This document shows, piece by piece, positions 1 to 57,475 of a stretch of 57,475 bases of DNA. A program made the position numbers and the translations under genes. The number at the start of each line of letters is the position of its first letter. Position 1 is the stretch's first letter. The stretch is from Patescibacteria group bacterium. Its GTDB lineage: Bacteria > Patescibacteriota > Dojkabacteria > JAKAPS01. The stretch covers positions 1 to 57,475 of the forward strand of contig JANWIC010000001.1 of the NCBI GenBank assembly GCA_025450075.1. Reading direction: 5' to 3'. Under the pieces are notes generated by a model. It was not told the origin of the DNA. It made no database searches and was given only the letters and a program-made list of their open reading frames with translations.

Positions 1-231
1 CCCTTCCACAGAACGATAAGGGTCTATTGAACCTCTCCAAAGATTGCCTGTACCAGTATTTGCAACAAGTTCACCAATAACAAAACTTCTAGTTCGGATT
101 GCTTCAGCCAGTAATTTTAAATATTCCTTTGTAGCATCCCTTTGATCTATGGTAATATCGGGATCATCCAAAGAATCAATATAATTATTGGCTTCTAATA
201 ATGGATCGGATTCTAATTGATGTTCTGGCAT
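1..231 (-). CDS. Hypothetical protein, N-terminal part (runs off the window edge)
   Basis: My translation: ATG at 231, frame open to position 1 (MPEHQLESDPLLEANNYIDSLDD...). Not in the ORF track. Confidence 0.6.
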   Translation of the reverse strand, partial: MPEHQLESDPLLEANNYIDSLDDPDITIDQRDATKEYLKLLAEAIRTRSFVIGELVANTGTGNLWRGSIDPYRSVEG

Positions 232-282
232 ATCTAATTATTGATGGCTTATAGTGGCATAAACATACTAATACTACAATGG

Positions 283-1329
283 TTACCGTAGATATTTTGC
301 TATATTAGCATTTTGTTGATTGATATCTATTGCATAGTGGATATTTCCCTGATTATCCGAAATATAGTAGAAATAGTTATTTGAGATAGGAGTCATGGCA
401 TCCGTTATTGAGCCAAGACCTGGATTTGCAATTGGAGTAGGAGGTAAGCCTGGATTTAAACGTGTATTATATGGGGAATTGATATTCAGATCCGTTTCAT
501 AAATAGTTTGTCTCCACCAAGTCTTTTCAGTGGTAGAATATCCTAAAAGATATTGAAGAGTGGAATCAACACCAAGGGGATAATTAGTATTTAGCCTTCT
601 GATTAAAATATCTGCAATCATTCTTTTATCAGTATCGGTTTTTGCCTCTCGCTCAAGTATTGATGCAAGGGTAACAGTTTGGTAAAGATTTAATGATGTT
701 TGCTTTCTTCCTGTAGTATATGCTGCATATGCTTTTGTTGAAAATGCATCCAGCATAATATTGATAATGTCTTTTGCAGTTGCATTCTTATCAACCTGAT
801 ACGTATCTGGAAAAAGAAACCCTTCTAATGACTTTCCATTTGGAATTTGTGAGATAAATGATTGGGTGAAAAATGATGAGTTTTTAGCCTCGTTTATAAA
901 ATCCTGTTCGCTAAATTGTATAGATGGGTTATTGGATTTTAATTGATCGTAAATAATAGATGCCTGTTCTTCTAGCCGCTTCCCTTCAGGGATTGTAATA
1001 TTAGTAAAGAAATTTCCTTTTTGTAATAGTTTTGCAATATCAACTATACTTGCCCTTGCCGGGATTAGGTAAGACCCTGCCTCAATCTTTTTATCATCTT
1101 GATTAAGTTTTAAATAGATGTTAAAGATTGTAGGATTATCTATAACCTGCAGACTCAATAATTCTTGACTTATCTGTTGAATTCCCTCACCTGAAGTAAT
1201 AATAAAAGTTACAGAGTGGCTATTATCTCCCGATTTTACAATTTCAGTGGTGTAATAATGGTAAATTAGCAAAAAACCTGATAAAAGGAATACAATAAGC
1301 AATGTTATTGGAATAATAATTTTTTTCAT
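283..1329 (-). CDS. mltG: Endolytic transglycosylase MltG (YceG family)
   Basis: N-terminal TM helix; motifs LEGFLFPDTY, ASILEREA, SPYNT..PGLPPTPIANPG; adjacent to ruvX-alaS. Confidence 0.95.
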   Translation of the reverse strand: MKKIIIPITLLIVFLLSGFLLIYHYYTTEIVKSGDNSHSVTFIITSGEGIQQISQELLSLQVIDNPTIFNIYLKLNQDDKKIEAGSYLIPARASIVDIAKLLQKGNFFTNITIPEGKRLEEQASIIYDQLKSNNPSIQFSEQDFINEAKNSSFFTQSFISQIPNGKSLEGFLFPDTYQVDKNATAKDIINIMLDAFSTKAYAAYTTGRKQTSLNLYQTVTLASILEREAKTDTDKRMIADILIRRLNTNYPLGVDSTLQYLLGYSTTEKTWWRQTIYETDLNINSPYNTRLNPGLPPTPIANPGLGSITDAMTPISNNYFYYISDNQGNIHYAIDINQQNANIAKYLR

Positions 1330-1331
1330 GA

Positions 1332-1766
1332 TTATTGTAGCTCTTTGTTATCTAGAAATTCCTGAAGAATAATACGTGCGGCTTCACTATCTAGATGTTC
1401 TTGAATTCGAAACTTTTTGAATCCCTTCTGCTTCAGGTTTCCATATGCTTCAAACGAAGTAAGTGATTCATTCCATAATATAATAGTTGGACTTATCCCA
1501 TGGGTTTGTAATAAAACTTCCAGTTTGGTTGCGAATGTATTAATTATATCAGACATTTCAGTCTTGTTTCCATCCAATCCTAAAGGAAGTCCTATGACAA
1601 TAGTTGAAATATTATCTTTCAGTACAATATCTGTAATATGACTCAAGGCTTTTTGTTCGTCTTTTTTATGAAGTGTTTTGAAAGCTGATGCGATAGTTTG
1701 GGAATCATCTGATATTGAAAGTCCTATTCTTGCTTTTCCATAATCAATGCCAAGTGCTTTTGCCAT
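1332..1766 (-). CDS. ruvX: Putative pre-16S rRNA nuclease / resolvase-like RuvX (YqgF)
   Basis: ALGIDYGKARIGLSISD, IVIGLP, WNESLTS, DSEAARIIL; conserved alaS-ruvX-mltG order. Confidence 0.93.
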   Translation of the reverse strand: MAKALGIDYGKARIGLSISDDSQTIASAFKTLHKKDEQKALSHITDIVLKDNISTIVIGLPLGLDGNKTEMSDIINTFATKLEVLLQTHGISPTIILWNESLTSFEAYGNLKQKGFKKFRIQEHLDSEAARIILQEFLDNKELQ

Positions 1767-1771
1767 AGATT

Positions 1772-3883
1772 TTATTCAAGTACGGCTCTAATTCTTTTAA
1801 TCCCTTCAGATACAGGCTCTATTTTTAAGATCCTGAAGGTACCAAGCTCTTCTGTATTTGATGCGTGTGTTCCACCACATAATTCAAATGAAAAGTTTCC
1901 AATCTTTACTGTTCGGACTCTATCCAAGTATTTTTCTTCAAATAACCCGATTGCACCTTCTTTCTTTGCATCGGTATATTGCATCTCGGCTATATCGACC
2001 TGAGCATGTTCTTTAATCTTCTCATTTACTAGCGTTTCAATCTTTGAAATATCTTCTTTTGAAACATCTTTATGGGAGGTAAAATCAAACCGAAGTTTAC
2101 CGGCATCAAGATAAGATCCTTTCTGATGGGAATCTTTGCCAAGTACTTCTCTGATAGCCCAATGGAGAAGATGTGTTGCTGTATGGTTATATGAAGATCT
2201 TTTTCTGTTAATTTCATCTACTTCTATCGTAACAGGAATAGGGTAGGAAGTCTTTCCATCGGGAAGCACAATTGCTGAATCATTTTCATCGTTTCTATCA
2301 GCAATATGTACAAATACTCCTCTTTTAGTTTTCTTCACATTTGATATACTTACAATTCCGTTTACGAATGTCATTGTTCCTTTATCACCTGCCTGGCCTC
2401 CAGATTCAGCATACATTGGTGTTTTATCAGTGATAATTAAATATGCACTTTCTGTTCTATCTATATGCAATACATTCGCTTTTTCTACCAGTGAATTATA
2501 TCCATTAAACACTGTTGGGGGAAAGTTTTTAAACTGTTCTTCAATAATCTTCCCTAATGTAAAACTGCTTCCGAGCCTTGAGCGGTTCTTTTGAGTTTGC
2601 ATTGAGCTTTCATATGTTGTTGCAATTGATTCTTTATCAAAGGTAATCCCAAGTCCATTCATTAAATCTATCGCTATTTCTGGTGATAACCCGTATGTAT
2701 CTTGGAGTTTAAAGATATCTTCACCGCTTACCTCTCCTTTTGTATGGAAAATTTTCTCAAGGTTTTTTATTCCTGATTGTAAGGTTTTAGAATATTTCAG
2801 TTCTTCAGCCGTGATAACTTCTTTGATATGTTCTTTTTGTGTTAAAAGATTCGGGTAATAGTCACTATATAGTGAGACAATTAAATCGATAATGTCAGTA
2901 AAGAATGGAGCCTGACCTTTATTGATACTTACTTGGGCCATTGCACGTCGAAGTACTTTCCTAAGGATATATCCTCTATGTTCATTTGATGGCATAACAC
3001 CATCACTAATTAAGAAGACAGCAGCTCGGCTATGGTCAGTAATAATCTTTACGCTTCGCTTTGTTTTTGGATTTGTATCATAATCTGTTATATGAAGCTT
3101 TTTGCATACAAGATCAACAACTTGTCTTAATAGGTCAGTATCAAAACAATCAGTTTTTCCTTGCATAAATGCGGCAACTCTTTCAAGTCCTGCCCCTGTA
3201 TCAACATTCTTCTGAGGGAGAGTTGAAAACTTCCCATATTCATCTTTGTAATATTCCATGAATACTCCTGCATTCCATACTTCAAGATATCGATCACAAT
3301 CACAACCTGGTTTACAATCTTCTTTTCCGCATGATAAAGCTTCACCCATATCATAATATATTTCAGTAGATGGTCCGCATGGACCTGTCTCTCCAGGAGG
3401 ACCCCAGAAATTGTCTTTCCAGCCAAGCTCAACTATCCTCTCATTTGGGATTCCTTCATCTAACCAGTATTTAATCGATTCTGTATCTTTTGGAATCGGT
3501 TCTTCGCCTTTGAATACACTTACCCAGATCTTTTCTTTATCAAATTCCATTTCTTTAACAAGAAGTTCTAGGGCAAGATGAATAGCATCTTTTTTATAGT
3601 AGTCGCCAAATGACCAGCTGCCAAGCATTTCAAAAAAGGTCAAATGTCTTCCATCTATCCCAATGTCATCAATATCAACCGTACGGAAAACTTTTTGAAT
3701 AGATGACATACGGATATGAGGAGGATTTTTCTGCTTTAAAAGATAAGGTAACATTTGGACCATGCCGGAGTTTGTGAGAAGTAATGTCGGCTCATCAGGA
3801 ATGAGGGATGAGCTTGGTGCTTCTAAATGCCCATGCTTAGTGAAAAAATCAATAAATGTTTTACGAATTGTTCGGGTATCCAT
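1772..3883 (-). CDS. alaS: Alanine--tRNA ligase (no C-Ala domain)
   Basis: LLLTNSGMVQ, HLTFFEMLG, DTGAGLER, DHSRA, YAESGGQ; editing motifs HTATH and ELCGGTH. Confidence 0.97.
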   Translation of the reverse strand: MDTRTIRKTFIDFFTKHGHLEAPSSSLIPDEPTLLLTNSGMVQMLPYLLKQKNPPHIRMSSIQKVFRTVDIDDIGIDGRHLTFFEMLGSWSFGDYYKKDAIHLALELLVKEMEFDKEKIWVSVFKGEEPIPKDTESIKYWLDEGIPNERIVELGWKDNFWGPPGETGPCGPSTEIYYDMGEALSCGKEDCKPGCDCDRYLEVWNAGVFMEYYKDEYGKFSTLPQKNVDTGAGLERVAAFMQGKTDCFDTDLLRQVVDLVCKKLHITDYDTNPKTKRSVKIITDHSRAAVFLISDGVMPSNEHRGYILRKVLRRAMAQVSINKGQAPFFTDIIDLIVSLYSDYYPNLLTQKEHIKEVITAEELKYSKTLQSGIKNLEKIFHTKGEVSGEDIFKLQDTYGLSPEIAIDLMNGLGITFDKESIATTYESSMQTQKNRSRLGSSFTLGKIIEEQFKNFPPTVFNGYNSLVEKANVLHIDRTESAYLIITDKTPMYAESGGQAGDKGTMTFVNGIVSISNVKKTKRGVFVHIADRNDENDSAIVLPDGKTSYPIPVTIEVDEINRKRSSYNHTATHLLHWAIREVLGKDSHQKGSYLDAGKLRFDFTSHKDVSKEDISKIETLVNEKIKEHAQVDIAEMQYTDAKKEGAIGLFEEKYLDRVRTVKIGNFSFELCGGTHASNTEELGTFRILKIEPVSEGIKRIRAVLE

Positions 3884-3896
3884 AATTTTAAAAGAA

Positions 3897-3970
3897 AGGT
3901 GACGATGGGATTTGAACCCATGAATAACGGTTTTGCAGACCGCGCCCTTAGGCCACTTGGGTACGTCACC
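3897..3970 (-). tRNA. tRNA-Cys (GCA)
   Basis: Reverse complement GGTGACG-TACCCAAGTGGCCTAAGGG-CGCGGT-CTGCAAA-ACCGT-TATT-CATGGGTTCAAATCCCAT-CGTCACC-T: 7-bp acceptor stem, GCA anticodon, T-loop, U73 discriminator; CCA not encoded. Confidence 0.96.
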
Positions 3971-4382
3971 ACTAATATATCAATTGATTTCAAAGCTTTT
4001 TTGATTATATAGGAAGGTTTATGCTTAGTCAATTTAATTTTTAGATTAGTTGGGATAGAATTTAATGTAAAAAAGGCTTAGATATTAGTAAAACTTTTTA
4101 TAATGTGTTTATTATTTGACGTTGTGTATTAGTATATATACTTTTTAGTATTATTATTTCGAAAATAAAGTGCTTATGAGCAGATTGTTTTTAAATAATT
4201 TTTGACTTACTTAGGATAAAAATTTCTTAACATCGATCTATTTTCTTAAAATGTTATATATAATCATTGGATATTTGCAATGATAAATTTCAAATTGCAA
4301 ACATTTATTACTATATAAATTTCTCTAAATCATTTTAATATTTGAATTTTCAAATTGAATATATAAATCAATCTCAGCAATA

Positions 4383-4411
4383 TTGACTTCGCAAATGTTA
4401 TGGGATATGAT
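4383..4411 (+). promoter_or_regulatory. Sigma70-type promoter for ORF 4435
   Basis: TTGACT-N17-TATGAT, ending 23 nt before the ATG. Confidence 0.6.
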
Positions 4412-4434
4412 CTTGACATATTATTTCAAATGTT

Positions 4435-5160
4435 ATGGGAACTGAATCTCAAAAATATATTCAAGGATTAACAGCCCCGATTGATGAACTACCTCTTGAA
4501 TTCTTAGATGGTGTGACAAATATAATCATTAGAGGACCTAAAAATGTAATAGATGGGGATGATAACATACATCAATTATGTAATACTTTAGGTGTGAGTG
4601 AAGATAGTAAGGAACCAGAATATGAAGTTATATTGAAATTAATGGCACTATTTCAAAAAAGAATGGAAGATTCAAATGGAGTGAATAGTGATGTTAATGA
4701 AATGTATGCTGTCTTTGGAGCAATTTCTAAAAGTTTTATAAATGATAATAAAAGTGTATGGAGCGGAATGGTGCGGCCTACTAAATTTGCACGCATGGAG
4801 TATGTTCTTTCTCAAATGGGATTTATTCCACTGCCAAGAAAGTTGTCTGAAAAAAGTGATTACTTTCAATCTGCAATTAAAGCAATTATAATGGCAAAAT
4901 TACTTGCACCTGTATTAGCGAAATGGCTTGATGGCAGTAATGAAGAAGTAATAGATAAATATGCTGTGGCATTATTGCAATTTTGTGGGTTTTATCAAAT
5001 TTCGATAAGATCAAAAGAGATATTTGGCTATTTAACAAAATATTCAAAAAATTCGGATAAAGGATTTGGGAAAAGGATTGTGGAAATTATTAATAAGAGA
5101 CAAGAAGAAACCGCACAATTAACTGCAAGATATAGAGGGGCTACACATAGTAATAGATAA
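4435..5160 (+). CDS. Hypothetical protein, paralog of 5425..6045
   Basis: 241-aa ORF; shares AI.A..L....PVL.KWL.G......YA.AL...C....ISI with the next ORF. Confidence 0.75.
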   Translation: MGTESQKYIQGLTAPIDELPLEFLDGVTNIIIRGPKNVIDGDDNIHQLCNTLGVSEDSKEPEYEVILKLMALFQKRMEDSNGVNSDVNEMYAVFGAISKSFINDNKSVWSGMVRPTKFARMEYVLSQMGFIPLPRKLSEKSDYFQSAIKAIIMAKLLAPVLAKWLDGSNEEVIDKYAVALLQFCGFYQISIRSKEIFGYLTKYSKNSDKGFGKRIVEIINKRQEETAQLTARYRGATHSNR

Positions 5161-5424
5161 GTGTTTCTAAATTTCTTATCAATTTCACTGTTAATAGATG
5201 GAAGAAGAGAAGATAAAAATTTATATGTTCAAAAGATCATCTAGTATCCTGGTAAATAATCAGAAATAAAGATTCCTATGCCAATAACCTTATAATATAT
5301 GAGAGATAAAGAGATTTACCTATTCCATTCACTTAATTATGTTATAATATCATTATAATTTACAGGTAATACTAAGAGTGAATCCGGTTCTGCTGCAGAA
5401 CAAAATAGTGAATTTAACAGATTA

Positions 5425-6045
5425 TTGCAAGGCCCCTTAGTTGATATGTCTTCAGGTGAAGGAGAAAATGAGCTTTGTAATGTTAGTGGTATAGAATTAG
5501 AACATCTTGAATATGCAAGAGATGTTATTAATTGGCTCATAAGATTTGGTACACGTGAAATAGGAAAGCGTACTGGGGCAAATGATAATCCAACAATTAA
5601 CCAATTATATAATGCTATTCGAGCTGATCAAATCGGTTTTCAAAGTAGAACGCCATGGGGTGACACTTTGTTTTATAACAGAATTAAGTCGGAAGGAATT
5701 ACCGTAGTTCCCATTGGAGAAGATACTAGTCAGAATATGAGAGCAATTGTCACGGCATCAGTATTGGAAGAATTTGTTTTGCCTGTATTAGATAAATGGT
5801 TGAAAGGATTTTGGTTTAGAGGAAAGCTTCACTATGCAAAAGCTTTAATTGAAATTTGCCGTGAACAAAATATTTCTATTAATCCTGAACTTCTTAGTAA
5901 ACATTGGGGATACATCTCTTTTCATGACGATGAATTTTGTTATGCTATTTATATAGAACAACATAATGTTGAAGTGTTATTTAATACTGGAGATAGTAGA
6001 TCAGTAGTTGCACATACAAGGCATGGGGAACGAATTAATCATTAA
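5425..6045 (+). CDS. Hypothetical protein, paralog of 4435..5160 (start uncertain)
   Basis: 206-aa ORF with TTG start; frame is open upstream to a TAA at 5356 with no ATG. Confidence 0.65.
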   Translation: MQGPLVDMSSGEGENELCNVSGIELEHLEYARDVINWLIRFGTREIGKRTGANDNPTINQLYNAIRADQIGFQSRTPWGDTLFYNRIKSEGITVVPIGEDTSQNMRAIVTASVLEEFVLPVLDKWLKGFWFRGKLHYAKALIEICREQNISINPELLSKHWGYISFHDDEFCYAIYIEQHNVEVLFNTGDSRSVVAHTRHGERINH

Positions 6046-6446
6046 GATTCTTTTTCCAATAATTCAATGATCTTATCAAGTTTATCATTCTCTATATGGG
6101 AGAGATAAAGCTGAAGCGCTTCAATCTCTTTTTCTGCTTTCTTATTTGTCTCGTAATCTGACTCTGCCTGTACTCTGTCTCTATCAGCCTGTCTGTTTTG
6201 TGCCATCATAATGATTGGTGCAGCATATGCTGCCTGTGTAGAGAAGAGGAGATTAAGAAGAATAAATGGATAGGGATCCCAATGATTAAAGAATGCTAAA
6301 AGATTAAGTATAATCCATAATCCTACAATAATTGTTTGGGTAATAATAAAGTGCCAGCTCCCCATATTATTTGCAACTCTGTCCGCAATTTTTTGTCCGT
6401 ATGTGAGTTGGTCTTTATGTTTTTGATGCCAGGTTTTTTCTTCCAT
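6042..6446 (-). CDS. DUF1003 family membrane protein
   Basis: ADRVA..MGSW.FI, DPYPFILLNL..S.QAAYAAPIIMMAQNRQ. Confidence 0.9.
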   Translation of the reverse strand: MEEKTWHQKHKDQLTYGQKIADRVANNMGSWHFIITQTIIVGLWIILNLLAFFNHWDPYPFILLNLLFSTQAAYAAPIIMMAQNRQADRDRVQAESDYETNKKAEKEIEALQLYLSHIENDKLDKIIELLEKES

Positions 6447-6449
6447 TGA

Positions 6450-7511
6450 TTATTCTTTAGGTTTCTCTTTATCTCCATTACCGATATAGTCAGGCTTAAT
6501 TTCCCTAAGTAGTTCATCTCTTGTTCTTTCGAATTCTTGCCTGAATTCATCTTTGCCTTTGGAACCTTTTTCATTCAATATGTCCATCTTACTTTCCAGT
6601 GCTGCAAGCTCACCAAGCTCATGTTCAAAAAGTAGTTCAATTTCTCTTTGTCTCCTTCTTGTCATTTGGAACATTCTAATAGACATGAAAGCGACCATAA
6701 TGATGAGGATCAATAATGGAAGGATAAATAGAAGAGCAGCTGCTGCATTATTAAAATATCCCTGCACTAAAGTTGATATATCACTTTTAGCTGTTCCGCT
6801 TGGTGTAATAATAATTGTCTTAATAATGGGAGTTGGTGTTGAATTTGCTTTTGGTTGGGTGACGACAATTAATGTCGGCTGGTTAGCAGTTGTAATTGTA
6901 GGTTTAGGTGTAGGTTTTGCATTAAATGATCCGGGTGGCTGACCAGAAATTGGAGTTGTTTTTGCGGTAGGTGTAGGAGTTGGTCCATTTGAAGTTGGAG
7001 ATGCTGTTGGCGTCCCACTTGCTGAGGGTGTTGGTGTAGGAGTAGGGGTAGCAGTCCCCCCACTAGAATTAATGGTAACTGGTCCTCCTGTTGAAACTGA
7101 ATCAAAGGTTCCATGCCCGTCATTCATATATACAGTTGCACGAGAAATGCTAAAGGTTGCTGATCCGCTTAATGATACTGATATGAATCCTATGGTTCCA
7201 CTTCCACTAAACCCGTTTGTTTTTCCACATGATATCTCTACTTGTCCTCCTCCTGGAGCTGGAGTTGGTGCAGGCACATTACAAATGCCTCCAGTTGTGG
7301 TTTCGTTAATGCCATCAACTGATCCAACATATGAAACAACAATATCAAATGTGTTTTCTGAGGTTCCATTTGTATTAATATTGACATTAACCGTTGCTGA
7401 TGATCCGCTTGAAGGCGAATTGAGTGTTACAACGGCAGCAGCAAAACTCGGGTCAGCGAAAAGTATTCCCAGAAAAAAAAGACAGATTGTGATTAGGGGC
7501 AGTTTTTTCAT
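6450..7511 (-). CDS. Membrane-anchored surface protein: signal peptide, cohesin-like domain, Pro/Thr linker, TM helix, cytoplasmic charged tail
   Basis: TVNVNINT...NTFDIVVSY...GFSGSGTIGFI (cohesin-like); TPTPTPTP linker; hydrophobic LLFILPLLILIIMVAF. Confidence 0.7.
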   Translation of the reverse strand: MKKLPLITICLFFLGILFADPSFAAAVVTLNSPSSGSSATVNVNINTNGTSENTFDIVVSYVGSVDGINETTTGGICNVPAPTPAPGGGQVEISCGKTNGFSGSGTIGFISVSLSGSATFSISRATVYMNDGHGTFDSVSTGGPVTINSSGGTATPTPTPTPSASGTPTASPTSNGPTPTPTAKTTPISGQPPGSFNAKPTPKPTITTANQPTLIVVTQPKANSTPTPIIKTIIITPSGTAKSDISTLVQGYFNNAAAALLFILPLLILIIMVAFMSIRMFQMTRRRQREIELLFEHELGELAALESKMDILNEKGSKGKDEFRQEFERTRDELLREIKPDYIGNGDKEKPKE

Positions 7512-7516
7512 CAGTA

Positions 7517-8026
7517 TTATTGACTTAGTATAACCGAAATTGTCTTCTTTTCAAAGCTGTTAAGGACGTTTGTTCCTCTCCCATCATTTTTCAATATCAA
7601 GCTTTTAGGGCTTATAGCGATATCTGACTTCCCATATCCTATCGTATTAAATGTAATGGTTTCAAGTGTATTTGTTCCTGTAAATCCTGGATTTGGTTTG
7701 CCGCAATATAGCCTAACAAATCCTTTATGTGTATCGTATGTTCGATCTGTATAGAGTGTACAAAAGGAACTTTGGGTATCAACTGATGATATCGCAAGGA
7801 TATGAGGATCAAAATATATTGTAATACCTACTGCGTTAATAGCAGTTGGTGTATTTAATTGGACAGCAGCAATAACTGGTGTATTAATTCCTGTTCTTGT
7901 CGTATTTGTGGCGATTGATAATAGCTTAGTGCTATTTCCTAAAAGTGCTGGTGTATCAGGACCAGGAATGATTAAAAATACAACAAATAAAATGGCAACT
8001 AAAAATGGTATATTGTTTTGTTTCAT
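7517..8026 (-). CDS. Secreted single cohesin-domain protein
   Basis: AINAVGITIYFDP.IL...; GFTG..TLETITF...G.S.I....S.IL.NDG.GTNVL, a pattern typical of CPR cohesins. Confidence 0.75.
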   Translation of the reverse strand: MKQNNIPFLVAILFVVFLIIPGPDTPALLGNSTKLLSIATNTTRTGINTPVIAAVQLNTPTAINAVGITIYFDPHILAISSVDTQSSFCTLYTDRTYDTHKGFVRLYCGKPNPGFTGTNTLETITFNTIGYGKSDIAISPKSLILKNDGRGTNVLNSFEKKTISVILSQ

Positions 8027-8029
8027 AGG

Positions 8030-9331
8030 TTAAGATCCGAAGTAGTACATCATGATACTGAAGTCAATTAAGTCCACGTTCCCATCACCATTTATATCTG
8101 CCAATGCGCTGTTAGTTCCCCAATAGTATAGCAATATACTAAAGTCAATTAGGGTAACATGTCCATCACAGTTCAGATCTCCTTTAGATATGTCACAAGA
8201 TGGTTTTGGATTTGAAGGTATGGTATTGTCAGAAAGGACTGTAAAACTTTGTGGTAGACTTTGGATGCTTTGGACACTGCCTGGAGTTTGCACTGTTGCT
8301 GTTGCCTGATAATCTCCCGGAGAATACGCATTCATTGATGCAAGAGAATAGGTGAAATTACCACTACTGTCGCTTGTCGTACTGTATTGTACTAAAGGAC
8401 TGTTGACCGAAATTGTAACACTACTGTTAGGGACTGTTTCTCCGGTAAATGTAAAAGAATCGGATTGGTGTACCTGGTTAGTATTCGTGAAGATAATAGG
8501 TGAGAGAATAAGGTTTTGGTAATTAGTATTTTGATATGGCGTCGCATAAATAGAAATGCTGCTGCTTGCCGTTACGTTATTAGTTGCATCGATTCCTTCA
8601 ACCATTATGGTATGAAATCCAGGTGTTAAACCAGTAAGAAGAACAGAAAAATATCCTGATCCATCTGGAGAAGATGTGTTAAGTACTGCACTATTTTCAG
8701 TAAATGTCAGAAAAAATCCAGGGTAAGCATACCCCGTAAGAGTAATCTGTGCGGTATATGGTTGAATATCTGCAGATACAGAAATTTTTCCATTGTAAGG
8801 TTCAGCAACTAAAGTAGCAGAATTTTTTATTATTGATTCTGCCATGTCTGTTGCAATATCAATACTTTCATTAAATTCGCTTGAGAAAGAAGGGTTTGTA
8901 GCAGTAATCCTATTAATATATATTGTTGCACCTGGTATGATAGAGAGATTTGACAGGTATATATTATTTCCGGAAATTGTTACATGAAGTCCCGTTCCAT
9001 CTCCATAAATGAAGGTACCGGTTACAAATAAATCAGCAGTAGAAATTGATTGAAAATACGGCATCTTAATTATGATGTAGTCTGACGGGTTAACAGGACT
9101 TGAATTAGCAGGTAGTGTAAATGTAATTTGATGTTCAATATTTGAAAGAGAAAGGTTATTGACCTGGATAAAATCAGACGGATTATCGAGTGAGGAAGAT
9201 GCGTATATAAGATCAATTGCCGAGAAAATTCTCGTTAAAAATACAAAAAGCAGCAGAATTTTGATAATCCTTCGTTGCATGGGCAGTAATAATCTCATGA
9301 TAATATTACTATGTATGAAGGATCCTTGCAA
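8030..9331 (-). CDS. Secreted Ig-like repeat protein with C-terminal dockerin (true start probably ATG 9298 or later)
   Basis: Two Ig-like units (GYAYPG..., GETVPNS.VTI...TSDSSGNF); duplicated Ca-binding repeats GDLNCDGHVTLIDFSILLYYW and ADINGDGNVDLIDFSIMMYYF. Confidence 0.85.
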   Translation of the reverse strand: MQGSFIHSNIIMRLLLPMQRRIIKILLLFVFLTRIFSAIDLIYASSSLDNPSDFIQVNNLSLSNIEHQITFTLPANSSPVNPSDYIIIKMPYFQSISTADLFVTGTFIYGDGTGLHVTISGNNIYLSNLSIIPGATIYINRITATNPSFSSEFNESIDIATDMAESIIKNSATLVAEPYNGKISVSADIQPYTAQITLTGYAYPGFFLTFTENSAVLNTSSPDGSGYFSVLLTGLTPGFHTIMVEGIDATNNVTASSSISIYATPYQNTNYQNLILSPIIFTNTNQVHQSDSFTFTGETVPNSSVTISVNSPLVQYSTTSDSSGNFTYSLASMNAYSPGDYQATATVQTPGSVQSIQSLPQSFTVLSDNTIPSNPKPSCDISKGDLNCDGHVTLIDFSILLYYWGTNSALADINGDGNVDLIDFSIMMYYFGS

Positions 9332-9333
9332 AA

Positions 9334-10329
9334 TTATCCTTGAGCTATGACTTTCAAAGCTTTTGCAATACGTTTCCTTCCACTAATAACGAGAAGAATG
9401 ATGATAATCAGCGAAACAATGGCAATTGATACGCCAATTACGAGTGGCTTTGGAATTACAGTAAATGTTGTGGAAGCAAGTAATGCTTCATGCTTCTCTC
9501 CATATGTTGCAACTAAAGTAGCAGTAAACCTGCCAATTGGGTTTTTGTTTGTCCAATAAGTAACCATATTTCGAGCAGCATTTGGAAGTACATTACTTCC
9601 ATTCAGTTGAATCTCATCAACTTTTGCTCCGAACATATCGGTAATTATAATTGTTCCCGATGGTTTAATATGAGCATTTCCTGCGTTTTGTACTTTAAGG
9701 GTAAGAGGAACTGGTCCGTATTCTGAGTACCCGGGAGCGGAAAAGCCAACAATTGATGCTTTTTCTGTTACGTTCCCGGATACACGGAGCAGTACTAAAG
9801 AAACTTGACCTGCAGAAACATTTGCTGCTCCAGGAGTATTTCCTGCGCCGCTTTGTATTTGGATTGCACCATAGTGCCCTCCCGGTTCTGCATTATTTGG
9901 AACATTAATTATAAAGCTAATCGTTCCTTCTCGATGTGCTGGTATATCTACTGATGTTTGATCAGCATTAATCCAACTTGCTAAAGAAAATGAGCGTGAT
10001 GAATCTCCTTTGACTAACTGTACTTCTCCGTTATCTCCGCTTGCTTCAAAATCGGCTGCTGAAATGTTATATACTTCTTCAGAACCTGTTTCATTTCGAA
10101 TTGAAATTTTTTCACTTAAAGAATCCCCTGGGTTTGCAAAAAGTTCAAAAGTTGGTGGAACAATAGTTGTACCTCCACTACTTACCTGAGCATGCACACT
10201 ACTTGTAAGAGGGATTAGTGATACGAATAGTGAAAATGATACTAAGGCGCGAATGACAGTATGTTTTTTCACGAAGTTGAGAATGTTAATTAATGGTTTA
10301 ATTGTAGGGATTCTGGTATGAGTTGTCAA
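9334..10329 (-). CDS. DUF916/DUF3324-like (WxL-interacting) membrane-anchored surface protein
   Basis: PPTFEL.ANPG...I.IRN, I.VP.NAEPGGHYGAI, V.N.GN.HIKP.G.I.I.DMFG, VLP...R; C-terminal TM helix. Confidence 0.75.
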   Translation of the reverse strand: MTTHTRIPTIKPLINILNFVKKHTVIRALVSFSLFVSLIPLTSSVHAQVSSGGTTIVPPTFELFANPGDSLSEKISIRNETGSEEVYNISAADFEASGDNGEVQLVKGDSSRSFSLASWINADQTSVDIPAHREGTISFIINVPNNAEPGGHYGAIQIQSGAGNTPGAANVSAGQVSLVLLRVSGNVTEKASIVGFSAPGYSEYGPVPLTLKVQNAGNAHIKPSGTIIITDMFGAKVDEIQLNGSNVLPNAARNMVTYWTNKNPIGRFTATLVATYGEKHEALLASTTFTVIPKPLVIGVSIAIVSLIIIILLVISGRKRIAKALKVIAQG

Positions 10330-10430
10330 ATAATAGTCATATTTTCTTTAGAATACGAACAAATTTTTGTAATGTACCCTACAACAACTTAGTTTACATT
10401 CGATTATGAATAACTTACACTATATGGCAT

Positions 10431-11513
10431 ATGAAACAATTCATGAGAAGAAAAAAAGTACGTGGATTTATCGCGCTACTCTCTGCTGCTGCCTCATTCA
10501 TGATGGTTTCTATTCCTACGTTAGCTGCGTCGCTTGGTGCAATGAGTGTTGCGCAATCTACCATGCTTCCTGCTACAACAGCAAGTTATACACTTAACTT
10601 TACAACTACAACAGGTTCAACATTAAAAGAAATTGATTTTCAATTTGCAACCACATCAGGAGGAAGTACAAAACCGACAAATTTAGATTTAACAGGAGCA
10701 ACACTAGGCACACTCGTAGGATTATCAGGATCCTGGTCATTAGATACGACTGGCGCAACAGCTGGACTTTTGAAAATTACTTATTCGACTGGTGTGAGTA
10801 TAGCTGCAAGTACTGCAATTCAAGTACCTTTGAATAATATTGTAAATGGACATATTGGAGATTGTACTTCAAGCTCTACAGCATATAGTGATACCTGTTA
10901 TATAGGAATAACAACATATTCTGACCTTGGAATAACGAGTGTTGATAATGGAAATGTTCCATTTAACTTTACCCAGGATCCATCTATGACCTTTACAATC
11001 GGAGGGGTATCATCAGGTACTTCTACTAATGGAGTTTCTACAACAGCAACTACAACATATAATACAATTCCATTTGGCCACATAATTATCAATGATGTGA
11101 ATTATGCAGCTCAACAATTAACTGTTACTACAAATGCACCGAATGGCTATAGCGTATATATGAAAGTGTCAACACAACTGACGGGAATTTACACAGGTAC
11201 ACTGGTAAGTCCGTTTTCTGGTAACAGCGCGACCTGGGCATCTCCACAGAGCTGGAGAGTCCCTACCGGTACAACAAACGGAACAGACACTATGTGGTTT
11301 GGGGCAAATACATCTGATACACGTGTAAGCGGATGGTCATCAGCTTCAGCAAAGTTTGGGCCTGCAAATAGCACAAATAATGTTGTTATGTATTCATCTT
11401 CAGCTGATACAGGGACAAGCGCCTATGTTACCTATGCAATTGAAGGAAATATTTACCAAGATCCTGATACATATAGTGGAAATATTGAATATACTATTGT
11501 CCCTAATTATTAA
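10431..11513 (+). CDS. Secreted Ser/Thr-rich two-domain surface protein, WxL-like C-terminal domain (paralog of 26262..27392)
   Basis: Signal peptide; LTVTTNAPNGYSVY; C-terminal QDPDTYSGNIEYTIVPNY. Confidence 0.75.
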   Translation: MKQFMRRKKVRGFIALLSAAASFMMVSIPTLAASLGAMSVAQSTMLPATTASYTLNFTTTTGSTLKEIDFQFATTSGGSTKPTNLDLTGATLGTLVGLSGSWSLDTTGATAGLLKITYSTGVSIAASTAIQVPLNNIVNGHIGDCTSSSTAYSDTCYIGITTYSDLGITSVDNGNVPFNFTQDPSMTFTIGGVSSGTSTNGVSTTATTTYNTIPFGHIIINDVNYAAQQLTVTTNAPNGYSVYMKVSTQLTGIYTGTLVSPFSGNSATWASPQSWRVPTGTTNGTDTMWFGANTSDTRVSGWSSASAKFGPANSTNNVVMYSSSADTGTSAYVTYAIEGNIYQDPDTYSGNIEYTIVPNY

Positions 11514-13701
11514 TGTCCAATTTAGATTGTGAGTATTCATTTGTTTGCCCATTCTTTTGATAGCAAAGTAGAAGATACTCTTTTGTCTTTTGATCATCAG
11601 GATTTAACATTAGTGCAGAGAGCAAAAATCCTTCAGCATCTTTCGAGTCATTCTGTGCTAAATCTTCAGTACCTTTTTGGTAATAGTAAGAGAAATCCTC
11701 AATTACTGGTGTACCCGGATTGTATTGCTGCATATACGAATCTAGCTCTGAAATTGGGGTAAGATTAGTCGATTGTAAATCTTTAGCATGCTGCAATTCT
11801 GCTTGTGCAAAATCAGCATATCCCTCATTGAATAATGTAAATGCAATAAGTGCATGTTGAACAGCATAAGACTGCCTAATACTCTGTTTACTAAAATCCC
11901 TCTCATCAGGGGTGATACCAGCCAGTTTTGTGTCAATGGTTTTTGATATGTTCTCACTTTCCTGGAATTGTTTAGTTGTAAAGCTTCCTGGATCCTTTAC
12001 TACTTTTAGTAGATATCCATAAGGAATAGTGTAGTATGGGTTTCCTGATACTCCGATAGCATCTAAGGTTGTATTTGGAACAAATGATAAGAAGATAGGG
12101 TAAGAAGTTACGTCCCGTGCAATGATATCTCGAATGATTGCTTGATCAGCATTGATCTTTGTTTTAAAAATATTGGGGTAATGTTGCAAAATTGTTGTCT
12201 TGTATTTTGATACTGAAACTGGAATGATAATGACATCATCTTTTCGTATTCCCTTTACTTGTTGCTGGTATTCGTATGAAAAACAATCCACATCAGCAAA
12301 ACAGATGAGGAATGACTTAGAAGGAAGAGTTCTAAGAGTTTGGTATGCGATATATTCATATATATCATTATGGCTGTTATTCACTCCCATCCAGTTATAT
12401 CCAAGAAGAGAAATGGGGAGAAGAAATACGGCAAAGTATATCCAAATTGTTTGTTTTTTCTTCCATAGATATCTGATAAGTCCAAATATTCCGATTGGAA
12501 TAAAGAGTGAAAAGATGACTTCAGATTGAAGGTAAAGTCGAAGGTGAATACCAATATCTGTAATCAATGTTGCCTGGCCAGCTTCGCTATCCCATGGAAT
12601 GGCGGTATATGAAGAAAGAAATATACCAGCTATTAAGAAACTAAAAAAAAGAAGAAATGCAATATCATATCCATACCATTTCTTCTTTTTTTTCATAAGA
12701 ATGAAAACAATTCCTAAAAGTGCGAAAGGGAATGTCCATAGAAAATGATTGAGTAAAAATCCAACATAATGAGGAATTTCTGCAAATTGTGTACCAATAT
12801 CAATATGTGAGTTATATGATCCTCCTACACCAGAACTTCCAAAATCTTTACGAAGGATTATATTAATAATATCTTGTGCTGAGGTTGGATTCCTCCAGCT
12901 TAATAATGATCCTGAATGGGAAAGAGTAGGGAGATAAAAATATGGTAGGATAAAAAAGATGAATGATACTAATATACCGCATACTGCTATGAATATATTC
13001 TTCCACAGCTTCTTTTTATCCTGTAGATACAAAGCAGTGATAAATATTGAAATGGCAGGGATAATTAATATTGAAACCTGCTGATTGGAAAGCATCAAGC
13101 CGACAGCTGCACATAAAACAAAAAAAACGATATAGCTTGTTTTAACATCCTTTTCCCAGAAATATTTGAATAAAAGACATAAATACAATACTAAAGCAAT
13201 GAAAAAATCATTTAGTGGAAATACTTCAGTTATGCCAGAGTAGAGGAAAAAAAGATAAGAGAAGGCAAGAATTAATGAACCGGCAATTGAGGCAATGTTT
13301 TTTTGAAGTATTGTAGAGCTTTCATCTTCTTTTGTATGGTCAAAAATGTATACCAATAAATGCGTAGATGAAAGATATATCAAGACTACTGCAAGAGAAT
13401 GAAATAATCCTGATGAAATGTTCAATCCATATGCAGGGTTTAGAAAAGGGATATGCGTAAAAAAATATCCGATAAGCATATATAGAGGATATGCTGGAGG
13501 ATGTGGTATTCCTTTGGTAAAAGCTGCTGTTATCATTTCGCTGCTATCCCCATAACCTAAGGCATAGTGTGAAGTTATGGTAAGGTAGACGAGAAAAACT
13601 AAAAGAAAGAGAAGAATTGCTGTTACAACTTTTGTCCTATTTGGTATAGTAATAGTATGAGTATTTTGTCTTTTCTTCATAAGGATGATGTTATCTGTCA
13701 T
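11503..13701 (-). CDS. DUF2723 / TMEM260-like GT-C glycosyltransferase with C-terminal TPR
   Basis: GDSSEMITAAFTKGIPHPPAYPLY, EVFPLN, many TM helices, ALMLNPDD TPR-like end. Confidence 0.85.
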   Translation of the reverse strand: MTDNIILMKKRQNTHTITIPNRTKVVTAILLFLLVFLVYLTITSHYALGYGDSSEMITAAFTKGIPHPPAYPLYMLIGYFFTHIPFLNPAYGLNISSGLFHSLAVVLIYLSSTHLLVYIFDHTKEDESSTILQKNIASIAGSLILAFSYLFFLYSGITEVFPLNDFFIALVLYLCLLFKYFWEKDVKTSYIVFFVLCAAVGLMLSNQQVSILIIPAISIFITALYLQDKKKLWKNIFIAVCGILVSFIFFILPYFYLPTLSHSGSLLSWRNPTSAQDIINIILRKDFGSSGVGGSYNSHIDIGTQFAEIPHYVGFLLNHFLWTFPFALLGIVFILMKKKKKWYGYDIAFLLFFSFLIAGIFLSSYTAIPWDSEAGQATLITDIGIHLRLYLQSEVIFSLFIPIGIFGLIRYLWKKKQTIWIYFAVFLLPISLLGYNWMGVNNSHNDIYEYIAYQTLRTLPSKSFLICFADVDCFSYEYQQQVKGIRKDDVIIIPVSVSKYKTTILQHYPNIFKTKINADQAIIRDIIARDVTSYPIFLSFVPNTTLDAIGVSGNPYYTIPYGYLLKVVKDPGSFTTKQFQESENISKTIDTKLAGITPDERDFSKQSIRQSYAVQHALIAFTLFNEGYADFAQAELQHAKDLQSTNLTPISELDSYMQQYNPGTPVIEDFSYYYQKGTEDLAQNDSKDAEGFLLSALMLNPDDQKTKEYLLLCYQKNGQTNEYSQSKLDINN

Positions 13702-13730
13702 AATATACTAACCTTGCATGGCTTTCAACA

Positions 13731-14441
13731 ATGATTGAAATTAATGTAGAACTGGAAAAAAAAGAGATACGAAAGATTAAGGAAAAGAAGAAGATAAAGC
13801 CTCTTCGTATCATCATATCCATTCTCATCTTTTTTTCAATTATAGGTGTTGCTGGATGGTTTGGGTATCAGCAATATCAAAAATATGCGGCATATAATGA
13901 AGCAAAAGTTCAGTTGGAGATAAAGAATAAAATTGCTCAGGGACTTACTGTTCCTGACTCTAATACCGAAGATCCACTTGCCCAAAACTACAAAGAAATT
14001 TATTCTACATTGCCTTACTCACAAACTAAATGGAAAGTGTTGAATAGTGTATTATATAATTTTGAATTTACCTATCCAACTAACACTTCTGCATTAATTA
14101 AGAATGATGATGGGACACAAATCTGGTTGGCAAGAAGAGATGGATATATGTTTCGAATAACAATTAGTGATGCAACTCCAAAAGAAACGGCACAAGATTT
14201 CTATTCACAAATGGGGAACAAAAATTCATATTCTGCAACACCTACAAAATTTGCAGACCAAAAGGCACTTTTTTTACAGCTCATTGATACTACCTTATCA
14301 ATTACCGGAAATCAATACATTATCGTGTATAAAGGGAGAGTATATATACTATGGTATGAAACTTTTCCTACAGGTCAATTTCCTGATGATGTCAGGAGAA
14401 TCCAGGATATACTGAAGAGCTTCGAATTTACCAATACGTAA
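13731..14441 (+). CDS. Membrane-anchored hypothetical protein (PsbP-like extracellular domain)
   Basis: Basic N-terminus plus TM helix; WK......NFEFTYP; ends ILKSFEF. Confidence 0.6.
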   Translation: MIEINVELEKKEIRKIKEKKKIKPLRIIISILIFFSIIGVAGWFGYQQYQKYAAYNEAKVQLEIKNKIAQGLTVPDSNTEDPLAQNYKEIYSTLPYSQTKWKVLNSVLYNFEFTYPTNTSALIKNDDGTQIWLARRDGYMFRITISDATPKETAQDFYSQMGNKNSYSATPTKFADQKALFLQLIDTTLSITGNQYIIVYKGRVYILWYETFPTGQFPDDVRRIQDILKSFEFTNT

Positions 14442-14586
14442 ATACTTTTACACTTCAAAAGATATCTGATATTATATATTTCATACACAGCAAAGAAAGA
14501 AAAGTAAGGTAATACCTTGACCGAATACCCAGAAACGTGATATTATGGGTTAGAAATGTTCAGGGTTTTAGATTATTTCTTGACTT

Positions 14587-15411
14587 TTGAATAACAAAAA
14601 AAAGCAACCGATAAACCTCATTCTTGGCCCTGGTGGGGCACGAGGATATGTCCACGTTGGTGTAATCAAAGAACTTCTCAAAGAAAATTTCGAAATAAAG
14701 AGTATTATAGGTATTTCCATGGGAGCCGTGGTTGGTTGGGCATATGCTTTTTCTGGAGATATTGCTATATCTGAAGATTTGGCATCAAGATTTAACACAC
14801 AATATAAGAAGTACATAAAAAACTCTAAAAGTATGCTTCAATTGGATGTAAAAGGATTAAAAGAATGTTTGATGGATCTGAGTAATGGGAAAGACTATCA
14901 ATTTTCCGAGTTAAAAGTTCCTCTTTATGTAGTAGTAACAAATATTGCTACTGGAAAAATTGAGTTTATCCATAAAGGATCAGTTATAGATGCGATTATT
15001 GCATCAAGTCTTTATCCATTTATTAATCGACCGTTTCGTATTAATGATGCATACTATCTAGATGGAGGTATTATCGAAGGAAAGATTGTGAAAATTCCTA
15101 AAACAATAAAAGATCAGGATCCATATATTGCTATTGATATCTATAGTATGTACAGTAGTGGATTAGTTAGCCAAATAAAAAGTGTATTGTTAAGGCATGC
15201 TTTCATGTTGTATTACAGAAAAGAATTAAAACAAATTAAGAAAAATAAAGCCGTTGAGGAAGTTATGGAAGAAATTGATCAAATGATACGAATCAATGTA
15301 GTATTAAATCATATAAAGAAGCATGAATTCCATCGGGCAAAGGAATGTTTTGAGTATGGGAAAAAGTTAATTAATGAGAACATGCATCTCATACAGAAAT
15401 TTACTTCTTGA
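14587..15411 (+). CDS. Patatin-like phospholipase
   Basis: LGPGGARG.VHVGV, GISMG nucleophile, DGG. Confidence 0.9.
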   Translation: MNNKKKQPINLILGPGGARGYVHVGVIKELLKENFEIKSIIGISMGAVVGWAYAFSGDIAISEDLASRFNTQYKKYIKNSKSMLQLDVKGLKECLMDLSNGKDYQFSELKVPLYVVVTNIATGKIEFIHKGSVIDAIIASSLYPFINRPFRINDAYYLDGGIIEGKIVKIPKTIKDQDPYIAIDIYSMYSSGLVSQIKSVLLRHAFMLYYRKELKQIKKNKAVEEVMEEIDQMIRINVVLNHIKKHEFHRAKECFEYGKKLINENMHLIQKFTS

Positions 15412-15458
15412 CTTTGATACAACTATAGGATTTTATCTCGTGTATTATATTTGAAGTA

Positions 15459-16123
15459 ATGCCGAAACTAAATAGACCAAATAATCCAGAACATCCCGAA
15501 TTGGCTCCAACAAGAGATATTCTACTTATATCTCGAGTAAGAAATTATGTAAGACATATAGCGATTGAGGCAATAAAGGTCAACGTGGCATTGCACGTAT
15601 TGCTACAAGAGCTTTAATTGCATTACATTGTACTCCTTATGGATCAGAAAAATTTCATCGCGTATTGCGAGATGCGATTCAACAGTATCTTGCAAATGGA
15701 GGTAAAAGATTTATTCTTCCAGGGAATCCGTTGGTTGAACTTTCGAATAAAGATGATAATACCCCTTGGTTACGTGGAATTAATGGATCAACTTTTAATA
15801 TAAGAGGTTGGAGGGTTAATAATGGTAATCCAATCTTGGCTAGGGAATTAGGGTTAGAAAAAACAAACTATGACCATTCTATGCATAACAGAAATACCGA
15901 AAGGTTATTTCTTCCTCTTGGAAGTTTTTTTTGTGATCCAGTGTTAATGGCAAAATCCGAATTGCCATCACCTGATGGAAATGGAACTATGATTGATATG
16001 CCACTTATAGGTAAAGGGTCTCAAATTACAGGTGTTGTAACATTAAACGTTGATAGATATGGATGGCATTATTTAAGTTCCTATGTTCGAGATCAGTATT
16101 TCGAATCTATAGTAAGGTCTTAA
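15459..16123 (+). pseudogene. Hypothetical gene apparently split by a 1-nt frameshift near 15569
   Basis: ORF ATG15459..TAA15617 overlaps a second frame open from 15569 to 16123, which contains track ORF 15665..16123. Confidence 0.5.
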
Positions 16124-16229
16124 AGGTATATCATACCACTTTGATATCATTTATAAAGACCTTAATTATATCCTCATGTCTATAGCAATAATACATATTA
16201 TGTTATATGATTAAAATATAATCAATATT

Positions 16230-17498
16230 ATGTGTATGAAAGTATTATTCTTCCCCTATACTAGTGAATTAGGTGCTACTCAAAGTAGTGTAAAGATTGC
16301 TGAAATATTAAGAAAATGTGGTGATGAAGTTATCTTTGCAGGAGAAGGTCCTTATTGTAGATTTATTGAATCACATGGATTTAAGGTTGTTAAAGTAGTA
16401 GAAGTGGATATTGATATGCATTTACGGTATATTCAAAATGCAAGTATGGGGTTTCATAATAAACAAACGATTGAGCAATTTATTGAAGATGAGCTGAGGA
16501 TAATTAAGGAAATCGAACCTGATGTTGTAGTAGATCTTTTTAGGCCTACACTTTATATAAGCTCTAAAATTGCTGGAATTCCAAGAGTAAGCATATGCAA
16601 CGGAATTTTAACAAGATATTATAATATGCCTCTAGAAATACCTGAAACTCATTGGGCACATAATATCTTTGCAACTCCGGGGTTGCATAAATTAATGTAT
16701 CCTACAGCGAATTTGATAAAAAATATATCATATAAAGTATGGGCGAATCCATATAATTCAGTACTAGAAAAATATAATTTACCTCGTGTAAAAAGTATAC
16801 TTGATTTACTGGAGGGAGACAAAACAATAGTTTTTGATGCCAAAGAATTTGCTCCAATGTTAATTCCTGGGGATAATAGCAGTGTCCATATCTTAGGACC
16901 TATTCTCCACGATATAACAAATAAACTTCCAGATTGGTTAATAGAGATTGATGAAAAAAAGAATGTGATTTATTTATCGATGGGATCTACTGGCAGTATG
17001 CTTCCCAACATAATAGATGATCTGGTATATTTGTACGGAGATAATGAAAATTATCAGGTTATTACAAATACTTTAGGACTCTATCCTGTCAACAAAAATA
17101 AATTGCCACGTAACTTTTATATTGAAGATTATTTAAATGCGAACTCAATTTTAAAGAAATCAAATTTGTTTATTACACATGGCGGTAGAGGATCGATTTA
17201 TCATTCGTTACAAAATGGTGTCCCTATAATTGGCATTCCGCATCAACCAGAACAAGAATGGAATTTAAATAGGCTTGAATCATTAAAACTAGGCAAGAAG
17301 TTAAGTAAGAGAAATTATAATAGAGAAGATTTGAAGAATGCTGTTGAAGATCTTATAAATAATGAGGAATATAAAGTTAATGCTAAAAACTTCCAAGTAA
17401 TTTTAAATAATTATAATGGACCAGAAGAAGCTGCATCTGTAATAAAAAATGTATTAAATGGAAAGAAGAAAGATAAATATAGACAACCAGGAGTTTGA
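16230..17498 (+). CDS. GT1-family (UDP-sugar) glycosyltransferase
   Basis: GT-B fold; IYLSMGSTG, FITHGG.GSIYHSL.NGVPIIGIP...EQ.WN. Confidence 0.88.
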   Translation: MCMKVLFFPYTSELGATQSSVKIAEILRKCGDEVIFAGEGPYCRFIESHGFKVVKVVEVDIDMHLRYIQNASMGFHNKQTIEQFIEDELRIIKEIEPDVVVDLFRPTLYISSKIAGIPRVSICNGILTRYYNMPLEIPETHWAHNIFATPGLHKLMYPTANLIKNISYKVWANPYNSVLEKYNLPRVKSILDLLEGDKTIVFDAKEFAPMLIPGDNSSVHILGPILHDITNKLPDWLIEIDEKKNVIYLSMGSTGSMLPNIIDDLVYLYGDNENYQVITNTLGLYPVNKNKLPRNFYIEDYLNANSILKKSNLFITHGGRGSIYHSLQNGVPIIGIPHQPEQEWNLNRLESLKLGKKLSKRNYNREDLKNAVEDLINNEEYKVNAKNFQVILNNYNGPEEAASVIKNVLNGKKKDKYRQPGV

Positions 17499-18291
17499 AT
17501 ATCTACAAATAGGATCGAGTGGCCCTGCTTTAATTTGTTTACATGGATGGGCAGCTTCTTACAAAAATTATTCGTACGTAATACCCTTCCTTTCAAAGTA
17601 TTTCAGGTTGTATTTATTTGATTTACCAGGAAATAATTCAGCTTTACAATGGAATCGTGATTACTATATTGAAGATTATGTCTATTTTCTCTTTGAGTTT
17701 ATTAATAGACTAAATTTAAAAGAGATATATTTACTAGGTGAGTCATTTGGGTCATTGTTAGCTTTGCAATGTCTTTTTGAAAAAAGGAAAGAAATAAAAG
17801 GGGTAATTCTCATCAGCTTAGTTATGAGTTATCCCAAAACAATAAATGCTTTTCTTGTCAAAGTTTTGATGAGAATTAGGAGAAAAAAAATAGTATTAAA
17901 ATTTATTTCTTTATTGAAGAAAAATGAATTTTTCCAGAATTATTGGATTAATCTATTAATAGAAAAAAATATTTCACATTTCGATGAAATTCAAGAACTT
18001 ACAATGAGTGAGATGAAGAACGTCTCTCCTGAGGCTTATATTGATGGATATATTTCAATTTTGAAATCAAATACTCCTGTCCTCCTAAAAAATTTACTCG
18101 AAGATACTGATATAAAAAAAATCCTTATATATGGAAAAAAAGATCCTTTTTCAAAATGGGAGACTATTGATAATGTATCAAATACATCTGAAATAGTTAT
18201 AATTGACGGAACTCGTCATTCTCCTCATTTAGAACGACCGGATAATTTCTTTAAAGTTCTAAAGGAAGATTTTATTGATCATATTTTATAA
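17458..18291 (+). CDS. Alpha/beta hydrolase
   Basis: LHGW, DLPG, GESFG nucleophile, YGKKD, HSPHLERP. Confidence 0.9.
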   Translation: MERRKINIDNQEFEYLQIGSSGPALICLHGWAASYKNYSYVIPFLSKYFRLYLFDLPGNNSALQWNRDYYIEDYVYFLFEFINRLNLKEIYLLGESFGSLLALQCLFEKRKEIKGVILISLVMSYPKTINAFLVKVLMRIRRKKIVLKFISLLKKNEFFQNYWINLLIEKNISHFDEIQELTMSEMKNVSPEAYIDGYISILKSNTPVLLKNLLEDTDIKKILIYGKKDPFSKWETIDNVSNTSEIVIIDGTRHSPHLERPDNFFKVLKEDFIDHIL

Positions 18292-18292
18292 T

Positions 18293-20557
18293 ATGGAAAT
18301 TGTAAATTTCATTCTAATTATAGAAATAATAGGATATATACTATTATCAATTGTTGTATTTTTTAATAATCGTATTGCTAAGAAGAATCAAATTTTTGCT
18401 TTATTCTTATTAGCATTAAGTCTTTGGATGTTCTCGGCATTTGTTACTCATATTGATAATGGCAGTGTTGTAATATCATTAATTCTTACAAGATTGAATT
18501 TCTTCTTTAGCCTTGTATCTGAGGTTTTCCTTGTTCTATTTTGTGAAGAATTATATTTAAATAGAAAGAAGTGGCACATTCGAGATGCGATTTATATTAT
18601 TCCACCATTGCTTCTATTATACCCATTAGTTTTTACAAATTTATTTGTCCTAAATGAAACCTATATTAATGGAGACCCATTTTACACTGTAGGATCATTA
18701 ATAATACTTGTGTTCCTGCTTGCAGTTTTATATCTTTCATTTGTTATCTACTACCTTTTCAAGGCATATATTACATCAAAAGGAATTTATTTAGTTCAGG
18801 TTAAATATGTTTTAATAGGAACAACAGCCTCAGCAATTTTTATTATTCTCTTAGGCCTAGTGTTGCCATTGATGGGTTTTGTTTTTCTTGAACAATGGAC
18901 AGTAATTGCCACCATTTTTATGGTTGGTACAATACAATATACTATTGTTAAACATAGCTTTCTTGATATTAGAATATTTCTGGGAGAAATACTTCGATAC
19001 TTAATAATTGGGATTTTTACCTATGTATTATTCTATTTAGTTTTATATTTAGACAATCAATTTTTTGGTGGCCCTTACCAAAAAGCTACATATATTATTG
19101 GATTCCTATATGCGATTGCCTTTATTTTTCTACAAAATTTATTACTTAAAATTATATCTAAGGTAGGGATAATTCAGAGTAAAGATCAATTATTTGATAT
19201 TGGTAATCAATTACCAGATATTTTAGGAAATGAATTAGATATAAATAAACTTTCCGTTTTAATTGGAGAATACCTAATGAAAAGTTTTAGACTATCATCA
19301 ATTATTACCATAACAAAATTTTCAGGAAATAAAATGACAAAATTCGGAAATGAAAATATAAATATTCCTGATATTTTTTTTACTTCGTCAAAAGACTTTT
19401 TTTCACTTATTAACGTTCAAGAGAATTTGCTTCTTATGTCGAAAGAAAGAATACATTTTACTGAACATTATATTAGTTTTATAGAATTACTACATTCGAT
19501 GCACGTTGAAATATATATTCCATTGTTAAGTGGGCGCGAGATATATTATTTCATTCTTTTAGGGGAGAAAGAAAATAAAGATGGATATTATTTTGAAGAG
19601 ATCGAGTTGTTAAAACATATGGCAAATCAAATAAATATAGCACTACAAAGATCTCTTTTGTATAAACAAATACAAGAAAGTAATAATAATCTTAAAGAAA
19701 AGATTGAAAATGCTACTCATGAACTACAATCAAAAAATACTGAATTACAAAAAGCATATGATGAGGCAAATGAAACAGCAAGGAAAGAAAGGGACATGCT
19801 TGATATCATGGGACATGAACTTCGTACTCCTGCAACAGTAATTAAAATGGCAACTTATCTTCTTGATGCTAAGGTAACGGATGAAAATGAAAAAAAGCAG
19901 GTTATGCGAATCAAAGATTCAATAGAACGTCAAATTCAGCTTATCAACACATTCATAAATACTGCAAAGATAGATAATAATAAGATAGATTTAGTCCTTA
20001 TTCCGCTTCATCTAAATGAAATGGTAAAGCAGGCTGTGGACGATCACATGAATGAGGCAATTGAAAAAAATCTTTCCTTATCATATGAAGATAGTGTTGA
20101 TACTCCAATTGTACTCGTAGATAATGCAAGAATGCGTGAAGTATTGGATAATCTTATCTCAAATGCTATCAAATATACCCAAGCAGGATATGTCAAAGTA
20201 TCATGTACTGCTAATAATAAAGAAGTGACAGTTAAAGTAGAGGATTCCGGAGAGGGGATAAGCCAAGATGATATGAAAGAATTATTTCAAAAATTCAAGA
20301 GACTTCGAAACTATACGAAAACTTCTGATATAACAAATGTAAAAATGATAAGACCAGGAGGAACAGGATTAGGGTTATATGTTTCAAAGGCAATCATTGA
20401 AATGCATGGTGGAAAGATATGGGTTGAAAGCGAACTTGGAAAAGGATCTGTGTTTAACTTTACCGTACCCATTCCAAATCCTGAAGAAATAGCAAAACAT
20501 CAATCCACTGAAGGTGCGTCAGCAAACCTATTCCACAGGTTAAACATGAGTGCTTAA
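18293..20557 (+). CDS. Membrane sensor histidine kinase with N-terminal 7TM-type region (orphan)
   Basis: About 9 TM helices, GAF-like segment, H-box GHELRTP, N-box NLISNAIKYT, DSGEG, GTGLGL. ATG at 18293 chosen over the track's 18275. Confidence 0.92.
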   Translation: MEIVNFILIIEIIGYILLSIVVFFNNRIAKKNQIFALFLLALSLWMFSAFVTHIDNGSVVISLILTRLNFFFSLVSEVFLVLFCEELYLNRKKWHIRDAIYIIPPLLLLYPLVFTNLFVLNETYINGDPFYTVGSLIILVFLLAVLYLSFVIYYLFKAYITSKGIYLVQVKYVLIGTTASAIFIILLGLVLPLMGFVFLEQWTVIATIFMVGTIQYTIVKHSFLDIRIFLGEILRYLIIGIFTYVLFYLVLYLDNQFFGGPYQKATYIIGFLYAIAFIFLQNLLLKIISKVGIIQSKDQLFDIGNQLPDILGNELDINKLSVLIGEYLMKSFRLSSIITITKFSGNKMTKFGNENINIPDIFFTSSKDFFSLINVQENLLLMSKERIHFTEHYISFIELLHSMHVEIYIPLLSGREIYYFILLGEKENKDGYYFEEIELLKHMANQINIALQRSLLYKQIQESNNNLKEKIENATHELQSKNTELQKAYDEANETARKERDMLDIMGHELRTPATVIKMATYLLDAKVTDENEKKQVMRIKDSIERQIQLINTFINTAKIDNNKIDLVLIPLHLNEMVKQAVDDHMNEAIEKNLSLSYEDSVDTPIVLVDNARMREVLDNLISNAIKYTQAGYVKVSCTANNKEVTVKVEDSGEGISQDDMKELFQKFKRLRNYTKTSDITNVKMIRPGGTGLGLYVSKAIIEMHGGKIWVESELGKGSVFNFTVPIPNPEEIAKHQSTEGASANLFHRLNMSA

Positions 20558-21732
20558 GAGAGGAGAATATTTTCAAGTTTTTTGATATAGTTTTCCAGTT
20601 TATATTCTTTCTTTGCATATGCGATATTTTCTTCCGATTTCTTCTTTATATCCTCATTACTCATGGAAGCAACTGATATGAGCTTGCGCCCAAGATCGGA
20701 GATATGAAATGGTTCTGCAAAGAAAATGATGTCTTTGGTCTTTTTAGAATAAATTCCTGGTATCTTAAAAGAAACAATTATTAATCCCATTGCCATTGCT
20801 TCAGCAAGAGCAACTGGAGATCCTTCATATCGTGACAGCATGAGAAAGATGGTCCCTTTTTGTAGAAGTTCTGGCATTGCATTATGATCTACATGCTGAA
20901 CATATTGTACATGCTTATATTTTTTTTGGATTTTCTTTACAACAGGCTCAAGATCTCCAGTTCCTGCAATTATGAATTTAAAATTTTCAAGTGATTTTTT
21001 TTTCTTTAAATATGAGAAAAGCTCCGGAAGCATATCAATACCTTTTTGTCCTGTAAGACGTGAAGACAGGATGACAGTTCGTTTTTTGGGAATACTAATA
21101 TTTGCTTTCTGGCTTGAAAAGAATATTTCTTCGCATGGAAGCTTTACAAGACTAGACCCCTTAATAATTTTTTTATCAGCAATGTTAAGTGATTGGAAAT
21201 GCTTTGTTAGTATTTTTACAATAGTTTTGTATATAAAAGTGGTGTATACCAGGTTATGAAACCTATCAAGAAAAGTTGTTGGTTGGATGTATCGAAGAGG
21301 GGTATAGCCTTGAATAAGTAAACGTTTCCTTAAACCTCTATTTTTTAAAACTGCGAAAAAGATAGGAAGAAGTGAAGGTATGTCACTCCGGACGAAAATA
21401 TAATCCGATTTAGTAAGAGCAGATACTACTTTCCAGAACGGAAATTTTTTGTATTCAGCTTTTCCCAATTTTGCGCGAATTTCTTGAGGTGAATAACGGA
21501 GGGCATCTTCTAGTGTTTTTTTGCCATAAGCAAGGTATTTGATCCTTTGGAAAGGATTTCTTCCGACCTTTAAAGGATTTTTCTTAAATGTATATACAAC
21601 AACATTAAAACCTTTCTTGTTTGCAAAGGCTTTTGCCGTCTCTATCGTCATAAGCTCAGCTCCTCCTCCAAATTCTAAAGGGATGTCGGTGAAGAAAGAT
21701 ATTGTTGTTGCTTTGTTTTTGGCTGATTTCAT
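20554..21732 (-). CDS. GT4 glycosyltransferase
   Basis: GGGAE; SRL..QKG; SRYEG.P....EAMA.G. Confidence 0.88.
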   Translation of the reverse strand: MKSAKNKATTISFFTDIPLEFGGGAELMTIETAKAFANKKGFNVVVYTFKKNPLKVGRNPFQRIKYLAYGKKTLEDALRYSPQEIRAKLGKAEYKKFPFWKVVSALTKSDYIFVRSDIPSLLPIFFAVLKNRGLRKRLLIQGYTPLRYIQPTTFLDRFHNLVYTTFIYKTIVKILTKHFQSLNIADKKIIKGSSLVKLPCEEIFFSSQKANISIPKKRTVILSSRLTGQKGIDMLPELFSYLKKKKSLENFKFIIAGTGDLEPVVKKIQKKYKHVQYVQHVDHNAMPELLQKGTIFLMLSRYEGSPVALAEAMAMGLIIVSFKIPGIYSKKTKDIIFFAEPFHISDLGRKLISVASMSNEDIKKKSEENIAYAKKEYKLENYIKKLENILLS

Positions 21733-21748
21733 ATTTAAATTCGGATGT

Positions 21749-21756
21749 AGTATACT
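21749..21756. promoter_or_regulatory. Palindromic, bidirectional -10 element between divergent GT4 genes
   Basis: AGTATACT gives TATACT on both strands within a 31-bp gap. Confidence 0.5.
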
Positions 21757-21763
21757 TGATTTT

Positions 21764-23044
21764 ATGAAAATAGTCTATATAACAACTGCATTTCTTCCCT
21801 CTTCCATTGGTGGTTCAGAAGTTTTAACAAGGCAGTATGCTTTAGCAGCAATCGAAGGAAAACATGAAGCAATTGTTATTACATCAGATATTAGAACTTG
21901 GTGGGGAAAATACCTTCCATTTGGCGGAAAATTTTCCAAAAAAGAAGAAAGAATTGATGGAATACAAATCATTCGTCTTCCTCATAACTGGATGCTTTAT
22001 ACAATCTCGCAATTTGCTTCAAAGTTTTCTACGCTTCTTTACAAAGTTCCAATAATTAAAAATAGAAAATGGTTACAAAAATTAAGTGCAAATACATCAT
22101 TGTATTCTTATGGTGTTGTATTGAAAGGATTAAAAAATACTTTACATGACATTAATCCAGATATTGTACATGTCACTCCACTTAGCCATGTAACCGTATA
22201 TAAAGGAATTGAAGCAGTCGGAGAGTTAAATAAAGAGAGAGTAAAACGAATTAAACTTATTATAACAACAGCCCTTCATTTTGATTCCGGAGTTTTCACT
22301 AAGACATACGATATAGAGCGTATACGTCTTTCTCTTGCAAATGCTGATGCAATTGTGTGTACAACTGCTTTTGAAAAGATGAAAATCTTAAATAATTTTG
22401 CTTTAAAAAAAGATAAAATTCAGGTTATTAATATAGGGATACCGTTTCCGGGTGAAATTACTAATAAAGAATTTTTAGGTATCCAAAAGTTAAAGAAAGA
22501 AACAAATACTTTAATGATTCTTTTTATGGGAACAAGAACCTCTGGAAAAGGACTTTTTGACTTAATTCATAGCCTGGAACAATTGAAACTTGAAGGGTAT
22601 GATCGGGTAAGGCTTTTTGTAGGTGGAGTTAGGACAATTCAATGGCGCATTTTTGCAATAATGAATAAATTTGTTAAAAGAATAGATTATGTCATTGATC
22701 TTCCTTATCTTGAAGAAGGTGAGAAGGCAACAGTATTTTCTTTAGCTGATATTTTTGTACTTCCATCTCGGGTAGATTCTTTTGGGATTGTATATATTGA
22801 GGCAATGGCACATAGCCTGCCAATTATTTATGCAAACGAGCCTCCTCAACGGGAGATTATTAATGATGCTGGACTTTATGCTGAATTTGGTGATGTTTCT
22901 GGTCTTACAGATGTTCTTAGAACACTACTTGATAGTAAAGAACTTCGAGAAAAAACAGGACATCAAGGTAATGAGTTGTTCAAACAGCTATATACACAAA
23001 AGAGAATGTTTGATAAGGTTATTGAGCTATATAGTGAAATCTAA
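21764..23044 (+). CDS. GT4 glycosyltransferase
   Basis: MKIVYIT..F.P..GGSE; PSRVDSFGIVYIEAMA. The track start 21539 overlaps the divergent gene, so 21764 is preferred. Confidence 0.9.
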   Translation: MKIVYITTAFLPSSIGGSEVLTRQYALAAIEGKHEAIVITSDIRTWWGKYLPFGGKFSKKEERIDGIQIIRLPHNWMLYTISQFASKFSTLLYKVPIIKNRKWLQKLSANTSLYSYGVVLKGLKNTLHDINPDIVHVTPLSHVTVYKGIEAVGELNKERVKRIKLIITTALHFDSGVFTKTYDIERIRLSLANADAIVCTTAFEKMKILNNFALKKDKIQVINIGIPFPGEITNKEFLGIQKLKKETNTLMILFMGTRTSGKGLFDLIHSLEQLKLEGYDRVRLFVGGVRTIQWRIFAIMNKFVKRIDYVIDLPYLEEGEKATVFSLADIFVLPSRVDSFGIVYIEAMAHSLPIIYANEPPQREIINDAGLYAEFGDVSGLTDVLRTLLDSKELREKTGHQGNELFKQLYTQKRMFDKVIELYSEI

Positions 23045-23877
23045 AATGGCCTTTTGGTTATCATGGATTTATTCCATGCATAAATCATTCCAACTTCATT
23101 ATTGGTAGGAATAACATCAAATGCAAATTGTAATGCCTCTAATCTCTTCAGCAGTTTTGCATAATATTTCATAGGATATGCTTTGTTAACATGATACTCC
23201 ATTGTAATAAGCTTTGTGTGTTTTAAATATGGTTCATGACGTTTTAGGGAAAAAAATTCATATTCTCCTCCTTCTATATCAATCTTGAGAAGATCACATT
23301 GCTGAATTGCATTTTTTTCCCAGAGTTCTGAAAAACTCATTCCCGTTACCCGTTGTTTCATTTTTGGTTTATCAACACCATTTAAGCCATTGTTTCCATG
23401 GTTATTTTTATGAAGCTGCAAAAATAGAATTCTTTTTTTTGCATCAATTGCCTTTTTATATAACTTTACATTTTTTTCATGGTTTAGATGGATGTTTTGT
23501 TTTAAAAGATGATAATTACTTTTTTCAGGTTCAACCGCATATATTTTGGCATTCGGAAAAGTATGGGATGCAAGAATTGTAAAATCACCAATAAAAGCGC
23601 CAAGGTCGATAATTGTCTCAATCGGTGTTTTACTTCGCTTTACTTTATGAATCCGATAGCAATCATGCAAAACTACTTCGTCCATGATTTTGTAATCGGT
23701 AGTATTTGACCTTATATGAAATCTCATACCATGGATATCACAGGAATCAAATTTGTTAGGATTAATATGAAGCCTGGATAAAAGAAGATAGCGGTATTGT
23801 ATTGTATCATTATGCAATGCCTTATATATTCCAACTTCTTTGGTTATATAGTTTTTGGTACGGCTAATGATATTCAT
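23041..23877 (-). CDS. FkbM-family methyltransferase
   Basis: IIDLGAFIG, AVEP...N, LLKIDIEGGEY, MEYH. Confidence 0.9.
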   Translation of the reverse strand: MNIISRTKNYITKEVGIYKALHNDTIQYRYLLLSRLHINPNKFDSCDIHGMRFHIRSNTTDYKIMDEVVLHDCYRIHKVKRSKTPIETIIDLGAFIGDFTILASHTFPNAKIYAVEPEKSNYHLLKQNIHLNHEKNVKLYKKAIDAKKRILFLQLHKNNHGNNGLNGVDKPKMKQRVTGMSFSELWEKNAIQQCDLLKIDIEGGEYEFFSLKRHEPYLKHTKLITMEYHVNKAYPMKYYAKLLKRLEALQFAFDVIPTNNEVGMIYAWNKSMITKRPF

Positions 23878-23980
23878 ATATGAGCAGTATAGCATGTGAA
23901 AACGGATACTATGTACTATTTAAAGGAAACATTGTTCTCAGGCATAAAAAACGATATGATGAAGTATTACATAAGTTTGT

Positions 23981-25516
23981 ATGTTTCATAAATCGGTTAT
24001 TAATGTTATTGGAAGTGTTTTGCTATCCTTTATTACAGCAATAAATATCCTCATTCTTGCGCGAATCCTTTCTCCGTCCGTACTTGGCCAATATACCTAT
24101 GCATTATGGATGATTAATATCAGTGTGATTATTGCAACAATGGGTATACCTGTTACATTACTTAAATATATCCCAGAAATGACACAAAGGCTTGGAATCA
24201 TGCGAGCAAGGATGCTTTTTATGTTTTTAAGCGGTTTAGGTTTTCTTTTTTCGATAATTATTGCATTATTTATCGCTTTTATTCTTCCAAGACTGCAACA
24301 CGCAACAGGATATCTTACTTATCTTTACCTGATTGCAGGATCAATTCCACTTCTGGTTTTTATTAATTTATTTTCTTCATATTTTAAGAGCAGGATGAAG
24401 TTTGGAAGCATCTATACATTTAATGCTATTTATTCTGTTCTATTATTCTTTGCAACATGCTTTGCTGCTTTTGTAACAAAGAATGTAACTCCTGTATTGT
24501 GGGGTTATTTTATTGCAGCCCTTGTCTATTCAATATTTTTACTTTATTTGGTTTTGAGAAATATTCATATCCGACTTTATATTCCAACTATCAAGGATAT
24601 AAAAACACTCCTTTTTGAAAAGAAAAGCATTGCAGATATGGAATTAAAAGAGGTACTTACTTATATATTTTCAGTTTCCTTCATATTATTACTGGATAAT
24701 ATCATTTGGGATCGTTCAGAAGTATTTTTCTTAAAACATTTTTCAACAAATGAGCAAATAGCATATTATTCAATCGCTTTTTCTGTTGTTCAAAAAATTA
24801 TGTATTTATTGCCAACAGCGTTAAGTGGATATTTGTTAACAACATATTCCTTGCACAGGGCAAAAGGGAGGGAGAAAGAAATCATGGAGATACTCTTTAA
24901 AGCTTGCAAATTTTTATTAATTATAAACATACCATTGGCGTTGGGTGGTGCAGCTCTTTCTACTCCCATAATAGAATACCTGTTTGGTCATGCATATGTT
25001 GGAGCAACAGGAAGTCTTCGTTTCTTATTTCTAGGGGCGATTGCCTCTCCTGCATCTCTTACGGTAAGTACAGTTATCTATGGCCAGAAAAGGCAATATA
25101 TGATCTTGTATTACGGTATTATTTGTACGATCTTGTCAATTATTCTTGATATTATCCTCATTTCACATTTTTCAGCAATTGGGGCTGCAATTGCAAATTC
25201 AATCGTCCAACTGTTATTTGGTTCCCTTCTTTTATTCTATGCATACAGGTCTCTTCATATTGACTATCCATATCGGTTTGGTGCATCCATTACAGGGGTA
25301 TCGCTTCTTCCTGCAATTTTACTATTTTTTCTCAACACAGAATTTCATAGTATAATTGTATTTATCCTTTCAATAATTGCAGCGAGCGTTATTTATTGCT
25401 ATTTGATTCTAAAACTTGGGATAGTAAACCGTAAAGATATCTCATTTATCGATCCTTTTATCAAAAACGATAAGGTGAGGGGAATGCTCGATCGCTTTTT
25501 TCTCGCATCAATATAG
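23981..25516 (+). CDS. Wzx-type polysaccharide flippase (MOP superfamily)
   Basis: About 14 TM helices; LARILSP...GQY, AYYSIA, LI......GAAIA. Confidence 0.88.
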   Translation: MFHKSVINVIGSVLLSFITAINILILARILSPSVLGQYTYALWMINISVIIATMGIPVTLLKYIPEMTQRLGIMRARMLFMFLSGLGFLFSIIIALFIAFILPRLQHATGYLTYLYLIAGSIPLLVFINLFSSYFKSRMKFGSIYTFNAIYSVLLFFATCFAAFVTKNVTPVLWGYFIAALVYSIFLLYLVLRNIHIRLYIPTIKDIKTLLFEKKSIADMELKEVLTYIFSVSFILLLDNIIWDRSEVFFLKHFSTNEQIAYYSIAFSVVQKIMYLLPTALSGYLLTTYSLHRAKGREKEIMEILFKACKFLLIINIPLALGGAALSTPIIEYLFGHAYVGATGSLRFLFLGAIASPASLTVSTVIYGQKRQYMILYYGIICTILSIILDIILISHFSAIGAAIANSIVQLLFGSLLLFYAYRSLHIDYPYRFGASITGVSLLPAILLFFLNTEFHSIIVFILSIIAASVIYCYLILKLGIVNRKDISFIDPFIKNDKVRGMLDRFFLASI

Positions 25517-25571
25517 GATTGTGTACAAGCCATTCTGGGATAGTGTATAATGTTTAAGCTAAAAAATTCAT

Positions 25572-26177
25572 ATGGTATCAAACATTCTAAGTTTTATCAT
25601 TCCATATATCAGATCACTGATTGTTCTTGGATTAATAGTGGCTACATCTTTTATATTCCAGGTAGTGAATAATGCAAACAGGAGTTATAGGATTTTAAAA
25701 ATTAAGTTTGATGAGCACATTCCATTAATTCCTGTATTTATCTATCCATATATATCGTTTTTGTTGTTCATTCCGGTATCTTTGATGGTTATTGTTAAAG
25801 TTCGTCCCGATCTTTTTCTTCCCGTTATCATAACATTCACTATTGCCGGCATTATCTGTACTCTTTTTTTCTATTTCTTCCAAACCTATATTGAAAAACC
25901 TGAAATTGAAGCAATCTTCCATGCACATAAACTATTGAAAAAAGTTCAGGATGCAGTGGAGCCATACAACTGCTTTCCAAGTTCACATGTTCTCTATACC
26001 GTCTTAACGGCATTTTTTCTTGTAACAGTTTTCCCTGCACTTTTTATATTTGTAAACATTTATACCTTTCTTGTTTGTGCTTCTACTGTGTTTGTAAAGC
26101 AGCACTATATTCTTGATATTTTCGGTGGGCTAGCATTGGCTGCACTGATGTACTTCACGGTTATAAAACTAGTCTGA
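25572..26177 (+). CDS. PAP2-superfamily membrane phosphatase/phosphotransferase
   Basis: NCFPSSH and STVFVKQHYILDI..G motifs; TM helices. Confidence 0.85.
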   Translation: MVSNILSFIIPYIRSLIVLGLIVATSFIFQVVNNANRSYRILKIKFDEHIPLIPVFIYPYISFLLFIPVSLMVIVKVRPDLFLPVIITFTIAGIICTLFFYFFQTYIEKPEIEAIFHAHKLLKKVQDAVEPYNCFPSSHVLYTVLTAFFLVTVFPALFIFVNIYTFLVCASTVFVKQHYILDIFGGLALAALMYFTVIKLV

Positions 26178-26190
26178 TGAATCTTAGTAG

Positions 26191-26219
26191 TTGACGAATG
26201 AAGAATAAGAATATATTAT
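26191..26219 (+). promoter_or_regulatory. Sigma70-type promoter; strong SD (AAAGGGGGTGAA) before ATG 26262
   Basis: TTGACG-N17-TATTAT. Confidence 0.65.
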
Positions 26220-26261
26220 AGAACTAGTAAAAACTCTTCAACAAAAGGGGGTGAATAAATA

Positions 26262-27392
26262 ATGATAAAAACTGCTCGAAAATTATTTGTATTCCTCACA
26301 GTAGCAGGTCTTGCTTTAACACTGAATGTAGCTGGCATTAATGCAGCTCAATTGACTAGCCAATCTATTTCGCTTTCAAATTCAGCTCCAGCAACACCTT
26401 CTTCTTATACTATTAAATTTACCACAGCGGGAACAGCAAGTCTTAATGACGTCGACTTTGTGTTTGCTACAACACCTTCTGGAGCCGCGACGACTCCATC
26501 AGGTATGAGTCTTGCCAGCGCAACCCTGACATCAACTACTAACCTTGGATCAGGATGGACAATTGATACATCACAAGCCGGATCTGGTATCCTTTCAATC
26601 ACGAATGCCACAGCTCAGAATATTGCTTCTGCAACTGTTGCCACAGTGGTATTAGGCGGACTTACAAACCCAGCTATCGGAAGTGGTGCCGCACAGTGTG
26701 CAAAATCTGATGCAAACGGTTCTTCTGGAACTTGTTATATCCGATTTACCACAAAAGCTGCTGGACCTACTACAATAGATACTGGCGCAGCATCGTTTAC
26801 CCTTGTAGCCACAACATCAGCTACTGCAACACTTGATCCATCTATGTCGATGATCATCAGTGGAGTAGCAGCAGGACAGACTAATGATGGAATCGTAGTC
26901 TCAACTGGAGACAGCTCCACATACAATACACTGCCTTTTGGCCACATGGCTGTAAATACGATCTACGACACCGCTCAGGAAATTCAAGTTTACACAAACG
27001 CACAACATGGATATACGGTTACTATGGCTATGACAACTCCAATGACTGGATCAGTCGGATCTAACCAAATTTCTCCATTTACTGCAAATAGTGCAACTTG
27101 GCTTGCCCCTGTAGCATGGACCGCTCCAACAGGAACTACACCAAATACCAACACAGCTTGGATTGGTGGAAATACTACTGATGGAACTCGTGTAGGAGGA
27201 GGTGTAGGAGGCTCACAAGGTGGAAATCAAACCTTTGGACCTGTAAATACAACTCCTGTTAATGTATCTTTATCTAACCAACCTGATAATGGAACTGCTG
27301 TATTTGTTTCATACCAATTACAAGCAAACCCATATCAGCCTGCAGATACTTATACTGGTGTATTGCAATATAACGCAACGCCAACGTATTAA
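26262..27392 (+). CDS. Secreted Thr/Ala/Gly-rich two-domain surface protein, WxL-like (paralog of 10431..11513)
   Basis: Signal peptide; shared motifs SYT..FTT, DF.FATT, TCYI, DPSM, YNT.PFGH, TNA..GY.V, YQ..DTY.G...Y...P.Y. Confidence 0.8.
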   Translation: MIKTARKLFVFLTVAGLALTLNVAGINAAQLTSQSISLSNSAPATPSSYTIKFTTAGTASLNDVDFVFATTPSGAATTPSGMSLASATLTSTTNLGSGWTIDTSQAGSGILSITNATAQNIASATVATVVLGGLTNPAIGSGAAQCAKSDANGSSGTCYIRFTTKAAGPTTIDTGAASFTLVATTSATATLDPSMSMIISGVAAGQTNDGIVVSTGDSSTYNTLPFGHMAVNTIYDTAQEIQVYTNAQHGYTVTMAMTTPMTGSVGSNQISPFTANSATWLAPVAWTAPTGTTPNTNTAWIGGNTTDGTRVGGGVGGSQGGNQTFGPVNTTPVNVSLSNQPDNGTAVFVSYQLQANPYQPADTYTGVLQYNATPTY

Positions 27393-27410
27393 GTCTGTAT
27401 GATATATACA

Positions 27411-27440
27411 CAAAAAGAGCTCCCTAAGGAGCTCTTTTTG
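27411..27440. terminator. Intrinsic terminator, bidirectional geometry
   Basis: CAAAAAGAGCTCC-CTAA-GGAGCTCTTTTTG, a perfect 13-bp inverted repeat between convergent genes. Confidence 0.9.
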
Positions 27441-27600
27441 GCCCTATTCAACATAATCTATTGGAAAAAATAGGATACCGTTAAATTCGTATATTTTACC
27501 ATTAAATTTGATTTCCATTGTAACGCACCTCCTGTATACTAATGTATTTAATTAATATACTTCCCTTCATTTTAGAAATAGGAATATGAGATATGGAATA

Positions 27601-29970
27601 CTATGATGAAAGAGAGTTTAATGCACTTTGTGCAATATTGTTTCCGGGGTCTAGCTTAAGTATATTTTTGTATTCTTTTTTAGCCATATTATTTTGTTTA
27701 GTATATTGATAATACTGAGCAACGATAAGCCTGGCATTCAAATTAAACGGATTAAGGAAGGTTGCTCGGATTGCAAAATCATATGCGTTTTTTGCTTGTC
27801 CTTGCTTTTGTATTGTCTCTAAAGCATTTTGATAAAATGCATCAGACGAGGGAGATGATTCACCAAGATGGAATGGACCATTATTTTTAGGATGGCTTAA
27901 GTTGTTTGCAACCTGTTGGAATAGTGAATTGCTTTTATCAAGCTTTGCAGCCAGATCTGACAAACTTACTGCATTGGCATTATCTCCTTCTTCCCAATGG
28001 AGGTATGAATTCAATGAGATTAAGCGTGCAAAAAATTCATCATAAAACTTCTTCCAGTAATTCTTGAATTCATAACCGTTATTCGTGTAATTATTGAAAT
28101 ATTCAGCATAAGAAATTGACTCGGTATATGGATAAATTTCTAATGAATTAGGAATCTTTGTAACAATTTTTCCTACATAACCATTCGGAAGAGTGTAGAA
28201 ACTACCCCCATCAAGACCCATAAAATTTACGAATTCACTATCAACATCAGATTCATAAACGTCTTTGCCTTTATACAGGTTCCAGGAAATGATATCAGCT
28301 ATGTTATATGGGCCGGTTTTGTAATAGAACTCTTGTAACCCCGGTTTTTTATCCAGATAGCTTTGTCTTAAGGAATAGTCAGCAGGAACAATGGTAATAT
28401 CATTTCTGACTCCTAATACTTGTTGGGTATATAGGAAAGAAAAACAGGATGGGTCTGAGAAACAGACTAATATACTATTTTTCTTCATACTATTTAGGCT
28501 CACTTTTGCATATTGATCTATATATGTAAATGTATGGAGGTCTGCATCATTATAATTTGATCTAATTAAATAAGAGATACCAACCATCCCTATCATTAGA
28601 AGAAATAGTGTTGCAAATCTAATTGCATAGTTAGTGTATTCACCTTCTTTTGTACTATTTAAAGATGAAAGTATTGAAATAAGTAGCTTGAAAGTTACAT
28701 ATATTCCCACAGGTATGAAGAGAGCAAGGATAACATCAGCCATTATGTATTGCCGTTGAATAATAGCAATATCTCCAAAATGTTTTACGAAATCAGCAAT
28801 TGGAGATGGAAATTTTGCATACATAGCAAAAAGCAATCCTCCTACTAAATACAACGAACCAAGATAGGCGAGAAGACGCCTGTTTCGAAGGATAAGAAAA
28901 ATTGCTCCAAGGCTTGCAAAGAGTAATCCGACATAGGTGAAATCATTATATACTGAAGCTAGATAAGGTTGAATTGAATCAACACTTGCCTGAAAATTAA
29001 ATGAAGATCCATATGCGTTAGATGATGCAGAAGCATAGTTTTGACGAGTTATGTCTGACCACAGACCACTAAGATTATTATTTAGTCCCCATGATACTGA
29101 ATGGTCAAGATTGTTGTAAAAAAAGAGAAGAAAAAATGGAAGGAAAAAAGAGAGCAAAAATGCGATTATTAAATAACTAAGTGTCTTAAATGAAAGTAAT
29201 TGTCTAAAAATATGAGTTCTGACAATTATATAAAGGATATATAAAAAGATGACAGGGTAGATAATAACTATTGTTTGTAGATGAGAAAGCGCTAATCCTG
29301 CTATGATTGCAATCCAAATGAGCCACTTCCTTATCCTATCCGCGGTCTGAGTAGTAGTTTTCCTTTGCTCGTTAAATTCTTTTGTCTCAATATCGGGAAA
29401 TTTTTGCTTATATAAAATTCTTGTTAATCTAAGAGTTAGATAAATTAACAGAATGACGAAAAAATCATTCATTGCAAAAACCTCGACAGTGTTTGCATAG
29501 AACCAGAAAAGAAAAGAAAATGCTAAAAATAGTGCAGATATTGCTGAAATAATAATCTTTATATTTTCAAAGTTTGTCTCTTCTACATAATAAAAGAATG
29601 TTTTATATTTTTTCTTTTTAATCTTTTGTTCAATACCTCTCAGTTTTACATTCTTTAAAATTTCAAGAGATGTTGCATAAACTATAACAACCGTAAGAGA
29701 TTGAAAAAAAACACTGGTGAGATTCGCTTTGAATGCAATTGTCCCAATGGGAATAATATGGGTAAAAAGGAATATGATAAGGATATAAATTGGGTATCCT
29801 GGAGCATGGGCAACACTAAGTTGATAACCCATTAGAGTGAGTTCATCTGAATCTGCCATTGATACATGATATCGTGCACAAGTAAAGAGATAAACTCCAA
29901 ATACGAGACAAAATAGTAATGTTCCAACTTGTTGACTTTTTGATTTCGGAAACAGTTTAAGAATACTCAT
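27601..29970 (-). CDS. DUF2723 / TMEM260-like GT-C glycosyltransferase with C-terminal TPR (paralog of 11503..13701)
   Basis: ADSDEL......VAHAPGYPIY, EVFAMN, ILKLDPGN TPR end. Start may be 29970 (ATG) or 29994. Confidence 0.85.
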   Translation of the reverse strand: MSILKLFPKSKSQQVGTLLFCLVFGVYLFTCARYHVSMADSDELTLMGYQLSVAHAPGYPIYILIIFLFTHIIPIGTIAFKANLTSVFFQSLTVVIVYATSLEILKNVKLRGIEQKIKKKKYKTFFYYVEETNFENIKIIISAISALFLAFSFLFWFYANTVEVFAMNDFFVILLIYLTLRLTRILYKQKFPDIETKEFNEQRKTTTQTADRIRKWLIWIAIIAGLALSHLQTIVIIYPVIFLYILYIIVRTHIFRQLLSFKTLSYLIIAFLLSFFLPFFLLFFYNNLDHSVSWGLNNNLSGLWSDITRQNYASASSNAYGSSFNFQASVDSIQPYLASVYNDFTYVGLLFASLGAIFLILRNRRLLAYLGSLYLVGGLLFAMYAKFPSPIADFVKHFGDIAIIQRQYIMADVILALFIPVGIYVTFKLLISILSSLNSTKEGEYTNYAIRFATLFLLMIGMVGISYLIRSNYNDADLHTFTYIDQYAKVSLNSMKKNSILVCFSDPSCFSFLYTQQVLGVRNDITIVPADYSLRQSYLDKKPGLQEFYYKTGPYNIADIISWNLYKGKDVYESDVDSEFVNFMGLDGGSFYTLPNGYVGKIVTKIPNSLEIYPYTESISYAEYFNNYTNNGYEFKNYWKKFYDEFFARLISLNSYLHWEEGDNANAVSLSDLAAKLDKSNSLFQQVANNLSHPKNNGPFHLGESSPSSDAFYQNALETIQKQGQAKNAYDFAIRATFLNPFNLNARLIVAQYYQYTKQNNMAKKEYKNILKLDPGNNIAQSALNSLSS

Positions 29971-30050
29971 GAAATGTTTTGGATTTGACACCATTTAGCT
30001 TTGCATTTAGAATGATCATAAACAACATTGACCTTTATGTCAAACTGCCT

Positions 30051-30988
30051 ATGAAAACCCCTATAAAATGCAGTGTAGGAATTACAGCATATAACGAGGG
30101 AAAAAATATTTCCAGAATTTTAAACGCTTTACTGCGTCAAAAACTTCATGATGTCATTATAGATGAGATTCTTGTAATCTCATCCGGAAGTATTGACGAT
30201 ACAAACAATATCGTAAAAGAATCTGCAAAAAAAGATAAACGGATAAAACTTACTGTAGAAAGTAAACGTAAAGGTAAAGCCAGTGCTGTTAATATCTTTA
30301 TTGATAATGCTAAAAATGAAATTTTGGTTTTAGAAAGTGCTGATACAATCCCGGATAAAAATACTATTGAACGGATGGTCCGGCCTTTTAAAAATGACCA
30401 TATTGGAATAACTGGATCACATCCAATCCCAATAAATTCAAAAAAAACACTTGTCGGCTATGCTGTGCATTGTATGTGGGATTTGCATCATCAGATTTCA
30501 CTTAACCATCCAAAAATGGGTGAAATGATTGCATTTCGTAAATCATTCAAAAAAATACCGGTTCTTTCTGCAGTTGATGAAGTTAATATAGAAGCCCTCA
30601 TAAAAGGACAGGGGTACAAGTCAAAATATATAGCACATGCAATTGTAAGAAATAAAGGACCTGAAACATTAAAAGAATATATATCACAGCGAAGAAGAAT
30701 TGCTTTCGGTCATGTTGCAACAAAGATTGAACATGGTTATAAGGTATCTACATTTAGTGGGAAAAGAGCTTTGTATCTGATGATAAAAAACCTGGCAAAA
30801 GTGGCAGTTACAAAACCATTAACATTACCAAAAGAAATCCTTTTTTCTGCAGGGACTGCTTTTCTTGAAGTATATGTTAGAATCTTGGGAATTATAGATT
30901 ACCGGGTGTATAAGAAGAATTATGCTGTTTGGAAAATAGCTTCAAGTACAAAAGACCTTCGGATTAAGGTAAAGCCTGAGATACAAAC

Positions 30989-30992
<4 letters not shown>
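30051..30992 (+). CDS. GT2 glycosyltransferase
   Basis: VGITAYNE, SGSIDDT, GKASAVN, SADT, QRRR. ATG 30051 preferred. Confidence 0.88.
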
Positions 30993-33615
<2,623 letters not shown>

Positions 33616-33619
<4 letters not shown>

Positions 33620-35472
33620 ACATTTATTACTTTGATATTTGGTTCTTCTTCAGGTATGTTATTTATGACCTCCCCAAGTTCAGTAATAGGTGGTTCTTTG
33701 TGTACTTTAATCTGAACTTTTTCTTCCTCACGAGGAGTTGGAGGTGCAATTTTTTCTGTTGAGATCGGGGTAACAGGAGTATTGGTGCTTGCTTCAAGCG
33801 ATGGCGATGATGGATTCTGAGGTGCTACTACACCAACTGGGACACCAGATCTCTTAGTATTCAAATCAACTGGAGTTTGTATTCCTTCTTTATTAAGTTC
33901 CTTTTTCTCCTGCTTGTCAATTTCTTGTTTAGTTTCAGTTGCTGCAAGAGATTGTAAGAAGTCAGGAGTGAATATTTTATCTAATTCATCGTTTACATCA
34001 TCAAATCCCACATCAGGAGAACCAATTTTATCTCTCAATTCTTTATATGCATCAGTACGTAATAACTTGAGAAGTTCTTTTTTAATCTTTTTCAAGTCGT
34101 TTAATTCTATATCATCAGTTTTTCCTTGTGTTACGATGAAAAGGAAAACAATTTCCTCTTCAAGAGAGTAGGATACTGCGCTTAGTTGGTTACAGATCTC
34201 AAGCATTCGTTTTCCTCTTTTAATTTCTCTTTCAGTTTCTTCTGTAATTTCTGTATTAATATTCTCATAAGATTTCACTTCGTTATATCTTTGCAGTTGT
34301 GATGCTGCAACCTCACTTAACTTTCTAAGAAGTTTAGTTTGGACACTTCCTCCAATACGAGATACTGAGGTTCCTGAATCAACAGCAGGAAAGATGCCAG
34401 CATGCATAAGATGTGAATCAACATAAATATGTCCGTCAGTAATGCTCATGAGGTTTGTCGTGATGTATTCTGATACATCACCTGATTGAGTTTCTGCAAG
34501 TGGAAATGCTGTTAAAGATCCTCCTCCAAATTCTTTTGAAAGACGTGCGCTTCTCTCTAGAAGTCTTGAATGCAAAAAGAAAATGTCTCCTGGATACGCA
34601 TCTCGACCAGGGGAACGTTTTAACAATAGCGACATTTGACGGTATGATTTTGCTTGTTTTGAAAGATCATCATAAATTATGAGGGCATTTTTTCCCTGCT
34701 TCATAAAATATTCACCTATGGAGCAACCTGCATATGGCGCTATGTAGTTAAGAGAGGGTGGATCATCAGCTGTTGCAAGAACAACTGTGGTATATTCCAT
34801 AGCTCCTGATGCTTCCAAACTTTCAATGATACCTTTCACTTTTGCTTTTTTCCCACCGATACTGACATATATACAAGCAATATCTTTTCCTTTTTGGTTA
34901 TTAATAATGTTTGTCATGAGAGTCGTTTTCCCCGTTTTCCTATCTCCTATGACAAGTTCTCGCTGTCCTCTTCCGACAGGAATGATTGAATCAATGACAA
35001 GTACTCCAGTCCTGATTTGTTCTTTAATTTGTTCACGAGCATTCACCGGTGGAGCAGGTACTTCAATTGGAGCAGATTTGTGAGGCCCCAGTTCTCCCTT
35101 ACCGTCAAGAGGTTTGCCGATTGGATTAATGACTCGTCCTAATACGCCTTCTCCAACAGGTACTGTTACGCGTTTCCTTGATGATTTTACAATGTCTCCT
35201 TTTGAGATTTTCGTAAAATCACCTAATACGACCGATTCTACAAGATCTTGGTTAATACCAAGGATAAGGGCATTAACTTCTTCACCTTTTGCTTCAATTT
35301 TTATCATGTCGTCAATCCTTGCATTTGACAGCCCTTTTATTTTGCAAATTCCATCTCCGATATATACGACTTCACCAATCTCAATGACATGAGGAACAAT
35401 TTTTGTATCTTGAGGGATAGAAGCCTCTAAATAGCTGGTAACTTTATTTTCCGATTCCTTTTTTGGTTTCAT
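33616..35472 (-). CDS. atpA: F1 alpha subunit with ~100-aa low-complexity C-terminal extension
   Basis: GRGQRELVIGDRKTGKT, YDDLSKQA..YRQMSLLL.R.PGRDAYPGDIFFLHSRLLER, SVSRIGG. Confidence 0.97.
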
Positions 35473-35480
35473 GGCAGTAC

Positions 35481-36008
35481 TTAATTTGTCTTGCTCATTG
35501 CTTTTTTCGTCCTCTTTAATGACTTAATCCATTCATTTTCGTAGGATTTCAGATGGTTTCTTAATGAAGCATCAAAGATATACTTGTCTTCTTTAATCAC
35601 AATACCACCGATAAGCCCTGGATCAATTTTGATATTTAGAATGACTTTTTTATTTAGTTTCTTTTCAATTTTATCTGCAAGTTCTTTAATATCTGGTTCT
35701 GTTAAGGGAATTGCAATTGATACATTTACCATCTTGTATGTATTTGTCATATCCTGTATTTTATTCACCAGTACTTTTAATTCTTTTGAACTAAATGCCC
35801 CTAAGTTATCATTTGCTTGGATAAGCAGTATTTCTTTCAACATGGGATTCGTTGCTTCGCTTGCAATAACTTCAAGTACTTTGTCTTTTGTCACTTTTCT
35901 AATCCCTTCAAGTTTACCAAGTATATGTTCAAGATTTAAAAGCACCTGCTCAAGTGTTGATTTCTTATATATTGCCGATGAAATTGTTTTATATAGGCTT
36001 TGTTCCAT
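35481..36008 (-). CDS. atpH: F1 delta (OSCP) subunit
   Basis: V..A.PL......L...L.KKV.L...IDP.LIGGIVI......DASL; directly upstream of atpA. Confidence 0.85.
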   Translation of the reverse strand: MEQSLYKTISSAIYKKSTLEQVLLNLEHILGKLEGIRKVTKDKVLEVIASEATNPMLKEILLIQANDNLGAFSSKELKVLVNKIQDMTNTYKMVNVSIAIPLTEPDIKELADKIEKKLNKKVILNIKIDPGLIGGIVIKEDKYIFDASLRNHLKSYENEWIKSLKRTKKAMSKTN

Positions 36009-36010
36009 AT

Positions 36011-36520
36011 TTATTCTTCAAATCTCATCTCATCCAGAGATTTTTCAATTATCTCTTTGTGATCGTTATATGATAAGGTCTTTTCAAATATTTTTTGTGT
36101 TACATTCATGACAAGAGATACCATATTTTTTTCAACTTCTTCTCTTTGTTCTTTTTCAAATTCTTTAATGCGCTCAGAAGCCTCTGATCTCATGGTATCT
36201 TCTAAAGTTTGCAGTTCCTGCATTTTCTTATTCATATCCTCCTGCATCTTGTTTAGCTTGATATCACATTCATTATTGATTTTTTGACTTTCTTCCTCAG
36301 CTTTTTTTGCTTGTGTTAGTGCCTCATCCATTTTTTGTTTTGCCTCATTTGCCATTTGTTCACTTTCCTTTGCTCTTTCGTCATATGTTTTTTTTATAAT
36401 TTCGATTTGTTCTTTTATTTTTCCCTCATCTTCTTTTTCTTTGCGGAAAGCTATAAAGAAAAAAAGCATCAGGCCAAGTATGAGGACATTTAATGGTATA
36501 AGGGCGTAACTTAATATCAT
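36011..36520 (-). CDS. atpF: Fo subunit b-like stator protein
   Basis: Single N-terminal TM helix, long E/K coiled coil, C-terminal KI....L...DH..II...L; upstream of atpH. Confidence 0.75.
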   Translation of the reverse strand: MILSYALIPLNVLILGLMLFFFIAFRKEKEDEGKIKEQIEIIKKTYDERAKESEQMANEAKQKMDEALTQAKKAEEESQKINNECDIKLNKMQEDMNKKMQELQTLEDTMRSEASERIKEFEKEQREEVEKNMVSLVMNVTQKIFEKTLSYNDHKEIIEKSLDEMRFEE

Positions 36521-36535
36521 AGTAGGACGAATAAA

Positions 36536-38641
36536 TTATTTAATGAGTACAGCGGATGCAATAGATAATATAGCAATTCCTAAACATAATACCAAGCTTA
36601 TTGAAAGCGCAACTTGAATTTTTGTTCTTGCAAACGGATTTCTTCCAATTGCTTCAAGCCCTCGAGCTGACATGAATCCAATACTTACAGATGAACCTAG
36701 AAGACCGAGCCCGGCAGCAATTCCTGCAGCAAGAACTTTAGCACTGTTTGATGAATTTTGTGTTGCATTCACGATTACCTGTTTTAAACCGCTTCCTAAA
36801 TTTTGTAATGGATTTGGAGTTTCTTTTCCATTGACATCAAATTCATTACTTGTTCCTGATAATCCAAGTCCATGGATTGTTATGATATCTTTTTGCATCG
36901 GTTTACTAATTGTTACATTTCCTGTCCAAACACCGTTTGTAAATGTATCTCCTGTGGATGGGGAGATTGTTGTTGTTCCGTCAGCTAAAGAAATTGGTCC
37001 CGCGAATGTTCCTAAAATATTATTGTTATTATCCTCCGCAGTAACTACCACTACAAATGGGACTCCCAATAGCTGTGGACTTGGAATTGTCCTGATAAGT
37101 AAATGGCCACCACCGATATTGGTATTTAATATTTTTTGATTAAGAGGAACTGCCTGGATGATTACTTGTGCTTGTGCTTGGACACTTCCTGATTGGTCTG
37201 TTGCTACAGCAGTTATCGATGCATTTCCTGGAGTTGTTCCTGCATTAATGCTTGTTGAAGAGCCATAGCTTTGTGCAAGAGTACCTGCGCCTGCCGATAG
37301 TTGCCAACTTATTTGTGTATCAGTAATTGGGGTATTTGAAGCATCATATGCTTGTGCATTTACTATGACACTTCCACCAGCTGCAACTACAGCTGGATTA
37401 GGGTTAATACTTACGTGATCGATCTTAAGGTTAGATAAGGGTTGATATGGTCCAGTTGGAGTAGGAGAAGCCGTTGAAAGTGGTTGATATGGTCCACCTG
37501 TAGTGAGAGGAGATGGAATAGGGGTAGGGGTTGGTGTTGAACCTCCACCGCTACTACTTCCGCCAGAGCTTCCGCTGCTTCCTGATCCCGGATTATTGTT
37601 ATCACTAATATTTTCGTTAATAACGGTGATGGATGCTACTGCTCCAACGCTTCCCACACTTACCTTTACTGTATTATTGTACACACCAGGAGTAGTCCCT
37701 GAAACAAAATTACCATTTGAATCAATAGTTCCTCCTCCATTTACAACACTCCAAGTTGGGGAAGAAAGACTTATCGGGTTACCGTATTGATCTGTTCCTG
37801 TTACGGAAAATGGCTGTGTTCCGCCTTTTGGAAGAATACTAGTTAAAGGTGAAATCTTAAGTGTAGATAAAGGTCCGCTGGTCGCATTTTCATAAAAATT
37901 TACTCCTGAGGAAATATTAGAACCACCCCCGATTGATCCGTTAATTGTATAGGTACCGATTTTGCTCCCCAGTGTCACGGAAGTCGAAGCTGTACCAGAA
38001 AAATTTGTCGTTACACTATAGTTGGAAAGTCTTTGTCCGCTTGCTCCGGGAGGATATCCCGGAATTGAAAAATTGACACCAATATTGGGAATCGGGTTAC
38101 CGTATTGATCAATTGCTTTTACTGTTAAACCTTGTGAAAGAGTCGTTATGACTTGTCCAGTTTGAGCTGATCCTCCGATTAATGATAGAAAATCCTGGTT
38201 ACCGGGATTAACAACAAAAGACGGAGATATTCCGTTAGTAAATGGCGAGTTATATGCAGTAATCGTATCAGGATAAGCAGTTCGGGTAATAGTAACTGTT
38301 CCATTCCATACACCATTTGAAAAATTATTAGTACGTGATGGAGACATTGTATTTGTCGCATCAGAAAGATTAATCACCCCATTAAAGGAAGTATCAACCT
38401 GAGATGAACTATTACATTTGTATAATGTAACGGAAAAAGGAGTTCCAGCATTGATTGGGTTATTTACAAACGATGTGTCAAATACGACAGTATTTGTTAA
38501 TCCTTGGCATTGTGTGCTTTGTGCATACACAATACCTGCAACAAGCAGGAAAATAGAAGCGAAAGGAGCAAGTATAGCACTGAAAATACTTAACACCATC
38601 GCCTTTCGGAAATATTTCATTTTAATAGGCAGTTGTGTCAT
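36536..38641 (-). CDS. Secreted multi-Ig-like protein fused to a C-terminal ATP synthase subunit c-like hairpin
   Basis: Signal peptide; Ig-like repeats (DQYGNPI twice, F.NGVW.G.VTI twice); GS/PT linker; last 69 aa AAGIAAGLGLLGSSVSIG...EAIGRNP...; occupies the atpE position. Confidence 0.88.
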   Translation of the reverse strand: MTQLPIKMKYFRKAMVLSIFSAILAPFASIFLLVAGIVYAQSTQCQGLTNTVVFDTSFVNNPINAGTPFSVTLYKCNSSSQVDTSFNGVINLSDATNTMSPSRTNNFSNGVWNGTVTITRTAYPDTITAYNSPFTNGISPSFVVNPGNQDFLSLIGGSAQTGQVITTLSQGLTVKAIDQYGNPIPNIGVNFSIPGYPPGASGQRLSNYSVTTNFSGTASTSVTLGSKIGTYTINGSIGGGSNISSGVNFYENATSGPLSTLKISPLTSILPKGGTQPFSVTGTDQYGNPISLSSPTWSVVNGGGTIDSNGNFVSGTTPGVYNNTVKVSVGSVGAVASITVINENISDNNNPGSGSSGSSGGSSSGGGSTPTPTPIPSPLTTGGPYQPLSTASPTPTGPYQPLSNLKIDHVSINPNPAVVAAGGSVIVNAQAYDASNTPITDTQISWQLSAGAGTLAQSYGSSTSINAGTTPGNASITAVATDQSGSVQAQAQVIIQAVPLNQKILNTNIGGGHLLIRTIPSPQLLGVPFVVVVTAEDNNNNILGTFAGPISLADGTTTISPSTGDTFTNGVWTGNVTISKPMQKDIITIHGLGLSGTSNEFDVNGKETPNPLQNLGSGLKQVIVNATQNSSNSAKVLAAGIAAGLGLLGSSVSIGFMSARGLEAIGRNPFARTKIQVALSISLVLCLGIAILSIASAVLIK
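37773..38110. repeat. 20-bp exact direct repeat encoding DQYGNPI in two Ig units
   Basis: ATCGGGTTACCGTATTGATC at 37773-37792 and 38091-38110. Confidence 0.85.
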
Positions 38642-38676
38642 TCAAAAATATTGTAAATTCAACAATATTATCATAT

Positions 38677-38706
38677 AAGATACCATTTTATCCAAAGCAA
38701 AGTCAA
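38677..38706 (-). promoter_or_regulatory. Candidate promoter of the ATPase operon
   Basis: TTGACT-N18-TATCTT with TGn on the minus strand; alternative TACAAT 8 nt before ATG 38641. Confidence 0.4.
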
Positions 38707-38791
38707 GCAAATTCTTCCCTTAGATAGTGAATAATATTTGACACAAAAAGCTATAGTAGTATATTATATCAATACTTTATTGGTTAATATA

Positions 38792-39259
38792 ATGAGTGAA
38801 TACGATGATGGTGTTAGAGTGAATGTACATCCAACCACCCTTACAGTTATTAAAAGATTTAATAATGATGGTTTACCACTAATGGCGGAAAATATCACAT
38901 CTTTATGGACTTTAGTTCCAATTTATCCAATATTACTAGAGGATGGGACATACCAATTTCCTTTAAGGGAAGCATTAATCTATCAGGTTCTCACGTTACA
39001 TGGTATACCATTATCAAATAAGATTGATTTACGGATTGTAAATGCTATTAAAGCTTGGGAAGCTGCTAGAGAAATGCATTTTGATATTCCTTTTATCGGA
39101 ATTTATGGAAGTGGGAGAAAGCAATTATGTTTGGATTTCTTTGCAGTAGGAAATTGGAATGCAACTTATGATGAAGAATTTGGTTTGCTAGAAGTTAGGG
39201 GTGTGAGTAATCCTCCTTCTTTAATACTGTATAAAGCAAAAGATGAGAATGAAGATTAA
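38792..39259 (+). CDS. Hypothetical protein
   Basis: The track's TTG at 38738 coincides with a TTGACA -35 box; ATG 38792 (MSEYDD) is preferred. Confidence 0.6.
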   Translation: MSEYDDGVRVNVHPTTLTVIKRFNNDGLPLMAENITSLWTLVPIYPILLEDGTYQFPLREALIYQVLTLHGIPLSNKIDLRIVNAIKAWEAAREMHFDIPFIGIYGSGRKQLCLDFFAVGNWNATYDEEFGLLEVRGVSNPPSLILYKAKDENED

Positions 39260-39281
39260 TATTTGCATGGTGAGTTTCGTA

Positions 39282-40349
39282 CTAGTCAATACTCAATGAC
39301 TTCACTACTGAAGTAAATGCATTTTCAATAACTTGTGTATGTAATTTTGTATTGGATGGATCAGTTGTAAGACACATTCGTGTTTGCATATTGTTAATCT
39401 GTGTATCCTTTGGAGCAAATGGCCATTTGTCCAATGGGTACAGTATGAGATATTTCAGATCTTGAGATTTAGGATTTAGGAAGCAAACCGTATTATCTGT
39501 ATAGGTAACCTGGACATATGGTGTGTCATTAAGTGTTATGAGAACTGCTTTTTTAATCGGATAAGATAACATATTCCCGCATTTATTCATGTCAATTGTA
39601 ATAACATTCCCTCCATTTTTAAGATTTATAAGGCTTTCCGGATTATTATTGCAATTTGTTGTATTTTGCAAAAGCAAATCAGATATGAAATCAGATGGGT
39701 AGGTTAGTGTATATAACTGTGTTTGGATGATCTTTGGAGTTACCGGATAGTCCGGTGTTTTTGAAGAGAATACAATGGAATTTAATATATTTCTGAAGTA
39801 GAAATAGTGGACATTATTTCCGCTAAATTCAAATACTCCATCCTCATTTCCAAGGTCAACTGTTGCATTTTCATTTGTGACCGTGCCGGTGAGTATGTCC
39901 GAATAATTTGTGTTAAATCCGCCTACCTGAATTGTCATTATCTTTACTTTCTTATACATACTTGCAGGATAGATAATTATTAAGTATCCGCTTGTATTTT
40001 GGAATTTACTCACCCCATCTTTATCATAAATCTGCATAAAATCAGGAGGTAAGGACATTTGAAAACTATGGTAATGCAAATCAATAGTGAATTGGTTCCA
40101 TGAACTTTCATCTGGTGGTAATGGTGTTATTTCCGCGCTTGCTTTGTAAGTTAATGGTGTATCAGTAGGGGTAATAGCAGGGCCAGTATAGTCACGGCGG
40201 GAATCATTTAATCCAAGGATATAGCCACCTAAAAATATGAGAGAAACAATTAAAAGAAGTGATGCAAGGAGGAACAGTACATTATAATAGCTGACTTTAT
40301 TGATAAGTGCGAACAAGAAAGGTTTCTTTGCAGCTGACTTCTTTTTCAA
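39282..40349 (-). CDS. Membrane-anchored hypothetical surface protein (two PsbP-like units possible)
   Basis: Basic N-terminus plus TM helix; FQMSLP and YTLTYP; ends VVKSLSID. Confidence 0.6.
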   Translation of the reverse strand: MKKKSAAKKPFLFALINKVSYYNVLFLLASLLLIVSLIFLGGYILGLNDSRRDYTGPAITPTDTPLTYKASAEITPLPPDESSWNQFTIDLHYHSFQMSLPPDFMQIYDKDGVSKFQNTSGYLIIIYPASMYKKVKIMTIQVGGFNTNYSDILTGTVTNENATVDLGNEDGVFEFSGNNVHYFYFRNILNSIVFSSKTPDYPVTPKIIQTQLYTLTYPSDFISDLLLQNTTNCNNNPESLINLKNGGNVITIDMNKCGNMLSYPIKKAVLITLNDTPYVQVTYTDNTVCFLNPKSQDLKYLILYPLDKWPFAPKDTQINNMQTRMCLTTDPSNTKLHTQVIENAFTSVVKSLSID

Positions 40350-40397
40350 ATGCTGATGACTAATTACCTATGTTATAGTAAATTAAAGAAAGAGCTG

Positions 40398-40922
40398 TCA
40401 ACTAATACTGTATATTGCGGTACGTTGCCCTTTAAAATTTAACTTCTCCCGTTGTGTCATTATTCCTTTTTTATTGGCATATTCTTCAATATATTCTAGC
40501 CAATCTGTTACTGAATATGGGTCAATCCCTTCATTAATTATACAGCAGGGAAGAAGAATAAATTCTTTATGATATTCTGCAGCTGCATCTACGATGCGAA
40601 GGTTTGAACCATGACTATGAAGGCCAATGAGTAAATCAAAATCTTTTCCCATTTCTTTTTCAAAAGGACTGGTAATATGTGGGACTGTAGCATCTCCATC
40701 AATTTTAATCTTCTTTTTATCAAGATTGGTATATTTTGTTGGAAGAGGTTGATAGACAGGATCAATTACTGTCGAATCCCATCCACTTTGGTTAAGCAAA
40801 TAGGATAACAAACCTTTTCCGCCTCCAATGTCGGCAACTTTCCCGGGAATATAATGAGAAATGATAAACTCATATACCAGTTGTGATCTAAATTTTTTCA
40901 TTCGTTTCAATGTTGTTGTCAT
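40398..40922 (-). CDS. SAM-dependent methyltransferase-like protein
   Basis: VADIGGGKG.LS, IGLH, LPCC. Confidence 0.7.
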   Translation of the reverse strand: MTTTLKRMKKFRSQLVYEFIISHYIPGKVADIGGGKGLLSYLLNQSGWDSTVIDPVYQPLPTKYTNLDKKKIKIDGDATVPHITSPFEKEMGKDFDLLIGLHSHGSNLRIVDAAAEYHKEFILLPCCIINEGIDPYSVTDWLEYIEEYANKKGIMTQREKLNFKGQRTAIYSIS

Positions 40923-40999
40923 AGTTTAATTCTTTCTGTAGGGATACTACATCATCCCTCTTTTATATTGCAAGAGCTATTTATGTTACAATCTTTATA

Positions 41000-42109
41000 A
41001 TGGATAATGCGATAACTATTTACACAAATCCCTGGGAAGATATATCAGATATTAAAAGAGTTTTGAACGAACATCTTTTGAAATATCGTGTGAAAGATGC
41101 TTTTGAATATGGTATCACAAAAGATCTTCCTGTTGTTGAAATAATGGGTACAAGATATCCAAAGCCAAGTAAAGCACAGCTTGGGAAAATACTCGGCCTT
41201 CCAGACAAAGAGAATAATTATCATGATCTAGTAATAATAGGATCAAATCTCGAATCATTTTTTTGCCTAGATTATGCAATAAAGCATGAGTATGACGTAT
41301 GTGGAATTGGAAATATTTCTGGAAAAAATCTTACTGTATTAAAAAAGGTATACGGCCAGGTACTTCGTGTTCCTAATCCATTTATTCGCGACTTTACTAT
41401 TGAGGGAATTCCTACATCACTTGAAGTATTACATAATAAGACATATATAAAAATACAGGTGGATGACAAAGTATTCTTTACGAGGGGAGCATGTATCATA
41501 CTTGATGAAAAGATATCATATCATGGGACAATTACAAATATTTATAAATCGAAAGAAGATATCTTAAAAGAAGTTACAAAAAAGCGAATTATGAATAAAA
41601 GGAAGAGGACATTTGTCATAATTGGAAATGGTCCATCTGTATTGTATGATACATATGATTTGCACACACAGCTTTTGGCAATCTCACCCCTTATGAATTT
41701 TGAGATAATTGTCATTTCATCTCTATTATTTCCCACCCAAGATCAAGGGTTAGTAAAGATCCTACGTTCCAACCCGAACATTAAGATATTCGGTCAGACG
41801 TATGTTAAAGGATTTCAAAAAAAAGATTATCGTACGATAGTGAAAACAGACCTTATCCCATACACTGCTGACTATATCTGGGAACAGGACAAGAAACTTG
41901 AAAATGAATATGTGAAAAAATTGTTTGATTTAGATCCAGAAGGATATATCGAAACTGACCACTCAGGCAAAACTAAATTTCCGAATATCTATTCTATAAG
42001 AAGACGACCTCTCATTCAGGTCAGGGATAAAAGAACTGCACTGTTGGATAGGTACATGGCATGCTCGAAAGTAATTGAGGATCTATATGCATATATTAAT
42101 CTCACTTAG
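41000..42109 (+). CDS. Degenerate glutaredoxin-like + thioredoxin-reductase-like protein
   Basis: ITIYT.PW, DLVIIGS, VIIGNGPS, LDPEGYIETD..GKT..PNIYSI; no CxxC. Confidence 0.6.
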   Translation: MDNAITIYTNPWEDISDIKRVLNEHLLKYRVKDAFEYGITKDLPVVEIMGTRYPKPSKAQLGKILGLPDKENNYHDLVIIGSNLESFFCLDYAIKHEYDVCGIGNISGKNLTVLKKVYGQVLRVPNPFIRDFTIEGIPTSLEVLHNKTYIKIQVDDKVFFTRGACIILDEKISYHGTITNIYKSKEDILKEVTKKRIMNKRKRTFVIIGNGPSVLYDTYDLHTQLLAISPLMNFEIIVISSLLFPTQDQGLVKILRSNPNIKIFGQTYVKGFQKKDYRTIVKTDLIPYTADYIWEQDKKLENEYVKKLFDLDPEGYIETDHSGKTKFPNIYSIRRRPLIQVRDKRTALLDRYMACSKVIEDLYAYINLT

Positions 42110-42644
42110 TGCACCATTCAATAAATGTTTCGATAAATTTCTCCATCCTGACATATACTTTATCATCAGTAATATCTCCATTTTGATCAAAAATATCCTG
42201 TGCCCTTGAAATATATAACTCAGGAGAATTCATTAAATTGGCGCCAAGATGGGTAAGGATCAAACGAAGATGTAACTGTGCTCTAACTGTACCGAATTGG
42301 CCAGTTGATGCACCAGAAATAGCCATGCATTTGTTTGTAATGAAATTGTCTTTATTTGTAGAAAGCCAGTCAATTGCATTCTTCGTGGCTGATGCTATTG
42401 ACCAGTTATATTCAGGAGTGGCGATTAGAAGACCGCTATGAGAAAGTACTTCTTTTCTAAATTGAGAAACTGCTTCCGGCAATGTTTCAGTAGTCTCTAG
42501 ATCTTCATTAAAAATTGGCAGTTCTTGAAGTGGAAAAATATCAATAGGTACATTAGCGATCTTTTTTAGGCATTGCAAAAGAATTGAGTTATATGAATCT
42601 TTACGAAGACTTCCGCTGATTGCTAATACTCGAAGCTCTTCCAT
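42102..42644 (-). CDS. NADPH-dependent FMN reductase (flavodoxin-like)
   Basis: ISGSLRKDSYN, TPEYN.S....KNAIDWLS, GTVRAQLHLR. Confidence 0.93.
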   Translation of the reverse strand: MEELRVLAISGSLRKDSYNSILLQCLKKIANVPIDIFPLQELPIFNEDLETTETLPEAVSQFRKEVLSHSGLLIATPEYNWSIASATKNAIDWLSTNKDNFITNKCMAISGASTGQFGTVRAQLHLRLILTHLGANLMNSPELYISRAQDIFDQNGDITDDKVYVRMEKFIETFIEWCTK

Positions 42645-42765
42645 TGCTTATGAATAATATTATCATTATATATCAAATTGTCATATTTATACATTGAAGG
42701 ATTTAAACTCTTTTACCCTTTCGGAAGGGGTTCATTTGATTTGAGACCTATGGTATTATGGAGTT

Positions 42766-43536
42766 ATGAAAAAATTTCGAGTTTTAGTCATAGGTATTGG
42801 AATATTGACGGGTATAATAGCCGGCTCCTTTTACCTTGAGCATAACAAAAAGGTTGCTACTATCATTGCTCAAAGACCAATAATATCTTCAATTCCTACT
42901 ATAAGTGCATCGCTAAGTACTTCACCTACACCTAGCCCAACACCGTCTAATACTTGTAATGCACCTCTTGTGCTAGTTGATAAAATCCATGCATTACCTC
43001 CAACATATGTTCCACCAGACTTAGTATATATATCACAATATAATATACCTGTTGCAAATACTTCATATCAAATTAGAAAAATAGTTGTTCCTGATCTTGT
43101 CGGGATGATCAAAGATGCAAATGCCCAGGGGATAAATCTTATTGTTATTTCTCCATACAGGTCCTACAATACGCAGGCTGAAGTTTATGATTATTATACA
43201 AGGACTGATGGTGTGACTGCAGCAAATCAGTACAGTGCAATCCCTGGGCACAGCCAGCACCAATTAGGAACCGCTATCGATTTTAGTACAAATGAAATCA
43301 GCAATGGGCTTGACCAAAGTTTTGCTGACACGAATGCTGGAAAATGGATGGCAGAAAATGCATATAAATATGGATTTGTTTTAGCATATCCTATTGGTGA
43401 TGAGTCCATAACTGGTTATGAATATGAACCGTGGCATTGGAGATATATGGGGGTAGATAATGCATTAAAGATAAAAAATAGTGGATTAATTATGCAGCAG
43501 TATTTAGAAAAATACGGATACCTTCCTAATTGCTAG
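42766..43536 (+). CDS. D-Ala-D-Ala carboxypeptidase, M15B (VanY-like)
   Basis: TM anchor; SPYRS...Q, SA.PGHSQHQLGTAID, YEPWHWRY.G. Confidence 0.93.
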   Translation: MKKFRVLVIGIGILTGIIAGSFYLEHNKKVATIIAQRPIISSIPTISASLSTSPTPSPTPSNTCNAPLVLVDKIHALPPTYVPPDLVYISQYNIPVANTSYQIRKIVVPDLVGMIKDANAQGINLIVISPYRSYNTQAEVYDYYTRTDGVTAANQYSAIPGHSQHQLGTAIDFSTNEISNGLDQSFADTNAGKWMAENAYKYGFVLAYPIGDESITGYEYEPWHWRYMGVDNALKIKNSGLIMQQYLEKYGYLPNC

Positions 43537-43938
43537 ATGACTAAACAATTCACTGGATATCTCGCATATCCTGAACATATTTCACATATCGGAGTTATCA
43601 TCATTGAAAATGAAAAAAGTTTCGTCGCTGATCGTTTCGCATCTCTCGGTTATATTTGCTTCTCAATTTCGGATTTGCAAAACCTTCATCCCGCATTGCA
43701 ATATATCTATCGCTATTGTGAAAAGATTTTAGCAATATCGATAGGACAGGATAAAACTATAGATGATGTACTCATCGATGGAATCATATATATTAATCCA
43801 CAATCATCAGATTTTTCAAAAGCCTTACAAATATTTGAAAATAGAGATGAAATTCACCAAATGCAAGAAAATATTCCAATTGCATATGGAGAAAACAAAT
43901 TATGGGAAGATATACAAAAAATTATACAATTCTTTTGA
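43537..43938 (+). CDS. Hypothetical protein
   Basis: 133-aa ORF abutting the upstream stop codon. Confidence 0.6.
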   Translation: MTKQFTGYLAYPEHISHIGVIIIENEKSFVADRFASLGYICFSISDLQNLHPALQYIYRYCEKILAISIGQDKTIDDVLIDGIIYINPQSSDFSKALQIFENRDEIHQMQENIPIAYGENKLWEDIQKIIQFF

Positions 43939-43976
43939 TAAGCTGATATAATCAGGATATATCTGACCTTTCAATT

Positions 43977-45644
43977 ATGTTACCTCACGTTGATTTAATG
44001 CTTGAAGATAGAAATGAATTTCTCTCATTCCAATTTATTGGAGATGTTATTGATTTGGCAGATAAGCTGTCTATGGATATCTTCCAACAAAAGAAAAATG
44101 AAACGAGTAATTACGATATTTCTGGAGTTGAATGGCAAATTGTTGCAAAAGCAATTGCAGCTCAAAATCTTCAAGGAATTCCGTTTGACCAGCAGCAAAA
44201 GTTTTTAGCTTTCTCTAGTGATAGACAACAATTCAAACGATCCATAATTTTTGATATCATTTCAGATCCTTCAAATAGTTTGAATTTAACTGAGAATGAA
44301 ACTATATTGCTAAAAGGACTCTTGTCACTTGCTCCACTTGTAGATGAATTGTTTATTGCCTGGAGAGAGCAGGTCGTCTATTCAGATCTTGGAAAATCTT
44401 TTCTAGAAAACCCTGAAAGTTCTACCGAATTTAGAAAAAAACATGCTCTTTTGACAACTCCATATGTCTTCTCAGTTATTCAAGAAAAAGAAGGAACATA
44501 TATAGAACAGCCACTGATCGAAGCTTTTCCTCCATTTGTAAAAAGAATTGTGGAAGAATTACGAAAGTTATCAAGAGAACTTGTCTTGCATGATACAGAT
44601 AGAGAGATTACAGATTATCTCAATGCTTGGGCAGATTTTTATGAAAACACGGATGTCAATGCATATGAATTTTTATCAAAATCACTTGATGCATTATGGG
44701 TTCAGGTTACCGGTAGAATTATTCCCGTCCATGCAATGGAAGTATATGAAGATCCGGGGAAATATATTGTCAGTCCGGAGCTTGGAATTGCAATAATTGA
44801 TGAACGGTTTGACAAAGTAAATAATGGAATTGAAGGTACCAGGACAAAGCTTATTTCTTACCTTTCTAAAAGATATCCTGAGTCAAATGCACTGCGTGAT
44901 TCAATTCCTCTAATGCAAAAAGCAAAAGCTTGCGCATATATCATGGCAGCTGAAGCAGGTGCACGGTTAGTTCTTCGTCCTTTCGGACAAAACATTCCAA
45001 ATTGGGATGAGGTTCGTTATGAAACGGGAGTACGAATACTCATCACTATGGCAACAGCAAAAACTCGTTGGGTAGGTGAGAGGCAGGCATTAGCAACTCT
45101 GCTTGGTGAAGAAGTTGTTCACGATCTTTATGATCCCTATGTTGAAAATGGAAAGCTATTTGATTATGCTGCAATGGTTTTTGTTGGTGGACATGAAATC
45201 GCCCACAATGCATTTATTACTCCTGGATTAAAAGATAGGATAAGCCCTCCTATATTTGCAAAACTTGAAGAAGCAAAAGCAAGTCTTTCGATAGTATCAG
45301 CAATTGATGATCTTTATGACAACGAAGAACAAAAGGTTATTGCTATGTACAGGATTGGTTATTCTTTAGTAAAAATGCAGCAGGTTGATGAGCCAAGTGT
45401 TATAGCGTATGTTTATGAATGCTTTGTTATATTGCAATCTATGCTCGAGGTTGGAATTTTAGATGCAACAGGAAATTTAGATCTTAGTGAAGAAAAAGTG
45501 TCTGCATGGATTAAGAAGTTAAAAGTTGTTTTTGATGAATTGGTAAGGGTATATGAAACAGGGACAACAGAAAATGCCATGCAATATATTGCAACATACT
45601 TTACTCCGACTGGGGATATTAAGGAAATAATGGCAAAACTTTAA
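43977..45644 (+). CDS. Zincin metallopeptidase, M49/DPP-III-like
   Basis: EVYED, GQNIPN..EVR...G, HEIAH, LEEAKA. Confidence 0.7.
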   Translation: MLPHVDLMLEDRNEFLSFQFIGDVIDLADKLSMDIFQQKKNETSNYDISGVEWQIVAKAIAAQNLQGIPFDQQQKFLAFSSDRQQFKRSIIFDIISDPSNSLNLTENETILLKGLLSLAPLVDELFIAWREQVVYSDLGKSFLENPESSTEFRKKHALLTTPYVFSVIQEKEGTYIEQPLIEAFPPFVKRIVEELRKLSRELVLHDTDREITDYLNAWADFYENTDVNAYEFLSKSLDALWVQVTGRIIPVHAMEVYEDPGKYIVSPELGIAIIDERFDKVNNGIEGTRTKLISYLSKRYPESNALRDSIPLMQKAKACAYIMAAEAGARLVLRPFGQNIPNWDEVRYETGVRILITMATAKTRWVGERQALATLLGEEVVHDLYDPYVENGKLFDYAAMVFVGGHEIAHNAFITPGLKDRISPPIFAKLEEAKASLSIVSAIDDLYDNEEQKVIAMYRIGYSLVKMQQVDEPSVIAYVYECFVILQSMLEVGILDATGNLDLSEEKVSAWIKKLKVVFDELVRVYETGTTENAMQYIATYFTPTGDIKEIMAKL

Positions 45645-46996
45645 GAAAGTTTTGTTAGGAAATTTAATGAGAATAATACTCCACGTTTAAATGCATCAAC
45701 TAAGAGGCGTTCATTAGGAGCGTGCATTCCACAATCTTCTTGTGAAAGAGGAACAGAAAGCACAGGAACATGTAGGTATGATTCGATAGCAATAACTACT
45801 GGTAATGTGCCCCCAACAAAATTGATAATAGGTTCTTTTCCGTAAGTTTCGGCAAGAATAGCTCTTGCTTTTTTCATGTAATCATTATCAATATTAATCT
45901 TAACGGCTGGTACCATATCAGGATTTGAAATTTCATAACGTACTCCATCTGAAATATTATCGTTGATGAATTTTACAAAGTTATCATAAATCTTTTGAGG
46001 ATTCTGATTGGCTACAAGTCTGAAATTAAACTTTGCATAAGCTTTTGAAGGAACAATATTTTTAAATCCTACACCGGTATATCCTGACTGAAGACCCGTT
46101 ACTTGTAGGGTAGGACGCAGTCCAGTGTGTTCATATTTAGAATATCCTTTTTCACCAACAAGTTTTTTTGATCCGCTTAACTCTAAAAATTCTTCATCTC
46201 TTGTTGTCCTGTTTTGTAATGTTTCTTTCTCCTCTGCTGTAATATCTTCTACATCATCATAAAACTGAGGAATAGTGATGCGGTAATCCTTATCATACAG
46301 CTTTGCAATCAAGGATGATAATTCATAAGCTGGATTTGCAATTGCACCTCCAAATACCCCTGAATGGAGATCTTCTTTAGGTCCTGTAAGTGAAATTTCA
46401 CAATTCAATACACCTCTGAAAGATGCTTCAATAACTGGAGTGTCATTTCCAATCATTTCTCCATCTGAAATGAGAGCAACATCAGCCTTCAGAAAATCAG
46501 TATTATCTTTTATTACACTGTCCAGATCTGCTGATCCTGTTTCTTCATCTCCTTCAATGATAAAGGAGATATTTACCGGAAGTTCTTTCTGAGTCTTGAG
46601 AAGTGCTTCCAATGCACTGACATGCATCATGAATTGTCCTTTATTATCCATTATTCCTCGGGCAAAAAGTTTTCCATCTTTTTGTGTAAGGGTAAATGGT
46701 GGTGTAGACCAGTCTTCAACTGGTGCGACCGGTTGGACATCGTAATGCCCGTATAATAGAACAGTTTTAGCATTTGGATTTGCGATATGCCTTCCTAATA
46801 TAATTGGATTTGAAGACGTCTCAATAACCTTTGTTTCAAATCCTAACGATAATAATTTGTTTTGTACCCACTTTGCTGCATCTATAACATTTTGTTTAAA
46901 TGCAGGATCGGTACTGATACTTGAGAATGAAACAATAGCTCCTAATTCTTTGATAAAAGCATCCAGATTTTGTAAAAAATATGTTTGTGCATCCAT
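45641..46996 (-). CDS. M20-family dipeptidase
   Basis: YGHYDVQP, ARG..DNKGQ, EGDEE.GS, DLHSG..GG, HAPNE. ATG 46996 preferred. Confidence 0.93.
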   Translation of the reverse strand: MDAQTYFLQNLDAFIKELGAIVSFSSISTDPAFKQNVIDAAKWVQNKLLSLGFETKVIETSSNPIILGRHIANPNAKTVLLYGHYDVQPVAPVEDWSTPPFTLTQKDGKLFARGIMDNKGQFMMHVSALEALLKTQKELPVNISFIIEGDEETGSADLDSVIKDNTDFLKADVALISDGEMIGNDTPVIEASFRGVLNCEISLTGPKEDLHSGVFGGAIANPAYELSSLIAKLYDKDYRITIPQFYDDVEDITAEEKETLQNRTTRDEEFLELSGSKKLVGEKGYSKYEHTGLRPTLQVTGLQSGYTGVGFKNIVPSKAYAKFNFRLVANQNPQKIYDNFVKFINDNISDGVRYEISNPDMVPAVKINIDNDYMKKARAILAETYGKEPIINFVGGTLPVVIAIESYLHVPVLSVPLSQEDCGMHAPNERLLVDAFKRGVLFSLNFLTKLS

Positions 46997-47094
46997 AAGA
47001 CTATTATACCATAACCATAAGCACATCTGTAAAGCCAGAATACATTGTTTTCATTTGATAAAAGTGATATTATCCATATGCTTATTCATGAAAC

Positions 47095-48024
47095 ATGAAG
47101 TATTCAATTGTTATCCCTTTATACAACGAAGAAGAAAGTATTCCTGAACTTTATGAAAGAATAAAGGCGGTAATGGATCAGGTCGCTCCCAAAGATTATG
47201 AAATTATTTTCATAAACGATGGAAGTACTGATAACTCACTTGAAATTATAAAAAAAATACAAAAAACAGACCCTTCTATTCAGGTAATTTCTTTCAGGAA
47301 AAACATGGGGAAAGCAGCTGGTTTGTCTGTGGGATTTGATCATGTTAAAGGAAAATATGTCATAACAATGGATGCTGACCTTCAAGATGAACCAACAGAA
47401 ATTCCTAAAATGATTAAAAAACTTTCTGAAGGATATGATCTTGTATCAGGTTGGAAAGAGGATAGACAGGATCCAATAGACAAAACACTTCCTTCAAAGG
47501 TATTTAATTTCCTTGTTTCAAAATTATCGGGAGTAAATTTCCATGATTTTAATTGCGGATTTAAGTTATATAAAAGACAAGTATTAAAAGAGATTGAAAT
47601 ATACGGACAATTATATCGCTTTATTCCTGTCCTTGCTTATGAAAGAGGATTTAAGGTAACTGAAATGAAAGTGAAACATAATAAAAGGAAATATGGGAAA
47701 TCAAAGTATAACTGGAAAAGAATATTTGCCGGCATTATGGATTTAATGACAGTGATGTTTCTGGTCAGGTATGGAAAAAGACCTTTACATCTGTTTGGAT
47801 TTGTTGGAGGATTGGCAACCCTTATGGGAATAATCAGTTTAGGATATTTAACTATTGTAAAAGTATTTTTTGGTCAACATATAGCTGACAGGCCTCTACT
47901 TATATTTGGAGGAGTACTTTTAATCGCCGGATTACAACTAATCTTTACAGGGCTTATCGCTGAAATGCTTACAAAATATAACCATCAAAACACCCAGTAT
48001 CCGTTTGTAATAGAAGAGGAGTAA
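47095..48024 (+). CDS. GT2 polyprenol-phosphate glycosyltransferase (ArnC/GtrB-like)
   Basis: SIVIPLYNEE, NDGSTD, MDADLQD, DFNCGFK, two C-terminal TM helices. Confidence 0.92.
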   Translation: MKYSIVIPLYNEEESIPELYERIKAVMDQVAPKDYEIIFINDGSTDNSLEIIKKIQKTDPSIQVISFRKNMGKAAGLSVGFDHVKGKYVITMDADLQDEPTEIPKMIKKLSEGYDLVSGWKEDRQDPIDKTLPSKVFNFLVSKLSGVNFHDFNCGFKLYKRQVLKEIEIYGQLYRFIPVLAYERGFKVTEMKVKHNKRKYGKSKYNWKRIFAGIMDLMTVMFLVRYGKRPLHLFGFVGGLATLMGIISLGYLTIVKVFFGQHIADRPLLIFGGVLLIAGLQLIFTGLIAEMLTKYNHQNTQYPFVIEEE

Positions 48025-50438
48025 TGGATAAGAAAAAAATACGAAAATATTTCTGGTATTTCATTTATATTCTCTCATTTGTCTTTATCCTCTACTATAT
48101 AGTGAAATATTCATCTTATATCACCCAAATATTTAGCCTTTCATTCTTACCCTTTGTTCTTATTGCGGTTGGGTTAAATATACTGGCATTTATTGCTATG
48201 GCTTCAAGCTGGGCATATATGGTAAAACGGCATCATAAGGCTTCATATATATCGTTGCTTCATATCTTCTTCATTTCTCAAATAACAAGATATGTTCCTG
48301 GAAATATTTGGTCATTCATTGCTCGATTTACTAATAACAAGAAAATAGGAGTGAATAATTCTGCAACTGCATATTTTCTTGCAATAGAGAATTTAAATTT
48401 AATAGTTACTGCAGCAGTTTTCTCGCTTTTTTCTATTGGGCTTCTTCGTATTAATTCATCTGTTCCACTCATTCTTGCCATTCTTTTATCTTTTTGCTTT
48501 ATGATTGTATTTTTCTTTTTTCCACATCTATTTAAAAATGTAATAGATAGATTTGCTGCAAAATTTCATGTAAAGGCTGATTATACAAGTTTGTCAAAAA
48601 AAGACCTTATCGTTGTATTTATTCTATTTATCGCATATTGGACTTTATTTGGAAGTGCATTTTTCATCATTTTGCAAGGATTTCATCGAATATCTTCAAT
48701 ATCTCTTCTTTCAGCAATAGGTATGAATGCAGCAGCGTGGATTATAGGGTATCTCAGTTTTTTGACCCCGAGCGGTCTTGGAGTACGTGAAGGGATATTT
48801 GTATTGTTCCTACAAAAGAGTCTTGGAGCAATTCCTGCACTTACTATAGCGATCATTTCAAGGGTGGTTTTTACCTTCTCTGAAGTTTTATGCTTAGGTT
48901 TTACCTATATAGCTAACAAGGTAAGAAATGGAAAAATTGTAGGGTGGGTAAAGAAACGGGATAAAATGTTCATGTTACTACTTCTTTTAATTCTGATATA
49001 TATTGCATATTTCTCATTCCTTACAATTGTCAGAAACCATAATTTGTATTCCGGGAGATTTGATTTAGGGAATATGGTTCAAGTTATCTGGAATACTTCG
49101 CATGGAAGATTTTTTCAACTTACTAATTCTGATACTGACCATATCGTTTCTCGATTTGCAATCCATGCAGATATTTTTCTGGTGCTATTTGCTCCGATAT
49201 ATAAAATATTTTCAACTCCGAATTTACTACTTATTTTACAATCAACCGCATTAGGCCTTTCTGCAATTCCTATATATATACTTGCAAAGAAAGTCATCTT
49301 AAACAGATTTATTTCCTTTGTTATTGCTGTCTCATTCCTGTTTTATCCTCCCCTAGAATGGGTGAATTTTTATGAATTTCATGCAGTTGCATTTGCTGTT
49401 CCGCTTCTTTTACTTACTTTTCTTTGTGTATATTCACGATCATATCGATGGGCATTTTTGTGGGCACTTCTTGCAATAACAACAAAAGAAGAGATCGGCC
49501 TCATCATTTTTTTATTTGGTTTATATATCATTTTTAAAAACAAAGATGTGCGCCAAGGAGTGGTATTTTTATTGACGGGATTAATCTCAAGTATATTTTT
49601 TCTATTCGTAGTAATACCTTATTTCAGGCCAAATGATAGTGGCCACTTTGCCCTTTCGTACTATACTGATGCTGCCGTTTCTTCAGCAGGAGGAGTTGCA
49701 AAAGATCTCCTGACACATCCTTGGAATATTATTTTAAGGCTTTTCAATCCATTGTCTTTTTATTATCTAATCCAACTTCTTTTTCCATTAGGGTTTCTTG
49801 CATTACTTAGTCCTGCCACATTTTTACTCTCATCTTCTGAGCTTGCAGTGAATTTATTGAGTAGCGATTACTTTATGAAAACAATATTTTTACAATATAC
49901 GAGCGCAATAATTCCATTTGTGTTTATCGCATCTATATTCGGATTTAAGAAAACTGTTGATAAATATGATGGATGGTATAAAAAATATTTAATAAGATAT
50001 CTAAGAATCTCCTGGCAATCCGTATTGCTAATATGGATTATTTCGATGACGATTTTAGGGAGTGCAATTTTTGGTGCATTACCTGTCGGATATAATAATG
50101 CATCTTATGTATTATATGCAAAAGAGGGTACTGATGTGATTAATAGGCTTGAGCAGTTAATTCCAGCACGATATAGTGTTTCTGCAACTAATAGCGTAGG
50201 AGCACATTTCTCAGAAAGGAAATACATATATACATTTCCTATTAAAGCAAACTCAGCAGATGTGATTGTTGTTTTAGAGCATGCTTCATTTGAAATTGTC
50301 GACAATGGAGTAATTCAACGAACAGTTGATTTTTTGGAGGATGGAAAAAATTACATTGAGGTCTATCATAAGGACAACTTATATGTTTTTGAGAAAAAAG
50401 GCCTAAAACTTGACCTTTCTCCTATTAACCATATATGA
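48024..50438 (+). CDS. Fusion of UPF0104/LPG-synthase-like flippase domain and DUF2079 GT-C domain
   Basis: N-terminal RYVPG.IW and TPSGLGVREG; C-terminal FDLG.M.Q..WN, H, LQS, EFH, KEE. Confidence 0.8.
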   Translation: MDKKKIRKYFWYFIYILSFVFILYYIVKYSSYITQIFSLSFLPFVLIAVGLNILAFIAMASSWAYMVKRHHKASYISLLHIFFISQITRYVPGNIWSFIARFTNNKKIGVNNSATAYFLAIENLNLIVTAAVFSLFSIGLLRINSSVPLILAILLSFCFMIVFFFFPHLFKNVIDRFAAKFHVKADYTSLSKKDLIVVFILFIAYWTLFGSAFFIILQGFHRISSISLLSAIGMNAAAWIIGYLSFLTPSGLGVREGIFVLFLQKSLGAIPALTIAIISRVVFTFSEVLCLGFTYIANKVRNGKIVGWVKKRDKMFMLLLLLILIYIAYFSFLTIVRNHNLYSGRFDLGNMVQVIWNTSHGRFFQLTNSDTDHIVSRFAIHADIFLVLFAPIYKIFSTPNLLLILQSTALGLSAIPIYILAKKVILNRFISFVIAVSFLFYPPLEWVNFYEFHAVAFAVPLLLLTFLCVYSRSYRWAFLWALLAITTKEEIGLIIFLFGLYIIFKNKDVRQGVVFLLTGLISSIFFLFVVIPYFRPNDSGHFALSYYTDAAVSSAGGVAKDLLTHPWNIILRLFNPLSFYYLIQLLFPLGFLALLSPATFLLSSSELAVNLLSSDYFMKTIFLQYTSAIIPFVFIASIFGFKKTVDKYDGWYKKYLIRYLRISWQSVLLIWIISMTILGSAIFGALPVGYNNASYVLYAKEGTDVINRLEQLIPARYSVSATNSVGAHFSERKYIYTFPIKANSADVIVVLEHASFEIVDNGVIQRTVDFLEDGKNYIEVYHKDNLYVFEKKGLKLDLSPINHI

Positions 50439-50558
50439 TGATTCGATACCGTAGCATATTGTAAAAAGGTACTAAAGCATAGTATAATACCCTATAGATT
50501 TTTAAATGGTATTATTCTGGCTTCTAAATAGGAAGTCAGTATATTTTAATCGAATCTT

Positions 50559-52832
50559 ATGCGAAAAAAGGAGTTATCAGTTATTGTTCCTGTCCGAAAT
50601 GAGGAGGGAAATATTTATTCTTTAACAAAGCGTATTGCTCAGGCGTTGGATGGAGAAGGAATTACCTATGAGATTTTATATGTTGATGATCACTCAACAG
50701 ATAATACAAGGTCTCAAATTGCCTCTTTAAGCAATACATATCCCATAAAACTGGTTGACTATGAAGGAAAACCAGGGAAAGCCTATGCATTAATGCATGG
50801 CTTTACCCAAGCAACTTATTCAACAATTGCCATGATTGATGGAGATTTACAATATCCACCAGAAGCATTACCTGGGATGCTGGAAAAATTAGTAAATAAG
50901 AAAGCAGATATTGTTGTTGCAAATAGGATAGAGGCAAATACTCCTCTAGTAAGAAGAGTAGTGAGCAGAGGATTCCATCTTTTCTTTACCAGATTCTTAC
51001 ATAAAATTGATTGTGATACACAATCCGGCTTAAAAGTTTTCAGGAAAGAGATCTTATCACGGTTTAGTCTAAATCCCGCACCCTGGGCATTTGATCTGGA
51101 ATTTCTTATTAAAGCACAGAATGCAGGTTATAAAATAGATACAGTCAATATTGTTTTTGAAAAAAGACAGTCTGGAAACTCAAAACTTCGAGTCATGAAT
51201 GGGTCATATCAAATCGGTAAATCAGCTTTAGCATTATGGATAAAACCTCATGAAATAGTTCCATTCACACCTAAAATGGCAAAGAAAGAAGGAGAAGGAT
51301 TCCATTACAAGGGTCAAAAATTTGTCCATCATACCACATTAGATGTTTCCGAAAGTGCATTGCATCGCGTTACCCCAAAGCAGGTAATTTTCCTTCTTTG
51401 TATTGCTCTGGCTCTCATAATTGATTTAATTATCAACTGGCATGCAACAATTGTTCTTCTTATCGCAGTTTTAACTGCATTATATTTTATTGATCTGCTT
51501 TTTAATCTCTTCTTAATATACAGAAGCTTCTCTAAAACACCAGAAGTACAAATTACAGATGAAGAAATAGAAAAAGTTCAAGAAAGTGCATGGCCTTCAT
51601 ATACTATCTTTTGCCCTCTTTACAAAGAAAGCAATGTTTTACCTCAATTTGTTACAGCAATGAGCCAACTTGAATATCCAAAAGACAAGTTGCAAGTAAT
51701 GTTATTATTGGAAGAAGATGATGCTGAAACAATTAAGGCAGCACAAGATTGCAATCTACCTCAATATTTTGATATTGTAATTGTTCCCCATTCACAACCA
51801 AAAACTAAGCCGAAAGCTTGTAATTATGGACTTACCAAGGCAAGAGGAGAATATGTTGTTATTTATGATGCAGAGGATATTCCTGATCCTAAGCAATTAA
51901 AAAAGGCGGTAATCGCTTTTGAGAAATCAGGACCAAAAGTTAAATGTGTTCAGGCAAAGCTAAATTTTTATAATACGCATCAAAATATTTTAACGAGGGT
52001 ATTTACAGCAGAATATTCCCTTTGGTTTGATTTAGTATTGACAGGACTTCAATCCATAAATGCTCCAATTCCGTTGGGTGGAACTTCAAACCATTTTAAA
52101 ACACAAGATCTTCGATCTTTGCAAGGATGGGATGCATTTAATGTAACAGAAGACTGTGACCTTGGAATGAGGATAGCTAAAAAGGGTTTTCAAACATGTA
52201 TTGTCGATTCAGTAACCCTAGAAGAAGCAAATAGTAATATATTTAACTGGTTTAGACAAAGGACACGATGGATCAAAGGGTATATCCAGACCTACCTTGT
52301 CCATATGCGACGTCCTGGTGAATTTATGAGAGATTTTAAAACTCCGCTTTTTCCTGCTTTCCAACTTATTGTGGGAGGAAAAGTGATGTCTATGTTCATC
52401 AACCCTTTGATGTGGATGATTACCATTAGCTATTTTGCATTCAGGCCCTTTATAGGGAAATTTATTGAATCTTTCTACCCTACACCGGTATTGTATATGG
52501 CAGTATTTTCCTTAATTTTCGGTAACTTTTTGTATTTATACTACTATATGATAGGTTGCGCAAAACGAGGAGATGATGATTTGGTAAAGTATGTTTTTTT
52601 TGTTCCAGTTTATTGGTTGGGAATGAGTATCAGCGCATTTCGTGCAGCAAGTGAAATGCTTTATAAACCGCATTTTTGGGCTAAGACAGTCCATGGACTT
52701 CATTTAAATAACGAAAAATCTAAAGACCAAGCAGAAATGCTTATCGGAAGAGGACTTGTAGACGAAGGGATTTCCAATGCTCATATTACTGTTTCTGCAG
52801 TTTATGCAGATATAGGAGACATTCATCATTAA
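50559..52832 (+). CDS. Double GT2 protein: DPM-synthase-like domain plus processive cellulose-synthase-like domain
   Basis: Domain 1: VDDHSTD, IDGDLQYPPE, DTQSGLK. Domain 2: TKPKACN, YDAED, TEDCDLG, QRTRW, W.KT.HG. Confidence 0.9.
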   Translation: MRKKELSVIVPVRNEEGNIYSLTKRIAQALDGEGITYEILYVDDHSTDNTRSQIASLSNTYPIKLVDYEGKPGKAYALMHGFTQATYSTIAMIDGDLQYPPEALPGMLEKLVNKKADIVVANRIEANTPLVRRVVSRGFHLFFTRFLHKIDCDTQSGLKVFRKEILSRFSLNPAPWAFDLEFLIKAQNAGYKIDTVNIVFEKRQSGNSKLRVMNGSYQIGKSALALWIKPHEIVPFTPKMAKKEGEGFHYKGQKFVHHTTLDVSESALHRVTPKQVIFLLCIALALIIDLIINWHATIVLLIAVLTALYFIDLLFNLFLIYRSFSKTPEVQITDEEIEKVQESAWPSYTIFCPLYKESNVLPQFVTAMSQLEYPKDKLQVMLLLEEDDAETIKAAQDCNLPQYFDIVIVPHSQPKTKPKACNYGLTKARGEYVVIYDAEDIPDPKQLKKAVIAFEKSGPKVKCVQAKLNFYNTHQNILTRVFTAEYSLWFDLVLTGLQSINAPIPLGGTSNHFKTQDLRSLQGWDAFNVTEDCDLGMRIAKKGFQTCIVDSVTLEEANSNIFNWFRQRTRWIKGYIQTYLVHMRRPGEFMRDFKTPLFPAFQLIVGGKVMSMFINPLMWMITISYFAFRPFIGKFIESFYPTPVLYMAVFSLIFGNFLYLYYYMIGCAKRGDDDLVKYVFFVPVYWLGMSISAFRAASEMLYKPHFWAKTVHGLHLNNEKSKDQAEMLIGRGLVDEGISNAHITVSAVYADIGDIHH

Positions 52833-52837
52833 TCATC

Positions 52838-54400
52838 ATGCGTACATTTCTTTATAAGCATTTACTGCTCATTACCGTTGTAATCGCAACAGTATGCAGT
52901 ATTATTGGTTTTATCTATTATTACCATCTAGGGCTTATTGTTCAGTACAATGATTCTGCTTCTCATCTTGATATTGCCCGTAGAATAATAGATTCCCTTA
53001 CTCCAAGTTTTGTGCAAATTGGTAGCACTTGGCTTCCTTTACTACATATTCTTATTCTACCTTTTGTGGCAAATGATTTCTTATGGAAAACCGGAATTGC
53101 CGGCAGTTTTATATCTATGCCCTCCTACATTTTCTCAGCAATTGGAATATTTAAGATTATCGAAGACATTTCTGATGATAAAGTAGCTGCATTTATTGGT
53201 GCATTAGCATTTATCCTTAATGCAAATATGTTGTATATGCAGACGACTCCAATGTTTGAGCCATTATTGATTGTGACTTTTATTTGGTCAATGTATTTCT
53301 TACTCAAATGGAGCAGGAATATGCAAATTGGATATTTGCTTCTAACCGCATTTTTTGTCCTTCTAGCAACTCTTACCAGATATGATGGGTGGTTTTTGTT
53401 TTTAGGAGTTGTTGCACTTGTATTTGGTATAAGCTGGCAAAAAAATGGATATCAATATGCTGAAGGGAAGGTATTACTCTTTTCAGTGCTCGGTGGTTTT
53501 GGTATGTTCTTGTGGCTTTTATATAACCAACTGATTTTTGGAAGCTTTTTATATTTTGCATTTAATCAATATTCTGCTCACAGCCAGCAATTGCTATTAG
53601 AGCAAATGCATCAGTTACCGACTAAACATAATATTATTCTTTCCTTTCTCATATATGGTGAAACTGTCATTTATAATTGTGGGTTATTATTGACAATACT
53701 AGCAATTTTAGGACTTGGATATGTTTTACTTACTAAAAAGAGTAATGTTGTCAAAATAATTCTTCTTGCACTCTTGATACCATTTGTTTTTAATATACTT
53801 GCATTAGAGCAAGGACATTCCGTTATTTGGCTTCCAAACCTACCTCCATTTAATAATACATTTTTTAATGTACGGTATGGTATCTTAATGGTTCCTGTTA
53901 TTGCCATTTTTGTTGGTATCTTATCAGAAAAAAAGACTATTGTAAAAATTCTAGTTACTGTATTGATTCTCTTGCAAGGTATTACATTTTATATGAATAA
54001 TTCATTTGCTTTTAGTTCAAACAATATTGTATTGTTTCGGGACAGTTTAGGAGGAAGAAGTTTTGTTAAAAATGAAACAAGCCAATGGATTCATTCCAAT
54101 TGCGCAGACGGATTAACACTCATAAGTTCTGCTTCAAATGAAGCAATTATTTTTCATAGCGGATTAAGCTTAAAGCACTATATTACAGAAGGAACGGGAT
54201 CATATTGGACAAAATCTTTGGAACATCCTTCCACATTTGCAAAATGTATAGTCATAAGTCACAGCGCTCTAGATGGTGTTCGTAAAGCTATTCTCAAAAA
54301 CGCTAATTTTTACCAGACATTTGCATTTGCAAATTCATTTGACTCTTTAGATGTATATATTCGCTTAGATAATCAATATATCAGAGTAACAGATCAATAA
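52838..54400 (+). CDS. GT-C (PMT/ArnT-like) membrane glycosyltransferase
   Basis: YNDSASHLDIARR, WLPLLH, M.EP, TRYDGW, RYG. Confidence 0.8.
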   Translation: MRTFLYKHLLLITVVIATVCSIIGFIYYYHLGLIVQYNDSASHLDIARRIIDSLTPSFVQIGSTWLPLLHILILPFVANDFLWKTGIAGSFISMPSYIFSAIGIFKIIEDISDDKVAAFIGALAFILNANMLYMQTTPMFEPLLIVTFIWSMYFLLKWSRNMQIGYLLLTAFFVLLATLTRYDGWFLFLGVVALVFGISWQKNGYQYAEGKVLLFSVLGGFGMFLWLLYNQLIFGSFLYFAFNQYSAHSQQLLLEQMHQLPTKHNIILSFLIYGETVIYNCGLLLTILAILGLGYVLLTKKSNVVKIILLALLIPFVFNILALEQGHSVIWLPNLPPFNNTFFNVRYGILMVPVIAIFVGILSEKKTIVKILVTVLILLQGITFYMNNSFAFSSNNIVLFRDSLGGRSFVKNETSQWIHSNCADGLTLISSASNEAIIFHSGLSLKHYITEGTGSYWTKSLEHPSTFAKCIVISHSALDGVRKAILKNANFYQTFAFANSFDSLDVYIRLDNQYIRVTDQ

Positions 54401-54401
54401 A

Positions 54402-55937
54402 ATGAAAAGGTTTCTAAAGTTAGAAAATGGAATACTCGTTTTTGCTTCGATTATCTCTTGTATTGCAATTACCATTTCCTATCGGACGGGGATGTTGTTG
54501 GCATATAACGATGCAACAGCCCATCTAAATACTGCAAGAAGAATATTTGATTCCCTTACACCAGGATTTGTACAGATTGGAAGCGTTTGGCTTCCTCTTC
54601 TTCATATACTTGAAGTCCCTTTTGTTGCCAATGATTTCTTATGGCAATCCGGTCTTGCAGGTTCTATCGTTTCAGCTATAAGTTTTGTACTTAGCGCGCT
54701 GCTTATTTACAAACTTGTCTATTTTATTGCAAAGGATAAATTAGCGGCTTGCATTGGATCTTTAGCATTTATCTTTAATGCAAATATCCTTTACCTGCAA
54801 ACGACTGCAATGTTTGAGCCGTTATTACTTCTTACCGCTTTAGCAACCGTCTATTTCTTGACGAAATGGGCAGTAAATAGTAAGTTACAATCGCTCATTA
54901 TTGGGGCATTTTTTGCTATGCTTGCAACCTTAACTAGGTATGATGGATGGGCATTGTTTTTAGCATCTTCTATTTTTGTTGCTTTAATTTCGCATCTTGG
55001 CCAAAAGAAAAAAGGCAAAGAAGGACTATTGTTAATTTTCCTCGTTTTGGCAGGATTTGGCATCGTCCTCTGGCTTTTATATAACTTGATGATCTTTTCT
55101 GATCCGTTATATTTCCAACATGGTGAATTTTCTGCAGCAGCACAGCAAGCTGTTCTTGCAAGCAGAGGACAGCTGCCAACCAGTCATAATATCATCCTGT
55201 CCCTAGAAACATATAGCCTTACTACACTTCTTAACCTCGGCTTTTTCGGAACAATGCTTATGGTACTTGGAATACTTGTTTTCTTAACAAGGAATTTTAG
55301 GAAGGTATCAAACTTAGGCCCATTGCTATTATTAGTTCCGTTTGTTTTCAATATTTTTGCTTTGTATTTCGGTCAATCAGTAATCTGGATGCCGATGCTT
55401 CCTCCATATTTCCAAACATATTTTAATGCACGATATGGTATTTTAATGCTACCTGCATGTGCGTTCTTTATTGGCTATCTTATAGCAAATCAAAAACTTT
55501 GGCTTAAGGTGATCATAGTTACTCTTATCATTGCACAGGGCTTTGTGTTTATCAGCCCTCTTGTTATTCCATCCTTAAAGGGATATACAGGTATGGTAAC
55601 ATTAAAAGATACAGTATCCTCAGTTAACCAAGATACAGTATTTGCAAGCAGCTATTTGCATGATCATTATTCAGGTGGATTGATTCTTGTCAGTACTGCA
55701 AGCTCTGATTCATTTATATTTCGGGCAGGTTTGCATTTAAATAACTATATTACTGAAGGAACGGCACCATATTGGAAGGAATCGTTAATAAATCCTTCTC
55801 GGTATGCTAGATGGATAGTCTTTTTTCAAAACTATACTGATCGAGTAGGAAAAAGCATGAAGAATTCATCTATATTAAAAAAACAATTTGCTTTAGTGTA
55901 TACAAACAAAACGTATCAAATATGGAAATTAAAGTAA
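54402..55937 (+). CDS. GT-C (PMT/ArnT-like) membrane glycosyltransferase, tandem paralog
   Basis: YNDATAHLNTARR, WLPLLH, MFEP, TRYDGW, RYG. Confidence 0.8.
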   Translation: MKRFLKLENGILVFASIISCIAITISYRTGMLLAYNDATAHLNTARRIFDSLTPGFVQIGSVWLPLLHILEVPFVANDFLWQSGLAGSIVSAISFVLSALLIYKLVYFIAKDKLAACIGSLAFIFNANILYLQTTAMFEPLLLLTALATVYFLTKWAVNSKLQSLIIGAFFAMLATLTRYDGWALFLASSIFVALISHLGQKKKGKEGLLLIFLVLAGFGIVLWLLYNLMIFSDPLYFQHGEFSAAAQQAVLASRGQLPTSHNIILSLETYSLTTLLNLGFFGTMLMVLGILVFLTRNFRKVSNLGPLLLLVPFVFNIFALYFGQSVIWMPMLPPYFQTYFNARYGILMLPACAFFIGYLIANQKLWLKVIIVTLIIAQGFVFISPLVIPSLKGYTGMVTLKDTVSSVNQDTVFASSYLHDHYSGGLILVSTASSDSFIFRAGLHLNNYITEGTAPYWKESLINPSRYARWIVFFQNYTDRVGKSMKNSSILKKQFALVYTNKTYQIWKLK

Positions 55938-57253
55938 TTTTAAAAATTACAATTCTAGCAAGCATCATATTCATGTTCTTCCATAATGCTCCTTCCTATG
56001 CTTCAACTCTTTCAACAAGATTTTGGCAATATCAATGTATAGATACTATGAAGACTTCCCGGGATCGTGCAAGAGTATGGATTCAAGATCCAAAGATGCA
56101 AACATATATTGATAAAGAATTATCTGCTATTGTTGGGATGGGGGGGAATTGTGTTGCAATTGATACTCCATATGACCCAGAGTTTTTGCCTTATCTTGAA
56201 GCATGGGTAAAAGGAGCACGCACCCATCATTTGCATATTTGGTTTCGTGGGGGATTTTCTTCTTGGGAAGGCTGGTTTGATTATCCAGTCGTGACAGATC
56301 CATCCACTTATTTTCCTAAAATCCAAGCCTTTATTACAAAGCATCCCGATCTTTTTATGGTCGGAGATAGCTTTTCAGGATTTGTTGAAGCGGAAAATGG
56401 TGGACCATTTAAAGGAACTGTCCTTGATCAAAAAGATGCATATAGGAGGTTTCTCATACAAGAATTTACGACAGAAGATGCTGCTTTTGCAATTATCCAT
56501 AAGCAGGTGATTACCAATTGGCTTTCCATGAATGGAGGAATTGCAATGAATGTTCTTGATCCAAATACTATTCAGGCTATTCACGGGACAGTAACAATCG
56601 ACCATTATGTCGCTTCAATAGATAAGATGGCAAACGCCATCAACGATATTATCCGAGATTATCATGCAAATATTGTAATAGGTGAATTTGGAGCACCGGT
56701 TCCGCAAATAAATGGTGATATGACAAATACTCAGCAAGCTGATTTTGTCTCGGGGCTACTTAATCAAATGTATCGGTATAAGAATAATGTTATAGGGGTT
56801 AATTATTGGAATCTTTATGATGGTTCAACTGCTTTGTTGCAAGATAACTTTTCATCAAAACCGGTTGTGCAGTCAATCAAAAACTACTTTATCCCTAGTC
56901 TTTTAACGGGAGAAGTAAAAGATGGAATCGGGAATATCCTGCAAGGAGTTCGTGTTGAGCAAAACCCTCAGAACTATGCCTATACTGATGCAAAAGGAAT
57001 CTTTTCACTCACAATACCTGCGGGAAGTGATATGAAAGTTTCTTTTTCCAAAAAGGGATTAACGGGTACTCAGCAAGAGGTAACTCTACAAAGCGGAAAT
57101 ACTACAAACATTGATGTCACCATGAATCCTGCTCATACTGGATTGTCATATACGTTCCATGTTGCAGAATATGCTGTGAAAAGGTTATTTATTGCTGCAG
57201 AGGATGCGTTTTCTAAAGTATGGGTGCCATTGTTTAACCTCATTATGCTTTAA
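55922..57253 (+). CDS. Secreted glycoside-hydrolase-like TIM barrel plus carboxypeptidase-regulatory-like beta domain
   Basis: Signal peptide; EAENG, IDHY, IGEFG, GVNYW; then G.V.D..G..L.GV.V......TD..G.F.L. Confidence 0.65.
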   Translation: MEIKVILKITILASIIFMFFHNAPSYASTLSTRFWQYQCIDTMKTSRDRARVWIQDPKMQTYIDKELSAIVGMGGNCVAIDTPYDPEFLPYLEAWVKGARTHHLHIWFRGGFSSWEGWFDYPVVTDPSTYFPKIQAFITKHPDLFMVGDSFSGFVEAENGGPFKGTVLDQKDAYRRFLIQEFTTEDAAFAIIHKQVITNWLSMNGGIAMNVLDPNTIQAIHGTVTIDHYVASIDKMANAINDIIRDYHANIVIGEFGAPVPQINGDMTNTQQADFVSGLLNQMYRYKNNVIGVNYWNLYDGSTALLQDNFSSKPVVQSIKNYFIPSLLTGEVKDGIGNILQGVRVEQNPQNYAYTDAKGIFSLTIPAGSDMKVSFSKKGLTGTQQEVTLQSGNTTNIDVTMNPAHTGLSYTFHVAEYAVKRLFIAAEDAFSKVWVPLFNLIML

Positions 57254-57410
57254 AAAGTATCATATTCTGCCACTTCTTCAGATGATGTTGATATGAAATG
57301 TCTCATTTGGTATAATCATTGAGTATAAAACTTAATCATAAACACCTATTCGGGGGGTATAAGAAATTATGCTCTCTGAATCTTACTTGTTTTGGAGGTT
57401 TTTAACCTTT

Positions 57411-57475
57411 ATGAAAAATTCGATATTTGGAGTCCTATTGGCAATTTTTGCTATCGGACTTTTTGCGTGCCTTAA
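57411..57475 (+). CDS. Start of a secreted or membrane protein (truncated by the window edge)
   Basis: MKNSIFGVLLAIFAIGLFACL..., GGAGG upstream; an in-frame ATG also lies at 57369. Confidence 0.45.
   Translation, partial: MKNSIFGVLLAIFAIGLFACL

What the first reader, a model, noticed from the sequence alone, without database searches (positions are those of the whole stretch)
36536..38641. Subunit c fused to ~630 aa of signal peptide and Ig-like domains, with topologically coherent design
Residues 633-701 (36745->36536) match a c hairpin: a Gly/Ala-rich inner helix, G-SSVSI-G starting 20 residues before the loop Pro (as E. coli G23 to P43), loop EAIGRNP (cf. ARQP/GRNP), then a second TM helix. 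The N-terminus of c faces outside, so a cleaved signal peptide puts all Ig domains outside and the RNP loop toward F1. The ectodomain is modular: first and last domains are homologous (PF.V......F.G.I.L.D.T.T.SPS...F.NGVW.G.VTI), with DQYGNPI Big-like units, a GS/PT hinge and GPYQPLS twice. The frame is continuous, and I see no in-frame ATG just before the c part.
Basis: partly seen in the sequence, partly recalled or inferred. Interest (0 to 1): 0.9.

Follow-up and report, generated by a model that had tools for sequence, protein, structure and literature searches.

The report
Surface protein fused to proton-blind c-subunit
A tiny uncultivated bacterium has a second ATP-synthase-like gene set with no proton channel, and its membrane ring subunit has lost the proton-binding residue and carries a large outward-facing Ig-like protein, which suggests an ATP-powered motor coupled to the cell surface.

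Summary
ORF 36536-38641 (-) encodes 701 aa: a signal peptide, five beta-sandwich domains (pattern A-B-B-hinge-B-A), a linker, and a C-terminal hairpin that passes Pfam ATP-synt_C.

- Helix 2 has no ion-binding carboxylate. The Glu column is Leu here, acidic in 0 of 40 family members and in 47 of 47 canonical c subunits.
- The gene heads a tight operon (fusion-b-delta-alpha-gamma-beta-epsilon) that has no subunit a.
- The same genome holds a complete canonical a-c-b-delta-alpha-gamma-beta-epsilon operon on another contig.

The fusion and its a-less operon recur in 32 Patescibacteria genomes. Their beta subunits form one clade and keep the catalytic motifs. Their epsilon lacks the inhibitory C-terminal domain. 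Giant (about 2,580 aa) and small (264 aa) ectodomain variants also exist.

My best reading is an ion-uncoupled, ATP-hydrolysing F-type motor whose c-like ring passes torque or force to extracellular domains (confidence 0.5). This parallels the mycoplasma "F1-like X0" ATPases. I found no published description. Ring formation, rotation and function are inferred, not shown.

The parts
36536..38641 (-). Fusion gene (701 aa): signal peptide, five beta-sandwich domains, linker and a Glu-less c-like hairpin
38522..38641 (-). Residues 1-40: basic N-terminus, hydrophobic helix and VYA|QS, a signal-peptidase-like site. Cleavage is inferred, not shown.
   Evidence: Hydrophobic stretch 13-42; helix 7-35; homologues end this region in KA/HA/QA
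38204..38494 (-). Domain D1 (residues 50-146), type A beta-sandwich, homologous to D5
37886..38203 (-). Domain D2 (residues 147-252), Big_1 / invasin-D3-like
37610..37885 (-). Domain D3 (residues 253-344), type B Ig-like with the DQYGNPI motif
37424..37609 (-). Low-complexity GS/PT hinge (residues 345-406) with GPYQPLS twice, predicted disordered
37118..37423 (-). Domain D4 (residues 407-508), type B Ig-like
36824..37117 (-). Domain D5 (residues 509-606), type A, membrane-proximal
36746..36823 (-). Linker (residues 607-632). It is about 19-58 aa (measured from the end of the last Ig domain) in the short family forms, with no conserved start codon, and is predicted as a helix at 611-627.
36539..36745 (-). 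c-like hairpin (residues 633-701): Gly-rich helix 1, loop GLEAIGRNP, and helix 2 with Leu at the carboxylate position
36011..36520 (-). b-like peripheral-stalk subunit (169 aa, one N-terminal TM helix), 15 nt after the fusion gene
35481..36008 (-). delta/OSCP subunit, full length (175 aa)
33616..35472 (-). alpha paralogue (618 aa) with a low-complexity C-terminal extension of about 110 aa; arginine-finger motif kept
32660..33619 (-). gamma paralogue (319 aa), 20% identical to the genome's canonical gamma
31257..32666 (-). beta paralogue (469 aa); P-loop, GERTREG and Walker B kept
30989..31270 (-). epsilon (93 aa): beta-sandwich only, no C-terminal helical domain

Best explanation
The gene is the ring subunit of a second, paralogous F-type ATPase that has given up ion translocation.

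Proposed assembly:
- Copies of the C-terminal hairpin form a c-ring-like oligomer. Its conserved RNP loops dock the operon's own gamma/epsilon rotor.
- The operon's own b and delta hold alpha3beta3 as the stator.
- There is no subunit a and no carboxylate, so protons cannot drive the ring. ATP hydrolysis in F1 is the only energy source.
- The N-terminus of a c hairpin sits on the outer face, at the inner rim of the ring. Each ring subunit therefore carries its roughly 590-aa chain of Ig-like domains outside the cell, emerging near the rotation axis.

Proposed function: hydrolysis-driven torque or force on the ring is passed to this extracellular bundle. That would power a cell-surface function such as attachment, movement, or handling of surface or partner-cell material.

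Shown:
- the fusion and its domain make-up
- loss of the carboxylate
- absence of subunit a from the operon
- a canonical operon elsewhere in the genome
- family-wide conservation
- intact catalytic motifs
- a short epsilon

Inferred: cleavage of the signal peptide, ring formation, contact with gamma/epsilon, rotation, and the surface function.
For: 1. The hairpin is a true c homologue. Helix 1 and the loop are as conserved as in canonical c or more so. The middle of helix 2 is relaxed, at 1.6-2.7 bits of entropy against 0-2.0 bits in canonical c (at most 0.34 bits at 6 of those 10 columns), and it is acidic in 0 of 40 members against 47 of 47 canonical.

2. The operon is tight, with gaps and overlaps of -14 to +15 nt. 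It contains b, delta, alpha, gamma, beta and epsilon but no a. A tblastn search with subunit a found it in 0 of 32 related loci within 10 kb. In canonical CPR loci it sat beside c in 41 of 48.

3. The genome has a full canonical operon on C16. Of the 32 genomes carrying the fusion, 28 have subunit a elsewhere and 27 have a second, short c.

4. 28 of 32 loci keep F1 or stalk genes directly after the fusion gene. Three of the other four are cut by a contig end.

5. All 20 fusion-linked betas form one clade (SH-aLRT 90; 19 of them at 100). The 40 fused hairpins split from 47 canonical c subunits on one branch (SH-aLRT 97.7).

6. Catalysis looks intact. The beta P-loop, GERTREG and Walker B are each kept in 19 of 20, and the alpha arginine-finger motif in 23 of 23. 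Alpha and beta pass the NCBIfam atpA and atpD cut-offs.

7. All 21 fusion-linked epsilons are 79-118 aa, whereas 15 of 18 canonical ones are 134-154 aa. The missing C-terminal domain is the one known from established F-ATPase work to inhibit hydrolysis.

8. The same logic recurs with other ectodomains:
- giant forms of 2,571 and 2,589 aa
- a 264-aa form with a non-Ig ectodomain heading its own a-less operon with a short epsilon

9. Precedent: the mycoplasma Type 3 "F1-like X0" ATPase is required for the extracellular MIB-MIP system. It includes an 87-kDa protein with a signal peptide, a GS-rich region, globular domains and two C-terminal TM helices (PMC12994834: abstract, section 2.1 and passages read).
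Against: - No experiment or structure shows a ring, a contact with gamma/epsilon, or rotation.
- The complex-prediction job never ran. The hairpin has only moderate confidence in the monomer model (pLDDT 56-79).
- Without subunit a, nothing known ties the b stalk to the ring within the membrane. It is unclear what the rotor would turn against.
- Every reasonably complete genome examined also has a canonical a and c. Use of those subunits by this complex is therefore not excluded.
- No RNA run was available, so expression is unshown.
- The loop's invariance is partly built into the locus searches, which used that motif as the search pattern.
- The system is rare: the gamma marker was found in 6 of 401 sampled genomes of the phylum, own genome included.
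Confidence: 0.5

Rival explanations
1. Mixed ring or shared Fo. One or a few copies of the fusion protein insert into the canonical c-ring, or the second F1 uses the canonical a and c. The ectodomain would then be an appendage of a working proton-driven ATP synthase, or a tether that positions it.
For: - Genomes with the fusion also carry one canonical a and c.
- The hairpin is derived from CPR-type c and shares its loop motif.
- A c-ring can tolerate a carboxylate-less hairpin in Acetobacterium woodii, whose c1 and c2 chains of 4bem are among the PDB hits. That biology is recalled, not tested here.
Against: - The operon brings its own b, delta, alpha, gamma, beta and epsilon, all diverged from the canonical set. 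Own-genome identities are alpha 41%, beta 53%, gamma 20%.
- The part of helix 2 that would face subunit a is the least conserved part of the hairpin.
- The fusion gene sits at the c position of its own operon in all 28 loci that continue downstream.
Confidence: 0.15
2. Static anchor. The hairpin, ring or not, only anchors a surface adhesin or envelope protein and docks the F1-like head. The head acts without sustained rotation, for example as an assembly, export or conformational-switch ATPase.
For: - There is no subunit a or other known in-membrane stator partner.
- The neighbourhood is rich in envelope and glycosylation genes.
- Giant variants sit next to MacB-type ABC transporters, which do mechanical work without rotation.
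- F-ATPases and type III export ATPases are related (weaker NCBIfam hits).
Against: - A complete rotor (gamma, epsilon) and a complete peripheral stalk (b, full-length delta) are conserved. That is hard to explain without a rotor-stator mechanism.
- The ring-forming Gly-rich helix 1 stays highly conserved.
Confidence: 0.2
3. Two products. The c-like part is made or released separately, by internal initiation or proteolysis, so the Ig protein and a small Glu-less c act independently.
For: - An in-frame GTG lies 10 codons before helix 1 in the window.
- 24 of 29 intact homologues have some ATG, GTG or TTG in the linker.
- Shine-Dalgarno reasoning is weak here, because the downstream b gene has no obvious SD either.
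Against: - The frame is kept fused in all 29 intact homologues despite linker lengths of about 19-58 aa in the short forms.
- 5 of 29 have no possible start codon at all in the linker.
- The candidate start codons do not fall at a consistent distance from helix 1 across the homologues, and the alignment shows no conserved Met or Val there.
- A 5.8-billion-protein search found no short stand-alone homologue at E <= 1e-3. This is weak evidence for an 82-aa query.
Confidence: 0.08
4. Assembly artefact or decaying pseudogene.
For: 4 of 32 related loci are broken or cut: L034 and L041 by frameshifts, L039 by N bases, L040 by a contig end.
Against: - 29 intact fused ORFs occur across lineages at 33-69% identity to the window protein.
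- Contigs from public runs match the junction exactly.
- Catalytic motifs are kept.
Confidence: 0.01

Closest known systems
Canonical bacterial F1Fo ATP synthase (atpBEFHAGDC), subunit c
   Same: - Gene order c-b-delta-alpha-gamma-beta-epsilon.
- Hairpin with a Gly-rich helix 1 and an R-N-P loop.
- Alpha and beta pass the atpA and atpD equivalog cut-offs.
- Topology with the N-terminus outside.

   Different: - No subunit a in the operon.
- No carboxylate in helix 2.
- A secreted ectodomain of about 590 aa on the N-terminus of c.
- Epsilon lacks its C-terminal domain.
- Alpha carries extensions.
- The genome has a separate canonical operon.

Mycoplasma Type 3 'F1-like X0' ATPase (MIB-MIP-associated) and Type 2 (M. 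mobile gliding motor)
   Same: - An extra F1-like paralogue beside the genuine ATP synthase.
- It serves an extracellular or surface function.
- The Type 3 cluster encodes an 87-kDa protein with a signal peptide, a GS-rich region, globular outer domains and two C-terminal TM helices. This is the same topology as the fusion protein here.
(PMC12994834: abstract, section 2.1 and passages. PMC3369863: abstract only.)
   Different: - The window's alpha and beta fall below the NCBIfam cut-offs for MSC_0618/0619 and MMOB1660/1670.
- The mycoplasma clusters have no b or delta stalk, and they have a 12-TM protein.
- Their two-TM protein has not been called c-like: 'c-ring' and 'subunit c' occur 0 times in PMC12994834.
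- Homology between the two hairpins was not tested here.
N-ATPase (alternate F1Fo, atpDCQRBEFAG)
   Same: A second F-type operon beside the main one.
   Different: - N-ATPases keep subunit a and an ion-binding c.
- The window's alpha, beta, gamma and c fall below the alt_F1F0 cut-offs.
- The gene order differs.
Acetobacterium woodii hybrid c-ring (c1 with one carboxylate-less hairpin)
   Same: A c-type hairpin without the carboxylate. 4bem_J is a weak PDB hit, E 0.0059.
   Different: In A. woodii the Glu-less hairpin is fused to a working hairpin, sits in a ring of normal c subunits next to subunit a, and has no ectodomain (recalled knowledge).
Bacterial Ig-like (Big_1 / invasin-type) surface proteins of CPR bacteria
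   Same: The ectodomain domains match Big_1 and Invasin_D3. They recur in giant CPR surface proteins of 2,000-7,600 aa.
   Different: In the short and giant forms seen here the membrane anchor is a c-subunit hairpin, and the gene is the first cistron of an F-type ATPase operon.

Membership tests
F-type ATP synthase subunit c (Pfam PF00137 / NCBIfam atpE equivalogs) | Sequence match to the family profile | tested here: met
   PF00137 scores 26.7 bits against a gathering score of 24, and 33.4 bits for the hairpin alone. 40 of 40 family members match at E <= 0.01. PDB hits are c subunits only.
F-type ATP synthase subunit c (Pfam PF00137 / NCBIfam atpE equivalogs) | Two TM helices, a Gly-rich helix 1 and a polar R-N/Q-P loop | tested here: met
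F-type ATP synthase subunit c (Pfam PF00137 / NCBIfam atpE equivalogs) | Ion-binding Glu/Asp in the middle of helix 2 | tested here: not met
   Leu in the window protein. Acidic in 0 of 40 fused hairpins and in 47 of 47 canonical c subunits.
F-type ATP synthase subunit c (Pfam PF00137 / NCBIfam atpE equivalogs) | Equivalog-level score (functional equivalence) | tested here: not met
   The best hit, NF005363, scores 29.5 bits against a cut-off of 71.
F-type ATP synthase subunit c (Pfam PF00137 / NCBIfam atpE equivalogs) | Works against subunit a, which is encoded beside it | tested here: not met
   No PF00119 match in the window; the only over-threshold match is on contig C16. Subunit a was found in 0 of 32 related loci and in 41 of 48 canonical loci. 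Physical partnership cannot be tested with these tools.
F-type ATP synthase subunit c (Pfam PF00137 / NCBIfam atpE equivalogs) | Forms a homo-oligomeric ring | not tested
   The complex-prediction job never ran because the queue was full.
F1 sector (atpA/atpD/atpG/atpC/atpH) | Alpha and beta reach equivalog cut-offs and keep the catalytic motifs | tested here: met
   atpA scores 555 against 484 and atpD 611 against 463.
F1 sector (atpA/atpD/atpG/atpC/atpH) | Gamma, delta, epsilon and b reach equivalog cut-offs | tested here: not met
   All fall below their cut-offs although the Pfam domains are present.
N-ATPase (alt_F1F0) | Scores over the TIGR03305, TIGR03324, TIGR03323 and TIGR03322 cut-offs | tested here: not met
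   515 against 752, 491 against 750, 35 against 282, and 17-20 against 131.
Mycoplasma F1-like ATPases (MSC_0618/0619; MMOB1660/1670) | Scores over the family cut-offs | tested here: not met
   437 against 570, 260 against 520, 365 against 600, and 445 against 850.
Mycoplasma F1-like ATPases (MSC_0618/0619; MMOB1660/1670) | Membrane partner with a signal peptide, an ectodomain and two C-terminal TM helices | tested here: inconclusive
   The topology is the same according to the paper's description. No sequence of the mycoplasma protein was available, so homology was not tested.
Bacterial Ig-like domain proteins (Big_1) | Profile match over the gathering score | tested here: met
   44.5 bits against 34.9. 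37 of 40 family members match.

The most novel reading that the evidence does not exclude
This is an ATP-driven rotary machine that works outwards. F1 hydrolysis spins a proton-blind c-ring whose 10 or so N-terminal Ig-like chains emerge at the ring's axis. The chains act as a rotating or twisting extracellular shaft, a molecular winch or drill. Episymbiotic CPR cells could use it to hold, pull on or work the surface of a partner cell. The two-TM ectodomain proteins of the mycoplasma F1-like X0 ATPases would be degenerate versions of the same device.
Probability: 0.3. Interest if true: 0.95.

Novelty: new variant of a known kind. Interest (0 to 1): 0.85.

Why it matters
- Rotary F-type ATPases are known as ion-coupled energy converters. 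A conserved lineage that has dropped subunit a and the c carboxylate, yet keeps a full rotor, stalk and catalytic head, would show the motor reused for something else. The covalent link between each ring subunit and a large extracellular protein points to transmission of ATP energy across the membrane to the cell surface.
- How the mycoplasma F1-like X0 ATPases couple to surface systems is stated to be unknown (PMC12994834 abstract). This family offers an explicit, testable physical link for them.
- It points to a candidate host-interaction machine in Patescibacteria, whose surface biology is largely uncharacterised.
- On the practical side, sources label these genes either "hypothetical protein" or "F-type H+-transporting ATPase subunit c". 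The second label is misleading for metabolic reconstructions.

Tried and rejected
It was accepted and collected.
The five domains are therefore called beta-sandwich or Ig-like from Pfam, hhalign and DSSP only, with no fold comparison.
- Complex prediction (hairpin residues 630-701, four copies, alignment A2) never ran because the queue was full. There is no result of any kind on ring formation.
- The protein atlas gave no usable hit for the fusion protein. It was closed for the neighbour family.
- The search for homologous proteins on the hairpin region found none at E <= 1e-3, with 'shorter' or 'longer'. Both are weak tests for an 82-102-aa query in 5.8 billion sequences. The giant forms were found through genome loci instead.
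- No RNA holder was listed for the stretch. The three DNA runs gave only 151-236-nt contigs, and none spans the gene.
- The promoter and terminator scan was at chance level, 23 found against 26.6 expected. A -35/-10-like site at 38706-38677 (-) is noted only.
- The N-ATPase reading was rejected, and so was the pseudogene reading.
- Eight literature searches found no description of a c-subunit/ectodomain fusion or of an a-less F-type operon in Patescibacteria.
[quoted passage not shown] I read sections 8 (passage), 14, 15 and 20. Its supplementary figures could not be seen and may show these operons.
  - PMC11738941 (passages) and PMC7304191 (term search, 0 hits) do not describe it.
Full report
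**What is there.** ORF 36536-38641 on the - strand is continuous and encodes 701 aa. Pfam finds Big_1 at residues 172-249 (E 1.8e-11). It finds ATP-synt_C at 637-700 with 26.7 bits, above the gathering score of 24. The last 74 aa alone score 33.4 bits. phmmer of those 74 aa against all PDB sequences returns only ATP-synthase c subunits: 29 distinct sequences at E <= 1, best 2.3e-6. A profile of 40 family members returns only c subunits as well: 10 at E <= 1e-3, best 2.6e-9.

The only hydrophobic stretches are 13-42, 636-655 and 673-701. The AlphaFold2 model has mean pLDDT 80.5 and pTM 0.45. It shows an N-terminal helix (7-35), five beta-sandwich domains mostly above pLDDT 90, a disordered GS/PT hinge (346-401), a linker helix (611-627) and a helical hairpin (633-663 and 669-700) at pLDDT 56-79. 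Domain 1 and domain 5 are homologous: 38% identity, E 2e-15, and hhalign 99.75%. Domains 2, 3 and 4 form a second type (91-98%).

In the PDB alignments the ion-binding Glu of helix 2 aligns with Leu, and helix 2 has no acidic residue. The downstream genes, with gaps or overlaps of -14 to +15 nt, are:
- b (169 aa)
- delta (175 aa)
- alpha (618 aa)
- gamma (319 aa)
- beta (469 aa)
- epsilon (93 aa, beta-sandwich only)

No subunit a is encoded here. The genome's only over-threshold ATP-synt_A match is on contig C16, next to a 68-aa c that has the Glu. It is followed by b, delta, alpha, gamma, beta and a full-length epsilon. The genome is 1.11 Mb and 93.5% complete. It therefore has two F-type gene sets. 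The set in the window is 41% (alpha), 53% (beta) and 20% (gamma) identical to the canonical set.

**It is a conserved family.**
- A word-indexed search restricted to 385-1227-aa proteins found 15 proteins including the query, 649-772 aa long. One is named as from Candidatus Howlettbacteria. Sources call them "hypothetical" or "F-type H+-transporting ATPase subunit c".
- The genome collection gave 32 loci whose match extends into the ectodomain (L011-L042). The record titles name CPR2, CPR3, Berkelbacteria, Microgenomates and generic Patescibacteria. Some automated titles read Gammaproteobacteria or Pseudomonadales, which I take to be mislabels.
- In 28 of 32 loci, F1 or stalk genes follow the fusion gene. 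Three of the other four end at a contig edge, and the fourth is a giant variant.
- Subunit a was found by tblastn in 0 of 32 of these loci, against 41 of 48 canonical CPR loci.
- Genome-wide, 28 of the 32 genomes have subunit a elsewhere, and 27 of 32 have a second, short c.
- Of the four genomes with no a, three hold alpha/beta genes beyond the fusion-linked pair, so fragmentation is the likely cause.
- All 40 distinct fused hairpins lack an acidic residue in helix 2, and all 47 canonical hairpins have one. Helix 1 and the loop are as conserved as in canonical c. The middle of helix 2 is relaxed.
- Caveat: the loop motif served as the search pattern, so its invariance in those sets is partly built in. 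It is also invariant in the 15 proteins.

**One origin, and a working F1.** In a quick maximum-likelihood tree of 61 rows with an alpha outgroup, the 20 fusion-linked betas form one clade (SH-aLRT 90; 19 of them at 100). The 40 fused hairpins separate from the 47 canonical ones on one branch (97.7). Fusion-linked betas keep the P-loop, GERTREG and Walker B in 19 of 20 each, and the alphas keep the arginine-finger motif in 23 of 23. The window's alpha and beta exceed the atpA and atpD equivalog cut-offs. They fall below those of N-ATPases and of the mycoplasma F1-like and gliding ATPases. Gamma, delta, epsilon, b and the c-like part fall below their equivalog cut-offs.

Systematic differences from the canonical CPR operons:

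| Subunit | Fusion-linked | Canonical |
|---|---|---|
| epsilon | 79-118 aa (21 of 21) | 134-154 aa (15 of 18) |
| delta | 166-202 aa (26 of 27), full length | not compared; only 8 detected with my queries, 74-215 aa |
| alpha | 530-694 aa, with variable low-complexity extensions | 453-544 aa |

The system is rare. A gamma marker at E <= 1e-30 was found in 6 of 401 sampled genomes of the phylum, own genome included.

**Is the c part made separately?** In 29 intact fused ORFs the linker varies from about 19 to 58 aa in the short forms. 5 of 29 have no ATG, GTG or TTG anywhere in it. The candidate start codons do not fall at a consistent distance from helix 1, and the alignment shows no conserved Met or Val there. 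The window has one in-frame GTG 10 codons before helix 1. Contigs from public DNA runs match 36686-36836 and 36564-36712 exactly. These may come from the source sample. Selection has therefore kept the frames joined. Proteolytic release cannot be excluded.

**Variants and neighbourhood.**
- Three loci carry giant forms (2,571, 2,589 and at least 1,296 aa) with the same kind of Glu-less tail. In two of them an ABC ATPase and a MacB/FtsX-type permease lie between the fusion gene and the b-like gene (followed by delta in L026; L031 ends at the b-like gene).
- A metagenome contig (L127) has a 264-aa protein with a signal peptide, a non-Ig ectodomain of about 190 aa and a Glu-less c-like hairpin (PF00137 E 1.1e-3, below threshold). 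It is followed by a 239-aa protein, delta, alpha, gamma, beta and an 89-aa epsilon, again without a.
- Around the operons lie envelope genes. These include TMEM260-like O-mannosyltransferases (9 loci including the window), a secreted family of about 380 aa on the same strand downstream of epsilon in 10 loci (13 loci in all, window included), and WxL-interacting and dockerin-bearing proteins upstream in 8-9 loci. The window adds GT2 enzymes, a flippase, PAP2 and VanY.
- The ectodomain's domain types recur in giant CPR surface proteins. The ectodomain has no paralogue in this genome.

**Mechanism.** What the sequences show is a full rotor (gamma, epsilon), a full peripheral stalk (b, delta) and a catalytically intact alpha3beta3. 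The ring-type subunit keeps its ring-packing helix and its F1-facing loop. It has lost the ion site and the conserved face that would meet subunit a, and no a is supplied.

From established knowledge of F-ATPases, a c-ring without carboxylates cannot be turned by ions, so ATP hydrolysis is the only drive. The epsilon C-terminal domain, which brakes hydrolysis in bacteria, is missing. The N-terminal helix of c forms the inner ring with its N-terminus on the outer face, so the ectodomains would emerge near the rotation axis.

I therefore propose an ion-uncoupled, hydrolysis-driven F-type motor that passes torque or force to an extracellular Ig-like bundle (confidence 0.5). Ring formation, gamma/epsilon docking, rotation, signal-peptide cleavage and the surface function are all inferences. 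The main weakness is that nothing known holds the stator against the ring in the membrane.

Rivals:
- a mixed ring or borrowed a and c from the canonical operon (0.15)
- a static anchor with a non-rotary ATPase role (0.2)
- two separate products (0.08)
- artefact (0.01)

**Comparison with what is known.** The closest functional analogue is the mycoplasma "F1-like X0" ATPase.
- Its cluster encodes an 87-kDa protein with a signal peptide, a GS-rich region, two globular domains and two C-terminal TM helices. That protein co-purifies with the F1-like subunits (PMC12994834: abstract, section 2.1 and passages).
- The paper never mentions a c-ring.
- Type 2 drives Mycoplasma mobile gliding (abstracts in the listing; PMC3369863 abstract).

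The CPR system is not a member of those families by score, and unlike them it keeps b and delta. It is not an N-ATPase. Its hairpin is a c homologue but fails the defining carboxylate test. I file it as a new variant of the F-type ATPase kind, not as subunit c proper.

Eight full-text searches found no description of it. Supplementary figures of preprint 10.64898/2026.10.01.756066 could not be seen and may bear on priority.

**Verdict.** Interest is high (0.85). The anatomy is solid, conserved and, as far as I could search, unreported. The mechanism is plausible, testable and unproven.

Noticed in passing
L026:5240-21454 and L031:4082-21711: Giant versions of the fusion protein (2,571 and 2,589 aa) end in a Glu-less c-like hairpin with the tail ...IKFF. 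An ABC ATPase and a MacB/FtsX-type permease lie between the fusion gene and the b-like gene (followed by delta in L026; L031 ends at the b-like gene). L026 also has an fn3 protein there, and L031 a second 2,408-aa ORF.
   Followed up: partly
L127:8449-14473: A more distant variant. A 264-aa protein has a signal peptide, a non-Ig ectodomain of about 190 aa and a Glu-less c-like hairpin without the Gly motif. It heads an a-less operon (239-aa protein, delta, alpha, gamma, beta, 89-aa epsilon).
   Followed up: partly
window 26262-27392 (+); e.g. L013:17680-18861: A secreted protein family of about 380 aa with no Pfam match lies on the same strand, 70-360 nt downstream of epsilon, in 10 related loci (13 loci in all, window included), often with a second, often longer paralogue. 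The window's copy is 3.6 kb away on the other strand.
   Followed up: partly
window 27601-29994 (-), 11503-13701 (-), 29979-30992 (+), 50559-52832 (+), 23981-25516 (+), 25572-26177 (+), 42766-43536 (+): The window is rich in envelope and glycosylation genes: two TMEM260-like O-mannosyltransferases, GT2 enzymes, a MurJ/Wzx-type flippase, PAP2 and VanY. TMEM260-like genes also flank the operon in 8 other loci. The S/T-rich hinge of the fusion protein could be an O-glycosylation target (speculation).
   Followed up: no
L012:7682-9978 and 7-8 similar loci: A WxL-interacting-protein-like gene (PF06030) with a C-terminal TM helix and a dockerin/Big_6 secreted protein lie just upstream of the fusion gene in 8-9 loci. 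Neither is in the window.
   Followed up: partly
L017 and L019: In these two loci the operon is rearranged. Gamma-beta-epsilon lie upstream of the fusion gene, and b-delta-alpha lie downstream.
   Followed up: no
window 33616-33950 (-): The alpha paralogue has a P/E/K-rich C-terminal extension of about 110 aa. Fusion-linked alphas generally carry variable N- or C-terminal extensions, with a median of about +30 aa each.
   Followed up: partly
G000 contig C16 (L003:344-739): The canonical operon's delta is short (131 aa), while the second operon keeps a full-length delta (175 aa). A recent preprint notes short deltas in CPR F-ATPases.
   Followed up: no
record titles of L016, L017, L019, L020, L023, L025, L030, L032, L041: Several MAGs carrying this CPR-type operon are titled Gammaproteobacteria or Pseudomonadales. 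Genome sizes of 0.9-1.8 Mb and the operon phylogeny suggest that these automated labels are wrong.
   Followed up: no

Follow-up and report, generated by a model that had tools for sequence, protein, structure and literature searches.

In the window, the whole stretch of 57,475 nucleotides analysed here, we identified an operon in the order Ig-c, b, delta, alpha, gamma, beta and epsilon, with all seven frames open. Its first gene fuses a string of Ig-like domains to an F-type c-subunit hairpin (Ig-c) that has Leu in place of the ion-binding Glu/Asp. Judged from its sequence, the Ig-c arrangement has been conserved as a single clade under purifying selection across scattered lineages of the phylum, and the genomes checked all have a normal ATP synthase as well. 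The operon probably encodes a putative ATP-hydrolysing, ion-uncoupled paralogous F-type motor, in which Ig-c would be a ring subunit passing force to surface Ig-like arms. The features concerned are as follows.

36536..38641, minus strand: Ig-c fusion gene, 701 aa (open reading frame; Pfam Big_1 and ATP-synt_C; AF2), in the order signal/anchor helix, five beta-sandwich domains, C-terminal c-subunit hairpin
38537..38623, minus strand: N-terminal hydrophobic helix, Ig-c residues 7-35 (sequence and AF2)
36827..38521, minus strand: Ig-c ectodomain, residues ~41-605, five Ig-like beta-sandwich domains (Pfam, AF2, Foldseek)
36542..36751, minus strand: c-subunit helical hairpin, Ig-c residues 631-700, with Gly-rich helix 1 (PF00137, alignments)
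36635..36664, minus strand: loop RGLEAIGRNP, Ig-c residues 660-669, cytoplasmic and F1-facing (alignment of relatives)
36581..36583, minus strand: Leu687 codon TTA, site of the ion-binding Glu/Asp (codon read and alignment)
36011..36520, minus strand: b-like peripheral-stalk subunit, 169 aa (open reading frame; N-terminal transmembrane helix, charged helical remainder)
35481..36008, minus strand: delta (OSCP) subunit, 175 aa (PF00213, E 1e-15)
33616..35472, minus strand: alpha paralogue, 618 aa, the last ~115 aa being a low-complexity C-terminal extension (PF00006, PF00306, PF02874)
32660..33619, minus strand: gamma paralogue, 319 aa (PF00231, E 8e-40)
31257..32666, minus strand: beta paralogue, 469 aa, catalytic motifs intact (Pfam and motif check)
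30989..31270, minus strand: short epsilon, 93 aa, a beta-sandwich without the C-terminal helical domain (PF02823)
38642..38737, no strand: intergenic gap between the Ig-c start and a divergent ORF; no atpB

The Ig-c fusion protein

The 701-residue translation of Ig-c ends in RGLEAIGRNPFARTKIQVALSISLVLCLGIAILSIASAVLIK. Pfam places a Big_1 domain at residues 172-249 (E 1.8e-11) and ATP-synt_C at residues 637-700, the latter with 26.7 bits and barely over the cut-off of 24; in the profile search of the genome the hairpin scored 32.6 bits against PF00137. Ig-c passes the PF00137 gathering threshold as a two-helix hairpin, formed by helices 631-665 and 671-700 of the AF2 model (mean pLDDT 79.5). 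The same model has a helix at residues 7-35 and, ahead of the hairpin, five beta-sandwich domains at approximately residues 45-145, 150-254, 258-341, 409-496 and 512-604. The N-terminus consists of a K/R-rich start and a long hydrophobic stretch leading to ...VYAQS, and helix 7-35 may be a Sec signal peptide, perhaps cleaved, or a signal anchor, which would place the Ig domains outside the cell.

A disordered linker rich in S, G, P and T occupies residues 345-401 of the ectodomain. Foldseek comparison of the whole Ig-c model returned generic Ig-like strings from adhesion molecules, S-layer proteins and macroglobulins, all with TM-scores of 0.25 or less, and among these multi-Ig strings no specific identity for the ectodomain was found. 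Giant Ig-c forms also occur, with Ig-like arms of up to ~2,600 residues.

The conserved loop and the ion-binding position

Helix 1 of the hairpin keeps G640, G644, G646 and G649 in the alignments, and the R-(N/Q)-P polar loop of subunit c is present as RGLEAIGRNP. This cytoplasmic loop is the best conserved part of the Ig-c protein. The form [RK]G[LMV]EAIGRNP was found in 36/36 database relatives that had been collected without that pattern, in agreement with the claim of an earlier note on this DNA that the F1-binding loop is kept. One set of loci had been gathered by the pattern GLEAIGRNP; its loop identity is circular because the loci were selected by that very pattern, and it was left out of the conservation count. 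In F-ATPases, the cytoplasmic loop of subunit c touches gamma and epsilon. A normal subunit c has its termini outward and its loop toward the cytoplasm, and the topology of Ig-c agrees, with the N-terminus of the hairpin outward and bearing ~600 Ig-like residues.

The ion-binding position of subunit c, 18 residues after the loop Pro (P+18), is Leu687 in Ig-c (Pro669 + 18; TTA at 36583-36581). Leu687 shares a MAFFT column with Glu55, also at P+18, of the canonical 68-aa subunit c of the same genome, and in a control set of unfused c subunits, taken from other loci, 46/46 had Glu at P+18. The Ig-c sequence beyond the loop contains neither D nor E, and helix 2 is without an acidic residue. The Leu at P+18 and the acid-free second helix had both been pointed out in the earlier note, and both observations hold. 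In every Ig-c relative read, P+18 is aliphatic or otherwise non-acidic: the carboxylate is missing from 12/12 first relatives, 26/26 further full-length ORFs, three giant forms and 36/36 database proteins. No D or E in helix 2 was found in any Ig-c member read in these alignments.

The operon and its surroundings

Delta, alpha, gamma, beta and epsilon of the operon were all matched by Pfam. The 169-aa ORF had no Pfam match and was assigned as a b-like subunit by its position, its transmembrane helix and its conservation in the family; its homologues lie directly 3' of Ig-c in other loci, and it is 21% identical to canonical b. The catalytic motifs of beta, known as Walker A, GERTREG and Walker B, are kept together with a DELSE-type loop in 20/20 members of the beta clade described below. 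Epsilon has a median length of 93.5 aa in the Ig-c family, as against 139 aa in canonical loci, and it is the C-terminal domain of epsilon that restrains ATP hydrolysis. As a separate observation, a complex prediction of four c hairpins with the short epsilon, run without controls, scored 0.00 and says nothing either way.

Upstream of Ig-c, the earlier note had described a gap of ~150 bp with promoter-like boxes and a divergent ORF. The gap and the ORF (38738-39259, plus strand) are there, and the distance from the Ig-c start is 96 bp if the ORF begins at a TTG and ~150 bp if it begins at the first ATG. Promoter-like hexamers are also present, at 38706-38677 on the minus strand. A promoter scan of the region gave 23 sites against a mean of 32.4 in shuffles, fewer than expected by chance, and they therefore carry no evidential weight.

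Genes for surface proteins recur beside the Ig-c operon in subsets of loci, with copies in this window, which also counts in favour of the surface-acting motor proposed below. They encode secreted two-domain proteins of 360-376 aa, made of two beta domains, and a WxLIP_PGBD protein whose C-terminus has a membrane helix. In the fold search, a secreted neighbour protein gave weak matches to MSCRAMM adhesins and CFA/I pilins, of a generic two-domain kind only. A phmmer search of the PDB with the neighbouring secreted protein and the WxLIP-like protein returned nothing relevant, and the 11 matches among homologues of the 376-aa protein of the window included none named Mycosynbacter. The recurrence of these genes would suit an assembly or export ATPase, in which the F1-like head, acting like FliI/FliJ, powers the secretion or assembly of the neighbouring adhesin- or pilin-like and WxLIP-like proteins and the Ig-c ring serves as a membrane platform. 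However, the surface genes bear Sec signal peptides and adjoin the operon in only subsets of loci, we know of no export channel for a c-type ring, and no PDB or named match ties the neighbour families to PamA-D, so that such a role appears quite unlikely. The Pam pilus system (PamA-E, PamR, PamT) is known in this phylum (PMC13278184), and a link between it and the surface genes beside the operon is a lead for further work, the candidates in the window being the genes at 6450-11513 and 26262-27392.

Subunit a and the canonical ATP synthase

Subunit a is absent from the operon and from the whole 57-kb window, which confirms that atpB is not in the transcription unit of Ig-c. The same holds in relatives: a subunit-a profile built from 38 sequences matched in 0/34 Ig-c sources, compared with 43/48 canonical loci, and tblastn with the genome's own subunit a agreed with this outcome. 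For the genome as a whole the absence of subunit a does not hold. The sole PF00119 gene lies on contig C16 in an intact atpB-E-F-H-A-G-D-C operon, and the genome-wide search for ATP-synt_A and further c genes that the earlier note had proposed yielded this one intact atpB and a Glu-bearing c, both in that operon. Identity between the window set and the canonical set is 53% for beta, 41% for alpha and 20% for gamma.

The earlier note had read these features as a concerted loss of ion coupling. The loss at P+18 and the unlinked atpB are indeed conserved jointly, whereas the organism itself retains an ion pathway on contig C16. Of the two findings that the note had named as refuting it, Glu/Asp kept at P+18 by close homologs and atpB linked to homologous operons, neither turned up in the relatives compared above. 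Because the canonical operon is intact and the window set is deeply diverged, the event is better described as an old duplication with a change of function than as a loss in this lineage. As far as sequence comparison goes, the window operon is an old paralogue and not a decayed copy, and its family is spread over several lineages of the phylum.

Ions might be coupled by other means, with an unrecognised membrane protein replacing subunit a and the ion site elsewhere. Our searches covered homologues of subunit a only, and in the F1-like clusters of mycoplasmas F0 is replaced by an unrelated 12-TM protein, as described in PMC12994834. Nevertheless, the operon contains no conserved gene for a polytopic membrane protein, the b-like gene following Ig-c after 15 bp in the window, the gene-family maps contain no membrane protein common to the loci, and helix 2 lacks an acidic residue in every member read. 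We regard coupling of this kind as very improbable, and an ion-uncoupled motor as the better account.

Distribution, phylogeny and selection

Of 401 genomes sampled from the phylum, ~3% have the Ig-c fusion, and these belong to several families; all sequences compared come from metagenome assemblies. Where at least 1.2 kb of sequence follows Ig-c, the next gene is b-like or delta in 27/31 sources, and where at least 4 kb follows, alpha/beta genes are present in 22/25; in the other three with such room (L050, L055 and L058) they were not within reach. The canonical operon was also found in 5/5 further Ig-c carriers checked. These five, like the window genome and G001, each carry a single PF00119 gene next to a canonical alpha/beta pair and, in addition, another alpha/beta pair.

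Both c types occur together in each genome checked, as they would have to if Ig-c joined the canonical c ring and decorated or regulated the normal ATP synthase. Hetero-oligomeric c rings with carboxylate-less sites do occur in other bacteria. Yet Ig-c is co-inherited with its own complete b, delta, alpha, gamma, beta and epsilon, a set which decoration would not need, and we consider a mixed ring highly improbable.

The beta subunits linked to Ig-c form one clade (20/20, SH-aLRT 100). This tree came from a quick search, and the clade joins a polytomy with canonical beta subunits, so that no donor or date can be assigned to the paralogue. The linked genes bear on whether the c-like hairpin could simply be an oligomerising membrane anchor for the static display of a multi-copy Ig-like adhesin, with F1 genes that exert no mechanical action on it or serve another role. 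Such an anchor would fit the Foldseek resemblance of the ectodomain to adhesins and S-layer proteins, and with neither subunit a nor the carboxylate present, nothing in the membrane demands rotation. It leaves unexplained why the loop that contacts gamma and epsilon should be the best conserved part of Ig-c, why b, delta, alpha, gamma, beta and epsilon then come in most loci with room, and why the linked betas should be a clade of their own with intact catalytic motifs, none of which a plain anchor needs. We therefore think an anchor unlikely and favour a motor built from the linked subunits.

In the c hairpin, pN/pS was 0.019/0.483 (L036 vs L038) and 0.006/0.661 (L039 vs L042), and in the ectodomain 0.04-0.05 over 0.72-0.74; the omega values are rough because most pairs are close to saturated at synonymous sites. 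The dN/dS comparison suggested for the c domain in the earlier note thus gives pN far below pS in both parts of the protein, and its statement that the changes are not random decay stands. The absence of two essential ion-path elements is what a redundant duplicate heading for loss might display. Decay of the operon was nevertheless rejected, since pN far below pS excludes it and the catalytic motifs of beta are kept (20/20); seven open frames and an architecture shared by several families leave this explanation with a negligible probability.

Proposed function

In the motor that we propose, Ig-c hairpins would assemble into a ring whose RGLEAIGRNP loops bind gamma and epsilon, and the alpha3beta3 head would hydrolyse ATP. 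Epsilon would lack the domain that restrains hydrolysis, and synthesis would have no ion path to power it. Braced by the b/delta stalk, the ring could then pass the resulting torque or twist on to the surface Ig arms, and cytoplasmic ATP would be spent to move or re-set a surface structure for attachment or host contact. Such a mode of working would be akin to that of the mycoplasma F1-like ATPases, except that a c ring would still be recognisable. We infer all four steps, namely ring formation, F1 binding, ATP hydrolysis and force transmission. A point against a motor is that, with subunit a missing, nothing obvious would brace the b stalk against the membrane-embedded ring or mark the place where work is done.

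A stronger form of this proposal, possible but doubtful at present, is a true rotary surface motor. Here the F1 head would spin an ion-blind ring of 8-15 Ig-c subunits, whose arms would reach at least 20 nm across the envelope and carry torque outward for host attachment, gliding or the handling of neighbouring pilus or adhesin proteins. If this is true, the Type 2/3 subunit of mycoplasmas, which has a signal peptide, an ectodomain and two helices at its C-terminus, would represent the same invention after further divergence, and the Ig-c family would be the link that still displays the c, b and delta ancestry of Type 2/3.

Comparison with known systems

The canonical F1Fo of contig C16 (atpBEFHAGDC) shares with the window operon the c hairpin with its Gly-rich helix 1, the R-N-P loop, the beta motifs and an identical order of b, delta, alpha, gamma, beta and epsilon. 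The window operon differs in having no subunit a, Leu for the ion-binding Glu, a c subunit fused to ~600 aa of Ig-like domains, an epsilon without the C-terminal domain, a C-terminal extension of alpha and a beta in a separate clade. N-ATPases, with the gene order atpDCQRBEFAG, are likewise a second F-type operon alongside the main ATP synthase; unlike the window operon, they have subunit a, an ion-binding (mostly Na+) c and that other gene order. The N-ATPase type is mentioned in the preprint 10.64898/2026.10.01.756066.

Among the profile matches there were c proteins of 3-5 tandem hairpins with Q or E at P+18. In these multi-hairpin subunits some hairpins lack the carboxylate, but each protein has at least one in the rows read and there is no ectodomain, whereas Ig-c has no carboxylate at all. 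Big_1/invasin-type adhesins resemble Ig-c in having a Big_1 domain and an Ig-like string behind a signal peptide. They use a beta-barrel, LPXTG or a single helix for anchoring, in contrast to the c hairpin encoded in an ATPase operon.

A functional parallel is offered by the F1-like X0 ATPases of mycoplasmas described in PMC12994834, of which Type 3 is needed for MIB-MIP antibody cleavage and Type 2 is the gliding motor of Mycoplasma mobile. The seven-gene Type 2/3 clusters include a 12-TM protein as well as a small cytoplasmic one, with no b/delta, and no likeness of the two-helix protein to subunit c is reported there (PMC12994834). As far as described there, Type 2/3 resembles the window operon in adding another F1-like set (alpha, beta, gamma, epsilon) to the normal ATP synthase of a reduced bacterium that depends on a host, with no recognisable ion path, and is tied to a surface function. 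The architecture of its subunit (signal peptide, ectodomain, two C-terminal helices) matches that of Ig-c in outline only, by description. By the same account, the window operon differs from Type 2/3 in keeping b and delta, in having no linked 12-TM protein and in a hairpin that scores as PF00137.

Conclusion

In our literature search we found no published account of a c subunit that carries fused Ig-like domains, nor of a second F-ATPase lacking subunit a in the phylum; the supplements of the preprint 10.64898/2026.10.01.756066 may bear on this. Within the parts of that preprint covered here, the Methods state that 'unusual genomic neighborhoods' of this phylum's beta homologues were examined, and sections 14 and 15 and the passages covered do not describe the Ig-c system. 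Automatic annotation (JGI names) labels Ig-c proteins 'ATP synthase subunit c', and as a result metabolic reconstructions may tally a second 'ATP synthase' that is unable to make ATP.

Rotary ATPases are defined by a c ring coupled to an ion path. The putative F-type enzyme of the window keeps the whole rotor and stator, has lost the ion path in both its halves and would bear a big ectodomain on each ring subunit. If the motor reading is true, an F-type rotor would be convertible into a transmembrane force transmitter, and the Ig-c family may offer a tractable model for the transfer of energy across the membrane by the enigmatic F1-like ATPases of mycoplasmas. For ultra-small bacteria that depend on a host, the finding would point to an ATP-consuming surface apparatus.

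Ig-c protein and Leu687

We found that the minus-strand open reading frame at 36536-38641 encodes a 701-residue protein, here Ig-c, in which Pfam places a Big_1 domain at residues 172-249 (E 1.8e-11) and ATP-synt_C at the extreme C-terminus (residues 637-700, 26.7 bits against a cut-off of 24). The protein ends in ...RGLEAIGRNPFARTKIQVALSISLVLCLGIAILSIASAVLIK. Eighteen residues after the loop proline, Pro669, at the position of the ion-binding Glu/Asp of ordinary c subunits (P+18), lies Leu687 (codon TTA, 36583-36581), and reading the window protein to its end revealed no Asp or Glu C-terminal to the loop. Leu687 aligns with Glu55 of the ordinary 68-aa c subunit of the same genome, likewise P+18, and as a control all 46 unfused c subunits of other loci carry Glu there. 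Coordinates and residue agree with the earlier note. An AF2 model (34-row alignment, mean pLDDT 79.5) gives the following anatomy:

Residues 7-35, N-terminal helix
Between this helix and the hairpin, five beta-sandwich domains
Residues 345-401, disordered S/G/P/T linker
Residues 611-625, short helix
Residues 631-665 and 671-700, helical hairpin

The N-terminal signal and the K/R-rich loop imply the normal c-subunit topology, with termini outside and loop inside, and we infer that the Ig domains would lie on the outer face of a ring. Foldseek matches of the model were strings of Ig-like domains only, from adhesion molecules, S-layer proteins and macroglobulins. The ectodomain's Ig-like modules are found as well in secreted proteins that have no c hairpin and bear the ice-binding-like domain PF11999 (database proteins P0038-P0099), some of which are named as Gemmatimonadaceae or Longimicrobiales.

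Two ATPase operons in one genome

On its 5' side Ig-c has no more than a 96-bp gap and a divergent ORF. Downstream lie, in order:

36011-36520, minus, b-like gene
35481-36008, minus, delta
33616-35472, minus, alpha
32660-33619, minus, gamma
31257-32666, minus, beta
30989-31270, minus, short epsilon

In the assembly (1.11 Mb, 25 contigs, 93.5% complete) PF00119 is matched above cut-off a single time, by a gene on contig C16 (153.4 bits); the canonical c gene (51.4 bits) adjoins it in a complete operon, a-c-b-delta-alpha-gamma-beta-epsilon. This subunit a has the motif ...SFRLYGN... with its Arg present. The organism therefore possesses an ordinary ion-coupled enzyme, and it is the window operon, not the organism, that lacks subunit a. 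Identity between the two sets is 53% for beta, 41% for alpha, 26% for epsilon, 21% for b and 20% for gamma, and the window delta gave no BLAST match to the canonical one.

The alpha paralogue has 618 aa against 512 aa for canonical alpha, with a P/E/K-rich, low-complexity tail of ~115 aa (33616-33960) that canonical alpha lacks; alpha paralogues elsewhere have about 530 to 694 aa. With 175 aa the delta paralogue is of full length; the median is 192 aa in its family and 136 aa in canonical loci. This genome's canonical delta, by contrast, is a short one of 131 aa (8266-8661 of L012, the canonical locus on C16). A preprint remarks that delta is short in F-ATPases of the phylum (10.64898/2026.10.01.756066). 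A third, weaker PF00006 match lies outside both operons (contig C3, 47415-48032, 108 bits, in a 442-aa frame), and another genome, G001, likewise has a third match.

Joint loss of the carboxylate and subunit a

The earlier note had proposed a concerted loss of ion coupling, and the relatives bear this out. P+18 is L, I or V in 12/12 relatives of the first alignment, L, I, V, F, M or A in 26/26 further full-length ORFs, V in three giant forms and L, I or V in 36/36 database proteins; no homologue in these sets retains Asp or Glu there, as would speak against such a loss, and helix 2 is free of acidic residues in all of them. For subunit a, a profile HMM made from 37 sequences of canonical loci and this genome's own matched 0/34 Ig-c sources (33 loci and the whole window in six frames) against 43/48 canonical loci, and tblastn agreed; linkage of atpB to homologous operons, the other contrary finding, was thus not seen. 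All 36 proteins found without the pattern [RK]G[LMV]EAIGRNP retain this loop, a count that leaves out the ~32 loci picked up by the pattern itself. Random decay would be the alternative, but in the hairpin of the two closest pairs pN is far below pS (0.019 and 0.006 against 0.483 and 0.661), as in the ectodomain (0.04-0.05 against 0.72-0.74); other pairs point the same way, with synonymous sites saturated. Each of five further carriers combines a single PF00119 gene, next to a canonical alpha/beta pair, with a second alpha/beta pair that lies near the fusion in four of them.

Spread and gene order

Full-length homologues occur in 2 of 41 related genomes, the window's own counted. The other carrier, of the same family and another genus, has two alpha/beta pairs and a homologue that is 49% identical, with Ile at P+18. 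Querying 5.8 billion proteins with the c part in a word-based search returned 10 other fusions (649-772 aa); a profile search yielded 28 rows at E <= 2.2e-219, to some of which JGI gives the name 'ATP synthase subunit c'. Scanning species-representative genomes gave ~32 fusion loci, labelled Berkelbacteria, CPR2, CPR3, Microgenomates, Saccharibacteria or 'Patescibacteria group', with several among them labelled Gammaproteobacteria or Pseudomonadales, names that we take as record labels only. Among 401 evenly sampled genomes of the phylum, 12 match at E <= 1e-20, including the window's genome and one doubtful case (G410). The hairpin profile found 981 matches at E <= 0.001 among 1.84 billion cluster representatives; in ~30 of the best 75 an EAIGRNP-type loop goes together with a non-acidic residue at P+18, and giant forms (1,386 to 2,672 aa) are among these.

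A b-like or delta gene comes next after Ig-c in 27/31 sources with at least 1.2 kb downstream (exceptions are loci L014, L045, L050 and L055), and alpha/beta follow in 22/25 with at least 4 kb. Two of the three alpha/beta exceptions have giant forms, with a 2,400-aa gene and ABC/FtsX-like genes lying in between; the third is one locus with unread bases.

Several variants were seen. In the sister genus (L014 3708-4949, and L052) an AAA-type ATPase gene of ~415 aa lies between Ig-c and the b-like gene, followed by the remaining operon genes. L036 and L038 are rearranged, with gamma, beta, epsilon and a secreted protein upstream of Ig-c and b, delta and alpha downstream. Giant fusions (loci L045, L050 and L055; genomes G045, G049, G416 and G116) reach 1,296 to about 2,590 aa with many Ig-like module repeats, followed by a secreted protein of ~2,400 aa, an ABC ATPase and an FtsX/MacB-like permease before the F1 genes; G116 carries two forms, of 676 aa and 1,685 aa. 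Other proteins with high hairpin-profile scores (P0137, P0157, P0162, P0164 and others; ~240-430 aa) have 3-5 tandem c-type hairpins per chain, in which Glu and Gln hairpins alternate at P+18.

Signs of activity

In a quick tree search, which left the placement among canonical betas unresolved, all 20 fusion-linked betas fell into one long-stemmed clade (SH-aLRT 100) separate from 33 canonical betas. All 20 keep the Walker A, GERTREG and Walker B motifs and the DELSE-type loop. Epsilon has a median length of 93.5 aa in fusion loci against 139 aa in canonical ones and, being so short, lacks the C-terminal helical domain, which in bacterial epsilon restrains ATP hydrolysis. Judged from these sequences, the second ATPase looks maintained and active.

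Neighbouring surface-protein and glycosylation genes

In some of the loci, genes for surface proteins, either secreted or anchored, border the operon. They encode WxLIP_PGBD proteins whose C-terminus has a membrane helix, tandem secreted proteins of ~380 aa that match no Pfam family, cohesin-like and dockerin proteins, and TMEM260-like O-mannosyltransferases. The window has copies of all four kinds, at 6450-11513 and 26262-29994, within the following genes:

6450-7511, minus, cohesin-like protein
7517-8026, minus, 169-aa secreted protein
8030-9331, minus, dockerin/Big protein
9334-10329, minus, WxLIP_PGBD protein
10431-11513, plus, 360-aa secreted protein, no Pfam match, paralogue of the 376-aa protein
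11503-13701, minus, TMEM260-like protein O-mannosyltransferase (E 5.5e-33)
23981-25516, flippase-like gene
25572-26177, PAP2 gene
26262-27392, plus, 376-aa secreted protein, no Pfam match, paralogue of the 360-aa protein
27601-29994, minus, TMEM260-like protein O-mannosyltransferase (E 4.1e-30)
29979-30992, GT2 glycosyltransferase

Modelled by AF2, the 376-aa protein shows two beta domains, and its fold weakly matches those of MSCRAMM adhesins and CFA/I pilins. It is possible that these surface genes are related to the published Pam pilus genes. The TMEM260-like family occurs near Ig-c in 10 loci. Animal TMEM260 mannosylates Ig-like IPT domains, and possible targets of the bacterial family are the Ig domains of Ig-c or its S/T/P-rich linker.

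A putative surface machine

The system combines a complete F1, a stalk and a c-type hairpin in a conserved arrangement, with an ectodomain on each hairpin and neither the carboxylate nor subunit a. The hairpins would form a ring binding gamma and epsilon, the F1 head would hydrolyse ATP, and torque or twist would pass to the surface arms. The nearest working analogy is with the mycoplasma F1-like X0 ATPases; according to PMC12994834, the MIB-MIP antibody-cleavage system depends on Type 3, and Type 2 powers gliding. In contrast to the enzymes described there, the Ig-c system has retained b and delta and lacks a 12-TM protein. We found no published description of an Ig-c-type system in the literature searched, although the supplements of one preprint may bear on its novelty. 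Overall, the observation in the earlier note is confirmed and its interpretation partly supported: ion coupling has been lost in concert, as it proposed, but the organism retains a subunit a. An F-type ATPase has probably been turned into a surface machine that works without ion coupling.
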